Shown: in pieces, positions 1-64,000 of the stretch
Position numbering within the stretch: position 1 is the stretch's first letter
Layout: each line of letters starts with the position of its first letter
Sequence record: ON075799
Length of the DNA stretch: 64,000 bases
Source of the DNA: Escherichia phage vB_EcoM_TH18
Reading direction: 5' to 3' (one strand)
Notes under the pieces: model-generated
What the model saw: the letters and a program-made list of their open reading frames with translations, nothing else
Database searches by the model: none
Told to the model about the DNA's origin: nothing
Program-made: the position numbers and the translations under genes

Positions 1-48
1 TATTTAATAGATCTTATAAGTTAGTTTAATTTGATCAGTTAGTATTGT

Positions 49-92
49 GTCCCCAAAACGGGGACATACCCATGTCCCTGAAATGGGGACAT
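49..92. repeat. Two tandem near-identical GC stem-loops (TGTCCCC-AAAAC-GGGGACA and TGTCCCT-GAAAT-GGGGACA)
   Basis: Read directly; they lie downstream of the minus-strand gene ending at 134; no clear U-tract. Confidence 0.4.
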
Positions 93-133
93 ATGGGAGA
101 CTACGTGAGTTAGCCTCCCTGTGTGGGTAAATT

Positions 134-568
134 TTACTCTTCTGGTGTATCCCAATCGAGATGATTATGGAGAAACTTCCTCACGTACTCCCTTGCATCC
201 GTTTCTTGTGTGTGGTCATCTGCCCACATTTTAGCCACATTCCCAGCCGCTTCGTAGAGTTCCCTCTCAAAAGCGGTTAGTCCTGGGAGAATATTTACCA
301 AGAGTTTTTCACTCTCTGAGATATTTTGTGGGTCAAGTGTCATGCTGGGGTCAATTAAGGTTTTCCAACCAGACCCAGAAAATTTCTGTATTTCAAGAGA
401 TTTCCTTGTGCAACTTACAAAATATTTTGTGGTATCTTGTTTAAGCGACCCAAAAATAAATTTACCACCGTTCCAACTCTTCCATGATATATCTATAGAA
501 CACCCCAGAGACAGGAAGTGAATATCCACTAACATGTCGAAAACTTTTAATTTACTTTGCGTGCTCAT
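134..568 (-). CDS. hypothetical protein
   Basis: 144-aa ORF, overlaps start region of next minus gene in operon-like fashion. Confidence 0.5.
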   Translation of the reverse strand: MSTQSKLKVFDMLVDIHFLSLGCSIDISWKSWNGGKFIFGSLKQDTTKYFVSCTRKSLEIQKFSGSGWKTLIDPSMTLDPQNISESEKLLVNILPGLTAFERELYEAAGNVAKMWADDHTQETDAREYVRKFLHNHLDWDTPEE

Positions 569-1988
569 CTAAATTTACAGCCCTTCCAAAAGGTGGTACA
601 AATTTATTATTTCCGCGACCACAAATAACCCAAAGAATATCCCATTTGCGTCCCCAATCTTTTTTCTTGTGGCTTAAATCCTCTATATATCCGTCTGTAA
701 AAATAATAACGTCTTTTGCATCAAAAATGTTATTTTCAATATACTCAAAAGCTGATGCTGCAAGAGTCCCACCAGTGGAATTTACTTTATAATCAAGCAT
801 TTCCTTAATATTTTCGTGTGTATAAACTTTAACCTCTCCGACTTTTGTTGACCAACAGAACAATGTCACGCGAAAAACTCGGTAAAGCTGGCATAATCCT
901 ACAATTTCTCCGAAGATTTTGTCTAAATTTGCCTTCGAAATTGATCCAGATACATCGAAGCCAATAACTATATCTATAGTATTATCGTACTCTCTTCCTG
1001 GTAAAACGATATGCTGTTTTTTGCCGATAGCTCCGTACTGTCGAAGTGCCTGTGTCATAGATCCAGACCTACGAGATGGCTTCCTGTATGTCAGGTTAGA
1101 CTTAATCCGAGAAAGCATACGCTGTTTGATTATCTGAAGATAATTTATGTGTGGTTTACGCATCCTCGCAATAACGTCACGTACCTCTTTCGGCCCCTCT
1201 CCTCCCGCTGCTTCCATTGCTGCTTCGATAAGACCAGATGACCACGACATATTATCATCTTTTTCTGCCTGGTTTGGCACTGGGTGAGGATCTTCATATC
1301 CCAGGGTATTACTGTCCTGATCATAATCCCCTATGTGTGTACCCATAGGTTTGCCAATAGACGGTTGGCCTTTGTTTATGAGACTGTAAATCTCCTCTGC
1401 TGTCATGCCGTGGAAATTAAAATCACAATAGCAATAAGCCATAAACCCAAACTCTTTATCTTTGTCAAAGGTTGTCTGTTTCCCTGTTGGGAAGAAACAC
1501 ATCTGGGTTGAGCGCGGTCCGAGATCAGACACCACCAAATCTGTATTGATATAGTGATCCGCTGCTGTGTTGTAGGTTTTAGAATCAAATGCCTTTCCAC
1601 GGGATAGATGGTCATTTGTAATATGACGTAGCTCGTGCATAAGAATAACAACAACCTCTTTGGGTGTCTTCTTACGGTAAAATACGTTCACATAGTCTTT
1701 ATAGTCATCTTTGTCTTGTTGAGACATTGTTGGGTGGTTATCCACACGTTCAAATACCTTCTTTTTCCTTTCTTCAGGCATACCCATAATAAACTCAGGG
1801 TTGAAGTAGAGGTTTTTGTGATCAGTGGCTGCTGTTGGCAACCATTTCCAGTTCGCAACTAAAGGAAGAGAACTTAACAAAGTACCGTAGAATGGTCGGT
1901 ACTTTAAAAGAGCTATTCGTGCAGATTGGATAACTTTTACAGCATCCTTCTCTAATCTGGCAATCATTTCATATTCGTCTTTTTGCAT
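552..1988 (-). CDS. vWA-domain protein with N-terminal HExxH metallopeptidase-like domain (CobT-like partner of MoxR/CobS ATPases)
   Basis: 'HELRH' zinc-binding-like motif and 'DVSGSIS' MIDAS (DxSxS) motif; RBS GGAGA upstream of ATG. Confidence 0.65.
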   Translation of the reverse strand: MQKDEYEMIARLEKDAVKVIQSARIALLKYRPFYGTLLSSLPLVANWKWLPTAATDHKNLYFNPEFIMGMPEERKKKVFERVDNHPTMSQQDKDDYKDYVNVFYRKKTPKEVVVILMHELRHITNDHLSRGKAFDSKTYNTAADHYINTDLVVSDLGPRSTQMCFFPTGKQTTFDKDKEFGFMAYCYCDFNFHGMTAEEIYSLINKGQPSIGKPMGTHIGDYDQDSNTLGYEDPHPVPNQAEKDDNMSWSSGLIEAAMEAAGGEGPKEVRDVIARMRKPHINYLQIIKQRMLSRIKSNLTYRKPSRRSGSMTQALRQYGAIGKKQHIVLPGREYDNTIDIVIGFDVSGSISKANLDKIFGEIVGLCQLYRVFRVTLFCWSTKVGEVKVYTHENIKEMLDYKVNSTGGTLAASAFEYIENNIFDAKDVIIFTDGYIEDLSHKKKDWGRKWDILWVICGRGNNKFVPPFGRAVNLDEHAK

Positions 1989-2007
1989 AATTATTCTCCA
2001 TACAAAA

Positions 2008-2031
2008 ATAGGCTATCTTTCGACAGCCTAT
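2008..2031 (-). terminator. possible intrinsic terminator/attenuator between minus-strand genes
   Basis: 7-bp stem ATAGGCT/AGCCTAT with extra inner pairs, followed on minus strand by TTTTTGT. Confidence 0.3.
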
Positions 2032-2039
2032 TATACTTG

Positions 2040-2303
2040 TTATTTTTTACTTGTAAATAATTCTATGGTATCAAGCGGCATAAAATTATTACCGCCAGTT
2101 AATCTAGCACCCCATACAGGAACTTGCTTTCTTGGTGGTTGGCTTGGGAACATAAAAAGTACGATAGCTTCTACAGAAGTTTTAATGTTCTTTGCATTTT
2201 TATAACGAACCCTATCACCAACTTTAAAATTTGGTTTATTTCCAGATTCAATCATCTGGGCTTCTTGAAGGGTAGCTGGTCTCCCAAGAATTTCTTCAAA
2301 CAT
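2040..2303 (-). CDS. hypothetical protein
   Basis: 87-aa ORF. Confidence 0.45.
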   Translation of the reverse strand: MFEEILGRPATLQEAQMIESGNKPNFKVGDRVRYKNAKNIKTSVEAIVLFMFPSQPPRKQVPVWGARLTGGNNFMPLDTIELFTSKK

Positions 2304-2499
2304 ACATTTTTACCTTTAATTTCTTGTTACCGATATTCCACCAACTTATAGCACTAAGCTCACTCAGCGCGTGGGGTCCAGAAGTCCCGCATTTCTGACA
2401 ATAAATGTAGTGGAAAACTGTTTGCCCAGAGCGTTTCTGTTTAAGCAAAAGTGCATCATTTTTACAAAATGGGCACGGTTTTGGTAGAAAATCTTTCAT
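2296..2499 (-). CDS. Lar-like zinc-ribbon protein (putative restriction alleviation)
   Basis: 67 aa, 'PCPFCKN...CQKCG' CxxC...CxxC pattern typical of Lar family. Confidence 0.4.
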   Translation of the reverse strand: MKDFLPKPCPFCKNDALLLKQKRSGQTVFHYIYCQKCGTSGPHALSELSAISWWNIGNKKLKVKMYV

Positions 2500-3296
2500 T
2501 AAACCACCTTATTCAGCATAGCTGTGATTTTTGGTAAACTCATTTTCGTATTGATCATGAGTTGTGTTAATGCTGTTTCCATCTTTTCAGAAACAATAAT
2601 AAAATTATCTTTTGCGAACCCTAGTTCCAAATCCATAATAAGAATAGGTTTTGGTGTTTTTGTTAACTTTTCGCCTGTTAGAGAACAGGTGTTTCTTGAA
2701 TATTTAGCCTTAAATTGTGCATAAGTAACGCTAACATTCATACCTGCTTCTGCAAATGTTTTGCAGTAGTTTGCGTATGCAAGTGCAATCTCAACATCAT
2801 CAGGAAGAGATTTTTCTTTCATCTCTTCAACCTGCTCATCAATAATTACATTCTCTGTCTCTTTCATATCTTTTTCCGTAGGTATATATTTCAGTTTTAA
2901 CTTTTCCAGATGGTCTTTTGACATATTCAACATCATTCCTTGGACGATATCCATGTCAAGCGGATCTGCAATCGTTAGAGCTTTCTTTTTGTCTACAAGA
3001 AAATCTTTTAACTGGTTTGCTCTCTTACCGACTACACAAACGTTTCCACGAACATACCCTTTTTTGTCATCTATTCGTTCCACAGATGGGTAGAGAGGGT
3101 CATTAGGTGTTGCAGAAAAAGGTAGGCCTGTGTAATCACAAACACCTTTCCCAAGTAATCCTTTACCCATCATAAACCAGTCATCTTCTGTCAGATTAAA
3201 CTCTATACCCCTTGCTTTGGTATTTCTCTTTTTGAAAAAGAGTCGTGTTTTGAGATGCCTTATCTCTTTGGTTGTAAACTCTTCATTCCAGTCCAT
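2499..3296 (-). CDS. putative homing-endonuclease-like protein (HNH-type variant), free-standing
   Basis: motif 'GIEFNLTEDDW...CDYTG...PSVERIDDKKGYVRGNVCVV' resembles phage HNH-family nucleases; assignment from memory. Confidence 0.3.
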   Translation of the reverse strand: MDWNEEFTTKEIRHLKTRLFFKKRNTKARGIEFNLTEDDWFMMGKGLLGKGVCDYTGLPFSATPNDPLYPSVERIDDKKGYVRGNVCVVGKRANQLKDFLVDKKKALTIADPLDMDIVQGMMLNMSKDHLEKLKLKYIPTEKDMKETENVIIDEQVEEMKEKSLPDDVEIALAYANYCKTFAEAGMNVSVTYAQFKAKYSRNTCSLTGEKLTKTPKPILIMDLELGFAKDNFIIVSEKMETALTQLMINTKMSLPKITAMLNKVV

Positions 3297-3360
3297 ACAG
3301 AATATCTCTGTCGCTTAACTTGTGTTCGTAGTATCTCACAAATTTTCAGTTTGTCAAGTG

Positions 3361-3389
3361 TTGACTTTGATTTTTTAGTTCTGTACATT
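3361..3389 (+). promoter_or_regulatory. sigma70-like promoter for rightward early block
   Basis: TTGACT-N17-TACATT in divergent intergenic region 3297-3425. Confidence 0.4.
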
Positions 3390-3425
3390 CCCCAGAGTTA
3401 ATGAAAGTTTTCTTAGAGGCCAGCT

Positions 3426-4292
3426 ATGATGAAGAATCTGACGGATTATGAAGGGTGTTTTTATTTTGATGACTATCTGCGCTCCACGAGATCTAATAAA
3501 ATAGATTTTGATTATGGTGGGGTATTCCGTGAAGCCCTTATAAGGGAAGTTGAAAGTCACCAACATGAACCAAACCCTTTAATGGAAATCGTAAAACATG
3601 CTCTACTTATGTGTTTTGATACCCGAGATAGGGAATGTTACTGGAAATATTATGTTGAAGCTGACGAGCGTGCTCACATGGCAAGTGTAAACTTAAAGCA
3701 TGAGTTTCCAAGATATGATGTTACTTGTGGGCAAATAACAATCTCTTTCCGAGGCTTTAATTATGGCATGTGTTTAGCAGGATCATTGTCTGCACGAACA
3801 CAAAAATTCCTGTCTGTTTTGTCCCGATTGGGGCATTGGGATGGTAATATGTTTTCCATAAAGGCTTCCTATGTTAGAACAAGCTCGGATATTCTCCGCA
3901 TCAGGGAGATTAACTCCAGTTGCGGATCCTTTTTTCTGGCAGGTTGTTATGGAATGCTTTACCAAAGCAAGATGTATGATTATGCAGGTCATGCTGCAAT
4001 TAAGATAACCAACACGCCAAGCGTAGAGAATAAGAAATCGCACTACTACTTGGTGTGTAATACCCAAGAAGTAATGTATCATCGTGTTGTAGAAAAAGAA
4101 CTAAAAGAGCTTATCTTGGGAGAGATCCCTACCCAGGAGGAACGCTTAATGATAGAGATGGCTGGGTACAAAGGAGAATTTTTTCTTGATTCTCTTGTAG
4201 ATTTTGATAATATCGGTATAAAACCCTTTAATATGAAAGAGGCATATGAATGGTACAATCGAAGTCTGTCCCCAGTAACATTCAAGATTTAA
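3426..4292 (+). CDS. hypothetical protein
   Basis: 288-aa ORF, RBS AGAGG upstream. Confidence 0.55.
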   Translation: MMKNLTDYEGCFYFDDYLRSTRSNKIDFDYGGVFREALIREVESHQHEPNPLMEIVKHALLMCFDTRDRECYWKYYVEADERAHMASVNLKHEFPRYDVTCGQITISFRGFNYGMCLAGSLSARTQKFLSVLSRLGHWDGNMFSIKASYVRTSSDILRIREINSSCGSFFLAGCYGMLYQSKMYDYAGHAAIKITNTPSVENKKSHYYLVCNTQEVMYHRVVEKELKELILGEIPTQEERLMIEMAGYKGEFFLDSLVDFDNIGIKPFNMKEAYEWYNRSLSPVTFKI

Positions 4293-4561
4293 GACCTCAT
4301 CAGGAGTTGGCTTTAGCTATAAAGTTGGCCTCTGAAAACCATCTTAAGCAGAAAGATCGTGGTGGAATGCCATACATTCTTCACCCATTAAGGGTGATGC
4401 ATGAACTTGGTAATGATGACCTACAGCTAATGGCAATTGGTGTCCTTCACGATATTCTTGAGGATACTAAAATTACAGCTTACGATTTGGTAAGGTTAAG
4501 GAAATACCATGAAATGCATCTTAAACTTGTTGATGCAAGAAAAAGATTTGAGGGGAAATAA
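4250..4561 (+). CDS. SpoT/Mesh1-like HD-domain protein (small alarmone-hydrolase-like), short form
   Basis: 'PYILHPLRVMHELG...LMAIGVLHDILEDT' matches the RelA/SpoT HD hydrolase signature; start uncertain (overlaps previous ORF). Confidence 0.5.
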   Translation: MVQSKSVPSNIQDLRPHQELALAIKLASENHLKQKDRGGMPYILHPLRVMHELGNDDLQLMAIGVLHDILEDTKITAYDLVRLRKYHEMHLKLVDARKRFEGK

Positions 4562-4776
4562 TGAATGTTTATCAACCACATCCATTTGATCCAAAGAACA
4601 AAGCGGTGATCCACAGAGAATGGGTGGAGAGAAGGAAAACAAACTGCCCTGTTAAAGGTACAGAGGATTACAATAGGTTTTACACAGCAAAGTTTGTTGA
4701 GTATACCTTTATTAACAAAAAGGGTAAGAAAGTGCATGTTGCAGAATACCCTTTATGGATAAAATGGGAGGATTAG
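4561..4776 (+). CDS. hypothetical protein
   Basis: 71-aa ORF, start overlaps upstream stop. Confidence 0.45.
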   Translation: MNVYQPHPFDPKNKAVIHREWVERRKTNCPVKGTEDYNRFYTAKFVEYTFINKKGKKVHVAEYPLWIKWED

Positions 4777-4777
4777 G

Positions 4778-4990
4778 ATGTATTGTAAACAGCAATATAC
4801 CCACAAAGGGACAATCCAAAACAAAGATTTCGGTTGGGTGTGGGAAGAAAAGTTAAAAGATGAAGGAAACTATTGGGTATCTCAAGATATGCACTCCGCA
4901 TCGGGTAAGAAGGCAAAATACCGTAAGAGAGACGGTAAACGAGTGGGTGGTGATGATTATCTTGATTTAGAATCTATTAAGGAGTTGTAA
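4778..4990 (+). CDS. hypothetical protein
   Basis: 70-aa ORF. Confidence 0.4.
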   Translation: MYCKQQYTHKGTIQNKDFGWVWEEKLKDEGNYWVSQDMHSASGKKAKYRKRDGKRVGGDDYLDLESIKEL

Positions 4991-4991
4991 A

Positions 4992-5348
4992 ATGGCACAG
5001 TGGAAACATCGACTTGATTTACGTGATATCTGGAAAGGTAATCCAGTAGAAGGTAAGGTAGAGCCTTGGGCAGATGATAATATTCACCTGTTTGTAGATA
5101 TGCTTGTAAAAAGAGTAAAACGACTTTTACCAAAGCAAACTGATGAAGAGAATGCTGACTTCGATGGGTGGTTGTATGATATTCTTGAAGAAATGCAGCA
5201 TATCCTCACATATGAAGAATATTTGGAAATCTGTAGCAAAGAGGATAACCCCAACCTTATCGTGAGTCCTCTACAGCAGTTCAATCTGGCCTTGGATGAG
5301 TTCTACGACTGGTGCGATGAAAACAGAGTTTGGGTGGATAAGTGGTAA
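4992..5348 (+). CDS. hypothetical protein
   Basis: 118-aa ORF. Confidence 0.5.
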   Translation: MAQWKHRLDLRDIWKGNPVEGKVEPWADDNIHLFVDMLVKRVKRLLPKQTDEENADFDGWLYDILEEMQHILTYEEYLEICSKEDNPNLIVSPLQQFNLALDEFYDWCDENRVWVDKW

Positions 5349-5584
5349 AACCTCTTGATTTTTCAGAGAGAGCGGAGTATTTAAAAACCGTTGTTAGAGC
5401 GAGGATGACACGACGACAATGGTTTTTAGTTTTTGGTGCAGAAAGAGTAGATAATTTTTCTGCCAAAGACCTTGCATCAAGCATTATCAATCTGTATGCT
5501 GATATTGAATCAGCAGATATAGACAGTATCATTGAAAGTTATCTTGAGCAGAAGAACGATTTAAGGAACGAGACGAATGTCTAG
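5342..5584 (+). CDS. hypothetical protein
   Basis: 80-aa ORF. Confidence 0.45.
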   Translation: MVKPLDFSERAEYLKTVVRARMTRRQWFLVFGAERVDNFSAKDLASSIINLYADIESADIDSIIESYLEQKNDLRNETNV

Positions 5585-6785
5585 TAGAAATATTTTTGAA
5601 GATCATCGTGTTACACTCCGTGATATTCCAAGCCTTATGAAATTTTGTAAGAAGGCAAACAAAGCACTTATGATGTTTGGTGGTGCTGGGCTTGGTAAGA
5701 GTCAAGTCATGAAGCAAGTTGCCAATGAGATGTTTGGTGAACGAGATGATAATCTCGTTGATTTTCGTCTTGCGGATAAAGATCCGACAGACGTAGTAGG
5801 TGTGCAGATTCCTGTAACAGACGATAATGGGAAAACACGTACAGTCTATGCGCTACCAGATTTCTGGCCAGAAGATCCAGATTGGGAAGGCATCATTTTC
5901 CTTGATGAACTTTTACATGCTGATAACTACTTACAGAAAGTGGCTTTCCAGATTGTTTTGGATCATAAAATTGGTAAGTACACCTTTCCAAAAGGCGCAG
6001 TTTTTGCAGCGGCAGGAAACCGTCCTGGTGATGGTACGGCAGTGACCATGATGGAAGCACCTTTGGCTAACCGTTTTATTGTTGTGGAACTTGATTACGA
6101 TGCCTCTGTGTGGATGCAGGATTATGCGTTGCGTAAAAATGTGCATCCATCAGTAATTGGTTTTATCCAGGCCAATCCCGATAAACTGGAAAACTTTGAG
6201 GCCATGTATGAGATTAACAGCCCTGCATATGCCACACCACGCACTTGGGTTACTGCAAGTGATATTCTGTATGCGTATGAGGATGGTGATCTTACTTCTC
6301 GCCTTGCAATGGCTGCTTTGCAAGGGTGTATTGGTGGGCCATTAATGAAAGAGTTATGGTATTACCATACTCGCGTTGCTGGTATGGTTCCCATTGAGAA
6401 AGTAATGGACGGTTCAATTAAAGAGCATACTGGGTCTGATAGCTCTGATGTGTTGTGGACGTTAGGATCACAGGGTTGCATCTGGCTACGTAAGGCTATG
6501 AAGAATACCAACTACACAGATGATCAGATTATTGACTTCTCAGCCAATTTCTTGCAATATCTGTATGATAACTTTGGTAAAGATGATGCTCATTCCAACC
6601 GTGATTTTGTATCATCTGTCTTCATGACGTTTATTAATGACAGCTCTACAGGGAAGGGTATTTTGTTAGATGGTCTTCGTGACAGACTGCCAGCGAAGTT
6701 ACTTAAGAAGTATCCTGTTGTTATGCAGATTATTACTGAATATCATAAGAACTTTGCAAAAGATGTAGATGCAATTTTAAATTAA
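5577..6785 (+). CDS. CobS/MoxR-like AAA+ ATPase
   Basis: Walker A 'GGAGLGKSQ', Walker B 'IIFLDELLH'; size and layout of phage CobS-like ATPases. Confidence 0.7.
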   Translation: MSSRNIFEDHRVTLRDIPSLMKFCKKANKALMMFGGAGLGKSQVMKQVANEMFGERDDNLVDFRLADKDPTDVVGVQIPVTDDNGKTRTVYALPDFWPEDPDWEGIIFLDELLHADNYLQKVAFQIVLDHKIGKYTFPKGAVFAAAGNRPGDGTAVTMMEAPLANRFIVVELDYDASVWMQDYALRKNVHPSVIGFIQANPDKLENFEAMYEINSPAYATPRTWVTASDILYAYEDGDLTSRLAMAALQGCIGGPLMKELWYYHTRVAGMVPIEKVMDGSIKEHTGSDSSDVLWTLGSQGCIWLRKAMKNTNYTDDQIIDFSANFLQYLYDNFGKDDAHSNRDFVSSVFMTFINDSSTGKGILLDGLRDRLPAKLLKKYPVVMQIITEYHKNFAKDVDAILN

Positions 6786-6826
6786 TAGCAGCAGCCTTAA
6801 TGTCTGCTTTTTATAAGGATACCTAA

Positions 6827-7243
6827 ATGAATGATAGGTGGATAAAAACACCCAATGGTGTTGAAGATCTTGATATTGGTAGATGGCTTGTCGTCTTGGC
6901 AGATGGTGAGATCGGCATTTGTGAATCCTATCAAGGCCATAACAGTATTGTTCATGTCATCAACGGATCTTTCTACTTTGATTGTGAACCTGTTATTGCT
7001 TACATGCCAATTCCAGCTATCAGTGATCTTCTGAAAGATCATCTTAAAACAGAGGCTAATTTTAAGACCGCTGGGGCTAAGGTGATGGATCTTGATGATT
7101 GGAATTTCGGTGTCCAAGCGGCTATTTACAGCCCTGAAGATGGAAATGGATACTGGTGTCCTAACGATAACTATGAATCTGACGTTTCCGTGTGGGATAA
7201 AAAACCAGACTGGGCGACACATGTGGTATGGTATAACCGTTGA
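6827..7243 (+). CDS. hypothetical protein
   Basis: 138-aa ORF. Confidence 0.5.
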   Translation: MNDRWIKTPNGVEDLDIGRWLVVLADGEIGICESYQGHNSIVHVINGSFYFDCEPVIAYMPIPAISDLLKDHLKTEANFKTAGAKVMDLDDWNFGVQAAIYSPEDGNGYWCPNDNYESDVSVWDKKPDWATHVVWYNR

Positions 7244-7419
7244 TGACAAAACATAAGTTTAAGAAAGACCAGCTACATGAGAAATGGTGGTTTGAGAGAT
7301 CCGATATGGTTATGGCTGGGTACACCTATAAAAATAGGCGTGTGTTTGTTGTTTGTGCTAAAAATAAAAGCGAGGCATTGGAAAGTATGAATGCCTTCCT
7401 TGAAAGGAGTTGTGAATGA
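7243..7419 (+). CDS. small ORF (58 aa), not in ORF track
   Basis: ATG overlaps upstream stop (TGATG) and its stop overlaps next ATG (ATGA); fills an otherwise empty 170-bp gap. Confidence 0.3.
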   Translation: MTKHKFKKDQLHEKWWFERSDMVMAGYTYKNRRVFVVCAKNKSEALESMNAFLERSCE

Positions 7420-7598
7420 AGGTTAAAATGATTTCTGATTTTTCCGATGTTGCTGGATATCCAAAAACAGGAGATATTCTTGAAGTAAGAGAAGAAATCT
7501 TTAATGGTAGTTTTCTTGAGTGTTACTCTTGCGAATGGAATGGGAAAAGACTTGATATCTATCCATACGAATGCGAAGAGGTATCAGACAATGCTTAA
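7416..7598 (+). CDS. hypothetical protein
   Basis: 60-aa ORF, translationally coupled. Confidence 0.4.
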   Translation: MKVKMISDFSDVAGYPKTGDILEVREEIFNGSFLECYSCEWNGKRLDIYPYECEEVSDNA

Positions 7599-8112
7599 GT
7601 ATAAAGTTGGTTGCTTAATAGAGGCAGCACTTAAAAGGGATGTTAATGTGATAGCTCATGGTTGTAATACATTTTGCACCATGGGGTCTGGAATTGCTAA
7701 AGAAATAAAGAATGCATTCCCAAAAATGTATGCTGAAGATTTAAAGACAGAGAAAGGTGATCGAACAAAACTGGGCAGTTATACTTGGGCTGTCATGAAC
7801 GAAGGTAAGCTGGCGGGTTTTAATTTGTACACACAATACGGCTATAATGGGCGTAGAATGGGTGTTAGAGATTTAAATTATAACGCCCTTTACGATTCTT
7901 TAGCAGCAATGCGAGATTGTTTGCAAAGGCACACAGATGGCTTTATGTCTGATTATAAGATCGGGCTGCCAAAAATAGGTGCTGGGCTAGCAGGTGGGGA
8001 TTGGAAAATCATAGAAACTATGATAGAATCTGTTCTCCATGATTGTGATGTGACAATTTATGTTTTAAATAAAGAGGAGATCCCAGATGGCAAAAGAGAA
8101 CATGCATCCTGA
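7591..8112 (+). CDS. macro-domain protein (ADP-ribose binding/hydrolase family)
   Basis: 'VNVIAHGCN...MGSGIAKEI' and 'IGLPKIGAGLAGGDW' macro-domain signatures; ATG at 7591 with GAGG RBS. Confidence 0.65.
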   Translation: MLKYKVGCLIEAALKRDVNVIAHGCNTFCTMGSGIAKEIKNAFPKMYAEDLKTEKGDRTKLGSYTWAVMNEGKLAGFNLYTQYGYNGRRMGVRDLNYNALYDSLAAMRDCLQRHTDGFMSDYKIGLPKIGAGLAGGDWKIIETMIESVLHDCDVTIYVLNKEEIPDGKREHAS

Positions 8113-8281
8113 TATTGCTTACGATAAAATTGCGGAAGCAATTAAAAGTATTGACCCAAAAATTGTAGATGTGCTGGATCGTAAAGATGCTATGAGCGCA
8201 ATTTATGACGCTTGCTATGAAGTTCTGTGGCAAGATGGTATGGAAGATATTGACGAGGTAGGGGCCAATGATGGAGAGTAA
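8087..8281 (+). CDS. hypothetical protein
   Basis: 64-aa ORF. Confidence 0.4.
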   Translation: MAKENMHPDIAYDKIAEAIKSIDPKIVDVLDRKDAMSAIYDACYEVLWQDGMEDIDEVGANDGE

Positions 8282-8654
8282 ATCTGTGACAGGCTTATCG
8301 AAAGATACATATATTTGTGGGAAGAGATATGCTGGTATCCTGTTTGGTGCTGAACCCTATTTTGGTTTTGGTTATACAAAAGATGTTCGATGCATTTGTG
8401 GATACTTAGCAGATGATCTCAAAAAGCGTGGATTTAGTGGTTCTAGTATCAGGACTTCTGTTGTCGAAAGTCTGATTATGCACGATGGAGAAATCTATGC
8501 TATTACGATGAACAGCGCCTATCGCTTAGGTAGCCTTCAATTACAACATTTTATCTCCAGTCCTGTGTGGAGTCAGGAAATCACGAAACTTCTTGCCCAG
8601 GCAACTCTTGGTGTGACTTTTATTAATAAGGAAGATAGTAATGCAAGCAACTAA
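8268..8654 (+). CDS. hypothetical protein
   Basis: 128-aa ORF. Confidence 0.45.
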   Translation: MMESKSVTGLSKDTYICGKRYAGILFGAEPYFGFGYTKDVRCICGYLADDLKKRGFSGSSIRTSVVESLIMHDGEIYAITMNSAYRLGSLQLQHFISSPVWSQEITKLLAQATLGVTFINKEDSNASN

Positions 8655-9675
8655 GTACCCAAGCACTAGTCAATTTCGCAATGTTATCCGAGCGGTTAAT
8701 GACCGTCTGACTTATGATGGTCGTGATGAGAATGGCAATATAAAGCGTAAGGTTGCCTCTCCAGATCAATATCTCATTTCTTATGTAGGAACAGTTAAAA
8801 TTCACGGGACTAATTGCCGTGTAGTCTTTAATTCTGAAAATGAGGTTGTATACCAGTCCAAAGAACGCGTTTTGTCTTTGGAGGAAGACAATTATGGGTT
8901 TATGGCCTTTATGGTTGAAAAAGACCATAAACCCCTGCTGGGGCAAGTCAAGCAGATCTGCGAAGATCGGGGTATTGAATTTAAGTTCCCAGTAGAAATC
9001 GCTGGGGAATTTGCAGGGAAAGGTATCCAGAAAGGTGTTGCGGTATCTGAAATCATGCCTTTCTTTACTATTTTCCGTGTTGCAGTGGGGAAAGAAAATG
9101 ACCATCGGAAATGGCTAGCTTTAGACGATATTCTTGGCATTGGATTACCAGAACAACGTATTTATAATATTTTAACTTTTGGTAAGTGGGAACTGGATAT
9201 TCCTTTTAACATGCCAGAGACAGTGCAATCAGAAATTGCACAGATTACCGAAGGTGTGGAAAAAGAGTGCCCAGTAGGTAAATATTTTGGCGTATCTGGT
9301 GTTGGTGAGGGTGTGGTATGGACACCTAAAGATCGTCACTTGGCACATGTTTCTTCACTTTGGTTTAAAGTGAAAGGGCAAAAACATTCTGTCTCTAAAG
9401 TGAAAACCCTAGCTGCTGTTGATCCTGTGAAACTGCAATCTATCAAAGATTTTGTGGAGTATGCAGTTACTGAGAACCGTTTACGACAAGGGTTGCAAGA
9501 AATTGGATTGGACATCGCATCTCTGGGGGCATTTATCGCATGGGTTAACCGCGATATCAACAAAGAAGAAGCAGATGTGCTGGAAGCCAACTCTCTTTCT
9601 ATGAGAGATGTGGCGAAGTTCACAACAAACAAAGCCCGTAGTTGGTATATGGAACAACTTAACGAGGTGTCTTAA
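8641..9675 (+). CDS. RNA ligase, Rnl2-like (nucleotidyltransferase)
   Basis: motif I 'KIHGTN', motif IV 'EGVVW', motif V 'FKVKG'. Confidence 0.7.
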   Translation: MQATKYPSTSQFRNVIRAVNDRLTYDGRDENGNIKRKVASPDQYLISYVGTVKIHGTNCRVVFNSENEVVYQSKERVLSLEEDNYGFMAFMVEKDHKPLLGQVKQICEDRGIEFKFPVEIAGEFAGKGIQKGVAVSEIMPFFTIFRVAVGKENDHRKWLALDDILGIGLPEQRIYNILTFGKWELDIPFNMPETVQSEIAQITEGVEKECPVGKYFGVSGVGEGVVWTPKDRHLAHVSSLWFKVKGQKHSVSKVKTLAAVDPVKLQSIKDFVEYAVTENRLRQGLQEIGLDIASLGAFIAWVNRDINKEEADVLEANSLSMRDVAKFTTNKARSWYMEQLNEVS

Positions 9676-9846
9676 TGGCTTTAATTGTTTCTACAACACA
9701 CACAACTGTAGAACGTGGTATGTTAAAGGCAAAGTGTGACACAATTATTTTTGAAGATGAAGAACAGGGCAGAAAGTTTATTGAAGACAATAAAACATTT
9801 GTGTACTCTGTTCAGAAAGCACCTATTGTTAAAGAGAAACAAAACA

Positions 9847-10188
9847 ATGATTACAATTAATGGTAATACAATTTCTGGAAACTATACCAATGGTAGTATC
9901 TCTATCACTACTAAGGGTGATAATGTATATATCAATGGTGATTTAGTTCACACCACAAGCGATAAAAACATCACAGTTATTATCAAAGGTGATGCTAAAG
10001 AGGTACGTACAACATCAGGTGGTATCAATGTCTATGGAAATGTCTCTAATGGCGTGATCTCAACATCTGGGGATATTAATGTTGAAAAAGATATCTTAGG
10101 CAATGTGTCTTCAGTGTCTGGGGATGTCTGCGCAAATACAATCCATGGAAGTGTGAACACAATATCTGGAGATATTACCCATCGTTAA
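9847..10188 (+). CDS. small repeat protein with beta-solenoid-like periodicity
   Basis: 113 aa of reiterated 'SG(D/G)INV...GNVS' units; start chosen at internal ATG 9847. Confidence 0.45.
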   Translation: MITINGNTISGNYTNGSISITTKGDNVYINGDLVHTTSDKNITVIIKGDAKEVRTTSGGINVYGNVSNGVISTSGDINVEKDILGNVSSVSGDVCANTIHGSVNTISGDITHR

Positions 10189-10202
10189 CAGAAAGCCCCT
10201 TT

Positions 10203-10748
10203 ATGGGGCTTATTTGTCTGGAGTTAGTTTTGAAAATAAGATCTTTATTATTTGCTGTTTGCTGTGCACTTTCTCTGTCTATTACCCCTGTTCTAGCCAA
10301 AGAAAGTGCAAAGAAGCCCAGAGTTCTTCATGTTTGTAAGAAGAACGACACAGAGCTTAATATTCTTGCCTGCAATATGTATAAAGAAGGAAGAGGCGAA
10401 GGCGATTATGGAATGATGGGTGTTGCGTTTGTCACGTTGAACAGAAAGGATGACAAAAATTTCCCTCATACTATCAAGAAAGTAGTTTATCAACTTGGGC
10501 AATTCTCTTGGACATTCGGTGGACAATCCTTTAAAGTCTATGAAAAGGACAGATGGTTGAGAGCTAGATTTTATGCTAAAATCTTGATGAGGTTGCATAA
10601 AGACCACAAAAGTTTATACAAAGCTCTTGACTACACAAAATCAGCAACGTACTATCATGCAACTACTGTTAGGCCATCTTGGGCAAAAGTTATGGTGAAA
10701 ACAGTGAAGGTTGGGAATCATATTTTTTACAAGCATCCTGACGTATAA
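10203..10748 (+). CDS. secreted SleB-like cell-wall hydrolase (Hydrolase_2 family), endolysin candidate
   Basis: N-terminal signal-like hydrophobic segment; 'KEGRGE...GMMGVAFVTLNR...FPHTIKKVVYQLGQFS' SleB signature. Confidence 0.6.
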   Translation: MGLICLELVLKIRSLLFAVCCALSLSITPVLAKESAKKPRVLHVCKKNDTELNILACNMYKEGRGEGDYGMMGVAFVTLNRKDDKNFPHTIKKVVYQLGQFSWTFGGQSFKVYEKDRWLRARFYAKILMRLHKDHKSLYKALDYTKSATYYHATTVRPSWAKVMVKTVKVGNHIFYKHPDV

Positions 10749-10768
10749 CTAGTTCATAGAGGTATTGA

Positions 10769-12769
10769 ATGATTATTCAAAGATCTGACAACAAAGTTCA
10801 GGTAACTGGGAACGTAGAAAGATACCAAGCATCAATTGCAATGAATCCTGAGACGTTCAGTATTCTTATCGACGGAATTTATAAAGATAAACCTTTAGCA
10901 GCAGTACGAGAGCCTCTCTTTAACGCTGTAGATGCCCATACAGAGGCAGGGTGTTCTGATAAACCAATCATCATCCACTCACCAACAGACTTGGAGCCTT
11001 GGTATTCTGTTAAGGATACAGGGTTAGGTATGGATCATGAGATGGTAACACGTACATTCATGATGATTGGTGAGTCCACAAAAAGAAACAGTAATGATCT
11101 GGTTGGTGCGAAAGGTATTGGATCAAAAGCACCTCTTGCAGTCACAGATATGTTCACAGTTGTTTCTGTTAAAGACGGAGTGAAAACAACATATTCTGTT
11201 CACAAAAACAGCGGAATACCAGAGGTTGTACCTTTATTCTCTTGTGAAACAACAGAGGAGAATGGTGTAGAAATTAAATTTAACGTAAACACTTGGGAAA
11301 CAGGAGTTTATCGTCAGGCCATTGTAAAATGCCTTCGCTATGCTAAATTTCCATATATTATTAATGATCCTTTTGTTAAAACGCAGATTGAAGATCGTAC
11401 TTATCCTGTTCAGTATCGTTATGAGGATGAAGAGACTGGCTGGGTTCTTGAGATGTATAGTAGCATGTCGAGCAACGCTGATAGTGTTGTTATCATGGGG
11501 CAACAACCATATCTCTCCGATTATCTCTCAACTCGTAAAGAACTGCCCATGATGACGGTATCTATCCCTATTGGGGATTGTAATGTAGATCCAGGCCGAG
11601 AATGGACAGTGGAAGGAAAGAATGACGGAGGATTCCGTGATAAACTTGAAAATTTTGTGACTAAAGCTATCCGACTCCGCGGAGAAGAAATCACAAAAGA
11701 ATTAAGCGATCTGCCAACTTTAAAAGCAGTTCTTGAACATATGAAGTATGTTGGTGGTTATTTCGCTACAAAGTATGGTGCTGCATTTATTGCAAATAAG
11801 TTCAAGAATTATACTGATGGTTCTTACATAGACCACTGTGAAACATATGGTGGCGAAGGCTCACGCCGTGGTAAGGATGAGAAATATTCATACGCAGAGT
11901 TGATGAATGGTCATCCACTGGTTTACAATGATGATCACAAGTATGTGCGCTCTAAATGTAACTGGCTTGCAGAGAAGTTCGGTAAGAGATCGTTTATAAC
12001 CGATGCTGATTACGCTCTGTCCTTATACAGTGATAAATTCTTTGAAGGGATGATTTTCAAGTTATCTGAGCTTGAAAAACGACCAGTGCAAAAAGCAGAT
12101 AAAAAGTATGGTGGCTATGGTTATTACGAACCTGGTCATAAAGTTTGGATAATTAACCAAGATGGCCTCGTAGATGTAACACGTATTTCCCGTGCTCAAT
12201 TCGAGGATATTGAGACGGCTATGGTCTACTGGGGTGGGCAGGTGAAAGGATTATGCCCGTTAGGATACGTTTCCAATCTTAGAACAGTTTGGAGAAAGCA
12301 ACCACCAACATTTCTTAAGAATCTTGGTGTAGCTGGTAAGTTATATATTGTGCCTTTAAACAGATCAAGTTGGCTGCCAGATGAGGCGCGGGTTATAACT
12401 GAGGAGGATATCCATGCTCTTGCAAAAACTAATCTTCTTGAATATCATTTATACCAAGAAGTTGGGAAAGATCATGAGTATCATAACATTGTTAAAGAGC
12501 TTAGCTATTTTGGTGTGGTGGTAGCTAGTTTCCCAAAATGGGAGATGAAGGTAAACATACCCAGTTATTATTCAGTCCCTGGCTACGAAGATAGCCGTGA
12601 GAAAGCATTAGGGATGATTGAGTCTCGGAAGAGAATTGGTAAAAAGCTGCTACAGATTAAGAAAGATCGCTACCCATTGTTAAAATACATTGATGTTAAG
12701 CATTTCAATACTCCAGAGATGCTAGAGTATCGTAAATTTATTGACAGCAAAGGAGAAAAAGATGAGTAA
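10769..12769 (+). CDS. rIIA: rIIA-like protein with N-terminal GHKL (Hsp90/histidine-kinase-like) ATPase domain
   Basis: Bergerat motifs 'EPLFNAVDA', 'DTGLGMD', 'GAKGIGSKA'; followed by rIIB-like gene. Confidence 0.6.
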   Translation: MIIQRSDNKVQVTGNVERYQASIAMNPETFSILIDGIYKDKPLAAVREPLFNAVDAHTEAGCSDKPIIIHSPTDLEPWYSVKDTGLGMDHEMVTRTFMMIGESTKRNSNDLVGAKGIGSKAPLAVTDMFTVVSVKDGVKTTYSVHKNSGIPEVVPLFSCETTEENGVEIKFNVNTWETGVYRQAIVKCLRYAKFPYIINDPFVKTQIEDRTYPVQYRYEDEETGWVLEMYSSMSSNADSVVIMGQQPYLSDYLSTRKELPMMTVSIPIGDCNVDPGREWTVEGKNDGGFRDKLENFVTKAIRLRGEEITKELSDLPTLKAVLEHMKYVGGYFATKYGAAFIANKFKNYTDGSYIDHCETYGGEGSRRGKDEKYSYAELMNGHPLVYNDDHKYVRSKCNWLAEKFGKRSFITDADYALSLYSDKFFEGMIFKLSELEKRPVQKADKKYGGYGYYEPGHKVWIINQDGLVDVTRISRAQFEDIETAMVYWGGQVKGLCPLGYVSNLRTVWRKQPPTFLKNLGVAGKLYIVPLNRSSWLPDEARVITEEDIHALAKTNLLEYHLYQEVGKDHEYHNIVKELSYFGVVVASFPKWEMKVNIPSYYSVPGYEDSREKALGMIESRKRIGKKLLQIKKDRYPLLKYIDVKHFNTPEMLEYRKFIDSKGEKDE

Positions 12770-13754
12770 TCCTTTATTCATGTCACGTCGTGAAGCTCGT
12801 GAATACGCTAAGAAAAATAATATGGTGGTTGTTGATCGTGGTCTAAATGTTCTAAAACGCTGGACAGTTGCACCCAAAAAAGGAATGCCGACAACCAAAA
12901 AGGCTAAGGAAGATCCTGTAGGTATTATGAAGCCAGTGCATACTCTTGCACAACCAATTGTCCTTGTGACCCAAGACAATATCCATATCACTTTGTTAAA
13001 TGGTGAACAATATACTCTAAATAGTAGCAGCCCCATCTTTAAAGAAGTTGGTGTTATCCTTTGGACAGGAGGGATAGATGCTGCTGTACAACGTATTTTA
13101 AAAGAGAAAGAAGCAGAAAAGAAAAAGACCATTGATTTTGGCGATAATTTAGTGTTGATAGATAGTGTTTTGTATTGGCACGGTCAAAAACAGGAAAGCA
13201 GTATTGCTAAGCGAATCATTAAAGATATTGAGAATGATTGCTTTGACGAACGATATGTCAAATTCATGCAGAAGTTGCTACACAACCCGTCGTATGCTTC
13301 TGTTAAAATGCTTTATGATTTTGTAAAACATAATGATCTGGAGATCCTTGAAAACGGAAATATTAAGGCATACAAGAAAATTAAGGCAACTGTAGATGGA
13401 CCACGAGATTGCTATACAGGTAAAGTTCCTAATTATAAAGGGCAAGTTATTTCCATGCCGCGTAATATGGTTGAGGATAATCCCAATAGAACATGTAGCC
13501 AAGGTTTGCATGTTGCATCTATTGACTATGCGGCTACCTTTGAGAAGACTTCAAAGGAACTTGTAGAAGTATCTGTGGATCCGGCAGATATTGTCAGTGT
13601 CCCTTATGACTATAACCAGAAAAAATGCCGTTGCTGTCGCTATGAAGTTCTGACAGGAACACCAAAACCGGTAGGTGCGCCAGATATTATTGTCATTGGT
13701 GTACAGGGTAAAATTCTTGAAGAGATTTATCTACAAGAATCTAAGGAGGACTGA
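12762..13754 (+). CDS. rIIB: rIIB-like protein
   Basis: C-terminal 'MPRNMVEDNPNRTCSQGLHVAS...DIVSVPYDYN' resembles T4 rIIB (from memory); ATG overlaps rIIA stop, RBS AAGGAG. Confidence 0.6.
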   Translation: MSNPLFMSRREAREYAKKNNMVVVDRGLNVLKRWTVAPKKGMPTTKKAKEDPVGIMKPVHTLAQPIVLVTQDNIHITLLNGEQYTLNSSSPIFKEVGVILWTGGIDAAVQRILKEKEAEKKKTIDFGDNLVLIDSVLYWHGQKQESSIAKRIIKDIENDCFDERYVKFMQKLLHNPSYASVKMLYDFVKHNDLEILENGNIKAYKKIKATVDGPRDCYTGKVPNYKGQVISMPRNMVEDNPNRTCSQGLHVASIDYAATFEKTSKELVEVSVDPADIVSVPYDYNQKKCRCCRYEVLTGTPKPVGAPDIIVIGVQGKILEEIYLQESKED

Positions 13755-15058
13755 TGTCTCAATACGGGGTTGGCGTTGAAGATGCTCTTGGCGCTATAAT
13801 GTCCGGTGAAAATGTGTTTATCAGTGGTTATGCAGGTGCTGGAAAGAGTCATACCATAAAAACTATCCAATCCTTATACGCAGGTTCAGTTTTGACAGTA
13901 GCCCCTACAGGGGCTGCTGCCATTAATGTGGATGGTATGACAGCACACAGAGCTTTTGGACTCTCTTTAGGTGTGTCCACTAAAAAAGATGCAGAAGAGA
14001 TAAAGTCAAAAGCTAAGAAATTGCTTAAAAGTAAAGCATTGAAAATACTTATAATCGAAGAAATAAGCATGTTCAGAGCCGACAAACTTTGGGAGATGGA
14101 TATGAAGTGTCGGCTGGCACGTAAAAAACCTAAAGAACCTTTCGGTGGTTTGCAGGTGTGTATGTTCGGGGATTTCTTACAGAATCCACCTGTTTTAAAA
14201 GGTGAAGAAAAAGAGATATACTATCAGTTCCACGACACAGAACTTTGTTGTTTTTCTAAAACATGGAAAGAATTGAACCCATATCCTGTATTTCTTGATA
14301 AAATCTACAGGCAAAGCAGTGTTCATTTTTCAACGCTTCTTAATTGCCTTCGCAAGGGTGAACGTATTCCAGAGATTGTTGAGTTTATGAATACTTATTG
14401 TTACAACATGGGAAAACCCTTGGATGCTATAACAATAACTTCAACAAACGCAGCAGCAGACAAAATAAACAAAAAACGTTTTGATGCAATACCCGGAATC
14501 CCAACAGTTTATAAGGCAAAAAAGACAGGGCAATTTAACCAAACACCTGTACCGGAAGAGTTGTATCTGAAAGAGGGAGCGCAGGTGATGATTACTGTCA
14601 ATGATCCTAAAGGACTAAATGAACCAAGCTATGTGAATGGTTCCCGTGGAGAGATTGTTGAACTACGTAGGTACAGTGTTAAAGTCCGTCTTGAGAATGG
14701 AGATATTGTTGACGTAGAACCTTATGTGTGGGAAAATGTTGAGTATAACCCCATAAAGGTGAAAAACCCAGATGGTACAATAACTGAAGAAATTGAGAAG
14801 ATTATCATTGGTGAGTACAGGGCTTTACCGATTCGCCTTGGGTGGGCTGTTACAATACACAAAGCACAAGGATTAACATTACCGGAAGTTAATGTTGACT
14901 TTGGCAATGGGACTTTTGCACCAGGCATGGCATACGTGGCTTTTAGCAGAGCAACAAGTGCAAAAGGATTAAGGTTATTACGTAGGATCAGGGATAAAGA
15001 TATTATCGTTGATCAACGTCTTGTTAAGTTTTATGAAGAGACTTTCCCTGGTAAGTAG
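13754..15058 (+). CDS. dda: Dda-like SF1B (Pif1/RecD-family) DNA helicase
   Basis: Walker A 'GYAGAGKSH', 'VAPTGAAA', C-terminal 'TIHKAQGLT...AYVAFSRAT'; 434 aa. Confidence 0.7.
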   Translation: MSQYGVGVEDALGAIMSGENVFISGYAGAGKSHTIKTIQSLYAGSVLTVAPTGAAAINVDGMTAHRAFGLSLGVSTKKDAEEIKSKAKKLLKSKALKILIIEEISMFRADKLWEMDMKCRLARKKPKEPFGGLQVCMFGDFLQNPPVLKGEEKEIYYQFHDTELCCFSKTWKELNPYPVFLDKIYRQSSVHFSTLLNCLRKGERIPEIVEFMNTYCYNMGKPLDAITITSTNAAADKINKKRFDAIPGIPTVYKAKKTGQFNQTPVPEELYLKEGAQVMITVNDPKGLNEPSYVNGSRGEIVELRRYSVKVRLENGDIVDVEPYVWENVEYNPIKVKNPDGTITEEIEKIIIGEYRALPIRLGWAVTIHKAQGLTLPEVNVDFGNGTFAPGMAYVAFSRATSAKGLRLLRRIRDKDIIVDQRLVKFYEETFPGK

Positions 15059-15068
15059 GAGATAGCTG

Positions 15069-15494
15069 ATGACCTCATATTCAAAAAGTGAACTTTTAAA
15101 GAAATTTAAAGCTGAATTAAAGGGTTGGTGGGATAATAAAGAATCTCATCATGGTAAAGACACCACACATATCCAGATGGCATCGGTTGATGAAATGATG
15201 GCTGCATTAGGATATGCACCTCGTTCACTACCTAATTACCCAGATGTTAAGGATGGTCGTTTTGGATATTATCGAGCCTGGGGTTCTGAAAGACACCCTC
15301 TAAACCTGTCTTTTGAAGATGCTGTGTCACTTCATAATAATTGTGTTTGTAAAGCTCGTGTTTTAGCACCGGACGCTATCAGCTTTGCTTTACGGAGTAA
15401 AATCGTACAACAGGTGGCTGTCCAGCGTTTGAAAGGTAAAGGTGAGAAAGGGCAGATCAAATCCCAGAAGCGTTGGATTAAGTTCGAGGACTGA
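15069..15494 (+). CDS. hypothetical protein
   Basis: 141-aa ORF. Confidence 0.5.
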   Translation: MTSYSKSELLKKFKAELKGWWDNKESHHGKDTTHIQMASVDEMMAALGYAPRSLPNYPDVKDGRFGYYRAWGSERHPLNLSFEDAVSLHNNCVCKARVLAPDAISFALRSKIVQQVAVQRLKGKGEKGQIKSQKRWIKFED

Positions 15495-15496
15495 TT

Positions 15497-15868
15497 ATGG
15501 AAATATCTACAAGTAAAAGTAAAGGCACAGTAGCAGAAAAAACTTTCCACCGACTCATGGAGATTTCTGAAGAACTCTCTGCAAAAGGTGAGGATCGTAT
15601 GGCGAGTGATGTTAAGGATGCTGCACATGTAATAAACTCCCTGGATGTTATTATCTATCAGTCTTTACAAGCCTGTAAAAGAATGGGTTTTGAATATGAC
15701 CCGACCCTCAAAGAGGGTGAGTTTGCACAAGCGTTCTTCTGGTTGCAGGAAAAAGGCCAGGACGCATATAATTCTCGTATGGCAGACACAAAGTATCTCT
15801 TCTATAAAGGTGTAGAAGAGAAAATAACTGATCTGTTTAACTACTTTAAGGAAAATAAAGATGTTTAA
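15497..15868 (+). CDS. hypothetical protein
   Basis: 123-aa ORF. Confidence 0.5.
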   Translation: MEISTSKSKGTVAEKTFHRLMEISEELSAKGEDRMASDVKDAAHVINSLDVIIYQSLQACKRMGFEYDPTLKEGEFAQAFFWLQEKGQDAYNSRMADTKYLFYKGVEEKITDLFNYFKENKDV

Positions 15869-16043
15869 AGTCGAAGACTTTACAGATTTGAGTCAAGTTT
15901 CAACTGAAAAATTGTTGAAACTACGAGATGTTGCACGAGACAACTTTCTTGAAGCAAAGTTGTCTGCCGAAGAGTCGTGGCAGAGATACGAAGACATTCT
16001 AAATGAAATTAAGGAGCGAGTGCATGTTGAAGAAGCTCTTTAA
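15861..16043 (+). CDS. hypothetical protein
   Basis: 60-aa ORF. Confidence 0.4.
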   Translation: MFKVEDFTDLSQVSTEKLLKLRDVARDNFLEAKLSAEESWQRYEDILNEIKERVHVEEAL

Positions 16044-16350
16044 GTGGTTTTTCCCACCACAACAAAAAGCCGAAAAAGTTTTTGATTTTACTGAGTATAG
16101 GGGTAATGGTCATGATATTACACTGCGTCTCAACCAGTCTGGTGAGGTTGCAGAAGCTGTTATCATCTTATCCGAGGATGTAGAAAAACCGGAGAATGGT
16201 GATTTTGTTATCGTCAATCTTGATGACATTTTTGGTGGTGGGAAAGAAGTGACGACATATGTGATTAGTCACATAGAGTATGTTTCTTCTGAGATCTCAA
16301 GAGCAAGTTTAGTCTTGAGGAAGGAGGATACTAATGCAGACAAAAGCTGA
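16024..16350 (+). CDS. hypothetical protein
   Basis: ATG at 16024 preceded by AAGGAG; upstream in-frame ATG at 16003 less likely. Confidence 0.45.
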   Translation: MLKKLFKWFFPPQQKAEKVFDFTEYRGNGHDITLRLNQSGEVAEAVIILSEDVEKPENGDFVIVNLDDIFGGGKEVTTYVISHIEYVSSEISRASLVLRKEDTNADKS

Positions 16351-16807
16351 TATCTTAATCGAAGATATTGAAAAACTGGCAAAGAAAGCCACTAGAGGGC
16401 ACTGGTGGATAGATAGACATGGACATTCGATGGTATCCTTTCAGGATGATAAGGAAGTAAAAACTGTTTTCATCACAGATCCTAAAATGGGTCCGGCAAA
16501 GAGACATGAGGGAACAGGGAATTTATCTCATTGGCAAAATGACTACGATGCCAGTTACATTGCCACCGCAAGCCCAGATAATGTTCTGTACATTATTAAT
16601 GAGCTAAGAGGAAAACGAGATGCTTATGATAAAATTAAAGAGCATCTCGACAACTTAGACGGTTATGGCGCAGAATTGAAAAAGCGTGTAGAAGCCGAAC
16701 TATATGCTAATGGTTGTCAGAGTTCTCTTGTTCACATATTAGCTTTTGTGGATGCCTTGTTAAAAGAAAATATTGAGTTAAAACAAGAGTTGGGGGAGTA
16801 TGAATAG
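16334..16807 (+). CDS. hypothetical protein
   Basis: 157-aa ORF. Confidence 0.5.
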   Translation: MQTKADILIEDIEKLAKKATRGHWWIDRHGHSMVSFQDDKEVKTVFITDPKMGPAKRHEGTGNLSHWQNDYDASYIATASPDNVLYIINELRGKRDAYDKIKEHLDNLDGYGAELKKRVEAELYANGCQSSLVHILAFVDALLKENIELKQELGEYE

Positions 16808-17084
16808 CAAATCCCCTATGGTAGACATTGAGTTCGAATACGACCATGAGGATCTAGGATTGGTGGTTGTCGAAGCTCTGTTTTCTGTTCAAAAACCTGA
16901 CTTCTTCAGTAAAGAAAGCGACTGGGATTATAACGGTTTTCAGGAACTAGAATATTGCGTTGTATTCAAAAACGGTAAGCAAATCTATCTTGACATTCCA
17001 GATGATGTGCTATACCATCATTTAAGAGAATACCTAAGAGATCTAGAGATAAACGGGTGTTACAATAGAGAAGAAGGTTTCTAG
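16800..17084 (+). CDS. hypothetical protein
   Basis: 94-aa ORF. Confidence 0.45.
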   Translation: MNSKSPMVDIEFEYDHEDLGLVVVEALFSVQKPDFFSKESDWDYNGFQELEYCVVFKNGKQIYLDIPDDVLYHHLREYLRDLEINGCYNREEGF

Positions 17085-17088
17085 AATT

Positions 17089-17310
17089 ATGGTTAAAAAC
17101 ACTGTTAAACTCATTGAGTTCAAAATTAGCAAAACAAAAAGAGAAGAGGTAGAGAGCAAACTGGCCGAACTTCTTGATGATGGTTATGACATTGCAGGAC
17201 AGCATGAAGCTGAAGGTTGGCTGGTGTATACTTTAGTGAAAAGGGTGGCCCAAGTACAAGACATTCCTTACGGGGCTGATGGAAGCCCAGTCCACTCGGC
17301 GTTGCATTGA
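17089..17310 (+). CDS. hypothetical protein
   Basis: 73-aa ORF. Confidence 0.4.
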   Translation: MVKNTVKLIEFKISKTKREEVESKLAELLDDGYDIAGQHEAEGWLVYTLVKRVAQVQDIPYGADGSPVHSALH

Positions 17311-18079
17311 TTTCTGGTATACTCAAAAGGCCCACGTTACGGGCCTGTTTTCTGGTATGGGAGGTGTATTGAGTGACACAGTTTTATGCATGTTTGACGG
17401 ATCAGGTATCATGGGCCACGAATGGGCAAAAAATGGGCACAAAGTGATATGCCTTAATTATGATGGCGCTGATCACGGCGGTTATGAAAGTATCAGAATA
17501 AAACACAAAAACATAGAATACATTAATGTTTGGATAGATGACCAGTTTAACCCAGTAGAGATAGGGCTTTGTAAGCCAAGTATTATATTCGCATTTCCAC
17601 CATGTACAGACATGGCTGTTAGTGGTGCAGCGCATTTCGCAAGAAAAGCTGCAAAAGACCCTTTATTCCAGATAAAGGCTGTAAATACAGCAAAGGTGGC
17701 AGCAAGGTTGGCAGATGAATACGGCTGCCCTTACATGATAGAAAATCCAGTTAGTGTTCTATCTTCTCTGTGGCGTAAACCAGATCATTCATTTCATCCT
17801 TATGAGTACGGCGGGTATCTATCAGAGAATGATGTTCATCCATTTTTTCCAGAATACATAAAACCAAGAGATGCCTACCCTAAGAAGACTTGTTTGTGGA
17901 CAGGTAATGGTTTTAAGATGCCGGAGAAATTACCTGTCCCCGTGTTAAGCGGGTATTCTGATCAACACCTAAAGCTGGGTGGGAAATCAAAAAAGACAAA
18001 GGTTATAAGGTCGCTAACCCCAAGAGGATTTGCCAAAGCCGTATTCCTATATAATGATTTTAGGAGGGTTGGTGGATAA
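17279..18079 (+). CDS. DNA (cytosine-5)-methyltransferase-like protein (short)
   Basis: motif I-like 'LFSGMGG', motif IV-like 'FPPCTDMAVSG', motif VI-like 'ENPVSVL'. Confidence 0.4.
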   Translation: MEAQSTRRCIDFWYTQKAHVTGLFSGMGGVLSDTVLCMFDGSGIMGHEWAKNGHKVICLNYDGADHGGYESIRIKHKNIEYINVWIDDQFNPVEIGLCKPSIIFAFPPCTDMAVSGAAHFARKAAKDPLFQIKAVNTAKVAARLADEYGCPYMIENPVSVLSSLWRKPDHSFHPYEYGGYLSENDVHPFFPEYIKPRDAYPKKTCLWTGNGFKMPEKLPVPVLSGYSDQHLKLGGKSKKTKVIRSLTPRGFAKAVFLYNDFRRVGG

Positions 18080-18221
18080 AAATGTCAAGATTCTCACAGG
18101 AACTAGTATTTCAGAATTAGAATTAAAACTAAACACTTGGTTTAGAAAAGGTTACTGTATTTCAGGTGGCATATCTGTGTGTAATGGCTGGTATATGGCT
18201 GTAGTCACCAAACCCTTCTAA
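18030..18221 (+). CDS. hypothetical protein
   Basis: 63-aa ORF overlapping end of previous gene; weak. Confidence 0.3.
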   Translation: MPKPYSYIMILGGLVDKNVKILTGTSISELELKLNTWFRKGYCISGGISVCNGWYMAVVTKPF

Positions 18222-18230
18222 GGAGAAGAG

Positions 18231-21158
18231 ATGAAGATTACAAAATGGGGGGCTGGTGCATACTTTGAAGGTGAGAACCCAAAAGCATTCCGTCCTGAAC
18301 GAAAAAGTGGTGGTAAAGTGAATTATCAGAAAAAAGAAGAAGAAACCGTAGAGTCTGTCCTAGATAGCACAAGGATCCTGGCTGTCCCCCAAATGGATAT
18401 TAGTTTAGATGCAGCTAAGTACTTTAAGATCAGATCTGCAACAGATTTGAAAGACGGCACTACAGTAGTGGCAACATATCTTCCATATTATGACAAATAT
18501 GGGAAATTGACAGGGTACAAGAAACGAGACTGGTCTGTCCCAAAAGAAAAAAAAGGTCATTTCTCTGTTGTTGGCACAGTGAAGGCCTCCTCTCAATTTT
18601 TTGGGCAACATGAAGCCGCTATGGGATCTGGTAAAAAACAGATCTTTATTGTTGAGGGGGAGGGTGATGTAACGGCTGGCTGGCAAGCTGGGTTTGAGTA
18701 TATTAAATTTCTTCATAGTAATCCTAATACGTCACGTTCAGTACGTGAGTGGGCAAGTAATGCTTTAAAAGGCATCAAAGCCATTCAGGATGGCGAAGAG
18801 GTTTCTAATTGCCCGACATTACCTTTTATCGGGTTGAACTGTGGAACAGCCAATGCGGTGGATACATTTGCCCACAACGAAAAGTTTATCAGGGAATATG
18901 AAAAGATTGTCCTTGGTTTAGACAATGATGAAGCCACAGCAAGGGAAAAAGAACACAGAATTAAGAAAGGTAAGGAAGCCACAGATGATGTTGCTAGTTT
19001 TTTGTTGTCTGACAACATCTATGTTGCACGATACCCGAATGAACGCAATGACCCAAATGGTGTTAAAGATATCCGGGATATTTACAAAAAAGGTAAGTGG
19101 ATGGATATCTGGAACATGTTTGCTAAAGCGCAGGATAAATATGTTCCTGACAAATTGATTGGGTTGGAGAGAATATCTATTGAAAATCTCCGTAAAAAGA
19201 AAAAAGATGGCGTTCCGTTGCCTTGCTTTCCTCGTTTGTATGAACTAACAAGAGGCCCACGAACAGGAGAATTGTGGACACTGACAGGCCCATCTGGAGC
19301 TGGGAAATCAACTTTCTCAAGAAAGATTGAATACGCAATTATCGAGTACCTCCGTAACATGGATATTCCCCGACTAGACGGATGGAAAGAGAACGAGAAG
19401 ATTGCAATTATCCGTCTAGAGGAGGATGAAGAGGAGTCTGTAAACAGTCTATATGCTGAGGAGTTAAAAATTGACCCGAAAGCATTTGTTGCAGACCCAG
19501 AGCAATTTCTTACCGATGAGCAGCACTTAGCGATACACCAACGGTGGATTGCCGAAGATAAGGTTAAAATTTTTGACCACTTTGGTTCAATACCGACTGA
19601 CCAATTGCTACAAAAATTGAAACAGATGGTTTTCCTTGATGGGTGCAGATGGATTATCTTAGATCACTTGTCGATGGTAATATCAGGATTAAAATCTGAT
19701 AACGAGCGAAGAGATTTAGATAACATCATGACGGAATTGGCTGCCTTCTGCAAAAAATATGACGTGTTTATCCTCAGTATCAGCCATATGAAGCGTAAAG
19801 AGATACAGATTCCAAAAGATAAGGATGGTAATCTCTTACCATTTTGGTATCCTGTGCGGAAAGAGGATCTTCGTGGTTGTCTTAACGGTTATGTAGAGTT
19901 CCTTACACCAGAAGGTTGGGTGCAGTTAAAAGACTACACACCGGGACAAAAAGTGGCACAGTGGGCAGACGGGGAGATATCTTTTACTGACGATGTTGAG
20001 CACATTAGACTTGAATGTCGAGAGGATATGTATGCATTCCGCAATTCAAGTTTTGAGATGACTGTCTCTGGAGAGCATCGTGTTCTACTGGATGTGGGGG
20101 GTGAGAAACAAGTTCTCACTGCGGAAGAGATTGCTAAACTGGCAAAATACGCTAGTTTTAAAGAACGATCTTCTATTGTCAGACATTACAGTGCTGGCAA
20201 TTTCCAGACATCATTAACAGAATGGCAAATCCGCGCCATGGTGATGTTTGCCGCTGATGGATGCTATCACAGCAATGGTTTGTGTAAGATGGAATTAAGA
20301 AAAGAGAGGAAAATAGAAAGAGCAACTAAAATTCTTGACAAACTTGGCGTGCATTATTCTCACGCAGTAAATAAAAGAGGGAACACAACCTTCAGGACTA
20401 AGGCATTGACAGAGAAAAAACCTCTACATCTATGCCATAATTGGTTTATTGAACCAAGCCATACCCTCAAAATTCTACTGGATGAGGTGTTCTTGTGGGA
20501 CGGTAGCGATAAAGGTGATAAGGGAAGAGAGTTTACTTCTAAGTATCGAGAAGAGTGTGATGTTGTTCAACACGCTGCTCATGCGAATGGAATGAGCACA
20601 AAACTCTACTCACGAACAGTAAATGGTGTTACATACTACACATTAAGTGTGTATCGGGAAGGTTCTTGTAAAAATAAGACATCTTTACGATCTCTTAAAC
20701 TGGAGAGAGAGCCTTCATGGGATGGATATAAATACTGCTTCAAAGTACCATCCAGCTATTTTGTTGTTCGACAAAACGGTGTGGTGTTCGTCACAGGAAA
20801 TAGTGCAGCACTCGAGCAGTTATCATGGGTTGTATTAGGTGTTGAACCTGAAGAACTCCCTGATCGCTCTCGTGGGCGTATTCGTAGCGTTGTAATGAAA
20901 AACCGTCCACATAAAAAATTAGGTATAGCGGATACTCTGATTATGGATGATAATGGTCAGTTTTCTGATGCATCTGGTTGGGTGTGGGAAGATGGTATGT
21001 TTAAACTTAATGGGGAGGTAATGCTAAGACCTAAATCAATGATTCAAAGTCTGGAACTTGAAACACCTGTGGGGAAAATTGCTGTTTCTGTTCCTCAACA
21101 AGAACCTGCTGTTGTTATTGAGCAACCTGAAGATTTAGATAGCGATTCTCCATTTTGA
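18231..21158 (+). CDS. primase-helicase (T7 gp4-like; Toprim + DnaB-family helicase) containing an intein
   Basis: 'EGEGD'/'DND' Toprim-like, Walker A 'GPSGAGKST', Walker B 'IILDH', helicase motif H4 'DLRG/SAALEQ' interrupted by a 308-aa insert. Confidence 0.7.
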   Translation: MKITKWGAGAYFEGENPKAFRPERKSGGKVNYQKKEEETVESVLDSTRILAVPQMDISLDAAKYFKIRSATDLKDGTTVVATYLPYYDKYGKLTGYKKRDWSVPKEKKGHFSVVGTVKASSQFFGQHEAAMGSGKKQIFIVEGEGDVTAGWQAGFEYIKFLHSNPNTSRSVREWASNALKGIKAIQDGEEVSNCPTLPFIGLNCGTANAVDTFAHNEKFIREYEKIVLGLDNDEATAREKEHRIKKGKEATDDVASFLLSDNIYVARYPNERNDPNGVKDIRDIYKKGKWMDIWNMFAKAQDKYVPDKLIGLERISIENLRKKKKDGVPLPCFPRLYELTRGPRTGELWTLTGPSGAGKSTFSRKIEYAIIEYLRNMDIPRLDGWKENEKIAIIRLEEDEEESVNSLYAEELKIDPKAFVADPEQFLTDEQHLAIHQRWIAEDKVKIFDHFGSIPTDQLLQKLKQMVFLDGCRWIILDHLSMVISGLKSDNERRDLDNIMTELAAFCKKYDVFILSISHMKRKEIQIPKDKDGNLLPFWYPVRKEDLRGCLNGYVEFLTPEGWVQLKDYTPGQKVAQWADGEISFTDDVEHIRLECREDMYAFRNSSFEMTVSGEHRVLLDVGGEKQVLTAEEIAKLAKYASFKERSSIVRHYSAGNFQTSLTEWQIRAMVMFAADGCYHSNGLCKMELRKERKIERATKILDKLGVHYSHAVNKRGNTTFRTKALTEKKPLHLCHNWFIEPSHTLKILLDEVFLWDGSDKGDKGREFTSKYREECDVVQHAAHANGMSTKLYSRTVNGVTYYTLSVYREGSCKNKTSLRSLKLEREPSWDGYKYCFKVPSSYFVVRQNGVVFVTGNSAALEQLSWVVLGVEPEELPDRSRGRIRSVVMKNRPHKKLGIADTLIMDDNGQFSDASGWVWEDGMFKLNGEVMLRPKSMIQSLELETPVGKIAVSVPQQEPAVVIEQPEDLDSDSPF
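19878..20801 (+). mobile_element. intein (308 aa) in helicase motif H4
   Basis: begins Cys 'CLNGYVEFLTPEGW', ends '...VVFVTGN' followed by Ser; flanks rejoin to 'DLRG-SAALEQ' (cf. DnaB 'DLRESGSIEQ'). Confidence 0.6.
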
Positions 21159-21205
21159 GAGAAAAAAGAGGATACATGTAAAATATGATGAGTTAGCTAT
21201 TCGTG

Positions 21206-21256
21206 TTGCCAAGGGGCTTGAGGGATACATTCCCGCCAAGAGAAGCCCTTTGGCAA
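21206..21256 (+). promoter_or_regulatory. long imperfect RNA hairpin between primase-helicase and DNA polymerase
   Basis: 14-bp stem (one G-U) TTGCCAAGGGGCTT / AAGCCCTTTGGCAA with inner GGGA/TCCC stem; no U-tract. Confidence 0.35.
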
Positions 21257-21353
21257 AGAAACATATGTCAAAAATAGGCAGTTTTCCACATAATCTATAA
21301 CCAACTAAGAGATGGGCGACGATACAGTCAAGCCCATCTTGAATAGGAGGAGT

Positions 21354-23390
21354 ATGAAAGGACTTTTTTTAGCCGATACAGAGGCTGATGGATTATTAGA
21401 AGAGGCAACTAAATATCACTGCACACTTTTTAAAGAATATGCTGTAAATAACTGGGTGTTGTTTCTCGATCCTGCTCACAAGGAATATCAGAGTGCAGTT
21501 AATTTTGCACGCAGCAAGGAAGGTGTTAATTTACGAATCCTTTCTTATGATGATTTTTACTCTTGGTTACAGACCGAACCAAGAGGGATAGCAATACATA
21601 ACCTGTTCGGCTATGACTTACGCCTGTGGAAAAAACTTTCTGGGATTGAATATGATATGTTCAAAGACCCAAAATGCATGGGGACGATAGGTAATAAACA
21701 GGTAAATCTTTACGACACTCTTTCAATGAGTCGTGTTCTTTACCCAGACCGCCCATTGCCTAATGGCTGCCCAGACTCTGTATTGAACCCTGTAACAGGA
21801 AAACGTGACAGGGTTGGGCCACACGGCTTATTGGCATGGGGTTATCGTGTAGCAAACAAGAAAGTGCAGATTGATGATTGGCGTAATCAGCCATTGTGGG
21901 AATATGTAAACCGTGTATGGGAAGACGTTATCATTAACGAACTTGTGTGGAAAGCTCTTATTGATGAGTCAAATGGTACGCGATGGCCTGATGACAAGCA
22001 GTTTATGTATACTGATAAACCTCACGGGATGCACCAGATTAATTGGAAAAATGCATTACGTAGGAGAATGCTCACAGACTATTTGATGATAGAGCAAGAA
22101 ATACAGGGTGTATACTTTAATCGGGAGGAGGCAGAAAAATTAAGAGATCGCATAGATAAGATGATGCGAGAAATTGAAGAAGAGGTAGAACCACTTCTTC
22201 CAAAAAAAGAGATGACGAAATCCCAACAACCAAAATTCCCAGCTAACCCTTTTGACACAGCGGGCAATATATCTCATCATGGGTGGAATTGGTTGGAATA
22301 TAAACTTGGCTATCCTGTTAACAGAGAAGCTCTGGAGTTCAAGGCTCCACCAAAAACAGCCTTTAAGAGTAACGGGGATGTAAGTGCAGCAGGGGAGAGA
22401 TATTGCATCCAGAATGGCATTGAAGATCCGGCTTTATACGGTGATTTCATTCGTTCCCAGCGAACCAAAGAGAACACACTCGAACCTTTACCGCCAGATC
22501 TTCTAGAGAAGGCTAAAGAAGACCTTCGAAATAGAAAAATGCCAGATTTAATGGTTCCAATGAAAATCTCTAATCAAGATGATATTAAAAAATATTTGAT
22601 CAAAGATGCTGGTTGGAAACCTACACTGTGGCGTGTAAAAGATGTTACTAAGGATCAATTTAAAAAGGCCCGTGAAGATTCTGAAATCGATGTACTAGTT
22701 AAGAAGTACATAGAAGAGTTGGCAGAATCTGAATATAAATCTCTTATTCTTGAATACCTTAATGATTCAGATGAGAAATTCAACATTTCAGAACGTAAGT
22801 TTGACCATCGCCATGCATCTGAAAGGGGTTATTCAGAGATATTTAAGAAATTTCGGCGCAAGGCACGCCAGTTACCGACATCTCCTCAACTAAAAGATAA
22901 TTTTGGGCATCTGTGCCCAAATCTGGAGAAAATTGATGTGCATATGGCAAAACAGATTGTTAAGTGGCTATCACTTCGTAACAGGCGATCTGTTTTAGAC
23001 CCAATGGATGAGGATAAGACGGATACAGGGTTATTAAATCACCCTCGTTTAGACATTGACGGAAAACTCCCAGCACGTTTTTCTGGAATCACTAACACGG
23101 GCAGGTGCAAGCATACTGTTTGCGCAAACATGCCCAAGCCTGATCCGAAGGTCTTGTTGGGAAAAGAAATGCGGGGTCTTTGGACAGTCCCTGAAGGCTA
23201 CTACCTGATGGGTTGTGATGGATCTAACTTAGAAGGTATGATTGCCGCAGCAGGAGCTTTTGAGTTTGATGGCGGTGAATATTTACGTATCATGATGGAA
23301 GAGGATGCCCATGAACGAAATGCAAGAGCATACACAATAGCCGCAGGAAAGGAGGTAACACGCTCTGGAGGAAAGGGGATTACGTATGGT
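21354..23390 (+). CDS. DNA polymerase (family A, T7 gp5-like) exon 1: 3'-5' exonuclease + polymerase motifs A and first half of B
   Basis: N-term 'MKGLFLADTEADGLLEEATKYHC' like T7 gp5 'DIEANALLESVTKFHC'; motif A 'CDGSNLE'; ends '...RSGGKGITYG' then stops in all frames; ATG 21354 with AGGAGG (ORF-track start 21312 less likely). Confidence 0.7.
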
Positions 23391-24124
23391 TAATGATAGC
23401 CCCCTTACAAAGTAATTTGTAAGGCGCACCCATTGAATTGCTGGGAAGTCTGACCGAGTTATGTCGAAGATAATCAGCAGGTAAGCGAATGCTTCCCTCT
23501 TACAAAAGGAGGGAGAATATGAGTACATTTTGTTGTATAATCTGCGGTGAGCAATGTGTTAAAACTGGTAAAAATCAAAAAGTATGTCTCTCTGAAGGCT
23601 GTAAAAGAGAATATCCAAAGATAAAAACCAGAGAATATAGACGCAGAAAGGCCGAAAAAGAAAATAGGCTTGATAGAGTTGGCATAGGAAAAGGTGGTGG
23701 GCAACCTTGTGGAAAATTGTCCAAATTTTATAAAAATGGTATATCGATGTTTCGTAAGTTATCCCCTGTCATAAAGGAACAGAGAAGATACTGTAATAGA
23801 TGTAATAAAGATCTTCTTTATGCAGGTAAGGATGAATGGTGCGTTCATCATATTGACCATGACAGGACGAATAACGAAATAAGTAATTTTGAATTACTTT
23901 GTAAAAAATGCCATCAAATAGAACATAAATGTTGGGAAGCATTCGAAACTTCAACGACTAGCCGAAAGGCGTAGGGCCAAGCGGTGAGGGAAACCTCCAG
24001 TCTTTTAGACTGCCGAAGCGGTGGGCATCCTGAAAAGGATGAAGATATAGTCTGATCTGCATAGAAATATGTAGCAGTTCCTAAGAGGACGGGCATGGTG
24101 TAGCGAGCCATGTTGAACAATATG
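23391..24124 (+). mobile_element. group I intron 1 (with HNH ORF)
   Basis: splits motif B ('...ITYG | IMYGAQAPKIA'); upstream exon ends in T, insert ends in G; shares 'AATTGC-GGGAA' and 'GATATAGTCTGA' elements with intron 2. Confidence 0.55.
23519..23974 (+). CDS. HNH homing endonuclease (intron-encoded)
   Basis: 'CVHHIDHDRTNNEISNFELLCKKCHQIEH' HNH motif with zinc-binding Cys pairs; RBS AAGGAGGG. Confidence 0.65.
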   Translation: MSTFCCIICGEQCVKTGKNQKVCLSEGCKREYPKIKTREYRRRKAEKENRLDRVGIGKGGGQPCGKLSKFYKNGISMFRKLSPVIKEQRRYCNRCNKDLLYAGKDEWCVHHIDHDRTNNEISNFELLCKKCHQIEHKCWEAFETSTTSRKA

Positions 24125-24457
24125 ATCATGTATGGAGCACAGGCTCCTAAGATAGCCGCAATGCTGGGTATCCCCCTTAATAGAGCACAGGCTGTAATAG
24201 ATGCATTCTGGGATAGTAACTTCGGGTTGAAAATGCGTAGGGAGCGGTTGGAAAAATTCTGGGAGGCAAATGGGAGACGCTATATTCCAGGCATGGACGG
24301 GCGTAAAATTTGGACTCGTTCTAAACATTCTCTGCTGAATGCTTACCAACAAAACGGTGGCGCTTCATTGTTTGACCTCATGGGAGTCCTGTTCCATTGG
24401 GAATTGGTAAAACGGGGATGGTACGACCAAGGTGTCAGGAGGGTTATCTATTACCAT
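24125..24457 (+). CDS. DNA polymerase exon 2 (rest of motif B to start of motif C)
   Basis: 'IMYGAQAPKIAAMLGI...RVIYYH' ; ends exactly before 'DE' of motif C. Confidence 0.6.
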
Positions 24458-24774
24458 AAACAATATTGTGGCTTCATGCAGTAATGCATGTCGAAAACCT
24501 CTCTAATTGACGGGAAAGCTAAGTTGATTCTTATAATTTATTGTGTTATAAGGACAATATGCCAATCCGCAGCGAAGCATCCCTACGGGATGAACGTTCA
24601 ACGACTATCGAAAGCACACTAGTAATGTGTAAGTGAGTAGAGTAGGCCAGCAAGTGCGGTCCAAACGGGAGGAACCCTTGAAAAAGGGTTATGATATAGT
24701 CTGACCCACAGGAGAAATCTTGTGGCTATGCACGTAACGGTGCGGGGGAGAGTAGCGAACTCCTTGAACTGGTG
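24458..24774 (+). mobile_element. group I intron 2 (ORF-less)
   Basis: splits motif C 'YYH | DEIQV'; ends in G; conserved elements shared with intron 1. Confidence 0.5.
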
Positions 24775-25074
24775 GATGAGATACAAGTACAAGTACCGGA
24801 AAGATTTAAATCAATAACGGAGTATTCCAGTTTAGATGCTGCACAAAGCTATGTAGATATGATGCTTGAAAAAGGTCATCGTTTCGACGGACATTATGTG
24901 AAAGCAGGTAAAGTTATTGTTGAACCTGATGTGTACGGGAAATACAGGATACTGCATTGCCCAGTAGGAGAGCTTGCAACAAAATGTGTAGAAAAAGCAT
25001 CTAAGATAATGGGGCTTCCCGTTTTAATTACAGGAGAATATCTTTGTGGTTATACTTGGGCAGATTCCCACTAA
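24775..25074 (+). CDS. DNA polymerase exon 3 (motif C to C-terminus)
   Basis: 'DEIQVQV...' completes HDE; C-terminus '...GYTWADSH' like Pol I-family terminal His. Confidence 0.6.
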   Translation, partial: DEIQVQVPERFKSITEYSSLDAAQSYVDMMLEKGHRFDGHYVKAGKVIVEPDVYGKYRILHCPVGELATKCVEKASKIMGLPVLITGEYLCGYTWADSH

Positions 25075-25083
25075 AAATGGTAA

Positions 25084-25105
25084 GGTGCTGAAAAGCACCT
25101 TTTTT
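25084..25105 (+). terminator. intrinsic terminator after DNA polymerase
   Basis: GGTGCT-GAAA-AGCACC followed by TTTTTT. Confidence 0.6.
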
Positions 25106-25120
25106 GAAAGAAGAGGTGGT

Positions 25121-25480
25121 ATGAGAGTAAAAGGAACCCAGACAACAACACAACTTATTGATGTTGAAGTAAACGACTCTGAAATCAAAAGAATCATAGA
25201 TAGCCAAGACAAAATGATCTTGGCAGAAGCAATTCAACAAAAACTTTTAAACAAATTCTTCAAAAGATGCCTCCCTTCAATAGACGGGGAGATTATCGTA
25301 AGGAAGGACGCTAAGACTGGCAAGATCTTCGTCCATGTTGATGCAGATTGGGATTACCATAATAATGTTGGCGTGGAGAAAGAAATCAGGCCATTGACAC
25401 ACGATGAGGTTGTATTGTATGAAAACATCCTAGGACTACCTGAGTATATAATGTCTTTAGATGTTGAATGGGCTAACTAA
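25121..25480 (+). CDS. hypothetical protein
   Basis: ATG 25121 after RBS AAGAGGTGG. Confidence 0.5.
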   Translation: MRVKGTQTTTQLIDVEVNDSEIKRIIDSQDKMILAEAIQQKLLNKFFKRCLPSIDGEIIVRKDAKTGKIFVHVDADWDYHNNVGVEKEIRPLTHDEVVLYENILGLPEYIMSLDVEWAN

Positions 25481-25546
25481 GAACACTTGCCATAGGCAAT
25501 CTGTTTGTGTATCATTTCACTACCTAACACTTTGTGGAGAATTTCT

Positions 25547-25966
25547 ATGAGAAATGTAAAGATACATGCAATACCAAGTGACTATTTATCGCCACCTGCA
25601 CAAGGGAGTTCCTTCTGTACAGATATGGTTTCTTATGATGACTACAAGAAACTGGAGGGTATGTTCATTGACGTAGCATCAGAAAATGCACTCCTAAAGA
25701 AGTTCATTCGTGAGAGTTGTTATGTTTTCGATGGCGAACAATCAGATATTTTGGATGCATATACCCCAGCAGATCAGTCACCTTTGATGCCTAGTTTGGA
25801 AGCCACAAATAAGTTCCCCACAGAGATGATGGCTCAAGGTGTTCATATGTACGGTATGCTCACAATCCGTATCGGAGAGCAGGAGCAAGAAGAAAGCATC
25901 ATCTATGCTGGTAAACAAGCCCTTCTCTATGCAGAACAACTTCGTAATGGAGATTTCGAACAATGA
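25547..25966 (+). CDS. hypothetical protein
   Basis: ORF from ATG 25547. Confidence 0.45.
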   Translation: MRNVKIHAIPSDYLSPPAQGSSFCTDMVSYDDYKKLEGMFIDVASENALLKKFIRESCYVFDGEQSDILDAYTPADQSPLMPSLEATNKFPTEMMAQGVHMYGMLTIRIGEQEQEESIIYAGKQALLYAEQLRNGDFEQ

Positions 25967-26454
25967 ATTTTGATATTACAAAGCTACATGTCTTACTACA
26001 AAGTTTTTACCTTTCTTACGATGCTTGGGTAAAAAGAGGAGCACCAGATTCTGATATTTTCTCTCGTGACTGCGGTTTGTGTGCCAATTTATATGATTGG
26101 TGTAATGTGAATCATTTGTCCGGCTACAGAGATGACCTACTGGACATGCTGCATGATGATTTCGAAAAAGCGGGGCTAGACAAAAGATTGCCTTTCAACC
26201 AGACAAGCCTCTATAGTAGAGAAATGTTTAAAAATACTTGCCACGAGAACAAAGAACGCTTGCAATGGGTACAAGACAATATAGATTTGTTCAAGAAGGA
26301 GCAAGGGGCTTTAAGAAATAAGTATGAAACTTTGAGTGCTGCTGCTGAAATGGTTGTGTACACATGGGCAAGTGCGGACAGTGAACAATTTGAAGCAAGT
26401 ATGGATAAAAGCGTTTCTGTATTACGGGATGTATTATTCAAAGTGGAAGAATAA
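25963..26454 (+). CDS. hypothetical protein
   Basis: 163-aa ORF, ATGA overlap with upstream gene. Confidence 0.5.
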   Translation: MNFDITKLHVLLQSFYLSYDAWVKRGAPDSDIFSRDCGLCANLYDWCNVNHLSGYRDDLLDMLHDDFEKAGLDKRLPFNQTSLYSREMFKNTCHENKERLQWVQDNIDLFKKEQGALRNKYETLSAAAEMVVYTWASADSEQFEASMDKSVSVLRDVLFKVEE

Positions 26455-26456
26455 TT

Positions 26457-26720
26457 ATGCCAAAACTAACAAAAGAAGAAAAGAAGTGGTTAAAAGACCT
26501 TCAAAGTATCATTGATCGTTGTCCCTCCCCAAAAAAGATAGGTTTTTATACCATAGGGGATAGGCATATTTATCTGTACGATTTACGCCGTGAAGATGAA
26601 ATTTTTAAGGCACTGGACTCTGGGACGGCATTTGATTTTTGCATGGCTGTTGAAAACCTTGACGCTTTGTTTGAAGAGAGTATTACATTTCCCTCGGTAG
26701 TGGCAAGTACAGCAGGATAA
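26457..26720 (+). CDS. hypothetical protein
   Basis: 87-aa ORF. Confidence 0.45.
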   Translation: MPKLTKEEKKWLKDLQSIIDRCPSPKKIGFYTIGDRHIYLYDLRREDEIFKALDSGTAFDFCMAVENLDALFEESITFPSVVASTAG

Positions 26721-26728
26721 GGTGACTT

Positions 26729-27034
26729 ATGAAAAAATTTACAAAAGAGCAGCTACTTAAGCATGTTCGCTCTAATGTTGACCATCTGGAAGACCTCCAA
26801 CAGCGTGTTGGTGAGGCTGGAGATGAGTATAAGAAGATTTTTGATATGGTATCTCTTGATTTGGAGATTGCTAAGATCGCATTAAATGCATTAGAAGCAA
26901 AACCGATTGGTGCTTTCCATATCACAAAGCAGCAAGTCGATGGTACAAGCGACTATATCAAAGATGGAGAATGGCCCATTGATAACGGAACAATTGAAGT
27001 ATACACTTCACCACTTGCTTTTACAGCGTGTTAA
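26729..27034 (+). CDS. hypothetical protein (paralog family 'IAL.ALEAKP')
   Basis: shares 'LEIAKIALNALEAKPIG' motif with 27405..27938. Confidence 0.5.
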   Translation: MKKFTKEQLLKHVRSNVDHLEDLQQRVGEAGDEYKKIFDMVSLDLEIAKIALNALEAKPIGAFHITKQQVDGTSDYIKDGEWPIDNGTIEVYTSPLAFTAC

Positions 27035-27052
27035 TAACAAAAGGGAGCGAGG

Positions 27053-27178
27053 ATGTTCAATAATTTGCCCAGTACTGGTTTTTTCTTGTTTCTTGGGGTT
27101 GTTTGTGCAGTTATTGGTTGGGCAGCTATTGAGTCAATTCTTTGGCTGCTTTCTTTCATACACATAACTATTTATTAA
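27053..27178 (+). CDS. small hydrophobic ORF (41 aa), not in ORF track
   Basis: strong RBS GGGAGCGAGG before ATG 27053; predicted membrane peptide 'MFNNLPSTGFFLFLGVVCAVIGWAAIESILWLLSF...'. Confidence 0.35.
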   Translation: MFNNLPSTGFFLFLGVVCAVIGWAAIESILWLLSFIHITIY

Positions 27179-27186
27179 GGATTGGT

Positions 27187-27402
27187 ATGTTAATAACAAA
27201 GGATAAATACATGAACGGACAAATCTCAATTACTCGACCTAACACAGGTGATGATGACAAGATAAGAATGGCTATTCGTCTGGAGAGAGGAAAAACAATA
27301 ACTGCTCTTGTTACCCCAGAAAATCTTGCATTGGCACTGACCGGAAAGTCAGAACTCCCCGTAGAGCTAGATGTGAGAAATGTTGAGATTAAGGTGAAAT
27401 AG
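27187..27402 (+). CDS. hypothetical protein
   Basis: ATG 27187 after AAGGA; ORF-track TTG start at 27142 less likely. Confidence 0.45.
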   Translation: MLITKDKYMNGQISITRPNTGDDDKIRMAIRLERGKTITALVTPENLALALTGKSELPVELDVRNVEIKVK

Positions 27403-27404
27403 GT

Positions 27405-27938
27405 ATGAGCATTCTTACTAAAGAGAGATTGTTGACAATCAAGCAGTGGCGCGAAACATACGGACTTGGTAGTAACGTTGTACTGCCAGCAGAAGAGGCG
27501 CAAGAACTGGCACGAATTGCTCTGGCATCGCTGGAAGCGAAACCTGTTGCATGGACTGATGAGGAACTGCGTGATGTTAAGCAGTATGGTTTCGGTGAGA
27601 TATTTCAGTGTCCGCCAGATAAATATGCGGACCCGCGTCGTGTAATCTCGCTGTATCGCGAGCCGCCAACACTTACAGTGCCGAAAGTGGAACCGATAGT
27701 AGTAAACGACGACATGGCATACGCATTCCATCATGCACTGTCAGATTCATCGCTAGGCGCTGATGAGGTAGAGGAAATTAAAACTGGGTTGCGTGCAGCC
27801 TTTGCCAACGTCACCACCCAGCCACCATTGATAGTGCCTGATGAAATCGAGCCAGACGATAGCAATACGTTTGATTATGTTGATGGCTGGAACGCCTGTC
27901 GCGCTGCCATGCTCAAAAAGAAGGGGATGAATCAATGA
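27405..27938 (+). CDS. hypothetical protein, GC-richer host-like codon usage (paralog family 'IAL.ALEAKP')
   Basis: 'ARIALASLEAKPVAW' motif; frequent CTG/GCG/CGC codons unlike flanking genes. Confidence 0.5.
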   Translation: MSILTKERLLTIKQWRETYGLGSNVVLPAEEAQELARIALASLEAKPVAWTDEELRDVKQYGFGEIFQCPPDKYADPRRVISLYREPPTLTVPKVEPIVVNDDMAYAFHHALSDSSLGADEVEEIKTGLRAAFANVTTQPPLIVPDEIEPDDSNTFDYVDGWNACRAAMLKKKGMNQ

Positions 27939-28018
27939 CCTGGCCTGAAGCATTCACAACGGTAGGGGTTGTAATGGCTGTAGCATTCGCAGTGTACTCA
28001 GTTTGCCGATGGGGGTGA
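27935..28018 (+). CDS. tiny hydrophobic ORF (27 aa), not in ORF track
   Basis: ATGA overlap with upstream stop; 'MTWPEAFTTVGVVMAVAFAVYSVCRWG'; stop 2 nt before next ATG. Confidence 0.3.
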   Translation: MTWPEAFTTVGVVMAVAFAVYSVCRWG

Positions 28019-28020
28019 TA

Positions 28021-28218
28021 ATGATAAAAGAACAGCCAGAAAATGATACTCAAAAATCACGTTTTCAGCAGTGGTTGGAACAACAACATGATCAGATTGA
28101 TGTGGATTGTGGTTGTGTTTCTATTGAAACATTCATGTATTGGTTACAAGTGGCGTATGAGGCAGGAGGAGATTTAAATGAACAATGGTTATCAACCTGT
28201 CATCTCGGAAATGGCTAA
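28021..28218 (+). CDS. hypothetical protein
   Basis: ATG 28021 with RBS GGGGGTGA. Confidence 0.45.
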   Translation: MIKEQPENDTQKSRFQQWLEQQHDQIDVDCGCVSIETFMYWLQVAYEAGGDLNEQWLSTCHLGNG

Positions 28219-28584
28219 TGTTTCTCTTCCACCTTCGTCACCAAGCCTTAAAGCAGCAACCCAACAACCAGTTGCTTGGCGGTATCGCTACGTGAAAAAA
28301 AAAGCGTTACGGACTCTCAGGGGGAGCCGTGGGTTGGTGACTGGAAATATGTACCGACAAAAGAAGATTGTAACGACAGACCAAACTACGAAATTCAGGC
28401 GTTATACACCACACCTGTAACCTTAGAAGGACTGGTTAAAGCAGTGCGCTTTTATGAACAGGTAAAGCGCGAGAATCCACCAGTCGAAACAGGAGCATGG
28501 AAAGACGCTGTTGACTGGGTGCTCAAAGAGGCATATAATGCAGTCAATAAAACAACACAGGACTTATCAAATTATGAAAATTGA
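28178..28584 (+). CDS. hypothetical protein requiring a -1 frameshift or slippage at an A9 tract (28295-28303), or frameshifted pseudogene
   Basis: Upstream frame 'MNNGYQ...PVAWRYRYVKKK' (RBS GGAGGA) continues sensibly only in the -1 frame 'SVTDSQGEPWVGDWKY...'; downstream ORF's own start is TTG without RBS. Confidence 0.45.
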
Positions 28585-28801
28585 CTACCAAGAATTACGT
28601 AAGTTAGCAGAGATAGCAAGAGATGGTGGTACTTATCAAGAAATAGCGGACTACCGTAGTATGGTAACACCGGAGGTTGTATTGTCACTTCTTGATGAAC
28701 TTAAGAAGTTAGAAGACACAAATATTGACGCTATGTGTCAAATTGCAGAACTTAAAATTAATATCAAGTTGTTGAAGGGAGAGGTGGTTAGCCATGACTG
28801 A
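28574..28801 (+). CDS. hypothetical protein (paralog of 29842..30075)
   Basis: 'MKIDYQELRKLAE...PEVVLSLLDEL' vs 'MTIDYQALREAAE...PETVLELLDEL'. Confidence 0.45.
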   Translation: MKIDYQELRKLAEIARDGGTYQEIADYRSMVTPEVVLSLLDELKKLEDTNIDAMCQIAELKINIKLLKGEVVSHD

Positions 28802-29213
28802 GAAATCAACGCATATTGATGAAATCAATCGTCTTGGCGCTAAATGTGCAACTCTTTTAGAAGAGAAATACCATGATAAAAAGAAAATCTCCGAACTTGC
28901 GACTCGTTGTGCAGAGCTATTAGCTGAAAATATAGTGCTGCACAGGGCAATTAAAGCTGTCCACAATGTTGCTGATGACTCCAGTGGGGTTGCCGATTGG
29001 CATTTGAATGGCGATATTTCTGCATGGGAAGAGGTTCTTCCTGAAATTTATGATATCAAGACCTGGGCCACCGATGCTTTCCTGGCTGAAGTGAGGGCGC
29101 AGGGTGTGGAGATGTTCTCAGAAAAATTCGGAGGTGGCACTCCGCTATCCAATATGGTCAAAGAGGTTGCGGCTGATTTTGCGGCGAAGCTTCGCAAAGG
29201 AGGCAACCAGTGA
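28794..29213 (+). CDS. hypothetical protein
   Basis: 139-aa ORF. Confidence 0.5.
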   Translation: MTEKSTHIDEINRLGAKCATLLEEKYHDKKKISELATRCAELLAENIVLHRAIKAVHNVADDSSGVADWHLNGDISAWEEVLPEIYDIKTWATDAFLAEVRAQGVEMFSEKFGGGTPLSNMVKEVAADFAAKLRKGGNQ

Positions 29214-29854
29214 ATAACCGCTTTTACATGATGTGCTTGCGTGAAACTGTGGGTAATAACGCCTCATTCCATTGCCATAACGGCAATGGTTACAGTTCTG
29301 ATATCGATCGCGCTCATGTTTACACGCTGGAAGAAGCCCAAAAAGCCTGGAATTGTGGACGAGATATCGATCAGCCTGTTTGCGCTGATAGCGTGGATGC
29401 AATGGCTGTGTGGCACGTTGATTGCCAGTACATCCCCACAGAAAGCCTGATTGAGTCAGATTGCACTGCGTATGTGGCCTACAAAAAAGGTAGCTGGAAC
29501 GGCAACGATGTTTACTGGCTTCAACACGGTGGATTGCCAACAGATGACTTCAGTAAAGCGACCATCTTTAGCGTCGCCAACAAAAACGAACCAGGAATAG
29601 TTTGGTTGCCATTTTCCATTGCTGATGCAGCAAAGCGTCGGACGTTCAATATCAATAACTTTAACCGCAGAACAATGGTTCAGGGCGCAGGTTTGGTCAT
29701 GCCTGACTGGTTGAAAGAGCAGAACAGAAGAAAGAAGTCGCGAAGCGGGAAGGTGCGTTGGAATTGTCCGCATTGCGGAAAAATAACCTGGCAGTACAGC
29801 CCATATGATTTTGAAGGCTGTAGTGATTACAACTGTGAAGGATGGCGAGAATGA
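29210..29854 (+). CDS. hypothetical protein with C-terminal Cys-rich zinc-ribbon-like segment; host-like codon usage
   Basis: 'WNCPHCGKITWQYSPYDFEGCSDYNCEGW'; GC-richer codons. Confidence 0.5.
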   Translation: MNNRFYMMCLRETVGNNASFHCHNGNGYSSDIDRAHVYTLEEAQKAWNCGRDIDQPVCADSVDAMAVWHVDCQYIPTESLIESDCTAYVAYKKGSWNGNDVYWLQHGGLPTDDFSKATIFSVANKNEPGIVWLPFSIADAAKRRTFNINNFNRRTMVQGAGLVMPDWLKEQNRRKKSRSGKVRWNCPHCGKITWQYSPYDFEGCSDYNCEGWRE

Positions 29855-30075
29855 CAATTGACTATCAGGCACTGCGTGAGGCGGCGGAACGTGCAATTCC
29901 AGCAATGGAACGCCTGTTAATGCTGCCAGTTGATGATGATTTGTTAAGTGAACAGGAACTTAAAGATTACGGTGTGGATATTGATGCGCTCAACGCCTTC
30001 AAATTTCTGGCCGGACCAGAAACCGTGCTGGAACTGCTGGATGAACTGGAAATTAAAGATGGAGATTGGACATGA
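29842..30075 (+). CDS. hypothetical protein (paralog of 28574..28801), host-like codon usage
   Basis: shared N- and C-terminal motifs; GC-rich codons. Confidence 0.45.
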   Translation: MARMTIDYQALREAAERAIPAMERLLMLPVDDDLLSEQELKDYGVDIDALNAFKFLAGPETVLELLDELEIKDGDWT

Positions 30076-30347
30076 CAAACAAGAAGTTAACAGGCGAACA
30101 ACTTGTTGAGAATCTTAAAGAGAAACTTTGCAACAACCCCTCTTTGGAAGAGAAGTTGTTACTTAAATATTTCGAAGATAATGTGGATATGCTCCCTGTA
30201 GAGTATGCTTGCCCAGAGGGTTTCCACAAAGCATTTCGACAAGTGGATGTATGTAAGAAAGGCTATCAAGATATGGTTATTTGGAGTATTCTTTCAGGAG
30301 GGGATTCTGGAAGGATTTGGGAAGTTATAGAAGAGTTTTTCTCCTGA
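30072..30347 (+). CDS. hypothetical protein
   Basis: ATG 30072 (ATGA overlap) after GGAG. Confidence 0.45.
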   Translation: MTNKKLTGEQLVENLKEKLCNNPSLEEKLLLKYFEDNVDMLPVEYACPEGFHKAFRQVDVCKKGYQDMVIWSILSGGDSGRIWEVIEEFFS

Positions 30348-30354
30348 AGTTGTC

Positions 30355-30540
30355 ATGAAATTTTTATCTGCATTAAGTATTCTCTTCATAGCATTAAAGT
30401 TGTGTGAGATTATAGACTGGTCTTGGTGGTTAGTTCTTGCCCCTCTATACCTACCATGGGCAATTGTTGTTGTTCCTCCTTTAATTATAGCAGTTACAGC
30501 TTTTGTGCTATCTTTTCTTCCAGAAAAAGATAAAAAATAA
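30355..30540 (+). CDS. small membrane protein (two predicted TM helices)
   Basis: 61 aa, 'LSILFIALKL' and 'LVLAPLYLPWAIVVVPPLIIAVTAFVL' hydrophobic segments. Confidence 0.45.
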   Translation: MKFLSALSILFIALKLCEIIDWSWWLVLAPLYLPWAIVVVPPLIIAVTAFVLSFLPEKDKK

Positions 30541-30542
30541 TC

Positions 30543-30571
30543 TTGACATAAAGAACCTCATGGTGTAATAT
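30543..30571 (+). promoter_or_regulatory. strong sigma70-type promoter
   Basis: TTGACA-N17-TAATAT, 31 bp upstream of ATG 30603. Confidence 0.6.
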
Positions 30572-30602
30572 GTAATACTCAGCAACCTTGTAAGGAATAG
30601 AT

Positions 30603-30944
30603 ATGTCTAAAGAAAAACAAACACCTGAAAACAAAGAAGATATCCGTTTTCTTGATCTTGATGAAGGGCAATTTGGAACAATTGTATACTTGTCCAGCGC
30701 TAGCCACCAGATGGGAACAGTAATAGGGTCGAAAGAAATTCGAGAAGAGATGCTAAAGCTCATCCAAAGTGGTAACTATAAAACTGTAGAGGATGCAATT
30801 TCATGGATCCGAGGACACCGTGACAATTTGTTGAAATTAAACACTGCTTCCGCTTTTGCATTGAACCTGCTAAATCAAGTTGAAGATTTAGTGGTAGATA
30901 AGATGTTGAGCGTCGGAAACGAAACTGCTGAAGGCGTTAAGTAA
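30603..30944 (+). CDS. hypothetical protein
   Basis: 113-aa ORF behind strong promoter, RBS AAGGA. Confidence 0.55.
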   Translation: MSKEKQTPENKEDIRFLDLDEGQFGTIVYLSSASHQMGTVIGSKEIREEMLKLIQSGNYKTVEDAISWIRGHRDNLLKLNTASAFALNLLNQVEDLVVDKMLSVGNETAEGVK

Positions 30945-30958
30945 TAAAAGGAGAGAGA

Positions 30959-32131
30959 ATGAGCGTAATCAATGAATTTAAGAATCCAATCAACGGAAAA
31001 GTTGATTATTTTGCAAAAGGTTTTATCAAGTATGTTAATATTCGTCCAGTGAAAAACGCTGACGCAGACGGTATCCGACGTACCCATATCCCTGCTCGCA
31101 ACGGGCAACCAGCTAAAGTTATTGAGGCTACGCACTCAATCAGTTTCCTGATGCAAGAAGTTGACGACAATAACAACGTTATTGACCAACAAAGTCAAGG
31201 TGAATGGATTTCCATGGGTGAGAAAAAACTTCACCCAAACCATGCAGACAAAATTCAGGTAAAATTTGATTCTGGATACAAAGATATTGTGGCGGGGATG
31301 GTTGTTTCTTTCCCTCTCAAAATTACTAAAAGTGGGGATAAAACGTATACAAACGGCACTTTAAACGGAAAGACTTTCAGCATTCTCGATGAAAGTAAAG
31401 TTGGTCAAAGTGCTCCTCGCCAGCAATCTTCTACTCAATCTCCTGCAAATGCCCAAATTAAAGGCACTAAAATTTATGGTGAGATTGCTGCAATCGTTGG
31501 CAATGTGGTGACAGTTAATGATGAGAAGAATGGTCAAGGAAACCTTGTCCTAACAGATGAGCAATTGGCGCAAGTTACGGTAGGTGGTCGTGTCACTGCG
31601 ATTGTTAACCTAAGTGATGGTACGGTCTTAAGTGGGTTTAAAGCCTACGGTCCTGCTGGGCAGACTAAGAAGTCATCTGGCGGCTATGATGCTTTAGGTG
31701 TTGCTTGTGGGCACGGCATCAACGGTGTGAAGGAACTCATTAAAGCTGGTTTTAAGATTGAGGATCGTCTCTCTGCTGCGAAAATGGTTCACAACGCTAC
31801 AGTAGCTATGAAGGCTTTTGTGGCAGAGAGAACAGGAAAAGATGCGGAATCTAATGCGGTAGGTGCTAGTGCTGGTAATGCTATCTTAGTAGCTTGTGCT
31901 TTGTATCATCAAGCCGATAAACTAACAGAAGATGGTATTCTGAATGCCGCTAAAGATGTTTACTTAACGCTGTCAGAGCCGTTTTACGAGTTCTTATCTA
32001 AAGGCGATGGAAAGACACAACAAGAGAACAAACAGGATGCTAAGGAACCTTTGAACAGTTCTAACAGCGATATTCCGAATATGGAATCGCCAGCACCTGA
32101 GTTTGACTTCGATGACAGCATTCCTTTCTAA
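30959..32131 (+). CDS. single-stranded DNA-binding protein (SSB-like)
   Basis: acidic C-terminal tail '...EFDFDDSIPF' like E. coli SSB 'DFDDDIPF'; Gly/Gln-rich linker. Confidence 0.55.
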   Translation: MSVINEFKNPINGKVDYFAKGFIKYVNIRPVKNADADGIRRTHIPARNGQPAKVIEATHSISFLMQEVDDNNNVIDQQSQGEWISMGEKKLHPNHADKIQVKFDSGYKDIVAGMVVSFPLKITKSGDKTYTNGTLNGKTFSILDESKVGQSAPRQQSSTQSPANAQIKGTKIYGEIAAIVGNVVTVNDEKNGQGNLVLTDEQLAQVTVGGRVTAIVNLSDGTVLSGFKAYGPAGQTKKSSGGYDALGVACGHGINGVKELIKAGFKIEDRLSAAKMVHNATVAMKAFVAERTGKDAESNAVGASAGNAILVACALYHQADKLTEDGILNAAKDVYLTLSEPFYEFLSKGDGKTQQENKQDAKEPLNSSNSDIPNMESPAPEFDFDDSIPF

Positions 32132-32156
32132 AAGTAACATTTGTTAATATAAAAAA

Positions 32157-32182
32157 GGGAGCTTTTAGCTCCCTTTTCTTTT
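32157..32182. terminator. bidirectional intrinsic terminator at convergence of early and late blocks
   Basis: GGGAGCT-TTT-AGCTCCC flanked by A6 and TTTTCTTTT. Confidence 0.6.
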
Positions 32183-32186
32183 GCTA

Positions 32187-34130
32187 TCACGCCACATTAA
32201 TATTAAATTTCGCCAACGGCGATGTAATGTCACCTTTACTGGTTGTTTGAACATATGCAACACCAAATAAAACCGTACCCGCAGCATATCCGTATTGTTT
32301 TACTTGATCTGCGTGGGTAAATGTGTAACTATTAGTGGTCAATGTTTGTTGAGATATAACATCCCCTGTCAGGACATCAAAGTTAACAAGGGAGAACTTG
32401 TTATAATCTCTGGTATCCCATGACAAAAGAATGTCTTGGTTAGCTTGTCTTACTGCCTTTCCTCCACTAGGAACTTTCATATCCACCCAAGCAGGAGGTG
32501 TGCTCGACAAGTCTTCCATGTTAGCCAAGGATATCGCAGCATTCTTATAAATTGTTGGTCGGTACTGTATTCTTAAACCATTACCTGCCCCAGAAACAAC
32601 ATAATTGCCATAGTCTTCAGCACCATCAACCCAAGAGCCAATTATAACGTCGCCATTGGAATCTGCCACCAACTGTTGTTGAATATTTCTATAACGATAC
32701 CACTCAACACCACCTACCTCAACACTACCATCAAAGCATCTACCAAGAGTCTGCAATACAATCTTGGCTTCTGGGTTTGCAATAGCAGAACGGATATTAT
32801 CAAAGATTGCGGTCATAGCAGACTGAAAACGAGCATCATCGCTATGTTTCCCTTCTTCTTTTGCTGCTGCCACCATAGCATCTTGCTCTCCTAACGACCA
32901 GAAAACAGCCTTAATTTTATCCTTATAAGGTTTAACCTTCGCAAGGAATTGTGTTAGACATGGACCTGCTGTGGAGGAACTAACGTCATACCAGTAATTT
33001 GTGGCTGGCCCTGTAGAGGAGTTTGCCTGTGCTTCTGCACAAGATGCAATGAATGTGGCATTTATTGGTAATACCTCTGCTGGGTAAAACCCTTTGTGAA
33101 GAGCATACTCATTACGTGCTACGGTTGCACTTTGGCTTGTTTTGTCCCTACCGGAAAAAGAATTAAAATGCGCTGCTGCGTTATCGCCGCCAGCAAAAAC
33201 AAGCACCTCTTTAACAAAAGAGTCGTCAACAGTAACATTATTATTAAAAGCTATAGGTATTGTTTCTGGATTTGATCCTTTGATGTGCACAATAAGATAT
33301 GTAGGGGCAAATCCAAAGATAGGGACTGACTCTGTAACATCAAAGAATACAAATGTGTCTTTGGTTTTCTTACTCCACACAACCTCCATCCCCTCAGAGT
33401 CATAAACCTCTACGGTATAAATATCATCCGAGGAGGGAAATTGAACATCCCACGCTATCTTAATGTCACCATAGCTGTTGGCTACAGCAGTAGGATTTGT
33501 AAGTGCTGGAGCTATATCTACATATACATCGGTAAGTGTCGTTACTATCACATCTCTATAGGTTCCTTTCATACCACAATGCCCGACACCTCTACCAGCA
33601 CATGTAATGATACCACTAGGAGCCAGACTTAATACATCAGGTGTTTCAGAAACTGCGGTGACATAAAAATCATCATCCTCCATAACTTCTGCTGGAGAGA
33701 TGTTAAAGCCAATCATATTCCTATTCGGATTGCCTGGGTCAAAAGACGGGTCGCCTTTATAGACAAACCAGAATCTATCTCCAACACTTCTACTGCCTAT
33801 AGGATCAACATCAATGCGTAATGTGTCAACATGACCATTGATTTGTGCTGTCAAGGTCTTTTCTTCATCTCCTTTACCCGTCTTTGCAGACATTGTAATG
33901 ATAAAATCACCATCTTCAAGAAAAGATACTAACCCTGTAGGGTCAACAGATACAATCGTCGGTTTGTCTGGTGTAAACGTTATATCATGCAAGTCTGCAC
34001 CTTCCGGCACAACAGACCATATTAATTGTGCTTTGCCTCCTTTAAGACACGTACCGAGGGAGGTTAAGGAAACGGAGTTGGCTAGAGGGTTATTGGAAAT
34101 AATGATATAAAAACAAGGAATTGGATACAT
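32187..34130 (-). CDS. tail fiber/tailspike protein, possibly with carbohydrate esterase-like domain
   Basis: 648 aa from ATG 34130 (RBS AGGAGG); position in fiber cluster; esterase call is weak. Confidence 0.45.
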   Translation of the reverse strand: MYPIPCFYIIISNNPLANSVSLTSLGTCLKGGKAQLIWSVVPEGADLHDITFTPDKPTIVSVDPTGLVSFLEDGDFIITMSAKTGKGDEEKTLTAQINGHVDTLRIDVDPIGSRSVGDRFWFVYKGDPSFDPGNPNRNMIGFNISPAEVMEDDDFYVTAVSETPDVLSLAPSGIITCAGRGVGHCGMKGTYRDVIVTTLTDVYVDIAPALTNPTAVANSYGDIKIAWDVQFPSSDDIYTVEVYDSEGMEVVWSKKTKDTFVFFDVTESVPIFGFAPTYLIVHIKGSNPETIPIAFNNNVTVDDSFVKEVLVFAGGDNAAAHFNSFSGRDKTSQSATVARNEYALHKGFYPAEVLPINATFIASCAEAQANSSTGPATNYWYDVSSSTAGPCLTQFLAKVKPYKDKIKAVFWSLGEQDAMVAAAKEEGKHSDDARFQSAMTAIFDNIRSAIANPEAKIVLQTLGRCFDGSVEVGGVEWYRYRNIQQQLVADSNGDVIIGSWVDGAEDYGNYVVSGAGNGLRIQYRPTIYKNAAISLANMEDLSSTPPAWVDMKVPSGGKAVRQANQDILLSWDTRDYNKFSLVNFDVLTGDVISQQTLTTNSYTFTHADQVKQYGYAAGTVLFGVAYVQTTSKGDITSPLAKFNINVA

Positions 34131-34146
34131 TACTCCTCCTAAAACA

Positions 34147-34166
34147 AAGGCCACAACTGTGGCCTT
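34147..34166 (-). terminator. intrinsic terminator/attenuator between fiber genes
   Basis: AAGGCCAC-AACT-GTGGCCTT then TTTGTTTT on minus strand. Confidence 0.45.
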
Positions 34167-34171
34167 TTATA

Positions 34172-35926
34172 TTATGGTTGTGGTCTGCGGACAATAACAG
34201 TGTCAACAACCCCATCTTCAACACCATTAAATGTCAATTGAAGGATGGTAACTGAATTTGCTGCTGTATTAACAGTTTCACTGTTAAGGACAACATAATT
34301 AGGATCCAGAGTTATACTGTGTCCACCTGTGGCATCCTGCGTCAGATAAATCATAGCGGAGAAAGGTTGTTGTGGGTCAGGCCATGCTCCGATTGTCAGA
34401 TTCTTATTCACTGTGACATTATAAATGTTGGATGTGCCACTTGGTGTCCATGTTGCCGTTGGGTCGCCAACTTCTTCCGATTGTAAAGTTAGGAAACCCA
34501 CATTGGTGGAAGAAAGTTGTGTCTGACCGTTAACAAATAACTGATTTGTCGTTACACTATTTTGGGAAGAGAGAGATGCTACGTTAACATTCTGACCTGT
34601 TAAATCAATCGTAATACCGGATACAGTTCCCTTGACAATCAAATTGTTTACTGTCGTTGTGCCAGAAGATCTATTTAAGACTACATCACCATCAGAGACA
34701 ATTTTACCAAGGTTAGAAGTTCCGTTAACCGTCAGATCACCGTCTACAGATCCGTCGCCAGTCGCAGTGAATCCCTCCCCCAAAGTTAATAGCCCTGTGA
34801 CATTACCAGTTGTAGAGGAGAAATCTTTGAGGCTGGCTTGCCCATTAACAACAAGGTTGTTAGTAACTTCTAAGCTCTCACATGTTGTACTGTTGAGATT
34901 GGTATTACCATTGACTTGTAAATCACCACCTACAGTAACCCCTTGTGCCGTTGTTACAGAATTAGGCGAGATATCTTCCCCATTGACAGAAAAAGAAAGT
35001 CCTGTTACAGTACCTGTAATCTTTAAGTTTTCAAGCTCTGTCATCCCAGAAACTTTAAGACGAGCTTCAGAGGGGTCTTTTTTAGAGTTGCCTGTAATAT
35101 AAACATAGTCGAAGGTATTATTACCAAGACCTGTGAAAGACATTGTTGTATTGTCTGCTACTGGCACACCGTTTATAATGATGTCTGTATGTAGCTGATG
35201 TGTCTGCGCTGAGTATGCTTCAAGCCTTGTTTTTATAAACGTCGGGTTAGAATCATCACTGTAGGCAAAAGATAAACTTGAATTATCTTTTGTTAAGATA
35301 AGATTCTGGAATTTTCCTGTTTGATTGTCAGCGTTAACAGGCCCATTAAATGTTGATACACCGCCAACAGAAAGCGTATTAAGACTCGCTAAACCTGTTA
35401 CAGTAAGATCCGCGAATGTACCATTTCCACCCGCAATCCCAGCTAAAGCAGTAGCAATAGCTCTAGTAACGAATTGTGTTGTTGCTAGTGTTGTGCTGTT
35501 ACTATCTGCTGATGGTGTTGGTGCTTGAGGGTTCCCTGTAAAGATAGGACTGTCAATAGGCGCAAATAGTTGCGACATAGATTCTGAATCGTTGTATAAT
35601 CTCCAGTTAACATTGTTGATCGGGTTAGAAGGCAACACCACCGGAGAGCTTTCAGTTGCACCGGGGGCATACCACCATTGGACACCTCTTTCCCCTGTAT
35701 AAGCATACAACTGATTAAATACTGTTGCCTGTTGCCCAGCAACCCACGGCAGTGGAGGTGTTTTAAAGAATAAATTGTCAAAAAATGCTTTTCTGACTGT
35801 AGGTATCAGACTACCATCCTCTGTAACTACAGTTTCAGTTGCTGTTCCATTGACAATTTTATGAAGGCGTTCAGAATCTTCTACAACCTGATCTACCGCC
35901 TGTTCAAATTTAGTCATGTCCGCCAC
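34172..35926 (-). CDS. tail fiber protein
   Basis: 'SPIFTGNPQAPTPSADSNSTTLATTQFV' conserved fiber N-region motif; Gly/Thr/Asn/Ser-rich repeats. Confidence 0.65.
   Translation of the reverse strand: MADMTKFEQAVDQVVEDSERLHKIVNGTATETVVTEDGSLIPTVRKAFFDNLFFKTPPLPWVAGQQATVFNQLYAYTGERGVQWWYAPGATESSPVVLPSNPINNVNWRLYNDSESMSQLFAPIDSPIFTGNPQAPTPSADSNSTTLATTQFVTRAIATALAGIAGGNGTFADLTVTGLASLNTLSVGGVSTFNGPVNADNQTGKFQNLILTKDNSSLSFAYSDDSNPTFIKTRLEAYSAQTHQLHTDIIINGVPVADNTTMSFTGLGNNTFDYVYITGNSKKDPSEARLKVSGMTELENLKITGTVTGLSFSVNGEDISPNSVTTAQGVTVGGDLQVNGNTNLNSTTCESLEVTNNLVVNGQASLKDFSSTTGNVTGLLTLGEGFTATGDGSVDGDLTVNGTSNLGKIVSDGDVVLNRSSGTTTVNNLIVKGTVSGITIDLTGQNVNVASLSSQNSVTTNQLFVNGQTQLSSTNVGFLTLQSEEVGDPTATWTPSGTSNIYNVTVNKNLTIGAWPDPQQPFSAMIYLTQDATGGHSITLDPNYVVLNSETVNTAANSVTILQLTFNGVEDGVVDTVIVRRPQP
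35514..35554. repeat. 41-bp exact DNA repeat (copy 1) shared with 58173..58213
   Basis: GGTGTTGGTGCTTGAGGGTTCCCTGTAAAGATAGGACTGTC, encodes 'DSPIFTGNPQAPTP' on minus strand. Confidence 0.8.
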
Positions 35927-35936
35927 AAGAATCTCC

Positions 35937-36200
35937 TTATTGGTCTGACTCTTCTCTACGTTGTGATTCTACACCCCAGCGTAGGGATATTAACTTACTT
36001 ATTAACTGTGGAGCAGCCACTGTGGGGGCATACACCCACATATACCACTCCGTTAATGTGCCTTTGAAACCCCAATCTAAAAAAACTGCTGTCATTGCAG
36101 CTAATCCGATATTACTCCAAAATTTAGTGTGGGAGGCCTTTTCTGGATTTACTGGGGATCTGACAAGATCTTTTAAAAATTTCAATATTGATTTTAGCAT
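35937..36200 (-). CDS. small membrane protein (holin-like topology)
   Basis: 87 aa, hydrophobic segments then charged C-terminus 'ESQRREESDQ'. Confidence 0.4.
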   Translation of the reverse strand: MLKSILKFLKDLVRSPVNPEKASHTKFWSNIGLAAMTAVFLDWGFKGTLTEWYMWVYAPTVAAPQLISKLISLRWGVESQRREESDQ

Positions 36201-36215
36201 AATACATTAGAATCC

Positions 36216-36689
36216 TCAATAATTTACTCCAGGAACAATTCTGGCTATAATTATGAAACCAACAACAACAGAAGTCTCAAGCAATTCTTTTATTGTACCG
36301 CTTTTGTATGCGGCGCATAATAAAAGAACTTCCATAAATGTTGGATATGATGAATTTATCGTGAAGCCTAATGCGTTTGGTAAAATAAATGGGAACTGCA
36401 TAACTAAAATTTGGCAAAACAGAACAGGAAGAGATAGTACAAGCATTAGCTTTTTTCTCCATCCTGTCAAAACACATGCAGTAAAGAAAATCAGAGATAT
36501 ATCAAGGAACCAACAGAAAGTTAGGTAGAGTGACAAGTCAAATGCGTAGATATGGTAACAGAACCACCAGTATAATATATTCTCTGACACGATATGAACC
36601 ATGCCAAATACTGACATGGCTCGGATCCCCTTATCATTATCAAGAAGTAGCACTGCAAAGCATATAAAGTACAGTGCAGAACTTATCAT
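36216..36689 (-). CDS. polytopic membrane protein
   Basis: 157 aa with about four hydrophobic helices. Confidence 0.5.
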   Translation of the reverse strand: MISSALYFICFAVLLLDNDKGIRAMSVFGMVHIVSENILYWWFCYHIYAFDLSLYLTFCWFLDISLIFFTACVLTGWRKKLMLVLSLPVLFCQILVMQFPFILPNALGFTINSSYPTFMEVLLLCAAYKSGTIKELLETSVVVGFIIIARIVPGVNY

Positions 36690-37000
36690 TTCATTTGGCT
36701 CTCTATAAGAATTTTAAGTTGATCTATAAGATCAACTCTCAAACTGCTCACATCCTCTTTTAAATCTTTTCTAAAATCTGAAACATCGTCGCGGACAGCT
36801 TTCAGCTTTTTATCAAGAATCTCATCAAGTTTCTCTTTAGTGACCATCTCTGCCTTAATTCTTATGATGTCCCTATCAAGTTCATCAAGACGTTGTTGTG
36901 TCTTTTTATAGTCTGAGTATGTTAACTTCAGAACACCAACTAAGAAAAACGTCAATACGCCCCATACGGCTTTTAAGATAGCAAATAGGTCAATAGACAT
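36686..37000 (-). CDS. membrane-anchored coiled-coil protein (i-spanin-like topology)
   Basis: N-terminal TM 'LFAILKAVWGVLTFFLVGVL' then charged coiled coil. Confidence 0.45.
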   Translation of the reverse strand: MSIDLFAILKAVWGVLTFFLVGVLKLTYSDYKKTQQRLDELDRDIIRIKAEMVTKEKLDEILDKKLKAVRDDVSDFRKDLKEDVSSLRVDLIDQLKILIESQMK

Positions 37001-37011
37001 TCTTTAGCTCC

Positions 37012-37596
37012 TTAATCAACAGATGGTCTTAGAGGCCACTCTATGTTTGGGGCATCCTCTGTTTTAATGCTTAGTATTTCACAACGATACATCTTCAGTT
37101 TCTTAAGCGTGTCCTCCATGTGTTTCGGTAGTTTTTTACCTGTTACCTGTTCATAGTCCCCATATGTTTGGATATATTGACTTGCCCAAGCAATTTCCTT
37201 ATCCTTGCGGAGTTTTGCTTCCTGTATAGATCGAAAATAGGTATAAGCAAATTCTCCATCTTTAAATGCCACGTCACCGAGGTCATACTCAATGCCTTTA
37301 GGCAAATTTTCTACCGAAACAACGGCTATTTTCCATCCGCTGAAAGGAGTACACCCATCAAAACCTTCATAGCAAACGCAGCAAACCCTATCGTCGAGGT
37401 CCAGCGAAAGAAAGGCATATTTTCCCGGATCTATTTGGGAGTTCAATTCTTCTGCTATTTCATAATAGTCTTTCCCCGTGGATTCTTCGTAGAAAAAAGG
37501 GGCGAAAGGGTTAACTTCCAACAATCTTTTCGTGGCTCCTGTTGCATTATCAGGGAGGGGAGAATAAGGGAAAAATGGTCCAAATATTTTGTTCAT
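37012..37596 (-). CDS. hypothetical protein (possible tail fiber assembly factor)
   Basis: directly downstream of fiber gene; no motif. Confidence 0.35.
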   Translation of the reverse strand: MNKIFGPFFPYSPLPDNATGATKRLLEVNPFAPFFYEESTGKDYYEIAEELNSQIDPGKYAFLSLDLDDRVCCVCYEGFDGCTPFSGWKIAVVSVENLPKGIEYDLGDVAFKDGEFAYTYFRSIQEAKLRKDKEIAWASQYIQTYGDYEQVTGKKLPKHMEDTLKKLKMYRCEILSIKTEDAPNIEWPLRPSVD

Positions 37597-37613
37597 GCAA
37601 CTCTCCTGAATGA

Positions 37614-38708
37614 TTACACTCTACTTACGTTGTGCCAGACACCATTAACTTGTTTCTGGATGTATGCATAGTAAACCCCACCAATGTTGTCTGCTGAGTT
37701 TTTACCAACATCTTGAGGATAGATACCTGTCATAACTGCACCCGCTGGCGCTTGCCAGTTCCAAGATATTTCGTTACCACCGGGCCAGTACCATGTGTTA
37801 CCTGTTAATCTAACATCTTGAACACCACCTGTTTGGATATTGACATTGCCGTTACCATCTGCACCAACACCATTAACAGATCTTACGATATTTCTCCCAG
37901 CAACTGTAGCAGAGTTATTATTTACAATTAGTGCATTTACGTTTGCTGTCCCATTAACTCTTGCAGATGGTGTTGTTAATGAGCTTGTTGCTACAACAGT
38001 CTGACCTTGAATTTGTCCTGTAGCCGTCAAAGAGGATGTTCTTGTTGTGGTGAATGTTGCATTTGTGCCATTAACATTTGTTCCTTGTACAGTGCCTGTG
38101 GCAACAACATTTCCTGTTACTTTACACAAAGCCGCTGAGGAGCTAATAGCATTAAGCTCCATCATAGTAAACATCCCAGAGTTACCTGAAGGAGAGAATC
38201 GGAAACGTATAGAATCTACACCGTTTGTCCCTGCTGTTCCTGGATTATCTCCAAGAACAAAATCCCAGTACGTCCAGTCAGAAGCTGGATTCGTAGTTGT
38301 GATATACGCAGTATCTGTTTCAGAAGGTTGAAAATTCAATCTCGGCAATGACAAAGCTCCTGTCATTGTATCTCCCGTTACATTCACGTAACGGTTGTCG
38401 GCTTCTGATCTACTCCACACATCAAGGTTGATTCTGGATGTTTCCTTGTCAGCTAAATCAGACAGATTTTCACTTCTTCTTAAAAATCTTGTATCTAATT
38501 CAGGTATCTGATCTCCTGTAACATATTTTATCCAACTTGTCATCATATAAAGAACATAGTTAAATTCTTCACAAGCTGGTTTTTCTCCCATATCCCAACC
38601 TTTTAACCAAAGATCGTCAATAGGTCTTATTTTATTCTCCCCATGAGTATTAGGGAGAATCACATCTCCCGCTGCCCAAATCTCGATTGGTATACTTGGT
38701 ATAGCCAT
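37614..38708 (-). CDS. tail fiber protein
   Basis: 'VTGDTMTGAL' fiber motif, Thr/Gly/Asn-rich C-terminal region. Confidence 0.6.
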   Translation of the reverse strand: MAIPSIPIEIWAAGDVILPNTHGENKIRPIDDLWLKGWDMGEKPACEEFNYVLYMMTSWIKYVTGDQIPELDTRFLRRSENLSDLADKETSRINLDVWSRSEADNRYVNVTGDTMTGALSLPRLNFQPSETDTAYITTTNPASDWTYWDFVLGDNPGTAGTNGVDSIRFRFSPSGNSGMFTMMELNAISSSAALCKVTGNVVATGTVQGTNVNGTNATFTTTRTSSLTATGQIQGQTVVATSSLTTPSARVNGTANVNALIVNNNSATVAGRNIVRSVNGVGADGNGNVNIQTGGVQDVRLTGNTWYWPGGNEISWNWQAPAGAVMTGIYPQDVGKNSADNIGGVYYAYIQKQVNGVWHNVSRV

Positions 38709-38723
38709 AAAAGTATCTCCTTC

Positions 38724-40787
38724 TTAAACTTCTGGTGGGGTATCTTTTAAATACCCTTTCAATGCTGTATGCCCCATATGAAAGACTGCGGATTGAGAGT
38801 TGTGCACTGTTATAGAATCATGCATTACTTGTGGATACGCCCATATGTATTGATAAATATCTGGAAACTTAAACTCATTAAGAACAATGTTCCCTATAAT
38901 CATTTTCCAAAGATATTCTCTATAATTAGAATTAGGGTCAAATCCGTATAATGGTGCTAGCCCTTCGTCTGGAACAAATCCTGCCAGATAATGTATCTTA
39001 TCTTCTTTAAATTTTAAGACATCTCGCGGAATGGTGATGGCCTGGAATGATTTTTCCATTTTTCCTTGAAGTAACCAGTCATAGCACTCGGAGCAATAGA
39101 AATCAAAATTCTCAGGTGTATAACTACCACTAGGGAAATTTATCTTTTCCATAATACCATTACCAATAATGGATGGTAAGAACGGTAAAAGTGTTATTTT
39201 TGCATTAGGATAAGATTTTTTAAGATCAGCACCGAATTTTACCACTCGCTCTCCTAGACACTGTCTTAGAAAATCTACATACTCATCATAGGGCGTTCCG
39301 GTCTTAAAGTCATAAATTGTTCCCATGTCTTGAGCATACAATCCAGTCTCTTCATTAAAACGCGCTTTTGTAGTATAATCATACACACAAGGTAAATTTG
39401 TAGCAGTATTATACCACCACCAAGGTTCCCCTATCTGAATGATAACAACCTGGTTAACTTGTTCGCATGTGGCTGCTATTTTATTTATTACACTTTGGAT
39501 ATATTGCATACCCTCGTTAATATTAGGTGATAATACCCAACTTGGTGGTGTGTATCCTGTTTCAGCTAATGCATCATTCCAGTCGTGCTGAACCCACTCT
39601 GGAGGACAAACTGTACTCATCAACTCAAAACTAATAGAATTGATAACCTTATAACCATTTGCTCGTGTCAGTGCGAAATAGTTATTCATCCATTGTAGGG
39701 TTGCATTATTGACAGGGACATCTTTGTTCAGTTTCCATGCGGAGCTTTCCCAAGAGAACTCGTAATAATGCGACATACCATTATAGTGATTTATCATATC
39801 TCTATAACCGAGTTTTAAGCAGTTATCCACCACTCTCTCCGGTGTAAGATTATACATATCATCATAAGATGTACACATGCGTATATCATGAGCAGGAATT
39901 GTCAAATTATTAACTCTCATCATTGTATAGCCTGTATCAGGCTCTTTAAGAGTTATTTTCAACATAAGATTCTGATTTTCTTTAGGGACAATATCTTCTC
40001 CTTCTGCATACTTCTCAGATATCATAGAAAAGAAAAACTGATCCACTTGAGAGGTATCCACTGCCACGTCCACATCAGGACCAGATTTTAAATTTGAAAA
40101 ATCAAGTTTGATTGTGGCCCTTTTATAATCCTCGCTGATATCTTCAGCATAAGCGTACAGAGGGATATAATGGGTTGCCCCATCTAAAAGTTTAAGAGTT
40201 AATGTTGGGGTCAATTTCTCATTATTGAAATCAGGCATTCCGTCGCCCAACTCTATATCGAACCACAGTTTAGCGTTTCGAAGGTCTGTGTGATCTTGAA
40301 AAGAGATCCCTTTATGATCATACTTATCTTTTGTGCTCCAAATAACCCCTGCCAGACCACTGACAGTTCTATTAGTCATATAAGCTGTAAGTATATTACC
40401 ATTAGATATTATAGAGCAACTTTCTGTGGGTTGAGAATCAATTGTCCAATATTTAGGTAGAAACATTTTCTCTTCTTTTGTTCCCCATCCCAACTCAGAC
40501 ATGTCCTCCTTGGTGCTAATAACACATCTGGAAGCCAGCCTGTCTAGCCTTGCACCAAAAGACGGGTTACTCATTTTTAAAGTAAATTCCCTTGGTAATG
40601 AGTTTTTAGGATGTTGTTTTATCTCCACAGGTATTTGTACAGACTTTTCCCCTTTAGGAATTGTTGCCGTACCTACCTTGGGTGTGTAATCTCTTCCAGC
40701 AATAGCTGTGTTTGATATTGTTTCATAGTCAAAGCTAACAGCTACAGAGTCATCTTCTCTTCTGGCTGTGAAAATAGCCTCTGCCAT
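38724..40787 (-). CDS. tailspike/tail-associated protein with N-terminal Calx-beta-like domain
   Basis: 'DYETISNTAIAGRDYT...GEKSVQIPVEI' Calx-beta-like; 687 aa in fiber cluster. Confidence 0.5.
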   Translation of the reverse strand: MAEAIFTARREDDSVAVSFDYETISNTAIAGRDYTPKVGTATIPKGEKSVQIPVEIKQHPKNSLPREFTLKMSNPSFGARLDRLASRCVISTKEDMSELGWGTKEEKMFLPKYWTIDSQPTESCSIISNGNILTAYMTNRTVSGLAGVIWSTKDKYDHKGISFQDHTDLRNAKLWFDIELGDGMPDFNNEKLTPTLTLKLLDGATHYIPLYAYAEDISEDYKRATIKLDFSNLKSGPDVDVAVDTSQVDQFFFSMISEKYAEGEDIVPKENQNLMLKITLKEPDTGYTMMRVNNLTIPAHDIRMCTSYDDMYNLTPERVVDNCLKLGYRDMINHYNGMSHYYEFSWESSAWKLNKDVPVNNATLQWMNNYFALTRANGYKVINSISFELMSTVCPPEWVQHDWNDALAETGYTPPSWVLSPNINEGMQYIQSVINKIAATCEQVNQVVIIQIGEPWWWYNTATNLPCVYDYTTKARFNEETGLYAQDMGTIYDFKTGTPYDEYVDFLRQCLGERVVKFGADLKKSYPNAKITLLPFLPSIIGNGIMEKINFPSGSYTPENFDFYCSECYDWLLQGKMEKSFQAITIPRDVLKFKEDKIHYLAGFVPDEGLAPLYGFDPNSNYREYLWKMIIGNIVLNEFKFPDIYQYIWAYPQVMHDSITVHNSQSAVFHMGHTALKGYLKDTPPEV

Positions 40788-40799
40788 ATGTGGTCTCCT

Positions 40800-41477
40800 C
40801 TACTCTGTTGCATCTACAGAAATATTGTCAACATAAATAAGGATGTCATCCGATGTTCTTGGTGGATCCGGTACGTAAACTAGATGGGCTAAACCACCAT
40901 CACCAGTTCTTGATTTCTCTGTCACAGATCCGAATCCAAGTGCATGTTTGTCATTCTTAAAACCAAACGCTAAACCCACAGACTCTGTTAGTCTAAGATG
41001 CGTTGGTAACGGTAATAGGTCAAGTATCTCATCTATCGCTGCTGCTAAGTCGAAACAGCTTTTTGATACGTTTACGTCAAAGCGATAATTATCCCCTTTG
41101 TATGTTGTAAAATTTCCAGTACCAAACAGTTGATTTAATGTCTCAATAAATTCTGGTCTTGTACCGTGTCTTGCAGATCCAGCAGCCAAGATCATTATTA
41201 TTGCCCGATAAGTGGCATCATCAAGTCCATTTCTCTCAATACCAACTTGATTGCCTATCTCATCAAGATTCAGCCCTGCGGCATTCCTTAATAATCTTCC
41301 TTCTGATAGCTTTACAAGCATCTCATCAATAGCTTTCAATCTTTCAAGGTATATTGTCAGAAATTTTACAAGATTCTTTTTCTCTTTCAGAAAATCACCA
41401 GGGAGATAATCAATACCTCCCTCAACGAAATCTGGCAGTGTGTGTATATGATTTACATCTTTCAAATAGTCTGCCAT
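40800..41477 (-). CDS. baseplate protein (gpI/gp48-like position)
   Basis: gene order after J-like protein. Confidence 0.4.
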   Translation of the reverse strand: MADYLKDVNHIHTLPDFVEGGIDYLPGDFLKEKKNLVKFLTIYLERLKAIDEMLVKLSEGRLLRNAAGLNLDEIGNQVGIERNGLDDATYRAIIMILAAGSARHGTRPEFIETLNQLFGTGNFTTYKGDNYRFDVNVSKSCFDLAAAIDEILDLLPLPTHLRLTESVGLAFGFKNDKHALGFGSVTEKSRTGDGGLAHLVYVPDPPRTSDDILIYVDNISVDATE

Positions 41478-41487
41478 AATAATATCC

Positions 41488-42981
41488 TTAAAGAACTTGC
41501 TGGAAAGTTATGTCATTTAACTCCACAGCGAAAACTTCTGTCATAGTAGCAACAATATCGTTATTAGTATACGTACTGTCTGGCTCACCTTTGTTTTTGA
41601 CATCTACAAAAAGTTGAGTAAATCTACCTGATGAGATGGAAGACCCTACAGCAGAAACAAGTTGGATATTGTATAATGTATCTGCAATACTAAGTGGATC
41701 AACAACAGCTTTAAGGGAATCCCTGATCGTGTTCTGTTCTGTAAGGGATAGTAATTTACCTTTATACCTGACACGAATTTCAAGTTGCCTTACTTTTGCC
41801 TTGCTATGATAAATTCTTTCTACTTGGTCATCCTCTGTAGTCACATCATAGAATACATCCCCATAAGTGGCATTAGAGAGTGCTATAGTATTATAAAGCG
41901 CCTTACTAATATCTTCTGTAGCTCCACCATAAACTACTGTCTCAAACTTATACGCTGGGACACCGTACTCGTTTGTCACACCAGTATTGTTGGAGAAAAT
42001 TTTAACCTTACTTACACCCGGCACATTTAAAACAGCAGAAACAATCGCAGGTCGTGTTGCGGCAGCGCCTGCTGATGTAGTGTTTGAAGCCCTCAACTTA
42101 TATTCGGTATCCGTCTCAACATCTGTACCATCACTAAATGCTTCCCTGTTCGTCAAGCTAACAAAACCACTTGGTGTTGGGCTTATGTTGGTAACTGTCT
42201 CTGCTTCTCTAGATATCTCCCCAGCTTCAACAGCGATAACATCCATGGTTATTGTTCTTTGACCAAGTAGAGGTGATGTTCTAAAGTCCACAGGGGCATT
42301 AAGACCAATCATTTTCTTATTTTGATCATAACCTATAAACATACTTCCTGAAGAAGATTCGATGAAGATCTTATCTTCGTTCAGATAAGTTGTATTATCG
42401 ACTATAAACTCTTTCATAGCCATCATAAAAGAGTTTAATTCGGTGCTGTTTGGGGTTTTGTTTTTCAGAGATAGGTTCAGTGTCTTTGTTGTCCCATCAT
42501 TCTGGTTAACTATCTGAATGATGTAGTTACCAAGAACCCAATCTTGATTAGTTATCTGCTGCGCTATGATATTACCAGCAACGGCGGTATCTTCTGTTAA
42601 CACAAAATTTCCACCGTCAATACTGTATGTTGCGGCATCATAAATCATATTATACGGCACTGTGTTATTAATTACCATTTGAACAGTACCGGACCCTTTG
42701 GTTTTTCCTCTACGGAATATCCCACGACGACCAAGAATCTCGTCAAGATATATACCTTCTGCCCCTGCTAGTGTTTGTGCTGCATAAATAGATGCAGCCA
42801 AAAGAATTAATTGATATTCCCTTTCGTTGAAAATAGTAGTGATCTTATCAACAACGGAGTTAGTTTGGGTGTTAAAGTTTTCACCAAAAGCTCTAATAAG
42901 GGATTGCTTAGTATCTGTTATCAAGTCATCAAGGGACGGAATTGAAAAACCGTAGTCATTTAATCCAAATTGAGCAGCCAC
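41488..42981 (-). CDS. baseplate J-like protein
   Basis: 497 aa; GTG start with RBS GAGGAGG; position and size typical of gpJ/gp6-like wedge. Confidence 0.5.
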   Translation of the reverse strand: MAAQFGLNDYGFSIPSLDDLITDTKQSLIRAFGENFNTQTNSVVDKITTIFNEREYQLILLAASIYAAQTLAGAEGIYLDEILGRRGIFRRGKTKGSGTVQMVINNTVPYNMIYDAATYSIDGGNFVLTEDTAVAGNIIAQQITNQDWVLGNYIIQIVNQNDGTTKTLNLSLKNKTPNSTELNSFMMAMKEFIVDNTTYLNEDKIFIESSSGSMFIGYDQNKKMIGLNAPVDFRTSPLLGQRTITMDVIAVEAGEISREAETVTNISPTPSGFVSLTNREAFSDGTDVETDTEYKLRASNTTSAGAAATRPAIVSAVLNVPGVSKVKIFSNNTGVTNEYGVPAYKFETVVYGGATEDISKALYNTIALSNATYGDVFYDVTTEDDQVERIYHSKAKVRQLEIRVRYKGKLLSLTEQNTIRDSLKAVVDPLSIADTLYNIQLVSAVGSSISSGRFTQLFVDVKNKGEPDSTYTNNDIVATMTEVFAVELNDITFQQVL

Positions 42982-43063
42982 GATTATGCCTCCTCTTGTA
43001 AATTATTATAAGATGTGGTTATTTTACCACAATATGTCTTAATTATAAATAGTAAACACAAAT

Positions 43064-43083
43064 AAAGGGGCATAAGCCCCTTT
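43064..43083 (-). terminator. intrinsic terminator/attenuator
   Basis: AAAGGGGC-ATAA-GCCCCTTT then T-rich on minus strand. Confidence 0.45.
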
Positions 43084-43086
43084 CCA

Positions 43087-43614
43087 TTATTCATTAGTTG
43101 CCCACTTATTCCACCAAGTTGCGTCGCCTGTACGAGGCAAACGGAAATTGATGAGATAATAGAGTTTGTTAGCCCAAAGTATCCAGCCATCATCATCGCA
43201 AAGGATTGTTGTCCCTGCATCAGCTTCTGGATAATAATACTCATCCTGCCCTATAAAGGCAATCCTAACAACCTCTTGTTCTTTGGTTGTCACTTCAAAA
43301 TATGCTTGATAGCTTCTTGTCCCTGAGTCCATTGTGGAATGAAAATAAGTTATTTCCAAAACGTCCGGTTCCTGCCTCGTCACCTCTTTTATCTTATTAT
43401 CAAGTACAGTCTTCATAACCTTCTTGCTAATATATGTTCGATATGGAAATCCGAATGTCTCATCGAAATACCAGTCTCCTTGCCAGACATTAAACCTTAG
43501 CCACAAACGTTGACGAAGACTAACTTGGTTTGATTCTATCAGTTTAAGACCTTCTGAGACATCGAGATCCCCAGTAACAGGATCCATTAATAAATCAGAA
43601 TAGAGAGTTGCCAT
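43087..43614 (-). CDS. baseplate wedge protein (gpW/gp25-like position)
   Basis: gene order; 175 aa. Confidence 0.4.
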   Translation of the reverse strand: MATLYSDLLMDPVTGDLDVSEGLKLIESNQVSLRQRLWLRFNVWQGDWYFDETFGFPYRTYISKKVMKTVLDNKIKEVTRQEPDVLEITYFHSTMDSGTRSYQAYFEVTTKEQEVVRIAFIGQDEYYYPEADAGTTILCDDDGWILWANKLYYLINFRLPRTGDATWWNKWATNE

Positions 43615-43623
43615 TTACACTCC

Positions 43624-44325
43624 TTATTTGTTAGGGACATTTGTGTCACTTTCACCAGATGGGTCTGTCCAAACATAGTGATGTGTGTGTCTTGTAAACC
43701 AGTCGTAGAAATCATTTAGATTCACACCTCTAGCTGTCACAATATTCCCATCTGGTGTCACCTTCGCCCCATTCATCTCTATATTCCCATCGGGCTTCGC
43801 TGTCAATGTCGCAGACCCGTTGGTAAAAGACATTTTGCCATCTTTATCAACAGTAAATGTTCCCACTGGGCCTTTTAATACAAAATCCCCTTCAGGGGCA
43901 AGAGAGAAATGAACTTGATCGTTCCATAATTCCACATTGTTTGGGTCGATAACCATTGCATTCCCATCACTGTGAACACCAATGATTGACCACCCAGGAA
44001 ATAAACCGTGTGTCGTTAAGTCATTAGCATCTGACTCATTTCTCTCTGAAAAAGATAACCCGACAATATCACCTGGTTTAACAGGCAATGTAAGTCTTGC
44101 CTTACCGCCGTTTGCGCTTGGCATCGAAAGCGGCACATCGAAAACAGCAGGATATGCATCTACTGTTCCGTCATCGAAATTAGTGGATGCTAAAGGTTGT
44201 ACAGTTGCTGAGGGTATGCTATAATCAACCTCAACAACCTTCGCCCTTAATCCTGTATGGATGTCTCTAGCTTGTCTCGCAAACCACTGATTCAATGCTG
44301 CGTCCATTCTTTGAATTGCTGCCAT
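43624..44325 (-). CDS. baseplate central spike-like protein
   Basis: gene order; 233 aa with Gly/Asp-rich beta-like repeats. Confidence 0.4.
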   Translation of the reverse strand: MAAIQRMDAALNQWFARQARDIHTGLRAKVVEVDYSIPSATVQPLASTNFDDGTVDAYPAVFDVPLSMPSANGGKARLTLPVKPGDIVGLSFSERNESDANDLTTHGLFPGWSIIGVHSDGNAMVIDPNNVELWNDQVHFSLAPEGDFVLKGPVGTFTVDKDGKMSFTNGSATLTAKPDGNIEMNGAKVTPDGNIVTARGVNLNDFYDWFTRHTHHYVWTDPSGESDTNVPNK

Positions 44326-45323
44326 TATTCCTCCACAACACCACCACGGGCTTCAGCAAGGCCAATTTCGGAAATCCAATCTCCACCTTCAAGTTGCCCT
44401 TTGTGTGTCAAATATACTACTTTATAAAAACCTGTATATTTATGACTCTTCAAATAAATTGTGCTCTCAGGAATAATTGCCCCATTAAGCTCTGTGGTCA
44501 CAACCAGCCCAGCGTCCTCTTTTATTCTTGCTCTACTTGGTCTTGTATCCGTGCCAGGTTTAGGTTTCCTTTTTTTCTTTTTGCTTTCTTTCTCAAGTCT
44601 TCTTTTAGCAGGTTCTGGATTCTGTGGGGTTGGAGAATCATGCATCCCAGATTCTGCGCTTATTTCAAAAACAGCGTTCTTAAATCTTTTACCTTGGGTT
44701 GTCCAGTACACAGCGCCGTCTTGGACACTAAATGTGGAACCTGTATTTCTAGCTAATCTCTCAAGATTATTAGCAGCATTCCCTGTGAATGCCATTGATT
44801 GTTGTAGAGTCTTATTCCCGAATTTAACAACTTTTCCGATAGGTAATTTTAAATCGGAAATTAAATCATTAAGGACAGTGTCTAAAGGTGTTCCTTTTTT
44901 ATATGATCTTGCTGTTTTAGCAGTCATAATATTTGTGGTTGCATCACCAAGGATCATTTTTGTTTGGCGAGTATTTCCATCCCATTTATCCTGAACAAAC
45001 TCTACTGTCCCAGAGAATAACATTTGGTTTTCACCATCAAACCCAGCCTCCAACACTATGGCTATAGATTCTCTCTGGTTGGCATCTAAATAGCTAACTG
45101 TTTCATCACTCAAATTGTAAATTGTTACGTAACCTTTGTTAGGGTCTTTTGAGTTGTCTTTTTTAACTTCAAATTCTATATTTGCAGAACCGTACTCATT
45201 ACTTACAACATAAGCATCCTTATTATTCCGATTTGTATAATCTGAAATATTTGTCGGCTTCTCTCCAATATATACTGGTTTACCTATTGTTAGTTTGTAT
45301 GTTCTTGTTCTATAAGATGGCAT
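44325..45323 (-). CDS. baseplate hub-like protein
   Basis: gene order after tape measure; Lys-rich segment 'KESKKKKRKPKPG'. Confidence 0.4.
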   Translation of the reverse strand: MPSYRTRTYKLTIGKPVYIGEKPTNISDYTNRNNKDAYVVSNEYGSANIEFEVKKDNSKDPNKGYVTIYNLSDETVSYLDANQRESIAIVLEAGFDGENQMLFSGTVEFVQDKWDGNTRQTKMILGDATTNIMTAKTARSYKKGTPLDTVLNDLISDLKLPIGKVVKFGNKTLQQSMAFTGNAANNLERLARNTGSTFSVQDGAVYWTTQGKRFKNAVFEISAESGMHDSPTPQNPEPAKRRLEKESKKKKRKPKPGTDTRPSRARIKEDAGLVVTTELNGAIIPESTIYLKSHKYTGFYKVVYLTHKGQLEGGDWISEIGLAEARGGVVEE

Positions 45324-45328
45324 AATTA

Positions 45329-45679
45329 TTACTCCTCACCTGTTAACTCCTCATCAGGAGATGAATAAAGAAGTTGGAGATCTGCAAGAAATCCGATATT
45401 GTACCTTCCGACACGTTTTGTAGACTGTTTAAAAGAAAAGACCCTTAATTGCCCAGACGGAATATTTTCAAGATACTTGAAAGGCTCGAAGATATCAAAT
45501 ATAGTTGTCAACTTAAAAGAAATTGTTGGTGTTGCTCCAACATCACCAAAATATACCAACCAAGATTCATCTCTCTCATTCCATTGAAATCTAATCTCGT
45601 ATGTTTGGCTGTCCAAGACAACTCTCATTGTTTGATCAGCAAAACCATCTATATCCCACACAAAAGTTATTTTGGACAT
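45329..45679 (-). CDS. hypothetical tail protein
   Basis: 116-aa ORF in baseplate module. Confidence 0.4.
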   Translation of the reverse strand: MSKITFVWDIDGFADQTMRVVLDSQTYEIRFQWNERDESWLVYFGDVGATPTISFKLTTIFDIFEPFKYLENIPSGQLRVFSFKQSTKRVGRYNIGFLADLQLLYSSPDEELTGEE

Positions 45680-45701
45680 ATGTATTCTCCTGTTTGCAAA
45701 A

Positions 45702-46553
45702 TTATTTCATAGGATTACCATCCAAATCCTTCCATTGGCCTGTTGTAGGATTGTATGTACCTGCTTTGCGTAACACTGTCGCACCATCCCAATGCATATC
45801 TTTAGCCATTTGTGCATACGCATCTTTTGTCCAAGGACCATTAAAAATACTTTTATGCACCATGATATCAACTTCTTGTTGTGTAGCAGATGACTGGACA
45901 GCGCCTTTTTGTTTTGTTTTACCTGATTTTTTAGGATCTGTGTAGATAGTAGCTAAAACAGTCTTTCCTAATGTGAATGTACGGAACTCTGTGAACTCTA
46001 ATTGAAAAACTAATGCCGCACCATCTGAATTGCTACGAGATGCCTCCATTGAAGTAAGGATGTAATTATCTAAGATTCTATCCTCTGTCACAAGGGTTAC
46101 AATTTGTCGTTGATCTATGAGACGCTCAAGCACTTCCAGAGCTTTTTCTGGTCTTTTTGAGGCAGCGGGGTTCTGATTATCGGTGTCTTTATCTATATAA
46201 TTAAACTGAATAATTGAAAGTGGTGATGAGCTAACCCTCGCACTAAAAGAGAATTTCCCATCTTCTATTACACCGTGGTCACTGAACTTAACCCTATCTT
46301 CAACTGCATACGAAGTTTTATCCACAGTTCTTGTATAGGAGTGTTCTTCAACAACATCAAAAATTATAGCTAAATCATCTGTATAATTTTTATCTTTCAG
46401 TTCAATATTACGCCCACCATAATTCAAGCCACTTGCGAAAAGTGTATACTTAATGCCGGAACTTGTTTCCTGTGCACTACTCACCTTTCTTTCGACATTT
46501 GCTGTGGCTTTCCCTTGCTGTGGTTTTGACTGGTTATTGGAAACTGAAGCCAT
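45702..46553 (-). CDS. tail protein (post-tape-measure)
   Basis: 283-aa ORF directly downstream of tape measure. Confidence 0.4.
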   Translation of the reverse strand: MASVSNNQSKPQQGKATANVERKVSSAQETSSGIKYTLFASGLNYGGRNIELKDKNYTDDLAIIFDVVEEHSYTRTVDKTSYAVEDRVKFSDHGVIEDGKFSFSARVSSSPLSIIQFNYIDKDTDNQNPAASKRPEKALEVLERLIDQRQIVTLVTEDRILDNYILTSMEASRSNSDGAALVFQLEFTEFRTFTLGKTVLATIYTDPKKSGKTKQKGAVQSSATQQEVDIMVHKSIFNGPWTKDAYAQMAKDMHWDGATVLRKAGTYNPTTGQWKDLDGNPMK

Positions 46554-46610
46554 AGAAACCTCACTTGTTATTGTATGATTTTATCATAAATATTTTATTA
46601 AAACAACAAA

Positions 46611-46628
46611 AAGGGGCAAAAGCCCCTT
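46611..46628 (-). terminator. intrinsic terminator after tape measure gene
   Basis: AAGGGGC-AAAA-GCCCCTT then TTTTTGTTGTTTT on minus strand. Confidence 0.5.
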
Positions 46629-46632
46629 CAAA

Positions 46633-49017
46633 TTATTGAGGGACAGCGAGAATAAGATTAATGTTATCCATGTTAGCTGTCTCTATTTGCTGATCAATCA
46701 TATTACGCAATTCTCCAGCATCTATTTTAATTGTTATTTCACCACTGACAGGCTCGGTAGGAATAACCATAGGAGCTACAGTTTGACCTGTAGCAGATCC
46801 GCCAGGCATTAGATTATGGGATTGAAGATAGTTGGCTTTATCCTGCATATGCCCAGCCCATAAACTATCCCACCATTGAGAAAGGCCGCCTGAAATACTC
46901 CTGTTCTTAACAAAATCTTCCTGCATTGATTTTGTAGGTATTTGGTCAGAACTTGGTTCTTCGGAGTCATCAACATCCAAACCTGTTGCTGCTATAGCGG
47001 CTGTTGCTAACAAACCGATCCAACCTTTCCCGCGTCTCAGGAATTTTGGTATTCTTGGTTTTCTTGGATTTTTAGGTTTATCACCTCCAGAGCCGTCACC
47101 ATCACCAAAGATATCCTTCAATACTTTCAATGTTCCAGTTATTCCAGCAATTTTAGCCAAGATTCTGAATACTCTAACCAAGGAAGCCGCGAAGAATAGA
47201 GCACCGAGACCCCAACCTATCCAGTTAGTCGCTTTTTGGAATGTCTCACTCTCTTTTACCCACTGTGGTATAGAATTTTTTATTGCCAGGTTGATAAACA
47301 GAAGTGTATCTACCACCGTTAGGGATATATCCTTAAACCCCTGTATAAATCTTGCAACAAATTCCCCTAAATTAGTGGCTAACTCTCCATTGGTATCCAA
47401 TACGTCAGCTAGGGTATTAAACGTTTTAGTTAATTCATCCCCAAATCCACTTTCAAATATCTTATTTTGAAAGTTCATCCACGTTTGTTGTAAACGCTGC
47501 ATAGCAACACGGTTGCTTTCTTGTGCCTTGGTAAGTGCACCACCTTTTCTTGCGGCCTCGGCATAATACTTAGCGACCAAAGGAAGAATTTCTGAAGCCT
47601 TTAGCTCTCCCTTCTTCATCATATCCATTAATTTTGCAATGTCTATAGATGAATCATTGAATGCTTCTTGTGTGGCTTTAAGGAATACATTAAGAGAACC
47701 TGGAATACCTTCGGAAAGTTGTGATTTTAACTCCTCAGCCATGATCTGACCTTTACCCATCATTTGTTGGATAGCGGTAATACCACGCTGGTATTTTACA
47801 GGATCAACCTGAAGTGCAGTAGCATATTCTGAGAAACCTTTGAATAGTTCGTCATTTTGCGCCTTGCTCAAAACACCATTAGCAGATATAGCCATTTGGG
47901 TATAACCTTGGGCGGCTGTTTTTAAATCCAAACCCAATCTGTAAGATTGCTCCCGAACAAACTGCATTCTTTTCGCAGCTTCTTCTGAATCATCAGAAAC
48001 CATTAACATGGTAGCTTCCATGCCTTGAAAGAATTGCCCTGTTTTCACAACACTCGCGGCAGCATTAAAAGCGCCATAAGCAGCAGAGACACTAATTAAT
48101 GTGCTACGAAGGTTTTTCAACCCTTGGTCAAGAGATAGTGTATTTGCCTTAGCTTTGCGGAGTCCTGTTTCCATTGCTGCCAATTCAGCACGGAAATTAG
48201 AAGCTCTCATAGTCTGGCTTTGCATAAATCTCTTTTCCAGATCATCATAACCTTTAATTTTAGATCTGAAATCGTCACCATACTTAGCACGAAGTCTTAC
48301 AGCAGCGTTAGCAATTGTTGATTGTTTTGCAGCCTTTATCCTTTCTGCTCTTAACGCTTCTCTTTCTTTCTTTTTATTGGCATCTTTTTCTGCCTTAATC
48401 TCATCCGCTGTTTTTTCTTTCGGGATAGATTTATGATAGCGTTCCATAGCAGAGTTCTGAGCAGCCACAAGACTTGGATCGTGACGACTATTAGGATCCC
48501 CAACAATACCAGAGGCCGATCCTGAAGACCTTCTTGCTGCAAGTTCTTGCTGTAATCTTGCTTGACGGGCAGCAGATATTTCTGGATTTGTCCCATATCC
48601 AGAACCTGTTTTTTCCATCTGCTTCAACTTTGATTTTAATGCATTATATTCTTTTTGTTCTTCAGGTGTTCTTCTGTTTGTTAGTCTGGCTACTGCTTGC
48701 TTTCTTCTCGCACTCTCAACTTTAGCTATTTGTTCACGAGCACGAGCTTCCTTTTTTGCCATTGCAATAGCATGTGCTGTAGATTTTGCTTGCTCTGCAC
48801 GTTCAGTTTGGTGTAATCTTTTAGCTACAAGACGAGCCTCTTGCGCGGAACGTTTATAAATTGCTGCCGGATTACTTTTATTAGAAGTGAAAGCTCTGTT
48901 AGTCTTTTCCCATTCACTTTTCAGGGATTTTATAGCTTTCATTGCACGACCGTAACTGGTGCGGTCTACAGACCACTCGACAGTATTTACGGTTTTAGTT
49001 ACTATGATATTCGCCAT
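46633..49017 (-). CDS. tail tape measure protein
   Basis: 794 aa, long coiled-coil/Ala-Lys-Glu-rich N-part, hydrophobic segment, Gly-rich C-part. Confidence 0.65.
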   Translation of the reverse strand: MANIIVTKTVNTVEWSVDRTSYGRAMKAIKSLKSEWEKTNRAFTSNKSNPAAIYKRSAQEARLVAKRLHQTERAEQAKSTAHAIAMAKKEARAREQIAKVESARRKQAVARLTNRRTPEEQKEYNALKSKLKQMEKTGSGYGTNPEISAARQARLQQELAARRSSGSASGIVGDPNSRHDPSLVAAQNSAMERYHKSIPKEKTADEIKAEKDANKKKEREALRAERIKAAKQSTIANAAVRLRAKYGDDFRSKIKGYDDLEKRFMQSQTMRASNFRAELAAMETGLRKAKANTLSLDQGLKNLRSTLISVSAAYGAFNAAASVVKTGQFFQGMEATMLMVSDDSEEAAKRMQFVREQSYRLGLDLKTAAQGYTQMAISANGVLSKAQNDELFKGFSEYATALQVDPVKYQRGITAIQQMMGKGQIMAEELKSQLSEGIPGSLNVFLKATQEAFNDSSIDIAKLMDMMKKGELKASEILPLVAKYYAEAARKGGALTKAQESNRVAMQRLQQTWMNFQNKIFESGFGDELTKTFNTLADVLDTNGELATNLGEFVARFIQGFKDISLTVVDTLLFINLAIKNSIPQWVKESETFQKATNWIGWGLGALFFAASLVRVFRILAKIAGITGTLKVLKDIFGDGDGSGGDKPKNPRKPRIPKFLRRGKGWIGLLATAAIAATGLDVDDSEEPSSDQIPTKSMQEDFVKNRSISGGLSQWWDSLWAGHMQDKANYLQSHNLMPGGSATGQTVAPMVIPTEPVSGEITIKIDAGELRNMIDQQIETANMDNINLILAVPQ

Positions 49018-49036
49018 AGATTTTCCTCAATAAAAA

Positions 49037-49063
49037 AGCCAGGTTCCGAGAAGGAACCTGGCT
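49037..49063 (-). terminator. stem-loop (attenuator) upstream of tape measure gene
   Basis: 11-bp stem AGCCAGGTTCC/GGAACCTGGCT followed by T6 on minus strand. Confidence 0.4.
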
Positions 49064-49068
49064 TGAGA

Positions 49069-49311
49069 TTAACCTCTTCTACCTCGGCGCGACCTATTTG
49101 CAGCGGCGGCAGCATTGGCTGCACTTTGTTCCTCTCTCTCCTGTACGTCTTGGATAAACTCTTCAATATCAAGATATTCGTTCAGTTTAAGCAGGTAGGC
49201 CATGTCAGCAGACTCAAGTGAGGAATAAGACTCACCTTTAAAACTCTTCAGAGCACGACACCACAAATAATCGAACCAAGTCAATGAGCTATTTTTTCTT
49301 GCATAATTCAT
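49069..49311 (-). CDS. hypothetical protein (possible tail assembly chaperone component)
   Basis: 80 aa between chaperone-like gene and tape measure. Confidence 0.4.
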   Translation of the reverse strand: MNYARKNSSLTWFDYLWCRALKSFKGESYSSLESADMAYLLKLNEYLDIEEFIQDVQEREEQSAANAAAAANRSRRGRRG

Positions 49312-49346
49312 AGCTCTCAGGACAACTTTCGAAATATTAGACGGTG

Positions 49347-49814
49347 TTACTCCGCTTCCTCTGCCTGATCCATCGTGTTCAGTTGATGGGTCTGACCCAG
49401 GCGTCCCAGAAGATCCTGAAGGTTTGCGAAACCGTCTTTCGTGAAAAAACAGCCGTAGTTAACCTCCAGCACTTTTGCCACGAGTTTGATAAGGTCCATC
49501 ATCTTCCCTTGGAAAATATCATCAATGTCTACCTTACCTGCCATACCATCAACAGACACATCGTCCAGAATTAGCGCAAAAAGTTCTTCAATATTATCTT
49601 GCTCCATCTGGTCAAACAGGTATAATACTGCTGTTGGGATAGCATCAGAAAGATTCTGCCCACCAGACATAAGTGCTCCAGAAATGGATGCCATTGGAAC
49701 AGCAATATAACGTCCTATCTTAGGAATATTTTTAAATGCTTTTGTTGGGGACCAATGTGTAATAACAAAGTTGTGACCCGCCAAGTCAATTTCAGTTGTT
49801 TGTCTGATTTTCAT
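49347..49814 (-). CDS. putative tail assembly chaperone
   Basis: position between tube and tape measure; ATG 49814 with RBS GCAGGAG preferred over GTG 49880. Confidence 0.4.
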   Translation of the reverse strand: MKIRQTTEIDLAGHNFVITHWSPTKAFKNIPKIGRYIAVPMASISGALMSGGQNLSDAIPTAVLYLFDQMEQDNIEELFALILDDVSVDGMAGKVDIDDIFQGKMMDLIKLVAKVLEVNYGCFFTKDGFANLQDLLGRLGQTHQLNTMDQAEEAE

Positions 49815-49889
49815 GCACGCTCCTGCGTCTTTAGAAGTTGAACTATCCTTACGTGTATAAAGGCCACATCCATGTGGCACACGAAATTA

Positions 49890-50363
49890 TTAAACGATAC
49901 CGGAAAGTCCAGCGAGGCCAAAGCCAACAGAGGACAGAGTATCAGGACTCAACCAAGCATCCAGAATACCAATTTCCCAGTCCATCTGACCAACTTCCGT
50001 TCCATAAGTCAGATCAGGCTGTTTCTGAATCCATCCAATTGTACTCAAACCCATACCTTGAGAACCTTCCAGAAGAACAGGGAAGAAAATAAGGCCAGTT
50101 ACGGATGCTTGTTTTTGCCAGTTTGCTAAATTACCATTCCATGATGCTGTATTCTGAAGAGAAACCGTCATAACACCAGATTGGTTACGGGACAGTGCAG
50201 CAGATAGCTCACCATCAACCCCCATGTGGGGGTTGATATTGTCTTCGTTACGTGACACAACAATTTTCGTGTCCGCTGCGAATCCTGTTACTCTTTGAGT
50301 CATCAGGTACAGTTTTACTTTTTTAGGGTCATATGCATACGGCGTTAGAATAGCTGTATTCAT
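49890..50363 (-). CDS. tail tube protein
   Basis: 157 aa immediately downstream of sheath-size gene. Confidence 0.5.
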   Translation of the reverse strand: MNTAILTPYAYDPKKVKLYLMTQRVTGFAADTKIVVSRNEDNINPHMGVDGELSAALSRNQSGVMTVSLQNTASWNGNLANWQKQASVTGLIFFPVLLEGSQGMGLSTIGWIQKQPDLTYGTEVGQMDWEIGILDAWLSPDTLSSVGFGLAGLSGIV

Positions 50364-50366
50364 TTA

Positions 50367-51779
50367 TTACACTCCTGCTGTTACTGTCTGTGCGTTACCA
50401 GAATTTGAACCTGTTTTGTCCAGCATGACAGTCATACGGATCTTGACAAAATGTAGCGGTGTGTTGTATACCAGTTCCACTTTCACGTTGTTAAGTGTAC
50501 GTGCTGCCAGATCGTTAGTAGGTATGCTTCCACGCAGAGGGATTGTGATTACAGGGTCGAAGAAGACCTTGTTAACCTCATCATAACCTGTTAAAATAGC
50601 CCCGTTAGAAATACCTACGTTGATAGGGTTATTCATGATGACAGACTTCAGATTAGGAAGGTCATCATCGCTCATTTTAACAGACAGCCCCATGTTGGAT
50701 CTGCGAGACATATATCCGAAAACACTTTCTTCGGTGCGGAACTTAAGCCAGTGACCAAATCTCACAACATCTACATAATTACCAGAAGCGCACTTACCTT
50801 CATAGAAGGAGCCTACACCATTAATCATGCGGTAGAAGTTAAGATTCTTACCCCAGATTGTCATGCGGTCAGTGGCACTCAAGGTAGGTGCAATAACTCC
50901 GTCCATAGTCTTCAGGTGAATAGAATCCCCGTAAGAAGGATCGTTAGATGCCATTGCCCCGATAATTCCTCCTTCTGGGTAGGCGCTGTCTGCCAGCGGA
51001 TCGTACATACCAATAGATGTGTCGTATTGCAGAGCTTTCAGTTCATCTGCAATAGAGTCACTATCGGCAGTTTTAGATTTTTCATCAGCAGTTGAGTAAA
51101 CATGCATCTTGTAATTTGCAGCGGCGAATGCGGCGGCACTTAAGATAGATGTTTTTGTATGTGACTCAGTACTGACAAAATACCAGTTCTCATTTGCGGT
51201 CATAACCTGCGGAAGAACAGAAGAAACTGTCTCATCGGAGGTATTGGTGATGACCATATTTCCGCTATCTTTACCAACACTAAACTTGCCACTGTCTTTT
51301 GGGGCAATTGTTACTTTAGCTTCGCTTGCTGTTGCCGTAAGTACAGTCTTCAGCGTTGTATCCGCATTAATAGCGTCAGCCAGAGATGTGGCGATTGCAG
51401 AAGGCTCTGAAGATACATTTACATTGACAAGTATGCTCTTTTGATAAGCCCCTGTCACAAAGTTTAGAGCTACAGGTGTTTCTGGGTCTGTATTTGTCTG
51501 GTCTGTAAAATCCACAACCGTATTGGTGAAGCCTTGGCGACCAATCATCAAATATTGTGGACGGAATGTTCCAGAAAATGCCTTAGATGCATAATTATAT
51601 GCAGGTGTTCCAACAGCAAATCCATCATCAACTAATTGACTAAGTTCGGTATAAGCACGAACTCTTTCTGGGAAGACATTATGGATCGCAAGGAACAGTG
51701 GGGTTTCAAACCCTTTTGTGTCGATTGGTTGAGTACCAAGTGTGACTGTTACATCAACCACCTTGTCATTATAAGCCAT
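50367..51779 (-). CDS. tail sheath protein
   Basis: 470 aa preceding tube gene; structured 5' leader upstream. Confidence 0.5.
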   Translation of the reverse strand: MAYNDKVVDVTVTLGTQPIDTKGFETPLFLAIHNVFPERVRAYTELSQLVDDGFAVGTPAYNYASKAFSGTFRPQYLMIGRQGFTNTVVDFTDQTNTDPETPVALNFVTGAYQKSILVNVNVSSEPSAIATSLADAINADTTLKTVLTATASEAKVTIAPKDSGKFSVGKDSGNMVITNTSDETVSSVLPQVMTANENWYFVSTESHTKTSILSAAAFAAANYKMHVYSTADEKSKTADSDSIADELKALQYDTSIGMYDPLADSAYPEGGIIGAMASNDPSYGDSIHLKTMDGVIAPTLSATDRMTIWGKNLNFYRMINGVGSFYEGKCASGNYVDVVRFGHWLKFRTEESVFGYMSRRSNMGLSVKMSDDDLPNLKSVIMNNPINVGISNGAILTGYDEVNKVFFDPVITIPLRGSIPTNDLAARTLNNVKVELVYNTPLHFVKIRMTVMLDKTGSNSGNAQTVTAGV

Positions 51780-51905
51780 CGATTTCCTCTTTTATTTCTG
51801 TACGTACAGTTATTGACCAGCACTTATTTGTGCTGTGTTATGGGTTATTTCCCCACATCGTGATCACCAATAAGCCAGTGCTTATCAATAACCAAAATAT
51901 TTCTT

Positions 51906-52436
51906 TTAATCCTCTCTCGGAAAATGATATGAAAGTTGCGCATTGAGGGTTTCCAAATCTTCGAAAACTCCAGTGTCTGTTTCTGCAAAGCAAACATTAA
52001 AAGTTATCAGCACTACAGCCCGAGTTTCATATTTTTGGACATTCAAAGGAACTCTCAACCGAGATATTGTTGAAGAGGAGGAATATGCAAAAGGTGAATT
52101 AGTTGGGAAATACTTATCGTATATAAAAGGTAAGTTCATAGCCTGTAGAATACGACTTAGGGCATTTGGTGCTTTACCACGATAAGCAGTCAATGTATAT
52201 ACAACTTCATAGTTATGGACTGTCATCGCTCGACCATCATCAGTAAATCCATCGTCTGATTGCCAGTCAAGCTGATCTACAGCAGTGAGGTCCACTAGAA
52301 TAAACTCACCATCAACTTTAGGTATTTCATCTTCCCCTGCCAGCACGACTTTCCTACCAGTAACTTCTTTACAAAAAGAACCTATTGTTTTCGTCAAGGC
52401 ATCGAAGATTTCATCTGTACTGATAAAATCAGTCAT
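51906..52436 (-). CDS. neck/tail completion protein (hypothetical)
   Basis: position between head and tail modules. Confidence 0.35.
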   Translation of the reverse strand: MTDFISTDEIFDALTKTIGSFCKEVTGRKVVLAGEDEIPKVDGEFILVDLTAVDQLDWQSDDGFTDDGRAMTVHNYEVVYTLTAYRGKAPNALSRILQAMNLPFIYDKYFPTNSPFAYSSSSTISRLRVPLNVQKYETRAVVLITFNVCFAETDTGVFEDLETLNAQLSYHFPRED

Positions 52437-52870
52437 TAAATACCTCCGTTTGTTCCTTCTGGTATTGCCACCACATAGGCTCTGAACCTAGAGACACCTG
52501 TGGTCTGATACAAATCAGATTTAATAACTGTGAACCACTCCATCTCACCACGAGAGTTCATTAATAGGATCTGATCAGCCATGTTATCAGATCCTTCTAC
52601 TGGGCCTTTTAACATCACAGATGAATACACTGTAAAGGAATCATACTGTCTGCCACCTTCAGGAACTAATTGGGACGTGTAATCCCTAGCTGCTTTACCA
52701 CTAATAGGTTGAACAACACATTCAGGTACATCAAATTCAACATACTCAATATCCAACCCACCATTTTCAAATGGGTTATCTAAGTCTGTCTTTTTGAACT
52801 GTCTGTGTCTACCTTTCATGGTGACTCTGGGTATCAATTTGTTCTTTCCTATAAGTTTGTATCCCGCCAT
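52436..52870 (-). CDS. neck/tail completion protein (hypothetical)
   Basis: position. Confidence 0.35.
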   Translation of the reverse strand: MAGYKLIGKNKLIPRVTMKGRHRQFKKTDLDNPFENGGLDIEYVEFDVPECVVQPISGKAARDYTSQLVPEGGRQYDSFTVYSSVMLKGPVEGSDNMADQILLMNSRGEMEWFTVIKSDLYQTTGVSRFRAYVVAIPEGTNGGI

Positions 52871-52873
52871 AAT

Positions 52874-53350
52874 TTACGCCCCTGAACCTCTTCTGTTCGA
52901 AATTTTATAAGTCGTGGAATCTCTTAAATCCCCATAGTGATACATAGCTGCACTAAAACCTTTGACATCTGCCCATGCATCTGATACAGTATTATGAGGG
53001 AAAAGCCCAGAGTCTATTACAAACTTAATTTTTTCAGCACCTGCTTTACCAATTTTTTTCAGCATTGGGGTTGGATTATTACTTCCAGATACTAACGTGC
53101 CGAATAACTCCTTCTGTAATTTCTCCAAATCCTTTTGAAAGGACACAGCCGCGCTAGTTATGAATGTACGGGCTGGAAGATTATTCCAGCCTTGTTCATG
53201 GATAGCTGCCAGAGTTGCAGTATTCAGTCCTGAATAGTGTGGGTCATCATAATAACCATAAGAGACTTGTTTTTTATCAAGTTGCTGTACAGAATTATAA
53301 AAATTCTCCACAGCACTTAAATCTTGATGAGATTTAAATTTTGTTCTCAT
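52874..53350 (-). CDS. neck/head-tail joining protein (hypothetical)
   Basis: position. Confidence 0.35.
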   Translation of the reverse strand: MRTKFKSHQDLSAVENFYNSVQQLDKKQVSYGYYDDPHYSGLNTATLAAIHEQGWNNLPARTFITSAAVSFQKDLEKLQKELFGTLVSGSNNPTPMLKKIGKAGAEKIKFVIDSGLFPHNTVSDAWADVKGFSAAMYHYGDLRDSTTYKISNRRGSGA

Positions 53351-53415
53351 GAGAACTCCCGTTAAGGTATTTTACCACATTATTCAAGCAAAATCAATAA
53401 TTAGGAATACGATTG

Positions 53416-53934
53416 TCAATAATACCTGTGTTTTGGGTATCTCCGAGGAATACCGGGGACTCCTGTTTGAGGAACTATACCAGAAACATCAAACGGGCTT
53501 CTGGAGTTTGGATTGTTCTTGACACGCCAAAACTCATCCTGCCGCACACCACCCACAATAATCAAACCAGAGACACCATTCAGACAACTATTGACGTAAT
53601 CAGGGTTTTGCAGTAGCCAGTCCAGAAAATCTTTCCAGTTCTGGTATGACGAGCCACCTTTCACCTGTATTGTCTCATCACCTATCTTTTCCAATCTTTC
53701 TGTGATGGATGCCTCACCAGAATTTATCTCTTGAAGAATTAACCATCTTAACACAGCTACCATTGTGTTATAGACCACTTTCCACATATCGCAGGGCGTA
53801 GATGATGGATTAGGCCAGTTTGCTCTTTTTTTCTCCATCTCAAGGAATGCCATAATAACTTCATCAGGTAATGTCTCTGGGGATATTGACCCGAGCAGGA
53901 GCCTGATGTAATCAACAATTTCTTGGTCTGTCAT
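53416..53934 (-). CDS. head-tail connector-like protein (hypothetical)
   Basis: position. Confidence 0.35.
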   Translation of the reverse strand: MTDQEIVDYIRLLLGSISPETLPDEVIMAFLEMEKKRANWPNPSSTPCDMWKVVYNTMVAVLRWLILQEINSGEASITERLEKIGDETIQVKGGSSYQNWKDFLDWLLQNPDYVNSCLNGVSGLIIVGGVRQDEFWRVKNNPNSRSPFDVSGIVPQTGVPGIPRRYPKHRYY

Positions 53935-54006
53935 CTAACTCTCCATTCTATGTTACTTGTTAGTAACTATATTATCACAAAATACAATTTTTGTCATTAA
54001 AAACGC

Positions 54007-54034
54007 TTGACACGAAAAATTCCACAGGTAAGAT
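54007..54034 (+). promoter_or_regulatory. sigma70-like promoter for plus-strand moron
   Basis: TTGACA-N16-TAAGAT upstream of RBS GGAGG and ATG 54062. Confidence 0.5.
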
Positions 54035-54061
54035 AAGTACAACAATTGCTATGGAGGATTT

Positions 54062-54466
54062 ATGAAAAATATTTTAAAAATTACAATTGGCCTGTGCGTC
54101 TGTGCTGTTATTGCAGCGGGAACTCTCCAATATGTGAAAAAGAACCCAGACATTAATGATTATAAATCTGTCGAGGCAAGTTGGTTGTCGCCAGAAGAAA
54201 AAGATGAGGCAATCAGCCGTATTGTGCAATTATCTTGCGATAAAAGATTCAGAGAAGCATTTAAGCCAGACGTTATTGTTGTGTCATCAGGCTTTGAAGG
54301 CAGGATCGCAGAGCAAGCGGAAGCATATCAATATTTTGATGATGTCGCAATTATCTCAGGAAAACAATCTTACACTGGAAAATACATCTGTACTTTTTAC
54401 AAAGATGGGCGTGAACCGTATATTAATGCAAACTTGAATAAGGGAGTACAAGAACTCCTAAAATAA
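54062..54466 (+). CDS. small secreted or membrane-anchored protein encoded by an opposite-strand moron in the late region
   Basis: 134 aa, N-terminal signal-like 'MKNILKITIGLCVCAVIAAG'; own promoter and terminator. Confidence 0.55.
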   Translation: MKNILKITIGLCVCAVIAAGTLQYVKKNPDINDYKSVEASWLSPEEKDEAISRIVQLSCDKRFREAFKPDVIVVSSGFEGRIAEQAEAYQYFDDVAIISGKQSYTGKYICTFYKDGREPYINANLNKGVQELLK

Positions 54467-54467
54467 A

Positions 54468-54488
54468 AGACCCCGAAGGGTCTTTTTA
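54468..54488. terminator. bidirectional intrinsic terminator
   Basis: AGACCC-CGAA-GGGTCT followed by TTTTT; A-rich on the other side. Confidence 0.6.
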
Positions 54489-54746
54489 TTACGACATAAT
54501 ACCAGCGGCTTTCAACTTGGCAAGCAAAGCATTAAAATCACTTACCAACGTAGAGACATCTGAAGCCATAGAATCTGCTTGTGTTTGTGCTTTCTTAACA
54601 CCTCCTAATGCCGATTCCGTAGCCGCTGGAAGAACATAGCTATCTGAGCCTCCAGCAACAATATCTTCGATTTTCACAGATTTTCCAGTTTTTATATCAA
54701 TAAGGCTTGATGCATATACTTTACCAGCCACACCTGTAGTTGCCAT
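54489..54746 (-). CDS. small fiber-related protein (N-terminal module paralog)
   Basis: 'MATTGVAGKVYASSLIDIKTGK' parallels N-terminus of 57110..58360. Confidence 0.45.
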   Translation of the reverse strand: MATTGVAGKVYASSLIDIKTGKSVKIEDIVAGGSDSYVLPAATESALGGVKKAQTQADSMASDVSTLVSDFNALLAKLKAAGIMS

Positions 54747-54756
54747 AATTATCCCC

Positions 54757-56547
54757 TTAGTTGTTTAGATAAGAATATTGCAAGAAATATTTAAATTCGT
54801 GGACTTGTTCGTCCGCTCCTGCAATAGGAATGATTCCATTAAGTCCTGATAAACCGTCTCCACGAAGAAGTTTAGTTATTACCTTCGTCTTAGGATCAAT
54901 GGTATGCGTAGGGACTGTTGGTAAAATAAGCCATACAGCCACTGTAGGTTGCCCTGATCCGACAACACTTGGATATTCTGCATAGATATCATAATCAAGA
55001 TACGTACCGTCTTCCGTACAAGGTATCTCTGTCAAACGAACATCCACCATAACATCTGTGCTGCCAGCAGGTGATCTGTTCAAATAAACTGTTGTTTTCA
55101 AATATATAGAAGACCCTGATCTTCCTGCTGCGTTTTTCGCTGAAGGTATGTCACTATAATTGAAAGAGAAATTCCCAGATGTTGCTGACAACCTCATAGT
55201 CGGCTGAGGAGAAAATGGGATATTAAAGCTCGCTTGTTGACTTGAATCATCTGTCATTGTAAAAGTTAGTGTAACCTGTTGTGCACTATCTATTTCTTTA
55301 ACAACAGCATTAACAGATTTTATTGTTTGTCCATCAGCACCTTTAGGAATACCTAAGTTAAGAACTTGTGAAGGGGAATCACCAGTTATTGATGCGGTCG
55401 CCTGTTGCCCACTTTGCAAAGAGGAAACTGTGCCGATAGATAGTGAATAGGTGGCAGAACTTCCTCCAAGGTCTACCCAAGAAACAGGGGTACTAGGGTC
55501 TGAGCCTCTAATTGTATACTTAACACTACCATCCGCGCCATAAAACAAGATCAACTTACTTGCCGTTGCTGAAGTTTTATCGTTTTGCCAATTATCTAGC
55601 CATATTATTTCAAATACGCCAGAGTTTGCTGGGGATTGTATATGGGCATAATACCTCCCCGGCATGGTCTGATTGGCAAGAGAAGCGATCTCATCAATGT
55701 TTAGCAACGATAAGGTGACACCATCACTCGCTGCCATACCGTACCCAAAACTTCCCGGTATGGCAGCAACACCAGCCGTGCGATCATGAATATTCGCTTG
55801 TTTGGCAGTTAACAAATCATACCACACTGCTGGGTCACTTAGATTGTTACCACGGATCGTATATTTCATATGACCGTCTTTACCAAAAAAGAGAACCAGC
55901 TTTGTTGCTGTCTGGCTTGTTTTGTCACCCCAGCCATTATCCAGCCAGATAATTTCTGTTATTCCTGTCATTTCCTCCGATTTTGTGGTGAAAGTATAAT
56001 ACCTTCCCGGATGTAAGTTATGGGCAGAACGCGCAACATCACCAAGACTGTTAGCAATAAGTGAAGTTCCTCCAGGATTTGTCATTCCGTAGCCGAAAGC
56101 GCCAGGCAAAGCTGCAACACCAGGTGCAGAATCATAAAGCCATTCTTGCACTTTGGTAGGAGCAACATACAACCCCTCTTCTCCTTCAGAGGTTATATTT
56201 GTTAAAGCGTTTCCTTCTTTAGGAGAAATCGGAATATTTATTTCAGGTGCTGTTACATATAATGCTCCTTGCTTCAACTCCAGCAGGTTATTTGCAGCAG
56301 GACTCACCTTAACAGCTAACCCATTATCTCCAGCTTGGAGAGCATTATTTTCATCTTCTGCCACCACAACAACACCTTTAAGAGGTGTAGCTTCTCCCCC
56401 ATCACCTAATAATTTAAGCGTGAGGGTATCTTCCGTATGCAACTTAAATTTATCTCCGAGTGTACCGCCAGAAGTATCTATACTATAACCGTTAGGTAAG
56501 ATAACTTCAGCATTTACAACTTTATCTTTATAATCCATAACTACCAC
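54757..56547 (-). CDS. fiber / receptor-binding-like protein with internal tandem domain duplication
   Basis: two ~110-aa repeats '...PG(A/S)FGYGM...PGRYY...EIIWLDN...KYTIRG...'. Confidence 0.5.
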   Translation of the reverse strand: MVVMDYKDKVVNAEVILPNGYSIDTSGGTLGDKFKLHTEDTLTLKLLGDGGEATPLKGVVVVAEDENNALQAGDNGLAVKVSPAANNLLELKQGALYVTAPEINIPISPKEGNALTNITSEGEEGLYVAPTKVQEWLYDSAPGVAALPGAFGYGMTNPGGTSLIANSLGDVARSAHNLHPGRYYTFTTKSEEMTGITEIIWLDNGWGDKTSQTATKLVLFFGKDGHMKYTIRGNNLSDPAVWYDLLTAKQANIHDRTAGVAAIPGSFGYGMAASDGVTLSLLNIDEIASLANQTMPGRYYAHIQSPANSGVFEIIWLDNWQNDKTSATASKLILFYGADGSVKYTIRGSDPSTPVSWVDLGGSSATYSLSIGTVSSLQSGQQATASITGDSPSQVLNLGIPKGADGQTIKSVNAVVKEIDSAQQVTLTFTMTDDSSQQASFNIPFSPQPTMRLSATSGNFSFNYSDIPSAKNAAGRSGSSIYLKTTVYLNRSPAGSTDVMVDVRLTEIPCTEDGTYLDYDIYAEYPSVVGSGQPTVAVWLILPTVPTHTIDPKTKVITKLLRGDGLSGLNGIIPIAGADEQVHEFKYFLQYSYLNN

Positions 56548-57113
56548 CCAACTTTTATCCTTTGTAATTCCTCAACTGTAGAGGCTGAAAGCACTTGGTC
56601 TTTCATTTCTCGTTGCTTAGTGTATATTGAATCATTCTTAGTTGCCAACTCGGAAGACATAGCTACAACAAAATTTTCAAATTCAGAACTACTCATCTCA
56701 ACAGGTTTGTTATCAGCATCTCTCCAAATCACAGCTTGTTTAGCCGGAGATGCTTTTTGTGCTAATAATACTGGATAAATACGACATAAGGTTGCATTAT
56801 CAACATCATACCTTGCACCATTATAAGAAACAATAGTCGTAGAGCTTTCTTCCAGTTTTCTCCACTCTTTTATTTCTGATAACATCTGTTGCTTTAATGC
56901 CTCGATAAATTGAGGGTTTGCTGTATACGGGGCAATCTCTCCAAAACTACCAGATTGTAAGGAATCCCAAACTGCTTTCCCAGTTTCACTATAGTCGTTG
57001 CTAGAAGCGGTGTATGGGAGATAATCAGAAAAACCATTAAAAAGTACCAGACAATCAACGTCACCATTAAGAAGATATTGTGGAGACTTAATATCTTTAA
57101 TATCCAGCATCAT
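56541..57113 (-). CDS. hypothetical protein (fiber-associated)
   Basis: 190 aa between two fiber genes. Confidence 0.4.
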   Translation of the reverse strand: MMLDIKDIKSPQYLLNGDVDCLVLFNGFSDYLPYTASSNDYSETGKAVWDSLQSGSFGEIAPYTANPQFIEALKQQMLSEIKEWRKLEESSTTIVSYNGARYDVDNATLCRIYPVLLAQKASPAKQAVIWRDADNKPVEMSSSEFENFVVAMSSELATKNDSIYTKQREMKDQVLSASTVEELQRIKVGW

Positions 57114-58360
57114 GCGATCCTCATAAAAAGACCAATATAACCTGTATCAGTACCATTTTTATTGCTTGGTGAACCGGATAAGGCTATAAACGTACCTCGC
57201 TGTGTTTCAGTACTGTGTGTAACAGAAACTGGCGTACTTTGAAATGCACCTGTTGTGGAAACCTTACTATAAAGAGTTATACAGCCTATGCGGGAACCTG
57301 GGATGGTCTGACCACGAACAAGTTTTCTGTTTGAATCAGTGTTCGAAGCGCCAAGATACACTCCCAACATCACCCCTCCAACATCAGGACTTCCCCATGT
57401 GTTTCCTACGGTTGATTGTAAATAGGAGAATTGTCCTTTTATATTTACCCAATCACCATCAGCAAAACTGGTTAGTAAGCGATAATAATACAATTCACCA
57501 TTTATGCCATAAAAATAGGCATGTTTACTATTTTTTGCTGCTTGCTCTGCATTCTCTGCTGGATATGGTGACAATACCTCAACCATACCTTTAAAAGTAA
57601 TCCCTTCAATAATACGTGTGTCACCTGAAGATAAATCTTGGTGAACAAGGTAACGACCAGGTTGTGCACTTCTCAACCAAGAAACCCATTCCTCTGGCCC
57701 ATTCTTCTCTTGAAAAACAACTTCTTTCTCGGCAGGGATAAACGCCCCAAAACCAAATGCCCCTGGTAAAGATACTACCCCATCTGTGGCATCATAGATA
57801 TCGTTTTGTACACCTTTTGTGGCAGCGGTTTTTATACCCAAGTAATCAAGAACCCCAGTTTTTGAATCTTGCCCTATGATAACTCGACCAACAGCAGAGA
57901 GATTTGCCAAAGCCATTACGTTTTTATCACTGAAATAAGCTAATTTATTTCCAGCAGTAATCAATCCTGACAAAGATGTCAGTATTTCACTCAACGGTTG
58001 TTTACCAGCAAGAGCGTTAGTGATTGTTGTTGCAAAGTTCGGGTCATCGCCTAATGCCTTCGCTAATTCATTGAGAGTATCTAATGTTTCAGGCGCTGAG
58101 TCAGCCAATTTTGCAATTAAACCCTTCACATATTCTACATTAGCTATTTCCTTTCCAATAGCATCATCCAACGGTGTTGGTGCTTGAGGGTTCCCTGTAA
58201 AGATAGGACTGTCTAAAGGAGCTTTGGATGCAATAAGATCCGTTATATCTTCTGGAATATTCCCACCACCCAACTCATCAAAATTTATTTTCTTTCCTGT
58301 TTTCTGGTCAACCAATGCACGACCATAAATTAAACCACCAACACCTGTTGTTGCTGTCAT
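57110..58360 (-). CDS. fiber protein
   Basis: 'DSPIFTGNPQAPTP' motif and a copy of the PGAFG...PGRY domain. Confidence 0.55.
   Translation of the reverse strand: MTATTGVGGLIYGRALVDQKTGKKINFDELGGGNIPEDITDLIASKAPLDSPIFTGNPQAPTPLDDAIGKEIANVEYVKGLIAKLADSAPETLDTLNELAKALGDDPNFATTITNALAGKQPLSEILTSLSGLITAGNKLAYFSDKNVMALANLSAVGRVIIGQDSKTGVLDYLGIKTAATKGVQNDIYDATDGVVSLPGAFGFGAFIPAEKEVVFQEKNGPEEWVSWLRSAQPGRYLVHQDLSSGDTRIIEGITFKGMVEVLSPYPAENAEQAAKNSKHAYFYGINGELYYYRLLTSFADGDWVNIKGQFSYLQSTVGNTWGSPDVGGVMLGVYLGASNTDSNRKLVRGQTIPGSRIGCITLYSKVSTTGAFQSTPVSVTHSTETQRGTFIALSGSPSNKNGTDTGYIGLFMRIA
58173..58213. repeat. 41-bp exact DNA repeat (copy 2) shared with 35514..35554
   Basis: identical 41-mer inside second fiber gene. 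Confidence 0.8.
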
Positions 58361-58389
58361 TGCTTAACTCCTTGAAAAAAAAAAACATT

Positions 58390-58899
58390 TTATGATGCTT
58401 CTAATTCAGATTTAAGATCAGCAATCATCTTTTCAAAGGATTTGTTTTTAGTTAGTGTAACACCTTTAGAAAGTGCAAACTCAACTAATCTATCTTTACT
58501 ACCTTTTTTATCAGCTTCATCATTCAGAGACATTGCTTCCTCTAAAATCAGATCAATAGATAGATTTTCTTTATCAGCCTTTTTATCTTGCACTTCTACA
58601 ATCTTGGCATCAACTACCTTACCCAAGTTTTTCGGACTAGGGATATCTTTGTTGAAGAACACGATATAAGATCCCATACGAATAGTAGAGTGCTGTGCAT
58701 CAACATCTAAACCAGACAGCTCTGCAAGAGCAGTGAAAAACTCAACAGTGTTTCTGAATGCTTTGTGTTGTGTTCCCACACATAAACCGTTCAAAGGTAG
58801 TCTTGCTGAGACCGCTGCATTTAATTGCGGGGCGTATGCACCAAAAAACTTAAATAATTCCACCTTATTAGGGAAAATACGATAATTTTGATTCGCCAT
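58390..58899 (-). CDS. hypothetical protein
   Basis: 169-aa ORF downstream of capsid gene. Confidence 0.45.
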   Translation of the reverse strand: MANQNYRIFPNKVELFKFFGAYAPQLNAAVSARLPLNGLCVGTQHKAFRNTVEFFTALAELSGLDVDAQHSTIRMGSYIVFFNKDIPSPKNLGKVVDAKIVEVQDKKADKENLSIDLILEEAMSLNDEADKKGSKDRLVEFALSKGVTLTKNKSFEKMIADLKSELEAS

Positions 58900-58980
58900 A
58901 AAATCTCCTTTTATTCCTTAGTAAAAACCACTTCACACCACAGGATAAGCGGCTATTATTAAGGCCGGAATGTGAAAAAA

Positions 58981-59004
58981 GGGGAGGTGATAATTCACCT
59001 CCCC
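58981..59004 (-). terminator. strong intrinsic terminator after major capsid gene
   Basis: 10-bp stem GGGGAGGTGA-TAAT-TCACCTCCCC followed by T6 on minus strand. Confidence 0.65.
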
Positions 59005-59030
59005 TCATTAGAGGTAGCATTTAAGCTATC

Positions 59031-60044
59031 TTATTCGAAAGTACCAGTAGAACGTACAACCAGTTCAGGACGGGTGTTAACCGTCAAGAAGGAAGTTTCA
59101 GATTCAACTTTCTCTTCACGCAGATATGCAGAAGATTTGTACCACAGATACAGTTCTTCAGCTACAGTGTTTGCTTCACGAGCATCATCTGCCGGAGCAT
59201 AATGGATCTGGAACATATCATCAATACCTTGCGGCAGGATGTATGCTTCACCATCTGGGATATATCCAGAGATGTCTTCAATGTAGGTTACGTTCTTGTG
59301 AACAAACATACGGTTGTTGGCATTCTCAGAACCCATACCCAGACGACGACGCAGCGGCTCTTGGGTAGAAGAATAATACTGGTATGCATTCATGATCAGC
59401 GGATGGGCGATCAGAGCAGAGAACCATTTACGAGAAGCCAGAACAATGATATTGTAGTTATTACCGTTATCACCTGCATTGTCGATGATGTATGCGCGAG
59501 CGTCTTTCTCAATCAGGTCAGACGGGTCAACCGCAACATCTGTGAAGTTGATATTGGCAGTGTGCTGGGTAACTCCCCACTCAGTAAAGTAGTTGTACTG
59601 TGCGGTAGGATCTTGTGGAGACCATGATTTACCCATGATTGCCTGAACCATTGCTTTTTCTTTCAGTTGTTCATGAGAAACGCGAATACGCTTAACTACG
59701 CGAGCAACTACGTCTTCAACAGTTCTAGGAGCGTCCGTAGTGAAGTATTTACGGAAGTTCTGAACATCTGCCGCAGTGATCTGACGATCCAGAGGGAAGA
59801 ACGGAATGTTGAAGTTCTTGATTTGGGCTTTTTCACTACCAACATAGTTACGTTCTCCACCACGACGACGTGCAGGAATATCCGCAACAATTTCGTCAAC
59901 ACGCTCAACACGAGCAATTGTGGTTTCACCATGATAAGCGGTGAACAGATCCATGTTGGTAATCAGGCGATACTGACGTGGAACAAGTTCCAGTGCTGCG
60001 CCAAGGTTTACGATTTGAAAGTCGTTAGTCTGTACTGCTGCCAT
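59031..60044 (-). CDS. major capsid protein (lambda gpE-like head module)
   Basis: 337 aa, preceded by decoration/scaffold-like genes, followed by strong terminator. Confidence 0.5.
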   Translation of the reverse strand: MAAVQTNDFQIVNLGAALELVPRQYRLITNMDLFTAYHGETTIARVERVDEIVADIPARRRGGERNYVGSEKAQIKNFNIPFFPLDRQITAADVQNFRKYFTTDAPRTVEDVVARVVKRIRVSHEQLKEKAMVQAIMGKSWSPQDPTAQYNYFTEWGVTQHTANINFTDVAVDPSDLIEKDARAYIIDNAGDNGNNYNIIVLASRKWFSALIAHPLIMNAYQYYSSTQEPLRRRLGMGSENANNRMFVHKNVTYIEDISGYIPDGEAYILPQGIDDMFQIHYAPADDAREANTVAEELYLWYKSSAYLREEKVESETSFLTVNTRPELVVRSTGTFE

Positions 60045-60067
60045 TTATAAATTCTCCTTGATGCAAA

Positions 60068-60490
60068 TTAGCTGATAGCCGTTACTTTAATATCTTCAGA
60101 ACCATCGTAATATTTATCGGTGATTTTCAGACCTCTTGCCTCAAGAGCTTTAATAGCAGTCTCGTCAATTCCAGTAGAACCATCAGAGAACACAATCTTG
60201 GACTTATTCAGAGTAAGGCCACGAACAGCAACAACAAAATTATATTTAGTTCCTACTTGGAACGGGGTAACAGGTTCGTATGCAGGTACAAGGTCATGGT
60301 CAACCAGAACACCATAAGCCTGAGCAGCATCACCAGATGCAGCCAGAGTACCGTCTTCTTTAACGATCATACCAGCTTTCATACCTGCTGCGTACTGAAT
60401 CTCCATTTCCTTGAAGCTATAGCCTTGGTCAGAAGAATCAACTTTACCCAGTACAATGTCAGAGTAGAAACCTTGAATTGGATTAGCCAT
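60068..60490 (-). CDS. head decoration-like protein
   Basis: 140 aa immediately upstream of capsid gene. Confidence 0.4.
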   Translation of the reverse strand: MANPIQGFYSDIVLGKVDSSDQGYSFKEMEIQYAAGMKAGMIVKEDGTLAASGDAAQAYGVLVDHDLVPAYEPVTPFQVGTKYNFVVAVRGLTLNKSKIVFSDGSTGIDETAIKALEARGLKITDKYYDGSEDIKVTAIS

Positions 60491-60508
60491 TTATTTAATC
60501 TCCTCGAA

Positions 60509-61510
60509 TTACGCGTTCATTGCAGCCGCTTCGCGTGCACGGGCGCGAGCTTTTTCTACGTTGGCTTTCAGAATATCTTCAGCAGACTTATTAATATCGT
60601 CTGTAGTAGCTTCAGCACCGGAACCATGTTCAGCAGTAGCAAATTCTTTTTTCACAGTTTCAACTTCTTCTTCAAGCTCTTTAATACGAGCTTGTGCTTT
60701 TTCCAGAATAGCCACCATGGGTGCATTAGCTTTCTCGATAATGAAATTAGCCAGTGCTTCATGATCAGAGTCAGCAGCGAAAGTGAAAGTTTTTGCTTTA
60801 TTCAGAGCTTCTTTCTTTTCCACTTCAACAGCAGCTTTGATAATTTCATCAGCTTTAGCAGCTTTGGCTTCAGCTTCTTCTAATTTTTTAACCAGATCCA
60901 GATATTCCTGAGATTTGGTCACATCAACATTATTAGACACTGAGGTCTCCTCTTTTTTCTTGGATTTATCAACTACAGGATTTGAACCTGCTTCTTTGAC
61001 GACCCCAGTCACCTGGAGATCTTTATCATCACCCTCTACGAAAGTGATTCCTAATTCTGCAACACCTTTTTCAAACAATTGTTGTAATTTTAACAACTCA
61101 TATTGCTTAGCGAGATCTAATTCTTTACCTTCGTGAGCAGCTTTAGCAATTGTTATTGCTTGCACGCGTTCTTCAAGAAATTCTTGATGTTGTGCATTCC
61201 ACGCCACAATAAATTCATCATCAGGGTTTTGCGCCGCATCGTATTCAAGTTCAGTTTCAAAACCAAGAAGTTTTGCCAGCAGTTCTGCATCATCATGCCA
61301 CATGTAGAAGAATCTACGCAGAAATTCTTCAAAGCTCATGGTAACAGTTACTTGCTGTAGGGCTTTGATAACGTCTTTAGTAAGCTGCTCTGGTTTAAGA
61401 TCAGACTTCATAAGAAGTGACACTGGTCTTAAATTAGCAGAATACCCTTGAAGCTCATGACACAGTGCAATACCCTTCTCCTTAATGGCTTTGGCCTTTA
61501 CAATTGTCAT
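60509..61510 (-). CDS. scaffolding protein
   Basis: 333 aa, Ala/Glu/Lys-rich coiled coil ('EEAEAKAAKADEIIKAAVEVEKKEA'). Confidence 0.5.
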   Translation of the reverse strand: MTIVKAKAIKEKGIALCHELQGYSANLRPVSLLMKSDLKPEQLTKDVIKALQQVTVTMSFEEFLRRFFYMWHDDAELLAKLLGFETELEYDAAQNPDDEFIVAWNAQHQEFLEERVQAITIAKAAHEGKELDLAKQYELLKLQQLFEKGVAELGITFVEGDDKDLQVTGVVKEAGSNPVVDKSKKKEETSVSNNVDVTKSQEYLDLVKKLEEAEAKAAKADEIIKAAVEVEKKEALNKAKTFTFAADSDHEALANFIIEKANAPMVAILEKAQARIKELEEEVETVKKEFATAEHGSGAEATTDDINKSAEDILKANVEKARARAREAAAMNA

Positions 61511-62196
61511 TCGTCCTCTTCCTCTGTTTCATCTAGATAACCCAGACATTCGATACCGAAATCAACATCTGTTATTTCTCCTGTTGCTGTGTCCACACGC
61601 CCAGAGCACTGGATGCTTAAACCACCAACAACATTTGCTTTTTTCAAATTCCACAAATCAGGATCATTATACTTAACCTTGGCTACCCATGTTCCTGCTT
61701 TAATTATCTGTTCCGTCCCAATGACCACAACATCCAGTTCTTCTTGAATCCAAGTTTTTTCAATAGTGAATGCATCAGTCTCGCTAAGATGGAATAAATT
61801 TTCTTTCACCAAACCAGCAGCGAGTGCCTTATCGTAGGATTCTTTTGCCTTTACTATCGTTTCAGGAGACATCCACTCTCCATGGGCATCCTTAGTATTT
61901 GGCTCATAAATAACCTCATAAGAGATCATTTGTTCCGCATCTTTTTGGATATTAACTACAGATGTTTCTTTATTAAGACTCTTTTTAATATTTAGAGATA
62001 AAACTCTCTCAGAAGCCTTTTCTACAGAGATTCCTGGAGAATGGCCTGAAGCAATCAGGCCATTAGCGATATTCAGTATCTTGCTCTTTTGAACAAGAGA
62101 CAGATCAGATACTGATGAAGGAAGGTCTTTAATGCTTTTAAATTTCATTATTTCCCCATTAACAGTTATTTTAACATCGTTCTTTTTCTTTTGCAA
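61507..62196 (-). CDS. putative prohead protease/head morphogenesis protein
   Basis: 229 aa between portal and scaffold; no catalytic motif confirmed. Confidence 0.35.
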   Translation of the reverse strand: MQKKKNDVKITVNGEIMKFKSIKDLPSSVSDLSLVQKSKILNIANGLIASGHSPGISVEKASERVLSLNIKKSLNKETSVVNIQKDAEQMISYEVIYEPNTKDAHGEWMSPETIVKAKESYDKALAAGLVKENLFHLSETDAFTIEKTWIQEELDVVVIGTEQIIKAGTWVAKVKYNDPDLWNLKKANVVGGLSIQCSGRVDTATGEITDVDFGIECLGYLDETEEEDE

Positions 62197-62217
62197 GTTA
62201 TTTCAGAAGGTTGGGTG

Positions 62218-63759
62218 TTAATTCTCTAAATTAGAAACAGAATTATCCCTCACTGTTGATATTTTTGATGTTCCGTTACCTGTTGACCCCGGAGTCATCC
62301 CATCCCCAGAACGACTTACATCCTGACCAAGAATTTGCAACAACTCCTCAAGATCCATATCTTCTGGGATTTCTTCGTCAAAACCACCAACCTCAAGAAT
62401 TTTATTAATAACTGTAGGTGTTTTAGGCAAATATCCAACAGCACCGATACGCTGAACAAATTTAGAGAATCCTTCCATATCAACTTCTTGAATAAGCCCA
62501 GGTTTTAATCTTGGCATATCTTCGTCAGATAATCTTATATCATTCAAAGCAAGAAGTTGGGGTATTAAGTTCTTATTGAACGCCTCGGTAATAATATCAA
62601 TATCTCTCTGGACAAAATGACCATGGATAGTTTGTTTTGATTCTGAAAGATTATAAGATCCCTGCCCGTCGTTACCTAAGTTAATAAACCCAGCACCAAA
62701 GCGATCAAGAATAGCCTTCTTACGAGAATTAACAAGCTCTTGAGTGCTGTATTGTTTACCTGCCCCATCTATCCCTTTGAGAGACATTTCATATTGTTTA
62801 CCACCTTGGTTATTGAGATCAGATGGTAAAATAAAGTAGGCTTGTTCTCCAGCATGTGCGTTAGCAGCATCTGCCATTAGTCCTTGCACCATAGCAGCTT
62901 CTGGTGATGTTGGGTCTATTGCTGCTTTATTAAGGATCTGGGAAGGTATTTTAAGTTCTATGATGCCACCAAGATCTTTAGATGCCCCAATAGTCTCCAA
63001 ATTTTCTATAAGGATCTTCTCTCGGAATGCCCTATAACAACCTACTAACGGTGATACCCCAGCCGGGTTGGATTCCGTACCTCCCAAACTCATTATCATC
63101 AACTTATTAACTGGAATAAAAACATCATCACCATTAGTTAATTTACGGATAATGCTTAAAGTGTCACCTAGCATTCCGTTTTGTAAATTAGAGAAAGCCA
63201 AACTGCTTTGGTTAATGCCCTTCAGCGTCTTGCCATCGGCATCAAATACCCAAGGCTTTGATCTGGAAAGACTGCACTGCGGCCTGAATGCAATTTTATC
63301 AATCGTAATATACCCAGCATACCTTGAAGTATCTGGCTCAGTACGATAAACTTTTTCAAATATCGAAAACCCATACTCATTGAACGTTGCTGCGCTTCTG
63401 GCTATATCACGCAGAGTTTGTTGATTAGCAAGATTCTTCAGTGCATACTCCACAAACTCAGCAGCTTTCTTAGATTTTCTGCTATCTCTGTTATACAAGA
63501 TTTTAAAATCATTGAATGCTTTGGTTACAAAGACATATTTTGTATCAAGGGCTGTGGAAACTGTGTGGTCTTGCTTCATGGCTTCAACAGTGGCGATGAA
63601 ATTAGGCCATCTCAACTCCTTAACTTTCATAATCTCTGATTCAGCCCTAAGTTGAGAAAGAGCACCAGAGCCTAACTCCCCAGTGCGAAGACGACTAACA
63701 GCAAGTCTCTCATTACCTGCTTTAGAAATCTCTTCTTGTTGTGCAAATCTTGTTGACAC
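62218..63759 (-). CDS. portal protein
   Basis: 513 aa, first gene of head module downstream of terminase fragment. Confidence 0.5.
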   Translation of the reverse strand: MSTRFAQQEEISKAGNERLAVSRLRTGELGSGALSQLRAESEIMKVKELRWPNFIATVEAMKQDHTVSTALDTKYVFVTKAFNDFKILYNRDSRKSKKAAEFVEYALKNLANQQTLRDIARSAATFNEYGFSIFEKVYRTEPDTSRYAGYITIDKIAFRPQCSLSRSKPWVFDADGKTLKGINQSSLAFSNLQNGMLGDTLSIIRKLTNGDDVFIPVNKLMIMSLGGTESNPAGVSPLVGCYRAFREKILIENLETIGASKDLGGIIELKIPSQILNKAAIDPTSPEAAMVQGLMADAANAHAGEQAYFILPSDLNNQGGKQYEMSLKGIDGAGKQYSTQELVNSRKKAILDRFGAGFINLGNDGQGSYNLSESKQTIHGHFVQRDIDIITEAFNKNLIPQLLALNDIRLSDEDMPRLKPGLIQEVDMEGFSKFVQRIGAVGYLPKTPTVINKILEVGGFDEEIPEDMDLEELLQILGQDVSRSGDGMTPGSTGNGTSKISTVRDNSVSNLEN

Positions 63760-63774
63760 GAATTATCCCCTCTG

Positions 63775-64000
63775 TTATATTCTTTTATACAAGGTAGGAG
63801 CTACAATTTTTGGAATAACAACAGGTTTGACTATTTCTTCTTTTTCAAGATAATTTATCCCAGAAGAAATGGCGTCGACCCAATCGTCTTTTCTTGTCGT
63901 TGTACTCCTTTCCCCATTGAACTTTTCAAGCTCTGTCATAAGGGCTTCATAAGTTTTAGGATCAAAACTATCACGAACTATTCTCACCATACCTGCTTGA
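63775..64000 (-). CDS. 3' end of a larger gene truncated by window edge (likely terminase large subunit C-terminus)
   Basis: reading frame open to position 64000; '...RKDDWVDAISSGINYL' ; position upstream of portal. Confidence 0.4.
   Translation of the reverse strand, partial: QAGMVRIVRDSFDPKTYEALMTELEKFNGERSTTTRKDDWVDAISSGINYLEKEEIVKPVVIPKIVAPTLYKRI

Follow-up and report, generated by a model that had tools for sequence, protein, structure and literature searches.

A stretch of 64,000 nucleotides from Escherichia phage vB_EcoM_TH18 (ON075799; the whole stretch is referred to as the window) very probably contains a single family A DNA polymerase gene that is interrupted, in the codons for catalytic motifs B and C, by two related self-splicing group I introns of the IA2 type. 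The window is coordinate-for-coordinate identical to the record of Escherichia phage 18-1-2 (OK136180.1; Avunavirus, Vequintavirinae) and shares 96.7% identity with the type phage Av-05 over the polymerase region. The exons, introns and intron helices are located in Table 1.

Exon junctions of the family A polymerase gene

Exon 1 encodes the exonuclease domain, the thumb and the fingers through the first half of motif B (...RSGGKGITYG), exon 2 supplies the rest of motif B (IMYGAQ...) and ends at ...VIYYH of motif C, and exon 3 starts with the catalytic DE of that motif (DEIQVQV...). The polymerase frame ...GKGITYG meets TAA directly at 23391-23393, picks up at 24125 (IMYGAQAPKIA...), stops after ...YYH at 24457 and picks up again at 24775, which confirms the split in motifs B (ITYG/IMYG) and C (YYH/DE) proposed in a preliminary description of this DNA. 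Stop codons follow the 5' junction of insert 1 after 0, 7 and 9 codons in the three frames, as had been claimed for this first junction, and the 5' junction of insert 2 after 8, 15 and 16 codons. The 5' exons end in T (23390 and 24457) and the inserts in G (24124 and 24774), again as described. The range given at the time, 23391-24774, runs exactly from the first base of intron 1 to the last base of intron 2, and the splice points, offered as possibly a few nucleotides off, proved exactly right.

Joining exons 1, 2 and 3 yields a protein of 889 amino acids that matches PF00476 with 41.2 bits (cut-off 34.3) and presents motifs A, B and C in order. It aligns with residues 470-660 of T7 gp5 through motifs B and C, gapless across both junctions: the motif B junction trsggkgitygimygaqapkia (RSGGKGITYG/IMYGAQ) is matched to T7 TRDNAKTFIYGFLYGAGDEKIG / RDNAKTFIYGFLYGAG, and the motif C junction VIYYH/DEIQV to T7 MAWVHDEIQV. 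The closest intron-less relative found is the polymerase of Klebsiella phage BIS47 (79% amino acid identity), whose gene is colinear in DNA sequence across both sites. Exon 3 is colinear with the polymerases of Av-05, BIS47 and CB7. Three other 3' splice sites were considered. Use of G24074, where the Rfam match to intron 1 ends, results in an in-frame stop, G24112 leaves 4 extra residues inside motif B, and G24750 places 8 extra residues between the His and the Asp-Glu of motif C; we rejected all three because intron-less homologues are contiguous there.

The public records of 18-1-2, 19-1-2, 24-2-1 and Av-05 list polymerase fragments together with 'hypothetical' or HNH proteins. OK136180.1 has two 'DNA-directed DNA polymerase' fragments (21354..23393 and 24113..24484), labels 23519..23974 'hypothetical protein' and contains no CDS matching exon 3. 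Inspection by eye located no correctly placed ribosome-binding site before exon 2 or exon 3.

Table 1. Positions of the polymerase exons, the two introns with their helices, and the intron 1 reading frame
Feature	Position	Strand	Remarks
Exon 1, family A DNA polymerase	21354..23390	+	ORF; 679 aa
Intron 1, group I (IA2-type)	23391..24124	+	734 nt; Rfam and derived structure
Intron 1 P1	23388-23392/23397-23401	+	U23390·G23399 at 5' splice site
Intron 1 P10	23393-23397 with exon 24125-24129	+	5 bp
Intron 1 P2	23403-23424	+	
Intron 1 P3	23429-23435/24019-24025	+	
Intron 1 P4	23439-23444/23474-23479	+	
Intron 1 P5	23449-23470	+	
Intron 1 P6	23480-81/23949-50	+	
Intron 1 P6a	23486-23497/23934-23945	+	
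Hairpin, 9 bp	23493..23515	+	HNH ORF Shine-Dalgarno GGAGGG paired with upstream UUCCCUCU
HNH homing-endonuclease ORF, putative	23519..23974	+	151 aa; in P6a loop of intron 1
Intron 1 P7	23954-23960/24048-24053	+	
Intron 1 P7.1	23961-23970	+	
Intron 1 GUA	23971-73	+	
Intron 1 P7.2	23975-24014	+	
Intron 1 P8	24026-24041	+	
Intron 1 P9.0	24055-56/24122-23	+	
Intron 1 P9	24057-24074	+	
Intron 1 P9.1	24077-24090	+	
Intron 1 P9.2	24092-24114	+	
Intron 1 terminal G	24124	+	
Exon 2, family A DNA polymerase	24125..24457	+	111 aa
Intron 2, group I (IA2-type)	24458..24774	+	317 nt; Rfam and derived structure
Intron 2 P1	24454-24459/24466-24471	+	U24457·G24468 at 5' splice site
Intron 2 P10	24464-24467 with exon 24775-24778	+	4 bp
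Intron 2 P2	24475-24490	+	
Intron 2 P3	24498-24503/24667-24672	+	
Intron 2 P4	24508-24514/24566-24571	+	
Intron 2 P5-P5b	24518-24562	+	
Intron 2 P6	24572-73/24596-97	+	
Intron 2 P6a	24577-24593	+	
Intron 2 P7	24601-24607/24697-24702	+	
Intron 2 P7.1	24608-24636	+	
Intron 2 GUA	24642-44	+	
Intron 2 P7.2	24645-24661	+	
Intron 2 P8	24673-24690	+	
Intron 2 P9.0	24704-05/24772-73	+	
Intron 2 P9	24706-24725	+	
Intron 2 P9.1	24730-24743	+	
Intron 2 P9.2	24745-24765	+	
Intron 2 terminal G	24774	+	
Exon 3, family A DNA polymerase	24775..25074	+	99 aa plus stop; stop codon 25072-25074

Group I architecture of the two inserts

Both inserts had been called group I introns, and a covariance-model search with Rfam RF00028 (group I intron) agrees. 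Intron 2 scores 91.2 bits (E 4.7e-22; gathering score 50), and intron 1 scores 47.5 bits (E 1.4e-10) over its 3' half only (23871-24074). The latter lies 2.5 bits short of the gathering score because the model cannot bridge a 436-nt ORF loop, which splits the core of intron 1 into a 5' part (P3-P6) and a 3' part (P7-P9); the 5' half was placed by comparison and not by the covariance model. Besides the RF00028 matches, no further Rfam family was detected in the window at E 0.01 or better. The two elements that the preliminary description had found common to both inserts are indeed present and map to J3/4-P4-J4/5 and J8/7-P7' in the group I core. The first reads AATTGCTGGGAA at 23436-23447 and AATTGACGGGAA at 24505-24516, and a scan of the window for it returned 2 matches compared with 0.26 expected (2/100 shuffles reach two). 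The second, GATATAGTCTGA, is found at 24044-24055 and 24693-24704; with one mismatch allowed 0.41 matches are expected, and this element is weak evidence on its own because 10/100 shuffles reach two matches. The first insert carries the HNH ORF reported at 23519..23974, and the second is ORF-less as claimed, the ORF list holding none above 44 aa in intron 2. Absence of group I secondary structure had been named as grounds for giving up the proposal; a complete fold could be derived for both inserts (Table 1). For intron 2, the unconstrained minimum free energy and centroid folds recover P2-P6a, P7.1, P7.2, P8, P9, P9.1 and P9.2, and its folding energy alone is unexceptional (z -1.61).

We compared the folds with homologous introns at site 1 (n = 4; this phage, Av-05, Klebsiella phage KpS11 and Pectobacterium phage CB7) and at site 2 (n = 6; this phage, Av-05, HMD-6, PDX, FV3 and CB7), removing ORF loops ahead of alignment. 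Pairs were counted separately for each site set because a joint MAFFT alignment of the 10 introns misaligned P4, P9, P9.1, P9.2 and P7.2 between the two sets. For the site-2 introns the fold pairs 94.3% of cells, and both partners change in a compensatory way at 25 of 79 pairs (35-40% and 2-6 pairs when the 3' partners are slid), and in the site-1 introns the values are 99.4% and 12 of 95 pairs (36-43% and 0-3 pairs in the slid control), figures that express consistency, short of independent proof, as the sets are small and related, and the structures are favoured over the slid controls because they were derived from these same sequences. None of 500 shuffles equalled the observed pairing and covariation values. 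Compensatory changes map to P2, P3, P6a, P7, P7.1, P7.2, P8, P9.0, P9 and P9.2. P7 is 100% paired in both sets and includes two compensatory pairs in the site-2 set (an A-U beside the bulge replaced by G-C, and a U-A by C-G), the G-C pair after the P7 bulge, of the guanosine-binding type, is invariant, and P3, which forms the P3/P7 pseudoknot, is 89-100% paired across both sets.

The elements that define the splice sites are likewise conserved. In all 10 homologous introns the U at position -1 pairs with a guide-sequence G, the intron ends in G, and P10 has 4-5 bp. P9.0 shows an A-U to C-G compensatory change in the site-1 set, and its second pair is unpaired in 4 of the 6 site-2 introns. The exon part of P1 is short in intron 1 (3 bp). 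The hallmark of subgroup IA2 is a set of two extra helices, P7.1 and P7.2, that are connected by G-U-A and lie between P7 and P3' (PMC3428280). Both introns have P7.1-GUA-P7.2, P7.1 and P7.2 each contain a compensatory pair, and by the criterion quoted in PMC3428280 we classify both as IA2. The P7.1-P7.2 region of intron 1 (23961-24014) reads GCCGAAAGGC-GUA-G-GGCC..., and its P7.2 holds a 28-nt two-hairpin insertion that is absent from KpS11 and CB7.

From this anatomy we infer that both introns are spliced in this phage, with steps taken from the established group I pathway. The polymerase gene would be transcribed as one pre-mRNA. In each intron P3-P9 and P4-P6 would form the core, and P1 would arise by pairing of the internal guide sequence with the last bases of the upstream exon, a U·G wobble marking the site of cleavage. 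The P7 G-C pair would bind an external guanosine, which would attack the 5' splice site; the terminal G, set by P9.0 and P10, would then take the place of the guanosine, and the 3'-OH of the freed exon would attack the 3' splice site. Ligation of the exons would yield the mRNA for the 889-aa polymerase.

HNH genes and intron turnover among relatives

The ORF in intron 1 matches phrog_25862 'HNH endonuclease' over its full length (E 4.9e-91) and is 68% identical to CB7_52, and its Pfam scores fall just below the cut-offs (HNH_3, 21.8 vs 24.8; HNH, 20.5 vs 21.4). H/N/H residues and paired cysteines occur in the C-terminal region (HHIDHDRTNN...CKKCH), to which the HNH domain in an IscB structure aligns at E 0.059, and there is a cysteine cluster at the N terminus. 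The last codons of the ORF overlap P6a', P6', P7 and P7.1. The hairpin that encloses its Shine-Dalgarno sequence has a folding energy of -14.3 kcal/mol (z -2.66), and by eye an equivalent pairing of different sequence exists in KpS11 and CB7. By analogy with other phage intron endonucleases, the hairpin over the ribosome-binding site probably limits translation of the HNH ORF. A promoter and terminator scan of 21000-25600 returned nothing beyond chance inside the introns. Endonuclease activity and homing would be expected in this phage as follows: the HNH enzyme of intron 1 would presumably cut or nick intron-less polymerase alleles in mixed infection, and repair of the cut allele would copy intron 1 in.

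Related phages differ in which introns they carry: intron 1 alone occurs in KpS11, intron 2 alone in HMD-6, PDX and FV3, both in Av-05 and CB7, and neither in BIS47. In the phage collection ∼21 records contain most of intron 1 and ∼40 most of intron 2, nearly all of them from Vequintavirinae. The exons around site 1 are 98-100% identical in KpS11 and BIS47, with the intron found in KpS11 only, and the last 30 exon bases differ solely at position -1 (T in the phage with the intron vs C in the one without). As judged from the sequences, this is the pattern that homing or precise loss would leave. The base at -1 does not always track the intron: BIS47 has C at both empty sites, and KpS11 has T at its empty site 2.

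Intron 2 contains an HNH ORF in P6a in Av-05 and FV3 and a short P6a hairpin, with no ORF, in this phage, HMD-6 and PDX; both forms are therefore found in two genera, Avunavirus and Vequintavirus. Intron 2 of this phage is the ORF-less form of an intron that has a different HNH gene in Av-05 and FV3. A free-standing HNH gene adjoins the Av-05 polymerase gene. Pfam and PDB searches with a 308-aa helicase insertion gave no significant match.

Introns 1 and 2 share the core and the 3' domain, including a conserved L9.2 loop GUAGCGA. A more far-reaching proposal, which we regard as unlikely, is that the two introns are paralogues that spread from motif to motif, that intron 2 is mobilised in trans, by the HNH enzyme of intron 1 or by free-standing HNH genes, and that the pair acts as a device of marker exclusion or competition against co-infecting intron-less Vequintavirinae. 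If this were true, the intron pair would not be purely selfish DNA, and the ORF-less intron 2 would still be mobile.

Known systems and alternative readings

Phage CB7 belongs to the same subfamily and has a homologous polymerase gene with introns at the same codon positions (TYG/IMYG and YYH/DE). Its first intron is 68% identical to intron 1 over the whole length, and its second differs from the ORF-less intron 2 here in having an HNH ORF, with a promoter-like site of its own, that begins upstream of P4'. The CB7 polymerase gene was described as lying in three parts with two HNH-associated introns, both of which are removed according to RT-PCR and Sanger sequencing, whereas one HNH-associated insertion in a different CB7 gene was not spliced out (PMC7344957). 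This insertion and the different ORF arrangement of the second CB7 intron call for caution when CB7 is drawn on for comparison. The CB7 introns were termed group I only for their HNH genes, with no structure or splice-site analysis (PMC7344957). Our literature search found no published description of the Av-05 or 18-1-2 introns.

Similar introns occur in other phages. The 3' domain (P7'-P9.2) of the intron in Yersinia phage Berlin is 84% identical to that of intron 1 over 81 nt, and its ORF is unrelated to the HNH ORF here (E 0.17). The introns of Berlin and of Ralstonia phage DU_RP_I, both T7-like, also interrupt motif B of a family A polymerase, but at a point inside the Phe codon of KTF/IYG that lies 10 nt upstream of site 1. 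Klebsiella podophage RCIP0099 apparently uses the same position as site 1. The T4 td, nrdB and nrdD (sunY) introns are of the IA2 type, have an endonuclease ORF looped from a peripheral helix with its ribosome-binding site in a hairpin, and exist as ORF-less or decayed variants in relatives; they differ in their host genes and in their GIY-YIG or HNH-like I-Tev endonucleases, and we liken them by description alone. In Pol I numbering, residue 881 would be the His of HDE, at or beside site 2. This residue is given as the insertion site of the PhiI and W31 introns in PMC3428280, where they are described as IA2 introns with P7.1-GUA-P7.2, as here, and with an HNH gene in P6a, as in intron 1.

That phage family A polymerase genes can contain group I introns has been known since SPO1, with further examples in T7-like phages, Bastille, Pf-WMP3 and many Bastillevirinae (PMC3428280, PMC11878797), the last having up to three introns per polymerase gene (PMC11878797). 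Those of the Bacillus phages SPO1, SP82 and Bastille and of cyanophage Pf-WMP3 lie in conserved catalytic regions and encode the HNH nicking endonucleases I-HmuI, I-HmuII, I-BasI and I-PfoP3I. The Pf-WMP3 intron starts with UAA, as does intron 1 here (PMC3428280). They differ in their insertion site (Pol I residue 674; PMC3428280), in endonuclease lineage and in occurring once per gene.

Two other readings deny or limit splicing of the inserts. In the first, the inserts, whether decayed introns or bare endonuclease insertions, no longer splice, and the polymerase is built from three polypeptides that assemble after translation. This matches the separate polymerase fragments of the GenBank records, the in-frame ATG at 24110 upstream of exon 2 and GTG at 24772 for exon 3, and the precedent of split NrdA of Aeromonas phage Aeh1, whose separate polypeptides reportedly assemble in this way; the unspliced HNH-associated insertion in another CB7 gene (PMC7344957) points in the same direction. 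Each core helix, however, is present in full in the two introns and is maintained by compensatory changes across genera, the breaks lie within motif B and one residue upstream of the motif C Asp-Glu, positions at which a polymerase of separate chains would have its active site divided, no Shine-Dalgarno sequence is seen by eye before 24110 or 24772, and the same-site CB7 introns splice (PMC7344957). We consider this reading highly improbable.

Still less credible to us is that intron 2 alone is active as a ribozyme and that intron 1 is a regulatory intron that needs a protein cofactor or splices inefficiently and would therefore limit the polymerase level. Its Rfam score, the short exon part of its P1 and the P7.2 insertion could be taken that way, as could the UAA at its first codon, by which ribosomes would stall at P1, but every core pairing is conserved, as is the G-binding pair, and the Rfam shortfall is accounted for by the ORF loop. 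Short P1 helices are common in phage introns. At this site CB7 has an intron with the same P1 that is spliced in vivo (PMC7344957).

The reading we favour, one polymerase gene with two self-splicing introns, concerns a well known type of feature, for which splicing has already been demonstrated at the same sites in the relative CB7 (PMC7344957), and the locus opens no new kind of biology. Its chief value is a corrected annotation, one polymerase of 889 amino acids in place of the listed fragments, which is needed because the GenBank record gives polymerase fragments and leaves out exon 3. Taken together, the same motif B and motif C sites, filled or empty in different genera, provide a picture of intron turnover in Vequintavirinae, and the locus and its relatives form a good natural series for homing and for endonuclease gain and loss.

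Variable and conserved intron elements

Both introns of the 18-1-2 DNA polymerase gene carry the motif GUAGCGA in their 9-nt P9.2 loops (see table). The loop reads UAGCGA or UAACGA in all relatives, with covariation in the stem beneath it, and P9-P9.2 is the most widely conserved intron part among the Bacillus, Staphylococcus, Klebsiella, Yersinia and crAss-like phage introns. We did not find a partner with which the P9.2 GUAGCGA would pair or dock. An insertion of 28 nt inside P7.2 of intron 1, folding as a pair of short hairpins (GAGG-GAAA-CCUC and CAGUC-UUUUA-GACUG), is shared by 18-1-2 and Av-05 and is absent from intron 1 of Klebsiella phage KpS11 and Pectobacterium phage CB7. Intron 2 of 18-1-2 differs from that of Av-05 in the ORF and in a swapped P7.1 hairpin (CACAC-UAGUAAU-GUGU versus CAUCAG...CUGAUG in Av-05), the remainder being ∼93% identical.

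Coordinates of features in the window (18-1-2) and in related phage loci
Feature	Genome	Coordinates
GUAGCGA, P9.2 loop of intron 1	18-1-2	24100..24106
GUAGCGA, P9.2 loop of intron 2	18-1-2	24752..24758
P7.2 insertion, intron 1	18-1-2	23985..24012
P7.1 hairpin, intron 2	18-1-2	24608..24636
Polymerase exon 3	18-1-2	24775..25074
'Hypothetical protein'	18-1-2	25046..25480
Hairpin past polymerase stop codon	18-1-2	25082..25101
Primase/helicase ORF	18-1-2	18231..21158
Primase/helicase insertion	18-1-2	19878..20801
Free-standing HNH gene	Av-05 (L002)	7273..7911
Empty intron sites	BIS47 (L003)	1909..1929, 2242..2256
Promoter-like site, intron 2	CB7 (L006)	4646..4673

Empty intron sites and HNH genes

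Klebsiella phage BIS47, which lacks both introns, has a C at both empty sites in place of the T of intron-bearing alleles (GGC versus GGT and CAC versus CAT), the base that supplies the U of the U·G pair at the 5' splice site. The correlation between the base and intron presence is not strict, because KpS11 has a T at its empty site 2. In CB7 intron 2, the HNH ORF starts before P4' rather than within P6a, and just 5' of it we located a sigma-70 promoter-like site that is close to the consensus (TTGACA, 16 nt, TATGAT), together with a hairpin over the ribosome-binding site. Free-standing HNH genes also flank the CB7 polymerase gene. The free-standing HNH endonuclease gene of Av-05 overlaps the end of polymerase exon 3, and 18-1-2 lacks this gene.

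Polymerase 3' end and primase/helicase insertion

Exon 3 is absent from the OK136180.1 annotation and is overlapped by an annotated 'hypothetical protein', whose phrog_6273 match begins only at residue 26; its true start is therefore probably the ATG at 25121, which has GAGGTGG upstream. A few bases past the polymerase stop codon, a hairpin rich in G+C (AAGGTGC-TGAAAA-GCACCTT) precedes TTTTGA; it resembles a terminator and was called by the terminator scan on the minus strand only.

The primase/helicase comprises 975 aa, compared with 666 aa in the Av-05 orthologue, which lacks a 308-aa insertion. This segment starts with a cysteine (CLNGYVEF), ends in ...VFVTGN and is followed by a serine. 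It contains two LAGLIDADG-like motifs (VMFAADGCY and VFLWDGSDKG). The insertion probably represents an intein that carries a homing endonuclease, yet Pfam gave nothing at E ≤1 and the PDB search matched an intein only marginally (E 0.065).

Follow-up and report, generated by a model that had tools for sequence, protein, structure and literature searches.

Two conserved micro-genes for predicted membrane peptides in an Ea22/EaA/DUF551 gene array of an Escherichia Avunavirus

Known small membrane peptides and the phage locus

Small single-pass regulators of the AcrZ–AcrB, MgtS–MgtA, KdpF, CydX, and sarcolipin/phospholamban type are composed of 27–49 residues, with one small-residue-rich transmembrane helix and short polar ends; they contain no enzymatic domain and are often overlooked by annotation. 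The two open reading frames described here, ORF1 (41 aa) and ORF2 (27 aa) of Escherichia phage vB_EcoM_TH18 (record ON075799, of which a stretch of 64,000 nt, hereafter the window, was analyzed), are comparable to the small inner-membrane regulators in size and computed hydropathy, but they share no sequence similarity with them, are highly mobile genes of phages and not of the chromosome, and show conservation that is not restricted to one helical face. The type I toxins (Hok/Gef, DinQ, ShoB, Ibs, and TisB) are likewise small hydrophobic membrane peptides, DinQ having the same length (27 aa) as ORF2, whereas the phage ORFs have no sequence similarity to these toxins and are located within operons, ORF2 being apparently coupled to its upstream gene. 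ORF2 also differs from type I toxin–antitoxin loci in that it starts inside the upstream stop codon, lacks a structured leader, and faces an antisense strand without a conserved feature. The influenza A M2 proton channel, gated by an HxxxW motif, offers a further comparison for ORF1 only, in which a titratable residue (Glu27) in a single helix precedes the invariant Trp31 by one turn; Glu takes the place of His, and there is no homology. Finally, the exo–xis genes of lambda and Stx phages (orf60a, orf63, orf61, orf73, ea22, ea8.5, and orf55) occupy the same pL accessory region as the lambdoid homologs of ORF2, which follow ea22/DUF551-type genes and adjoin xis–int. The exo–xis products described so far are all soluble, in contrast to the membrane-like ORF2, and bear no sequence relationship to it.

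The window was compared with the public record of Escherichia phage 18-1-2 (Avunavirus), and the features concerned are collected in Table 1. The coordinates given in the preliminary description of this locus are correct: ORF1 extends from an ATG at 27053 to a TAA at 27176–27178, and ORF2 from an ATG at 27935 to a TGA at 28016–28018. The strong ribosome-binding site assigned to ORF1 is also present, with a Shine–Dalgarno (SD) sequence GGGAG at 27043–27047 and an additional GAGG at 27049–27052. Both peptides are strongly hydrophobic on the Kyte–Doolittle scale, and the AF2 model of ORF1 is a single helix, in keeping with their characterization as single-helix membrane-like peptides. Translational coupling to the neighboring genes, which had been proposed for both, is suggested on both sides by the arrangement of ORF2, whose ATG shares bases with the upstream TGA (27936–27938) and whose stop codon lies 2 nt before the following ATG (28021), but not by that of ORF1, which in the window overlaps neither neighbor, being separated by 18 nt (containing its own SD) from the upstream gene and by 8 nt from the annotated next start. 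Similarly, ORF2 is indeed unannotated, forming a gap in every record inspected, whereas ORF1 has been annotated as a hypothetical protein (peg.42, UDW09785.1) in the public record of the window phage and as Av05_00125 in phage Av-05. Thus, the preliminary description was right about the sequence features and about the presence of real small membrane-peptide genes, and wrong about the unannotated status of ORF1 and its coupling to the neighbors.

Table 1 Features of the ORF1–ORF2 region (positions in the window)
Feature	Position	Strand	Basis
EaA/Ea22 N-terminal-module-type gene, 101 aa, 5′ of ORF1	26729..27034	+	annotated, peg.41
SD region (GGGAG, then GAGG) of ORF1, 18 nt past upstream stop	27043..27052	+	sequence reading
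ORF1, predicted 41-aa single-helix membrane micro-protein, MFNNLPSTGFFLFLGVVCAVIGWAAIESILWLLSFIHITIY	27053..27178	+	annotated hypothetical; family conservation
Gene 3′ of ORF1, phrog_1222	27187..27402	+	annotated, peg.43
EaA-like gene, 177 aa, TGA overlapping ORF2 start codon	27405..27938	+	annotated 'EaA protein'
Putative translation-initiation module of ORF2, within last codons of EaA-like gene	27921..27938	+	sequence reading
ORF2, unannotated, predicted 27-aa membrane micro-protein, MTWPEAFTTVGVVMAVAFAVYSVCRWG	27935..28018	+	conservation
Gene 3′ of ORF2, 65 aa, phrog_924	28021..28218	+	annotated 'Ea22 protein'

The 101-aa gene upstream of ORF1 matches phrog_660, phrog_5117, phrog_60, and phrog_3323, and has PHROGs in common with the 177-aa EaA-like gene preceding ORF2 (phrog_60, phrog_660, and phrog_12449), the product of which resembles at its N-terminus those of the mosaic EaA/Ea22/DUF551 genes found before ORF2 elsewhere. 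In the gene following ORF1, the ATG at 27211, 32 nt beyond the ORF1 stop codon, is probably the true start, as indicated by an AAGGA in front of this ATG and by a PHROG match that starts only at residue 9. A consensus scan of the 23–33 kb region for promoters and terminators gave counts at the level of shuffled sequences, with the single exception of a strong terminator at 32153–32177 that closes the plus-strand array; the scan gave no sign of the early operon alluded to in the preliminary description. Neither int nor xis is found in the Avunavirus window, and the exo–xis (pL accessory) location therefore applies to the lambdoid homologs of ORF2 (PhiR5_1, JLK-2012, and 933W) and not to the window itself; the array of this virulent Avunavirus appears to have been taken up from lambdoid prophages.

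ATGA overlaps are established as sites of termination–reinitiation coupling. In the putative initiation module of ORF2, the SD sequence AAGGGGA (27921–27927) is separated by the spacer TGAATCA from the ATGA (27935–27938) in which start and stop codons overlap. Ribosomes terminating translation of the EaA/DUF551-type gene would halt at the TGA within the ATGA and resume at the ORF2 start codon that it overlaps, aided by the SD that the final codons of the upstream gene contain. In the window, the last codons and stop of ORF2 make up a G-rich SD (GGGGGTGA) that may in turn serve the gene starting 2 nt downstream. Fusion of ORF2 to the upstream gene by programmed frameshifting was also considered, as ORF2 is in the −1 frame, yet the sequence GAATCAATGA contains no X-XXY-YYZ slippery heptamer, and reinitiation at the ATGA would be the simpler explanation.

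From their appearance alone, ORF1 and ORF2 are not beyond chance: the six frames of the window contain 321 ATG-initiated ORFs of 20–45 aa, 15 of which have a GRAVY above 1.3. Since small hydrophobic ORFs are so common by chance, the case for both genes rests on conservation in other genomes, which raises them above this level. Conservation, the lack of which was to count against the preliminary description, is found for both ORFs.

Conservation of the two reading frames

Both ORF1 and ORF2 are real genes that are under purifying selection, mobile, and hydrophobic. ORF2 has a best 19-residue Kyte–Doolittle mean of 2.03–2.11 (2.03 at residues 6–24) and consists of a predicted small-residue-rich helix of 18–19 residues (F7–C24) between an acidic N-terminal W-P-E and a basic C-terminal R-W-G. 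It belongs to an uncurated family of 27-codon ORFs with the pattern M-[TSN]-W-P-[ED]-A-[FIL]-...-G11-...-A15-x-A17-...-[YF]-S-[IVL]-[CF]-R-W-[GWR], whose ATG overlaps or abuts the upstream stop codon. The window peptide is 63–81% identical to 11 other variants of the family, with every invariant column present. At the nucleotide level, ORF2 forms an island of about 100 nt with 73–80% identity, whereas the flanks are at the random level (19–35%); the 16 nt preceding the ATG are 56–75% identical across lineages, and identity falls to the random level farther upstream. The junction in most ORF2 relatives is AGGAGGTGAATCAATGA, which encodes the QEVNQ* tail of the upstream gene. On the other side, more than 10 different sequence contexts follow ORF2, and in each the homology extends no farther than its stop codon.

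The boundaries of the frame are preserved. The frame is intact, with exactly 27 codons, in all seven divergent annotated loci; an N-terminal seed recovered exactly 27 codons in 111 of 120 viral contigs, and an independent C-terminal seed in 125 of 126, with ATG (120) or GTG (2) at the expected start position, while chance matches to the seed in other phyla have arbitrary ORF lengths. The entropy at codon positions 1, 2, and 3 is 0.42, 0.28, and 0.78, respectively, the third position being the most variable, and the other two forward frames hold stop codons in 100% of 53 unique sequences. The all-pairs pN/pS is 0.38, as compared with 0.85 and 1.96 in the shifted frames, and dN/dS between the window and other lineages is 0.07–0.20, with saturated dS (>1). 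In Av-05, the ORF2 peptide is identical to that of the window, all three nucleotide differences being synonymous. An antisense gene over ORF2 was considered, because one antisense register has a pN/pS of 0.33; its start, stop, and length vary, however (0–127 aa depending on the context), and the replacements in this reading are more radical (mean Grantham distance of 77, versus 58 in the sense reading). As pN/pS alone cannot separate the sense (0.38) from the antisense (0.33) reading, the decision in favor of the sense strand was based on boundary conservation and replacement chemistry. A few ORF2 copies carry a W3R or P4S change, a stop codon, or a frameshift, indicating that ORF2 is dispensable in some prophages.

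The AF2 model of ORF1 has a single helix at residues 6–40 with a mean pLDDT of 87.5, the best 19-residue Kyte–Doolittle window is 2.25, and no basic residue is present anywhere in the peptide. The family, which is also uncurated, comprises standalone ORFs of about 37–55 aa with the motif C..xGWxxIExxxW[LI]xSFxHI[ST], or C18..xG22W23xxI26E27xxxW31L32xS34F35xH37 in the numbering of ORF1, and the window peptide carries all of C18, G22, W23, I26, E27, W31, L32, S34, F35, and H37. Within the family, W23, I26, W31, S34, and F35 are invariant, I26 and W31 also across a set of 120 sequences, and the C-terminal half is conserved almost fully; the near-invariant Glu27 is buried, one helical turn ahead of the invariant Trp31. 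Profile matches extend down to E = 1e-18, and clustering of the family at 90% and 50% identity gives 146 and 176 clusters, respectively, nearly all of them standalone proteins of 32–60 aa. Homologs were found by tblastn in 46 phage records, and the start, length, and motif are kept in eight divergent phages of eight genera. The family occurs in temperate, T1-like, rV5-like, and jumbo phages; the sites of the gene include nin regions, the vicinity of integrases, positions behind lysis cassettes, and tRNA clusters of jumbo phages. In prophages of Klebsiella and Enterobacter, the ORF1 relatives share 1 nt with the gene upstream. Database entries named 'TMhelix containing protein' or 'hypothetical protein' (Vibrio phage NVP1256O_08, Edwardsiella phage pEt-SU gp237, and Av05_00125) are true homologs with the same length, motif, and standalone architecture.

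Profile searches found no Pfam or PHROG model covering the ORF1 family, and neither ORF has a significant match in Pfam-A, PHROGs v4, NCBIfam, or PADLOC, the best being phrog_29901 (E = 0.09) and phrog_22915 (E = 0.1); scans of 72 ORF1-family and 12 ORF2-family members individually returned no matches. The ORF1 profile matched nothing in the PDB, and Rfam searched on both strands at E up to 1 yielded only a chance miRNA match outside the ORFs. A one-sided GxxxA helix-packing face was considered as well, but the helical moment of variability was no better than in shuffled controls. Conservation is not limited to one helical face (permutation p = 0.87 for ORF2 and 0.23 for ORF1), so that a single helix-packing interface receives no positive support.

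Distribution, gene contexts, and annotation of ORF2

ORF2 was found in 87–90 phage records, including those of 933W, VT2-Sakai, and P1-like phages, in 180 plasmids, and in 1,651 of 5,426 complete E. coli genomes (~30%), with up to six copies per genome and a total of 2,731 places in E. coli; the P1-like phage-plasmids of both Escherichia and Salmonella carry it. In 933W (NC_000924.1), it occupies about 58829–58912 on the complementary strand, and equivalent sites exist in Sp5/Sp15. The Rac prophage, the only K-12 prophage examined, has no copy. ORF2 ranks among the more widespread unrecognized genes of E. coli, and the Stx phages that carry it are of medical importance. Despite the strong purifying selection on this gene, none of the RefSeq and phage annotations inspected includes it, and none of the family databases searched contains it. 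It is an unannotated gap in the window and in about nine related loci (Av-05, six phage records, and three RefSeq E. coli genomes). Sporadic GenBank calls exist, namely 'bacteriophage protein' EIL24003.1 and 'hypothetical protein' AOM45384.1, ASL59396.1, and ETI78407.1, which represent common prophage variants of the same 27-aa family; these calls are isolated, come without family or function, and are absent from the RefSeq loci inspected. The variant of the window itself is not contained in a collection of 15 billion proteins. We believe that ORF2 has been overlooked because of its length, 84 nt including the stop codon; common gene callers apply a minimum of 90 nt. No paper containing the peptide string MTWPEAF was found, and the accessible supplements of the Enterobacteriaceae smORF survey and of the Sakai RIBOseq study (Hücker 2017) yielded no peptide strings; the latter study set its lower limit for ORFs at 30 aa, above the length of ORF2.

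A single mosaic EaA/Ea22/DUF551 cluster accounts for 105 of the 117 genes upstream of ORF2, the native junction being formed by the C-terminus of DUF551. The preceding gene is nevertheless variable, being a full-length DUF551 gene, one truncated to 16 residues of DUF551, an EaA-like gene without DUF551, or an unrelated gene of the 933W type. In PhiR5_1 and JLK-2012, ORF2 is positioned one or two genes before xis–int, after Ea22/DUF551, and in 933W it follows ead/Ea22-like and DksA-like genes. We asked whether the 933W gene directly upstream is the 'Gp05' of phi24B, and its published description, as far as available (wHTH, PVQ repeat, and coiled coil), was not matched. For 68 of the 130 ORF2 copies, an ORF of 40 aa or more begins within 80 nt downstream, and the remaining copies include those followed by terminator-like hairpin sequences or by hok/sok, the latter located ~150–240 nt downstream of ORF2 in 933W and pPE4. 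In the window and in the DUF4222 and P1-like contexts, 2–5 nt separate the ORF2 stop codon from the start of the following gene.

In lambdoid phages, the exo–xis region is transcribed from pL, according to PMC4195576, and its genes are described there and in PMC8614690 as influencing the lysis–lysogeny decision and host survival. For phage lambda and the Stx phages, deletions and multicopy clones of exo–xis are reported to alter lysogenization and the induction of the prophage. A text search of the modeling paper PMC8614690 gave no mention of a transmembrane protein, and none was found in PMC4195576. Stx-phage exo–xis constructs spanning the site of ORF2 would have gained or lost this gene unnoticed.

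Possible functions of the two peptides

Taken together, it is likely that both ORFs are genuine coding micro-genes for unrelated single-pass membrane peptides, which travel as mobile, 'moron-like' accessories in arrays of Ea22/EaA/DUF551-type genes. We infer translation, membrane insertion, and topology for both peptides; on the basis of Glu5 and Arg25 and the positive-inside rule, ORF2 would span the inner membrane in an N-out/C-in orientation. The absence of homology to any characterized protein makes analogy the basis for any statement on function, and our guess, drawn from AcrZ, MgtS, and KdpF, is that each peptide acts alone on a conserved inner-membrane component of the host. ORF2 in particular is tentatively viewed, by the same analogy, as a modulator of a host membrane protein, and it is conceivable, though not probable, that it does something different from all the roles considered here.

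A possible but rather unlikely role of both peptides, and of ORF2 taken separately, is that of membrane-damaging effectors resembling type I toxins, holins/antiholins, or viroporins, which would bring about host shut-off, lysis timing, or abortive infection by depolarizing or permeabilizing the membrane. Their size and hydrophobicity fit toxins of the DinQ, ShoB, and Ibs type, ORF2 precedes hok/sok in 933W and pPE4, the ORF1 relatives of Yersinia prophages directly follow a holin–endolysin–spanin cassette, and the Glu27/Trp31 pair of ORF1 provides a lead in its likeness to the M2 gate. Against this role, no antisense RNA, independent promoter, or type I leader accompanies ORF2, which is apparently coupled within an operon; neither ORF is part of a lysis cassette in the window or in most contexts, the Yersinia relatives of ORF1 being the only case, and neither has the charged C-terminal tail typical of holins. 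No resemblance to a known Kil/DicB-type inhibitor, toxin, holin, or defense protein was detected in Pfam, PHROGs, NCBIfam, PADLOC, or the PDB. In addition, up to six copies of ORF2 are tolerated in one genome, although repression of pL could account for this tolerance.

Somewhat less probable is the idea that each micro-protein is a dedicated partner, for example a membrane anchor, of the upstream Ea22/EaA/DUF551-type protein, produced with it in a fixed ratio through translational coupling; for ORF2 specifically, we regard such a partnership with the upstream EaA/DUF551 protein as equally doubtful. The restriction of most upstream genes of ORF2 to a single cluster keeps a functional link to the upstream protein in consideration, and genes of the Ea22/EaA/DUF551 type also precede ORF1, both in the window and in phages of Cronobacter, Klebsiella, and Enterobacter, the two frames frequently sharing one nucleotide. 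However, ORF2 is retained after the 16-residue remnant of DUF551, after the EaA-like gene of the window, which has no DUF551 match, and after the unrelated 933W-type gene, and ORF1 has no such neighbor in jumbo phages, where it follows tRNAs, or in Yersinia, where it follows spanins. Adjacency is to be expected in any case, as the arrays are largely made up of Ea22/EaA/DUF551-type genes.

The preliminary description had hinted at host takeover or inhibition of cell division early in infection; a role of this type, like that of Kil and DicB, now seems improbable. Small phage proteins of such regions do include Kil and DicB, but these are not known to be tiny single-pass membrane peptides, and no sequence or family similarity to known division inhibitors was found in Pfam, PHROG, or NCBIfam. 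The location of lambdoid ORF2 in the pL-transcribed exo–xis region, with its influence on lysis–lysogeny and host survival as described in PMC4195576 and PMC8614690, is nonetheless compatible with a role of this kind.

It is more improbable still that ORF2 is a mere translational relay from the upstream to the downstream gene, encoding a functionless peptide. The ATGA overlap, the short distance to the next start in the window, DUF4222, and P1-like contexts, and the last codons (CGN-TGG-GGN), which constitute a G-rich SD for the next gene, would all suit a relay; a fixed hydrophobic sequence of 27 codons is not needed for this purpose, however, nor does a relay explain the strong purifying selection on the amino-acid sequence, and the peptide is equally conserved in front of terminator-like hairpin sequences and hok/sok, a near downstream ORF being present for only the 68 copies mentioned above. 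The least credible explanation is that ORF2 is a non-coding boundary, 'linker', or RNA element at a lambdoid module junction with an incidental open frame, since the short conserved block (~100 nt) exactly at junctions of unrelated modules (a kind of conservation discussed for lambdoid mosaicism) and the equally low pN/pS of one antisense register are outweighed by the dominant third-position variation, the low dN/dS at saturated dS, the ATG, 27-codon length, and stop codon kept under two independent seeds, the conservative sense replacements opposite an antisense ORF without conserved start, stop, or length, the absence of an Rfam match, and the canonical SD at optimal spacing within the block.

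Returning to the analogy with host-membrane-protein modulators, we may speculate that in 933W, VT2-Sakai, and many other Stx prophages, ORF2 is a hidden exo–xis effector that binds a host inner-membrane protein and contributes to the lysogenization, induction, or host-survival phenotypes credited to the annotated exo–xis genes, a proposal that we consider rather doubtful in this specific form. ORF1 represents a second, very strongly conserved membrane peptide without a family model, and both peptides are small enough for synthesis, which makes them cheap targets for work on phage micro-proteins. Finally, it is conceivable, if equally doubtful, that ORF2 is the enterobacterial branch of a much wider group of micro-proteins composed of MxWP[ED]A and a helix, which escapes annotation and extends to unrelated bacteria, as in the 25-aa copies of Bilophila.

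Two hydrophobic micro-genes in a small-gene array

Both ORFs lie within an array of small + strand genes (about 25.0–32.1 kb) located 3' of the DNA polymerase region, and re-reading of the sequence confirmed the positions and junctions assigned to them in the preliminary description (Table). The window is matched base for base, at the same coordinates, by Escherichia phage 18-1-2 (OK136180.1; Vequintavirinae, Avunavirus), and two sister isolates show no difference from it over the whole stretch; phage Av-05 (92% identity) is its only divergent full-length relative. The claim that both ORFs are unannotated and coupled to their neighbours holds for ORF2, which occupies an unannotated 82-nt gap in the 18-1-2 and Av-05 records and has the ATGA overlap and 2-nt gap, but not for ORF1, which is annotated in GenBank in both phages and overlaps no neighbour in the window, 18 nt separating it from the upstream stop and 8 nt from the next annotated start. 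Because 15 of the 321 ATG-ORFs of 20–45 aa in the window are at least as hydrophobic as ORF1/ORF2, appearance is no proof, and the evaluation rested on conservation in related phages, the check originally proposed, which searches revealed for both. The earlier observation is partly confirmed and its interpretation partly supported: ORF1 and ORF2 are two unrelated, mobile and strongly constrained hydrophobic micro-genes.

Table. Positions of the two ORFs and the array terminator, and genes found downstream of ORF2 copies
Feature	Position	Strand	Remarks
ORF1	27053–27178	+	41 aa; Shine-Dalgarno (SD) sequence GGGAG 5 nt 5' of ATG
ORF2	27935–28018	+	27 aa; ATG and upstream TGA overlap as ATGA; next ATG 2 nt past stop
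Strong terminator	32153–32177		closes + strand array
ORF2 downstream partner: DUF4222 gene adjoining xis-int			48 copies
ORF2 downstream partner: P1-like gene			11 copies
ORF2 downstream partner: Ea22-like 65-aa gene of the window			3 copies
ORF2 downstream partner: six other ORFs			
ORF2 downstream partner: none (no ORF ≥40 aa with its start within 80 nt)			remaining 62 copies

Conservation, distribution and context of ORF2

The Av-05 peptide is identical to that of the window, all three nucleotide differences being synonymous. DNA matches (75–82% identity) occur in 87 phage records, including 933W, VT2-Sakai, many Stx phages and one P1-like phage; in the six records inspected, the match starts at the stop codon of a differing upstream gene, within an unannotated gap, and the 27-codon open frame and conserved peptide are present in all six. 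Two independent seed scans were made, one with the first seven codons and the other with codons 15–26, leaving the N-terminus free. The N-terminal seed, with one genome per species, gave 36 hits (about 70 expected by chance), in which all Escherichia/Shigella ORFs, and likewise those of two very short contigs bearing the names Xanthomonas and Acinetobacter, have 27 aa and a CRW[GRW] end, and those in unrelated phyla have arbitrary lengths; in IMG/VR, 111 of 120 hits have exactly 27 aa. With the C-terminal seed, the codon 14 upstream is ATG in 120/126 and GTG in 2/126, a stop follows codon 27 in 125/126, and the N-terminus reads MxWPEA[FL]. Codon statistics, computed on non-seed codons, gave entropies of 0.42, 0.28 and 0.78 at positions 1, 2 and 3 and an all-pairs pN/pS of 0.38 versus 0.85 and 1.96 when the frame is shifted, and stops interrupt both other forward frames in 53/53 unique sequences. 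Between the window and the other main lineages (six in all), dN/dS is 0.07–0.20 where dS is estimable, with dS >1. ORF2 and its 16-nt SD region share 73–80% identity between lineages, as against a random 19–35% in the flanks, and in over 10 different downstream contexts homology goes no further than the stop codon. No Rfam family matched at ORF2. An antisense gene was rejected: one register has an equally low pN/pS, attributable to coinciding wobble positions; its start, stop and length all vary, and its replacements are more radical (Grantham 77 versus 58 for sense). The pattern of conservation shows ORF2 to be a real gene, strongly selected and very common among the prophages of E. coli, Stx phages among them.

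Of 5,426 complete E. coli genomes, 1,651 contain ORF2, each in up to six copies and together at 2,731 places (162 on plasmids); it also occurs in 90 phage records by tblastn and on 180 PLSDB plasmids (154 Escherichia, 25 Salmonella, 1 Klebsiella), 174 of which are non-mobilizable and which, among those listed, are mostly of P1-like phage-plasmid size (90–110 kb). This widespread family is systematically missed by annotation. Prodigal-type callers have a 90-nt minimum, above the 84 nt of ORF2, and the Sakai RIBOseq study used a 30-aa cut-off, above its 27 aa. PGAP made no call in three RefSeq loci inspected, and ORF2 is without annotation in every RefSeq and phage record inspected. A few GenBank submitters did call it, under the names 'bacteriophage protein' and 'hypothetical protein'. 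No match to the variant of the window was present in a 15-billion-protein collection, and a literature text search found no occurrence of the peptide string in published papers.

Several records outside the usual hosts deserve mention (L-numbers label compared loci, with internal positions). The ORF2 peptides on contigs of Xanthomonas pisi (L023, 431 bp) and Acinetobacter idrijaensis (L038, 369 bp) match the 933W-type and P1-like E. coli variants exactly, and these contigs are probably contamination by enterobacterial or phage DNA. Actinobacillus phage vB_Apl-pPE4 (PP818812.1, L006; recorded host Actinobacillus pleuropneumoniae) encodes the commonest E. coli prophage variant (82.5% nucleotide identity to the window's ORF2), together with a hok-family locus and ea-type genes; the origin of this phage, or the host recorded for it, merits a check. 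Bilophila wadsworthia ATCC 49260 (L035) and an uncultured Bilophila (L042) encode 25-aa peptides that differ from each other, MNWPEAIVSIAYFAVIGVIFWLALR and MNWPDAIVTVAFFALMGFIFWIKLR. Each is arranged like ORF2 in phage JLK-2012, overlapping an HTH-type gene at its end, and they may be distant relatives of the ORF2 family beyond Enterobacteria. Viral contigs L054, L117, L142 and L143 hold four more MxWP[ED]A-plus-helix peptides of 26–30 aa. In a 90%-identity clustering of a large protein collection, the clusters that hold the 27-aa and 41-aa peptides are represented by the respective upstream neighbours, a DUF551 protein of 121 aa and another protein of 101 aa. This seems to be an artefact of such short lengths, and cluster sizes for peptides of this kind should not be relied on.

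The genes upstream of ORF2 belong, in 105 of 117 cases, to a single mosaic EaA/Ea22/DUF551 cluster. The C-terminus of DUF551, ...HWMPLPEPP-QEVNQ*, forms the native junction, and its last codons, AGGAGGTGAATCAATGA, constitute the SD and ATGA overlap of ORF2; this tail is also grafted onto a 16-residue DUF551 remnant and onto an unrelated 933W-type gene. The window's EaA-like upstream gene gave no DUF551 hit and keeps only GAATCAATGA of the tail. Some of the 62 copies lacking a downstream partner are followed by hairpins, terminator-like sequences or a hok/sok locus. In 933W (L003 1501–1957) and pPE4 (L006 1501–1951), ORF2 is the last ORF before hokW/sokW or a hok-family locus, starting about 150–240 nt 3' of it. 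The position in lambdoid relatives places ORF2 in the exo-xis region, which is transcribed from pL (PMC4195576); a look at that paper revealed no exo-xis transmembrane protein, and none is mentioned in the modelling paper PMC8614690, by text search.

The ORF1 family and possible modes of action

DNA-level matches of ORF1 are confined to the Avunavirus group, whereas protein-level matches extend to 46 phage records; in eight phages of various genera and sizes, the start is the same, the length 41–49 aa and the motif G..C...GW..IE...W[LI].SF.HI[TS]. A profile search yielded 146 clusters at 90% identity; with an exhaustive HMM search there were 176 at 50% identity, almost all of them standalone proteins 32–60 aa long. 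I26 and W31 are invariant (120/120), followed by W23 and S34 (119/120), G22 and F35 (117/120) and E27 (115/120). AF2 with the family alignment predicted one continuous helix (residues 6–40; mean pLDDT 87.5). Pfam and PHROG models matched 0/72 members. ORF1 belongs to a 'hypothetical'/'TMhelix' family that already exists but has no name. In phages of Cronobacter, Klebsiella and Enterobacter it lies 3' of Ea22/EaA/DUF551-type genes, often with a 1-nt upstream overlap, and in several Klebsiella places a DUF551 gene comes next; other settings are nin regions, the vicinity of integrases and, in Yersinia prophages, the position after the lysis cassette. In the jumbo phages Edwardsiella pEt-SU, Klebsiella N1M2 and Serratia Sureiya (L170 1480–1886; L171 1495–1871; L174 1495–1900), the homologue sits inside a tRNA cluster with a thioredoxin or glutaredoxin gene 8–10 nt directly downstream. 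Cys18 is near-invariant in the family, and a functional link to this neighbour is possible.

ORF2 is probably translated by termination-reinitiation at ATGA, assisted by the SD in the upstream gene's tail, and in the window its own last codons and stop codon would supply the SD of the next gene. From Glu5 and Arg25, the peptide is predicted to insert as a single helix (F7–C24), N-out/C-in. ORF2 is retained behind differing upstream genes, whether or not another gene follows it, and ORF1 occupies very different settings. This suggests that each acts on its own, presumably, like small bacterial membrane regulators, on a conserved target in the membrane that is most likely a host protein. For ORF2, we favour such independent action only tentatively; some quite different role is scarcely less probable, a membrane-damaging peptide is unlikely, and a partnership with the protein encoded upstream, which the recurrent EaA/Ea22/DUF551 neighbourhood might bring to mind, is less likely still, given the differing upstream genes. 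Conservation on one helical face was found in neither family, leaving the helix-interface idea without positive support. As a lead only, a specific oligomer or channel-like assembly is suggested for ORF1 by its fully constrained C-terminal half and by Glu27, which is buried and lies one turn ahead of the invariant Trp31.

Neither ORF matched curated families, defence systems or solved structures. Their mode may be likened to that of small single-pass membrane micro-proteins. The antisense RNA and independent leader of type I toxins were found at neither, and, unlike holins, they lack a lysis-cassette location and charged tail (the Yersinia relatives follow a lysis cassette). They count among the small membrane proteins that phages encode and do not make up a new kind of system. 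Overlooked small ORFs are a known phenomenon; the main yield is the recognition of ORF2 as a real, strongly selected gene, one that its prevalence, selection strength and place in the exo-xis region recommend as a rewarding and inexpensive target for experiments.

Other features of the array

Several genes of the array are of lambdoid accessory types (EaA, Ea22-like, phrog_660/60), and parts of these are 85–90% nucleotide-identical to E. coli prophages; for 27405–27550 and 28262–28532 the counterparts at this identity are lambdoid/P1-like prophage genes, carried by about 2,000 E. coli genomes. Such identity in a virulent rV5-like phage implies fairly recent gene flow from temperate to virulent phages. 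In the polymerase region (21354–25074), DNA polymerase is annotated as pieces (21354–23393, 24113–24484) with other ORFs between, and Av-05 has two HNH homing-endonuclease genes at the equivalent place (L002 87–1699), suggesting a gene broken up by mobile elements. The homologue of the intact Av05_00121 (128 aa) consists of two overlapping frames (28178–28420 and 28276–28584) split at or near an A9 run (28295–28303) within a short inserted stretch. A slippage site, a genuine pseudogene and an error in sequencing the homopolymer are all possible readings; GenBank enters the second part alone, with a TTG start. In the phrog_1222 gene after ORF1 (27187–27402), the match starts at residue 9 and a well-spaced AAGGA precedes ATG 27211, so that the annotated start at 27187 is probably wrong.

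Follow-up and report, generated by a model that had tools for sequence, protein, structure and literature searches.

The window analyzed here, the whole stretch of 64,000 nucleotides of DNA, carries an island of small genes that is very probably a patchwork of accessory genes of the early-left ea/exo-xis type, taken in waves from prophages and P1-like plasmids. The host of the island is a lytic rV5-like myovirus of the genus Avunavirus; the window is 100% identical to OK136180.1 (Escherichia phage 18-1-2; Avunavirus, Vequintavirinae) and co-linear with the lytic phage Av-05. All hallmarks of a horizontally acquired genomic island were found, namely atypical composition, a near-identical donor pool, absence from relatives, and junctions. 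The island is an instance of ordinary, well-documented temperate-to-virulent gene flow and not a new system.

The variable slot and its genes

The region is the variable 3′-terminal part of the rightward replication-gene cluster of an Avunavirus phage. The slot is bounded on one side by the DNA polymerase and on the other by a conserved 390-aa gene, and its content of ~4.5 kb consists of small, co-directional, tightly packed genes. Most of these genes, including all with traced relatives, fall into families that are otherwise known from the early-left (PL) "ea / exo-xis" region of P22-like and lambdoid prophages or from a P1-like phage-plasmid block: EaE-like, EaA-N-module/DUF551-N-module, phrog_660, Ead/Ea22 and HkaG/Upf87.6. 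Such temperate-type genes reach left to ~25547, beyond the island start at 27405. The features are as follows:

25547..25966, + strand, P22 EaE-like gene, AT-rich, left-most recognizable temperate-type accessory gene (phrog_492/368)
26729..27034, + strand, "ALEAKP" module family member, AT-rich (phrog_660/5117/60/3323)
27187..27402, + strand, small gene traveling with the next gene in prophages (phrog_1222; GC 0.394)
27405..27938, + strand, EaA-N-terminal-module protein of 177 aa, GC-rich and mosaic, first GC-rich block (GC and nucleotide matches)
28021..28218, + strand, small AT-rich gene with the GenBank label "Ea22" (phrog_924)
28178..28584, + strand, phrog_660-family gene, frameshifted (ORFs 28178–28420 and 28276–28584)
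28574..28801, + strand, Ea22-like N-terminal ORF of 75 aa, AT-rich (phrog_250/368, N-terminal positions)
28794..29213, + strand, Ea22/EaE-like C-terminal ORF of 139 aa, GC-richer (phrog_492; phrog_368 positions 100–239)
29210..29854, + strand, HkaG/Upf87.6-like protein of 214 aa with a C-terminal Cys cluster (phrog_2457)
29842..30075, + strand, Ead/Ea22 N-terminal ORF, truncated and chimeric, 74–77 aa (Pfam PF13935)
29067..30052, + strand, newest imported tier, ~1 kb, with 97–100% identity to extant prophages and P1-like plasmids (nucleotide matches)
30038..30054, no strand, apparent right recombination junction with an imperfect microhomology of ~15–17 nt (comparison of the window, the HS prophage and Av-05)

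Comparison with related phages, as proposed in the earlier note, showed the island to be absent from the slot of Salmonella phage PVP-SE1 (Seunavirus, the sister genus) and partly absent from Av-05. The PVP-SE1 slot has the same flanks, a DNA polymerase upstream and, downstream, a DUF7238 gene, a small membrane gene, a phrog_7310 gene, the 390-aa phrog_4477 gene and a bidirectional terminator, but its cargo is unrelated (e.g. NMN adenylyltransferase, a PnuC-like transporter and an HNH endonuclease) and lacks ea-type genes. It holds no homologue of genes 25547–30075; homologues of the genes at 30072, 30355, 30603 and 30959 are present in PVP-SE1. Av-05 was isolated independently and its genome is complete; its slot differs from that of the window by three indel/replacement events, with EaA-like and 645-nt genes at matching positions. 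A repeat search around the island detected no flanking direct repeats or att-like sites, only the short common 5′ ends of two Ea22-like ORFs. Promoter and terminator scans gave counts not above those of shuffled controls, apart from a strong terminator at 32153–32177, and the expression timing of the island genes is assumed from gene order.

The product of 25547..25966 is 97% identical to the "putative eae protein" of Av-05 and aligns with residues 1–93 of P22 EaE (165 aa) at 40% identity (E 1e-11), its C-terminal part being unaligned; the gene has no DNA match to temperate elements. The 28794 product aligns with EaE residues 35–93 (33% identity, E 1e-3), again with its C-terminal part unaligned. 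Homology of the 27405 product to the 317-aa P22 EaA is confined to the N-terminal module (residues 1–96, 34% identity, E 2e-4), and no DUF551 or other Pfam match was found; the Av-05 version has 220 aa and carries a 129-nt insert. The GenBank label of 28021–28218 has no Pfam match behind it, and its product is 65% identical to ORFs of P7 and SJ46 (75–76% at the nucleotide level). The N-terminus of 28178, which the earlier note had placed in the "ALEAKP" family, is the 5′ part of a broken phrog_660 gene. The break lies at an A9 run (28295–28303), and one added A yields a 135-aa product matching phrog_660 with E 4e-36; contig JZOQ01000142.1 has A10 and an intact ORF. At the nucleotide level, the gene is 88% identical to a gene of the E. 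coli UMNK88 prophage; compared to the latter, the A run of the window is longer by 2 nt.

Ead/Ea22 proteins consist of a short N-terminal segment, a long central coiled coil and a variable C-terminal domain (PMC10834534), are tetrameric, and favor lysogeny (PMC7093339, PMC10834534). The second family of the earlier note had been likened to them, which holds for 29842–30075 (Ead_Ea22, PF13935 / IPR025153; 62.1 bits, E 1e-16, cut-off 27) and not at the Pfam threshold for 28574–28801 (19.9 bits; phrog_250/368 E 2e-11). At 77 aa, the 29842 product covers profile positions 2–80 of 139 and lacks the C-terminal domain. Its gene sits between the DNA-polymerase module and tail genes, whereas its closest homologues lie between recombination genes and xis in the early-left operon. 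ORFs 28574 and 28794 jointly cover phrog_368 (positions 2–125 and 100–239) as two overlapping ORFs. The 29210 product matches phrog_2457 over its full length (residues 1–214, E 1.9e-119) and is 100% identical to SJ46 gp095 and 99.5% to P7 Upf87.6; its match in IME10 is annotated hkaG. When the island proteins were scanned against Pfam, NCBIfam and PADLOC, only Ead_Ea22 and DUF7238 came up, with no PADLOC-DB defense model matching any of ten island proteins at E ≤ 0.01. Sequence searches of four proteins against solved structures gave nothing significant, and nothing relevant was found in the literature on hkaG, upf87.6 or the protein accessions.

Two paralogous families, each with an AT-rich and a GC-rich copy, had been described previously. 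Both are real, with common PHROGs, and a third such pair had been missed (25547 and 28794; BLASTP, 30% identity, E 7e-6; both phrog_492/368). By BLASTP, 26729 and 27405 align over just a 16-aa motif (63% identity, E 9e-5), and they match the same PHROG families lengthwise (phrog_660, 5117, 60 and 3323); 28574 and 29842 are 36% identical (E 1e-6; both phrog_250/368). An all-against-all BLASTP with a large nominal database size missed the pairs, which pairwise and profile comparisons recovered. Three families with one AT-rich and one GC-rich member each inside 4.5 kb, and the 77% identity between 28574 and 29851 over their first 30 nt, could point to duplication inside the phage genome followed by compositional divergence of one copy. 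Such an origin is very unlikely, as in-window partners are 30–36% identical or share the 16-aa motif only, and far closer relatives are found in temperate phages: the A39 prophage Ea22-like protein for 29842 (93% amino acid identity), the A39 DUF551 protein for the N-terminal 51 aa of 27405 (82%), and the DUF551 protein of the P22-like phage 611R6 for residues 46–97 of 26729 (81%; 72% at the nucleotide level, GC3 0.31 versus 0.46). The latter gene is probably an old, ameliorated copy. The 611R6 protein is composed of the 27405 N-module and the 26729 C-module, with the joint between ALEAKP and IGAFHI. The paralogues are real but distant; they share shuffled modules and appear to have arrived separately rather than by local duplication.

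Identity to temperate elements and the newest import

BLAST against prophages, also proposed earlier, found homologues with up to 100% nucleotide identity. The source had been given as an enterobacterial host or prophage; the nucleotide matches are to temperate-phage accessory DNA and not to host core genes. DNA similarity to temperate elements is limited to 27197–30052, and pieces of 27180–30100 are present in 2263 of 5426 complete E. coli genomes. Identity falls into tiers of 97–100% (29067–30052), ~88–90% (27402–27913 and 28262–28532) and 75–84% (the remaining pieces). The suggestion of recent acquisition therefore applies to ~1 kb, 29067–30052, and not to 27405, which is older (~89–90% to known alleles, and common to Av-05). 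Within the older part, 27197–27547 is 84% identical to the E. coli A39 prophage, with an identical 2-nt spacing to the following gene; 27402–27672 is 90% identical to a P1-like plasmid, 27690–27913 is 89% identical to SJ46, and 28675–28765 is 78% identical to a P1-like plasmid. The first ~35 codons of 28794 are common to Av-05, with divergence from 28897, and 28947–29213 is 86–89.5% identical to the ends of prophage ead/Ea22-like genes; the 3′ part of 28794 appears to be of recent prophage origin. In prophages, the homologues are ordered erf/abc, DUF2737, Ea22, 645-nt gene, Ea22, small gene, DUF551, Eag, xis. No P1-like element covers at least 80% of the island.

Within the newest tier, 29193–30052 is a single 860-nt piece with 98.7% identity to the E. 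coli HS prophage, 29199–29879 is 99.85% identical to the P1-like phage SJ46 and 99.56% to P7 upf87.6, and 29067–29213 matches a prophage of E. coli WS4437A-1 at 100% identity. No single sampled donor spans 29067–30052 contiguously, the longest single piece being the 860-nt one, so that a single event is what we infer for this tier. The 645-nt gene of the window is only 95.9% identical to the Av-05 allele, which is itself 96.7% identical to E. coli alleles; the window allele may have replaced an older resident one, or the two lineages may have acquired theirs independently. An ead/Ea22-like gene follows the 645-nt gene directly in 7 of 7 examined temperate loci that carry the latter. Codons of 29842 up to ~70 are prophage-derived and the last ~7 are phage backbone. 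All E. coli matches stop at 30052 and Av-05 homology resumes at 30038, which points to an illegitimate, microhomology junction at ~30038–30054.

This sequence pattern suggests that the phage took up the genes in a series of waves while growing in lysogens, recombining with prophage DNA where genes meet and at short conserved linkers such as ...ALEAKP(V/I).... Older imports would have drifted toward the AT-rich phage composition, and the newest (29067–30052) would not. The newest event would have delivered the whole HkaG/Upf87.6-like gene together with the initial ~70 codons of the Ead/Ea22 gene behind it, displaced ~2 kb that Av-05 still carries, and closed at the microhomology junction, leaving the truncated chimeric Ea22 ORF.

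An assembly chimera or contamination, with host prophage or P1-like plasmid reads merged into the phage scaffold, is extremely improbable. The record is a scaffold-level partial genome, its newest segment is 99–100% identical to E. coli elements, and the three GenBank phage records with identical sequence all come from one study. Against this, the EaA-like and 645-nt genes occupy corresponding positions in the independent, complete genome of Av-05, and the chimeric Ea22 ORF with its flanks recurs on contigs JZOQ01000142.1 (99.8–99.9% identical, with SNPs and indels) and JZNW01000013.1. Moreover, the imperfect right-junction microhomology of ~15 nt is too short to mislead a k-mer assembler.

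There is equally little chance that the transfer ran in the reverse direction, with genes native to Avunavirus donated to prophages, even though virulent–temperate gene flow can go both ways (PMC8136500). The segments are E. coli- or prophage-like in composition within a 40% GC genome, and they occur in 893–2263 of 5426 E. coli genomes, on plasmids as well as chromosomes, with their PL-operon surroundings conserved. The genes are also missing from the sister-genus slot, and Ea22 is truncated in the phage and full-length in prophages.

Composition and codon use

The sliding-window GC and codon check foreseen by the earlier note showed that composition is not uniform, and its description of a GC-rich island with host-like codons holds. 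The window has an overall GC content of 0.402; 500-nt windows average 0.402 (sd 0.028), and the GC-richest of the whole 64 kb (0.508) is at 27446. Windows with GC of at least 0.47 are confined to 23908–24475, 27233–28134 and 28862–30052. Relative to 79 backbone genes (GC 0.394 ± 0.025, GC3 0.337 ± 0.051), four genes are outliers: 27405–27938 (GC 0.491, z 3.9), 28794–29213 (0.457, z 2.6), 29210–29854 (0.471, GC3 0.498, z 3.1) and 29842–30075 (0.466, z 2.9). The island comprises two GC-rich blocks with an AT-richer stretch between them (28021–28218, GC 0.374; 28574–28801, GC 0.373). On a codon score defined as the log-likelihood ratio of E. coli codon use (37 K-12 ORFs) versus backbone codon use, the four genes range from −0.02 to +0.12, compared to −0.29 ± 0.12 for the backbone and +0.32 ± 0.11 for E. 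coli. The CTG/GCG/CGC-rich usage reported earlier is clearer in 27405 (CTG for 7 of 16 Leu codons) and 29842 (8 of 13) than in 29210 (2 of 8). Selection for high expression or amino-acid content is hardly credible as the cause, although the sole backbone gene scoring above the four, the major head gene (59031–60044), is equally host-like in codon score without being foreign, since the GC-rich genes are 89–100% identical to prophage DNA at the nucleotide level, synonymous sites included, and the higher GC extends to each of the three codon positions and to short intergenic and overlap stretches.

Pieces with 75–84% identity are AT-shifted relative to their homologues. In 28021–28218, 19 sites have A/T in the window and G/C in the partner versus 5 in reverse (p 0.007), and in 28675–28765 the counts against the P1-like plasmid are 16 versus 2 (p 0.001); the asymmetry is unpolarized, being scored without an outgroup. 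No AT/GC substitution bias is present in the 97–100% tier. AT-rich copies could also stem from AT-rich donors rather than from amelioration in place. The island offers a natural amelioration series, with the same families at ~100%, 90%, 85% and 76% identity within 3 kb and a matching AT shift.

Relation to known systems and possible roles

The closest counterpart is the ea/exo-xis region of P22-like and lambdoid phages (P22 eaA, eaD and eaE; lambda ea22, ea8.5 and orf61/63/73), with which the island shares families (EaE-like, EaA N-module, Ead/Ea22, 645-nt HkaG-like and phrog_1222), a mosaic, module-shuffled layout of small overlapping co-directional ORFs (PMC10834534), and adjacent pairs, in which Ea22 follows the 645-nt gene and a DUF551/EaA-N-module gene follows the small gene. 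It differs in residing in a lytic myovirus without int/xis, recombination or repressor neighbors, in its permuted order, in the truncation of one Ea22 gene and the division of another into two ORFs, and in the AT shift of some members. The C1-controlled accessory block of P1-like phages (P7 upf87.4–upf89.5; SJ46 gp093–gp096) is also similar: 29199–29885 is 99.6–99.9% identical to upf87.6 / gp095, the 27405 N-terminal module matches the beginning of P7 upf89.5 at 89% identity, and 28021 has homologues there at 65% amino acid identity. However, the island contains only fragments of this block.

[quoted passage not shown] 2021, PMC8136500), with metabolic, packaging and virion genes transferred preferentially. 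The island likewise has a few near-identical genes in otherwise unrelated genomes and a large virulent genome, and a lysogen-infection route fits; in contrast, its cargo is small, early and accessory, and was acquired repeatedly into one slot. It provides a clean, datable transfer of prophage or P1-like plasmid DNA into an obligately lytic phage, in a genus represented by Av-05, a lytic phage characterized as a biocontrol candidate. As lytic, therapeutic-type phages gain prophage DNA on lysogens, production hosts should be prophage-free.

Every island gene has a dN/dS of 0.03–0.31 between the window and Av-05, indicating purifying selection. By tentative analogy with the roles proposed for their lambda and P22 counterparts, the proteins most likely modulate the host or prophages early on and are dispensable. 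The ea/exo-xis genes, notably the widespread 214-aa HkaG/Upf87.6 protein, appear useful beyond lysogeny, which argues against a purely lysis–lysogeny role and makes them candidates for functional study. A more specific proposal, which we consider unlikely, is that the slot is a dedicated "sampling" site that refreshes prophage early accessory genes for use against lysogens or host defenses. The zinc-ribbon-bearing HkaG/Upf87.6 would then be a new host-takeover or counter-defense factor, the Ea22 fragment (N-terminus plus some of the coiled coil) would pair in a dominant-negative way with Ea22 tetramers of resident prophages, and the A9/A10 tract would be a slippage-controlled switch. The hints behind it are that three families were acquired at least twice each, the purifying selection, and the fold of the 214-aa protein, which is confidently predicted (AF2, pLDDT 92.9) and has no match among solved or viral predicted structures. 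Among 144 homologues of this protein (~214 aa each), C186, C189 and C204 are invariant.

Setting and composition of the island

That temperate phages and large virulent ones have exchanged genes recently is documented at scale (PMC8136500), and the small accessory genes at about 25547–30075 are a further case of it. Some of the ORFs already carry the labels 'EaA' and 'Ea22' in GenBank. Added here are precise boundaries and the junction, tiers of different age and the gradient in composition that goes with them, the donor pool of P1-like and P22-like elements, the variability of the slot across Vequintavirinae, a third paralogue pair and a frameshifted gene. The island is real, and the interpretation given in the earlier note is essentially correct.

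The window is 100% identical over 26400–30400 to OK136180.1 (Escherichia phage 18-1-2; 79,447 bp, 'partial genome'; Vequintavirinae, Avunavirus), whose coordinates it shares; the sibling records 19-1-2 and 24-2-1 carry the same sequence as 18-1-2 across this interval. The sole other close relative is the lytic Avunavirus Av-05 (coverage 87%, identity 92%). The island lies at the end of a long co-directional gene array that starts at the replication module (helicase, split DNA polymerase) and terminates at a strong bidirectional terminator (32153–32177), with the tail genes converging from beyond. This terminator-like hairpin, between the convergent early/replication and tail clusters, has an 11-bp stem with T-runs on both sides, and bidirectional terminators are annotated at the equivalent site of PVP-SE1, a Salmonella phage of the sister genus Seunavirus.

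The GC of the window is 0.402 overall, with a standard deviation of 0.028 in 500-nt windows and a maximum, over all 64 kb, of 0.508 at 27446. Such windows reach a GC of at least 0.47 only at 23908–24475, 27233–28134 and 28862–30052. The first, the sole stretch outside the island, is in the split-polymerase region, where 21354–23393 (phrog_17 positions 673–1071) and 24113–24484 (positions 1072–1185) are separated by an HNH endonuclease ORF (23519–23974); Av-05 has extra HNH genes in the region equivalent to 21354–24484. Measured against 79 backbone genes (GC 0.394 ± 0.025), the GC-rich island genes, named below by start coordinate, score as follows.

27405–27938, EaA-like gene: GC z 3.9
28794–29213, GC-richer member of the third paralogue pair: GC z 2.6
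29210–29854, 645-nt gene for a 214-aa HkaG/Upf87.6-like protein (phrog_2457): GC z 3.1
29842–30075, Ea22 gene: GC z 2.9

The codon scores of these four genes (log-likelihood ratio, E. coli K-12 ORFs versus phage backbone) range from −0.02 to +0.12, between the backbone (−0.29 ± 0.12) and E. coli (+0.32 ± 0.11). Sliding GC, gene z-scores and codon scores thus bear out the GC-richer, host-like composition first noticed from the sequence, but not a single island, since the AT-rich genes 28021–28218 and 28574–28801 (GC 0.37) separate two GC-rich blocks. Only the major head protein gene (59031–60044, − strand; phrog_29) has a higher codon score, and it is the only backbone gene whose E. coli-like codon use matches that of the island genes. 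Its bias is presumably expression-driven, and it serves as an internal control: codon bias by itself is no proof of foreign origin.

Temperate relatives and direction of transfer

At the nucleotide level, temperate elements are matched only by 27197–30052, with no similarity detected in 25000–27196 or 30053–31000; the matches fall into four tiers.

Tier i, 29067–30052, the newest import: 147 nt at 100% to a P22-like prophage of E. coli WS4437A-1; 681 nt at 99.85% to the P1-like phage-plasmid SJ46; 687 nt at 99.56% to upf87.6 of P7, also P1-like; one 860-nt piece at 98.7% to an E. coli HS prophage
Tier ii, 27402–27913 and 28262–28532: about 88–90%
Tier iii, 27197–27402: 84%
Tier iv, 28062–28166 and 28675–28765: 75–78%

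The suggested recent acquisition from an enterobacterial prophage therefore holds for 29067–30052, with identities of up to 100% to E. coli prophage or P1-like DNA. Of 5426 complete E. coli genomes, 2263 contain pieces of 27180–30100, at 3488 places on chromosomes and 520 on plasmids; at no place in these genomes is 80% or more of the island covered, so that its particular gene combination is phage-specific. The prophage homologues are found in the early-left operon, between the recombination/anti-RecBCD genes and xis/int, in the order DUF2737, Ea22, small ORF, 645-nt gene, Ea22, small gene, DUF551 protein, Eag and xis. Two prophage adjacencies are kept in the phage: the small gene 27187 precedes 27405, which carries the EaA N-terminal module, with the same 2-nt spacing, and the 645-nt gene precedes Ea22 with overlapping stop and start.

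In the low-identity tiers, sites with A/T in the window and G/C in the partner (16–19) outnumber the reverse (2–5; p 0.001–0.007), and no bias was seen in the newest tier. Residues 46–97 of 26729 share 81% amino acid and 72% DNA identity with a protein of the P22-like phage vB_EcoP-611R6 (611R6), with a GC3 of 0.31 versus 0.46. These observations fit older imports that have drifted progressively towards the phage composition. As the AT/GC substitution asymmetry is unpolarised, it is also conceivable that the AT-rich copies came from AT-rich donors instead.

The window and Av-05 are co-linear at 93–97% identity, with three exceptions.

Av-05 EaA-like gene: a 129-nt insert, giving a second '(K/E)PV(A/G)W' module
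28897–29213: replaced
29845–30038: replaced; Av-05 has about 2 kb there, with five other genes

Av05_00123 (4009–4671), the insert-bearing counterpart of 27405–27938, differs from it by a dS of 0.42; for most backbone genes nearby, dS is two to five times lower, so the two alleles may have been exchanged separately. The 645-nt gene of the window is 95.9% identical to the Av-05 allele and 99.85% to that of SJ46; the best identity of the Av-05 allele to any complete E. coli genome is 96.7%. The simplest reading of these alignments is a recent replacement of this region in the window lineage. On the left it would have used a pre-existing homologous gene or gene-boundary sequence; its right end lies at an imperfect 15–17-nt microhomology at 30038–30054, where Av-05 identity starts as prophage identity stops. 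The ORF at this junction is chimeric (74–77 aa), with 70 Ea22 codons that run into the final 7 of a backbone ORF ('...EIKDGDWT'). Two 18-nt stretches, 26957–26974 ('IKDGEW', inside 26729) and 30052–30069 ('IKDGDW', exactly at this right junction), form a near-repeat with 89% identity, which may be due to chance or mark a joint sequence that recurs.

Transfer from temperate elements to the lytic phage, rather than the reverse, is what the comparisons point to, because the segments have a host-like composition and occur in hundreds to thousands of E. coli genomes, because Ea22 is full-length in prophages and truncated in the phage, and because the same slot of PVP-SE1 holds no homologues of the 25547–30075 genes. 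Homologues of the flanking genes 30072, 30355, 30603 and 30959 are kept there. Presence or absence in related phages, proposed earlier as a check, thus agrees with acquisition, Av-05 differing by its three insert or replacement events.

An assembly chimera is rejected: the EaA-like and 645-nt genes have the same positions in Av-05, and the chimeric Ea22 ORF with its flanks recurs on two further contigs from other assemblies. These near-identical lytic-phage contigs, JZOQ01000142.1 (GCA_002972075.1; 79.8 kb), which differs from the window by SNPs and indels, and JZNW01000013.1 (GCA_002972255.1; 35.5 kb), belong to assemblies that are apparently not phage records, which suggests carry-over or a carrier state in the cultures.

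Paralogue families and their modules

The two paralogue families of the earlier note survive as shared modules, not as whole-gene paralogy. In the 'ALEAKP' family, pairwise similarity between 26729 and 27405 is weak (a 16-aa motif); at the profile level, each matches phrog_660, 5117, 60 and 3323 over most of its length. In the second family, 28574 and 29842 are 36% identical (E 1e-6) and both match phrog_250/368; its suggested likeness to Ea22 is confirmed for 29842 by a Pfam Ead_Ea22 match (62 bits). The gene at 28021–28218, which GenBank labels 'Ea22 protein', has no Pfam Ead_Ea22 match. It matches phrog_924, and P7 and SJ46 have homologues of 65% amino acid identity; the label therefore appears to be mistaken.

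The third pair comprises 25547 (P22 EaE-like, AT-rich) and 28794 (GC-richer), both matching phrog_492 and the C-terminal half of phrog_368. Since 28574 and 28794 combined span phrog_368 end to end, they look like an Ea22-like gene possibly split into two overlapping ORFs. Local duplication is ruled out as the origin of the pairs, because every copy in the window has a temperate homologue that is far more similar to it than its partner is.

The DUF551 protein of 611R6 (2402–3322) opens with the module found at the N-terminus of 27405 and then, past '...ALASLEAKP', carries the one from the C-terminus of 26729. This is direct evidence that 'ALEAKP' is a joint between modules, in a protein family shaped by shuffling. 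The two modules join exactly at this motif, and further domains follow, including DUF551. A mosaic architecture has been described for Ea22 (PMC10834534), and the shuffled 'ALEAKP' proteins are alike in this.

Coding capacity and function

The 'N-terminus of 28178' assigned earlier to the first family is the 5′ part of a gene (28178–28584) interrupted at an A9 run (28295–28303). Adding one A yields a 135-aa protein whose match to phrog_660 (E 4e-36) is better than that of each fragment by itself, and Av-05 has an intact 128-aa version. In JZOQ01000142.1 the run is A10 and the 135-aa ORF is intact; A9 is found in all three GenBank phage records and in JZNW01000013.1. As A_AAA_AAA is also a −1 slippery heptamer, at which slippage would yield the same 135-aa product, the A9 may represent a sequencing error, a polymorphism or slippage-dependent expression.

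All island genes encode proteins under constraint, as their dN/dS between the window and Av-05 is 0.03–0.31. No island protein matched the defence models. The lambda exo-xis and P22 ea genes act early, are not essential, and modulate both host physiology and the choice between lysis and lysogeny (PMC7093339, PMC10834534); by analogy, the island genes are most likely dispensable and modulate the host, or prophages resident in it, at an early stage. The 214-aa HkaG/Upf87.6-like protein (29210–29854) is a good target for functional study. Its AF2 model is confident (pLDDT 92.9), with no fold match among solved or viral predicted structures. The protein is widespread in prophages, P1-like plasmids, Yersinia and Acinetobacter (at least 144 clusters), and Cys186, Cys189 and Cys204 are invariant.

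Follow-up and report, generated by a model that had tools for sequence, protein, structure and literature searches.

Organization of the locus

The window, by which we mean the entire stretch of 64,000 nucleotides analyzed here, carries on its plus strand a run of nine A residues (28295-28303, read directly from the sequence), which is the longest coding homopolymer in the window and the site at which a gene breaks frame. The true start of this gene is ATG 28178, preceded at a spacing of 7 nt by the Shine-Dalgarno sequence GGAGGA (plus strand, 28165-28170, likewise read directly), and the same start is used in the annotation of the Av-05 genome by the gene Av05_00121. The start overlaps the upstream gene (28021-28218) by 41 nt, and the same overlap is seen in Av-05. 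Frame 0 from this ATG reads MNNGYQ...PVAWRYRYVKKK, and its N-terminal 39 codons (plus strand, 28178-28294, MNNGYQ...PVAWRYRYV) include the start of a conserved protein core; it then enters the tract as ...WRYRYVKKK and continues as ALRTLRGSRGLVTGNMYRQKKIVTTDQTTKFRRYTPHL. The latter part is an out-of-frame tail (plus strand, 28304-28420, ALRTLRGSRG...TPHL, closed by TAA at 28418-28420), which would be translated by unshifted ribosomes. The resulting frame-0 product of 80 amino acids (aa) ends in 38 out-of-frame Arg/Thr-rich residues, with the conserved core being absent from it.

The C-terminal 93 codons are found in the -1 frame (plus strand, 28303-28584, SVTDSQGEPWVGDWKYVPTKEDCNDRP...SNYEN) and hold most of the conserved core of the phrog_660 family. 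This frame reads EKKSVTDSQGEPW... (in its context, ...EKKSVTDSQGEPWVGDWKY...) and terminates at TGA 28582-28584, its stop overlapping the start of the next gene at 28574. Its sole upstream start is TTG 28276, which lacks a Shine-Dalgarno sequence, and the depositors' annotation, which covers the -1 part alone, uses this TTG as the start of a 102-aa CDS without a ribosome-binding site (RBS) (peg.46, UDW09789.1; plus strand, 28276-28584). An earlier note on this DNA had described both an ATG-initiated frame that reads into the run as VKKK before losing sense, and a -1 continuation of 93 codons whose only upstream start is a TTG without an RBS; both descriptions are accurate.

Within the run a slippery heptamer, A_AAA_AAA (28297-28303), lies in phase with ATG 28178 and conforms to the X_XXY_YYZ pattern, and a hairpin of -12.1 kcal/mol, a by-product of the coding sequence, occurs directly 3' of the tract (plus strand, 28304-28335). 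The run per se is unsurprising for the composition of this DNA (four matches to the nine-mer from two sites, against 5.2 expected in shuffles). What is above chance is its position, which is exactly where a strongly conserved protein core switches frame.

The two halves as a single phrog_660-family gene

The reconstructed fusion protein, when used as a query, recovered 1,180 homologs, and all 48 of those that were aligned read PVAWRYRYVKKG(V/I)TDSQGEPWVGDWKY in a single frame across the junction. In these 48 homologs the segments flanking the tract (P31-Y38 and W52-P69) lie in one chain and vary little or not at all. The E. coli prophage homologs likewise show PVAWRYRYVKKG(I/V)TDSQGEPWVGDWKYVPTKEDCNDRP in one frame, and the equivalent locus of Av-05 is a single continuous gene of 128 aa, Av05_00121. 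In a profile match the fusion protein was aligned with phrog_660 in one stretch, junction included (residues 10-129, E = 4.2e-36). Comparison with Av-05 recovered 6 synonymous and 2 nonsynonymous changes for the upstream half in frame 0, and 11 synonymous and 5 nonsynonymous changes for the downstream half in the -1 frame, whereas the wrong frames gave 1-3 synonymous and 5-14 nonsynonymous changes, with each half being mostly synonymous only in its own frame. The conservation on both sides of the junction, together with this frame-specific divergence, implies that the break cuts through the conserved core. Both halves thus constitute one gene of the phrog_660 family (unknown function).

The alternative that these are two genuine small genes, namely the 80-aa ORF from ATG 28178 and the annotated 102-aa ORF from TTG 28276, can point to both ORFs being open and to the second having been annotated by the depositors. 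However, TTG 28276 has no RBS, coding-type conservation is absent from the tail of the 80-aa ORF, and the motif PVAWRYRYV, invariant or nearly so in all aligned homologs, is encoded before the break, in the other frame. No other instance of the 80-aa product as a called gene was found. As the aligned homologs cross the junction in one frame, and as the first residues of peg.46 (MAVSLREK) misread the conserved AWRYRYVK motif, the deposited TTG-start ORF is an artefact of the gene caller, and we regard the existence of two separate genes as hardly credible.

The fusion protein showed no match to any Pfam family or to any PDB sequence. The AlphaFold2 model of its closest intact homolog, which is of low confidence (mean pLDDT 52.7), displays a β-hairpin at WRYRYVKKGV followed by helices, such that the tract may encode the first predicted strand (residues 35-44).

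The linker motif LEAKPVAW or LEAKPIGA is common to this gene (28178-28584) and its neighbors at 26729-27034 and 27405-27938, and N- and C-terminal modules appear to have been exchanged at this linker. The 'EaA' gene at 27405-27938 has the N-terminal phrog_660 module (profile positions 3-102), the gene at 28178-28584 has the C-terminal module, and prophage homologs (e.g. P0016) combine both. Overall, the region resembles a mosaic in which ea-type modules, also found in lambdoid prophages, have been shuffled. Elsewhere in the window, the annotation of the DNA polymerase (about 21350-24480) is divided into pieces with ORFs between them, and HNH endonucleases are annotated at the equivalent place in Av-05; an HNH homing endonuclease likewise lies among the three pieces of the large terminase (about 63775 onward). 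These splits probably represent intron- or intein-type insertions, or insertions of free-standing homing endonucleases.

An intact sister allele

The 90% cluster containing the 102-aa product also includes a 135-aa protein (P0132), which corresponds residue for residue to the predicted fusion (...YVKKKSVTDSQ...). It is encoded by JZOQ01000142.1 (GCA_002972075.1), a contig of 79,833 bp from a draft assembly of E. coli, and the tract of this contig is A10. The tract aside, a single 2-nt substitution separates this contig from the window over 1,128 nt, and ~17 SNPs and one 3-nt in-frame indel do so over 20 kb (~99.9% identity). The presence of A10 in a near-identical sister implies that the gene in the window is one A short of intact. 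The earlier note had proposed a single gene that requires a -1 shift or an extra A at the run and had predicted the junction YVKKKSVTDSQ; the A10 allele encodes precisely this 135-aa fusion and this junction. The note had also taken A10 as the result that would count against its reading, and such a tract does exist, in the sister genome and not from resequencing of this phage itself. Since the sister allele is intact, the break points to an unstable homopolymer that has slipped by one base in the ordinary way, rather than to a programmed frameshift.

Authenticity of the A9 run

Five assemblies share the A9 allele, and the four that were aligned proved to be 100% identical. Positions 1-64000 of OK136180.1 (Escherichia phage 18-1-2; Avunavirus, Vequintavirinae; from the respiratory tract of a marmot in China) are the window, in the same coordinates. 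The genomes of 18-1-2, 19-1-2 and 24-2-1, separately deposited scaffolds that differ in their ends and orientations, share 100% identity throughout the window, A9 and an intergenic A11 run included. JZNW01000013.1 (GCA_002972255.1) also has A9 and is 100% identical over 16,974 nt, while the fifth A9-type record (UOX40053.1, 133,882 bp) is known only by its identical 102-aa product. A literature search found no publication for 18-1-2, 19-1-2, 24-2-1, JZNW or JZOQ.

We also audited the coding indels between the window and Av-05 (KM190144.1) over the 64 kb. A9 is the only such indel that leaves the window with the shorter ORF; elsewhere it is Av-05 that is split and the window that is intact (e.g. 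1,512 nt in the window versus 1,278 nt, and 2,934 versus 2,007 nt). Besides A9, the window has a single coding run of at least 8 nt, an A8 at 18547, which is in frame, and no other homopolymer-broken ORF was detected in the 64-kb window relative to Av-05. As the assembly is free of other homopolymer-broken genes, A9 probably reflects the true sequence rather than an error in the consensus.

The earlier note had listed a homopolymer sequencing error among its explanations. Under this proposal the phage would truly possess A10 with an intact 135-aa gene, one A having been lost in assembly or polishing. It gains some plausibility from the near-identical genome that carries A10, from the tract being the longest coding homopolymer in the window, and from the aligned A9 records being 100% identical to each other, so that they may not be independent determinations; indeed, the five assemblies may share a laboratory, platform or source material. 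However, the A9-type product occurs in five separately deposited assemblies, with A9 itself present in all four for which the DNA was read, and three of these concur on the A11 tract. Furthermore, the 64 kb show no additional homopolymer frame breaks, the window having the longer ORF at the other coding indels relative to Av-05. JZNW (A9) and JZOQ (A10) also differ by SNPs, as expected for a real strain difference, and frame-broken alleles at this tract are found in unrelated data sets with many member sequences. An error is hence possible but disfavored, and we consider a true A10 in this phage unlikely.

The audit and the comparison of assemblies also yielded observations on the genomes themselves. 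In Av-05, the genus type genome, several genes that are intact in the window are split by 1-nt indels, among them those for a baseplate component (window 41491-43002, versus the split Av05_0096/0097) and a primase/helicase (window 18222-21155, 2,934 nt, versus 2,007 nt in Av-05). The Av-05 reference genome thus probably contains homopolymer-type sequencing errors. The A11 run (window 58375-58385, T11 on the coding strand), on which all three marmot assemblies agree, occupies a short spacer between two minus-strand genes, immediately ahead of the RBS and start codon (ATG) of the tail-fibre gene, and coincides exactly with a break in synteny: window 55737-58383 corresponds to Av-05 44383-41740, and window 58378-64000 to Av-05 114107-119728. 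Either the arrangement in Av-05 or that in the scaffold is rearranged or misassembled at this point. Finally, JZOQ01000142.1 (80 kb) and JZNW01000013.1 (35 kb) are lytic-type Vequintavirinae contigs lying inside E. coli drafts, and one of them matches the marmot phage records at 100% identity. Possible reasons are a carrier state, contamination of the sequenced cultures or a common source of both sets of deposits.

Allele series and history of the tract

The ancestral DNA at this position is GTG AAA AAA GGC (G/A)TT, with an A6 run, as seen in 38 of 40 viral contigs and in a contig from Logan; this A6-GGC allele accounts for 40 loci in the allele series. An A7-GC allele (KKS), derived by a G-to-A change, is intact and in frame in three distinct contigs. 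The A8-GC allele (L025 and L063) is frame-broken, A9-GC is the allele of the window, and A10-GC (KKKS), the in-frame sister allele, is that of JZOQ. A separate prophage lineage (L069:1561 and L070:238) has a broken A8-GGC allele, with the same net shift as that of the window, and has a TAG in the restoring frame; its gene adjoins DUF7167 and hok genes. A search with the out-of-frame tail recovered this lineage in three clusters of 47, 15 and 6 members. Because a TAG was also acquired in the frame that would restore the protein, we interpret the A8-GGC lineage as a decaying pseudogene, and its occurrence in clusters of this size marks it as a widespread decayed allele. A search of 185,579 species-representative genomes revealed no allele of A7 or longer.

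The breaks in A8-GC, A9-GC and A8-GGC imply at least three independent frame-breaking events at the tract, and such repetition fits a hot spot of replication slippage in a dispensable gene. Tract length toggles the frame at close range: A9 (the window and JZNW) is set against A10 (JZOQ) at ~99.9% genome identity, and an in-frame A7 against an out-of-frame A8 in the prophage lineages.

Programmed recoding or phase variation

Programmed frameshifting and phase variation had both been raised in the earlier note. A functional tract of this kind would either sustain a fixed ratio of products, through programmed transcriptional slippage or -1 ribosomal frameshifting, or act as an on-off switch. Several features are compatible with this proposal. 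A9 has the length (at least about 9 A/T at a frame junction) used as the criterion for transcriptional slippage and reaches the slippage threshold of bacterial RNA polymerase, and A_AAA_AAA is slippery in frame 0 (PMC1088944, PMC5009743, PMC1851650). The -12.1 kcal/mol hairpin lies 3' of the tract, beginning 0-3 nt past the heptamer, close relatives toggle the frame (A9 versus A10, A7 versus A8), and tssM of Citrobacter rodentium offers a precedent for an interrupted poly-A gene that can be functional (PMC4256274).

However, the out-of-frame layout is not conserved: the JZOQ sister, Av-05, all 48 aligned homologs and 38 of the 40 viral contigs are single-frame. The search for the break across Av-05, the prophages, the 1,180 protein homologs and three DNA collections showed that it is not conserved in any aligned homolog, and the other broken alleles (A8) are few, scattered and in one case decayed; we accordingly rejected a programmed frameshift. 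No Shine-Dalgarno-like element was detected in the 35 nt before the tract. A dedicated stimulatory structure was also rejected, as the hairpin sequence is common to in-frame A6 homologs and the regional folding is ordinary, being no better than that of shuffles (z = -0.83). The 38-aa out-of-frame tail of the truncated product shows no sign of selection, since its wrong-frame divergence is mostly nonsynonymous. Likewise, the gain of a stop codon in another lineage broken at the tract speaks of decay and not of regulation, and tells against a switch that is being maintained. A length-variable homopolymer is supported in the weak sense of a polymorphism between strains (A9/A10 and A7/A8), with no sign of reversible, selected phase variation. 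In light of these observations we hold a functional tract, whether programmed or switching, to be improbable.

A particular form of this idea is that the tract serves as a working expression dial in a lytic phage, with out-of-frame alleles persisting because slippage by the host RNA polymerase provides a low but useful dose of the full-length phrog_660 protein, and the alleles toggling between states. If the dial were real, A7 and A10 would be the high-expression and A8 and A9 the low-expression states, reached via replication slippage, and the tract would constitute a phage-borne contingency locus on an accessory gene shared with lambdoid prophages. We rate this form as slightly less probable still.

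A proposed contraction of a hypermutable tract

We propose, as the probable explanation, a recent and non-programmed one-base contraction, from A10 to A9, of a hypermutable poly-A tract in a phrog_660 accessory gene. Starting from the ancestral GTG AAA AAA GGC, a G-to-A change and subsequent expansion would have generated the long poly-A tract in this lineage. Polymerase slippage during replication, which can add or remove bases, would then have shortened A10 to A9. Runs of 9A/9T are known to be prone to both transcriptional and replication slippage, and ORFs disrupted by them can be restored at the mRNA level (PMC1088944). The direction of the change is suggested by parsimony, and A9 could alternatively be an intermediate on the path from A7 to A10. 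That the identical A9 allele persists in five assemblies, of which one belongs to another set of deposits, might also indicate that the phage tolerates it or benefits from it.

The DNA-encoded product of the A9 strain would be the 80-aa truncated protein, and as this lacks the conserved core the gene would be an inactivated allele, at best a leaky one. The phage is presumably transcribed by E. coli RNA polymerase, which would be expected to slip on runs of ~9 A, slippage by this enzyme needing at least about 8 A (PMC6260861). In addition, A_AAA_AAA would permit -1 slippage of tRNA-Lys; in E. coli, -1 frameshifting occurs on C_AAA_AAA even when the site is unassisted (PMC1851650). An A11 run in tssM1 of Citrobacter rodentium results in ~20-25% slippage (PMC4256274). 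Given slippage by both the polymerase and tRNA-Lys, we infer that a minority of full-length 135-aa protein with the junction YVKKKSVTDSQ is likely to be made in the A9 strain, as an incidental and not an evolved outcome.

These results bear on annotation, as UDW09789.1 and its copies in 19-1-2, 24-2-1 and the 133.9-kb genome are truncated mis-calls of a frameshifted phrog_660 gene, and the 102-aa CDS would be better labeled a pseudogene or disrupted gene, the poly-A tract being mentioned in the annotation. More generally, the alleles A6, A7, A8, A9 and A10 form a small, clean natural series at one codon of a widespread prophage and phage accessory gene, in which a single G-to-A change is seen to seed a growing, unstable homopolymer. 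The near-isogenic A9 and A10 genomes also provide a natural substrate for measuring slippage by E. coli RNA polymerase or the ribosome in a phage.

Comparison with known systems

The locus is best explained as an ordinary homopolymer frameshift allele and represents no new recoding mechanism. It resembles contingency loci in that very close strains differ in the length of a homopolymer inside the gene and thereby in its frame. It differs from those loci in showing no sign of reversible switching within a population, of selected mutability or of a phenotype, and another lineage broken at the tract has decayed further. With the -1 programmed frameshifts of E. coli dnaX and the IS elements (A_AAA_AAG, with an upstream Shine-Dalgarno-like element and a downstream stem-loop) it shares a phased heptamer and a 3' hairpin. 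However, the heptamer here ends in A and not G, the Shine-Dalgarno-like element and phylogenetic conservation are both lacking, and the hairpin is spaced by 0-3 nt and is coding sequence of in-frame homologs, as against a spacing of about 5-6 nt in E. coli dnaX and the IS elements.

Comparable run lengths, in the active range as here, are found in the transcriptional slippage systems of Thermus thermophilus dnaX (A9), Shigella mxiE (T9) and Citrobacter rodentium tssM1 (A11; PMC4256274), and in mxiE and tssM1 the full-length product needs one extra A, as in our case. In all three of these the arrangement is fixed or conserved and the products have demonstrated roles, whereas the break described here is limited to a single clone, its sister reads in frame, and the out-of-frame tail of the short product is unconserved.

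The closest parallels are the restorable frameshifts at 9A/9T runs described by Baranov et al. in 2005 (PMC1088944), in which an ORF is likewise interrupted at a run of 9 A, and the endosymbiont poly(A) cases (cited in PMC5009743) are of the same kind. The present locus differs from the restorable cases in that it is a dispensable phage accessory gene, transcribed presumably by the E. coli RNA polymerase of the host. As in those cases, an intact sister ortholog is one A longer, and a single additional A in the mRNA would restore the frame.
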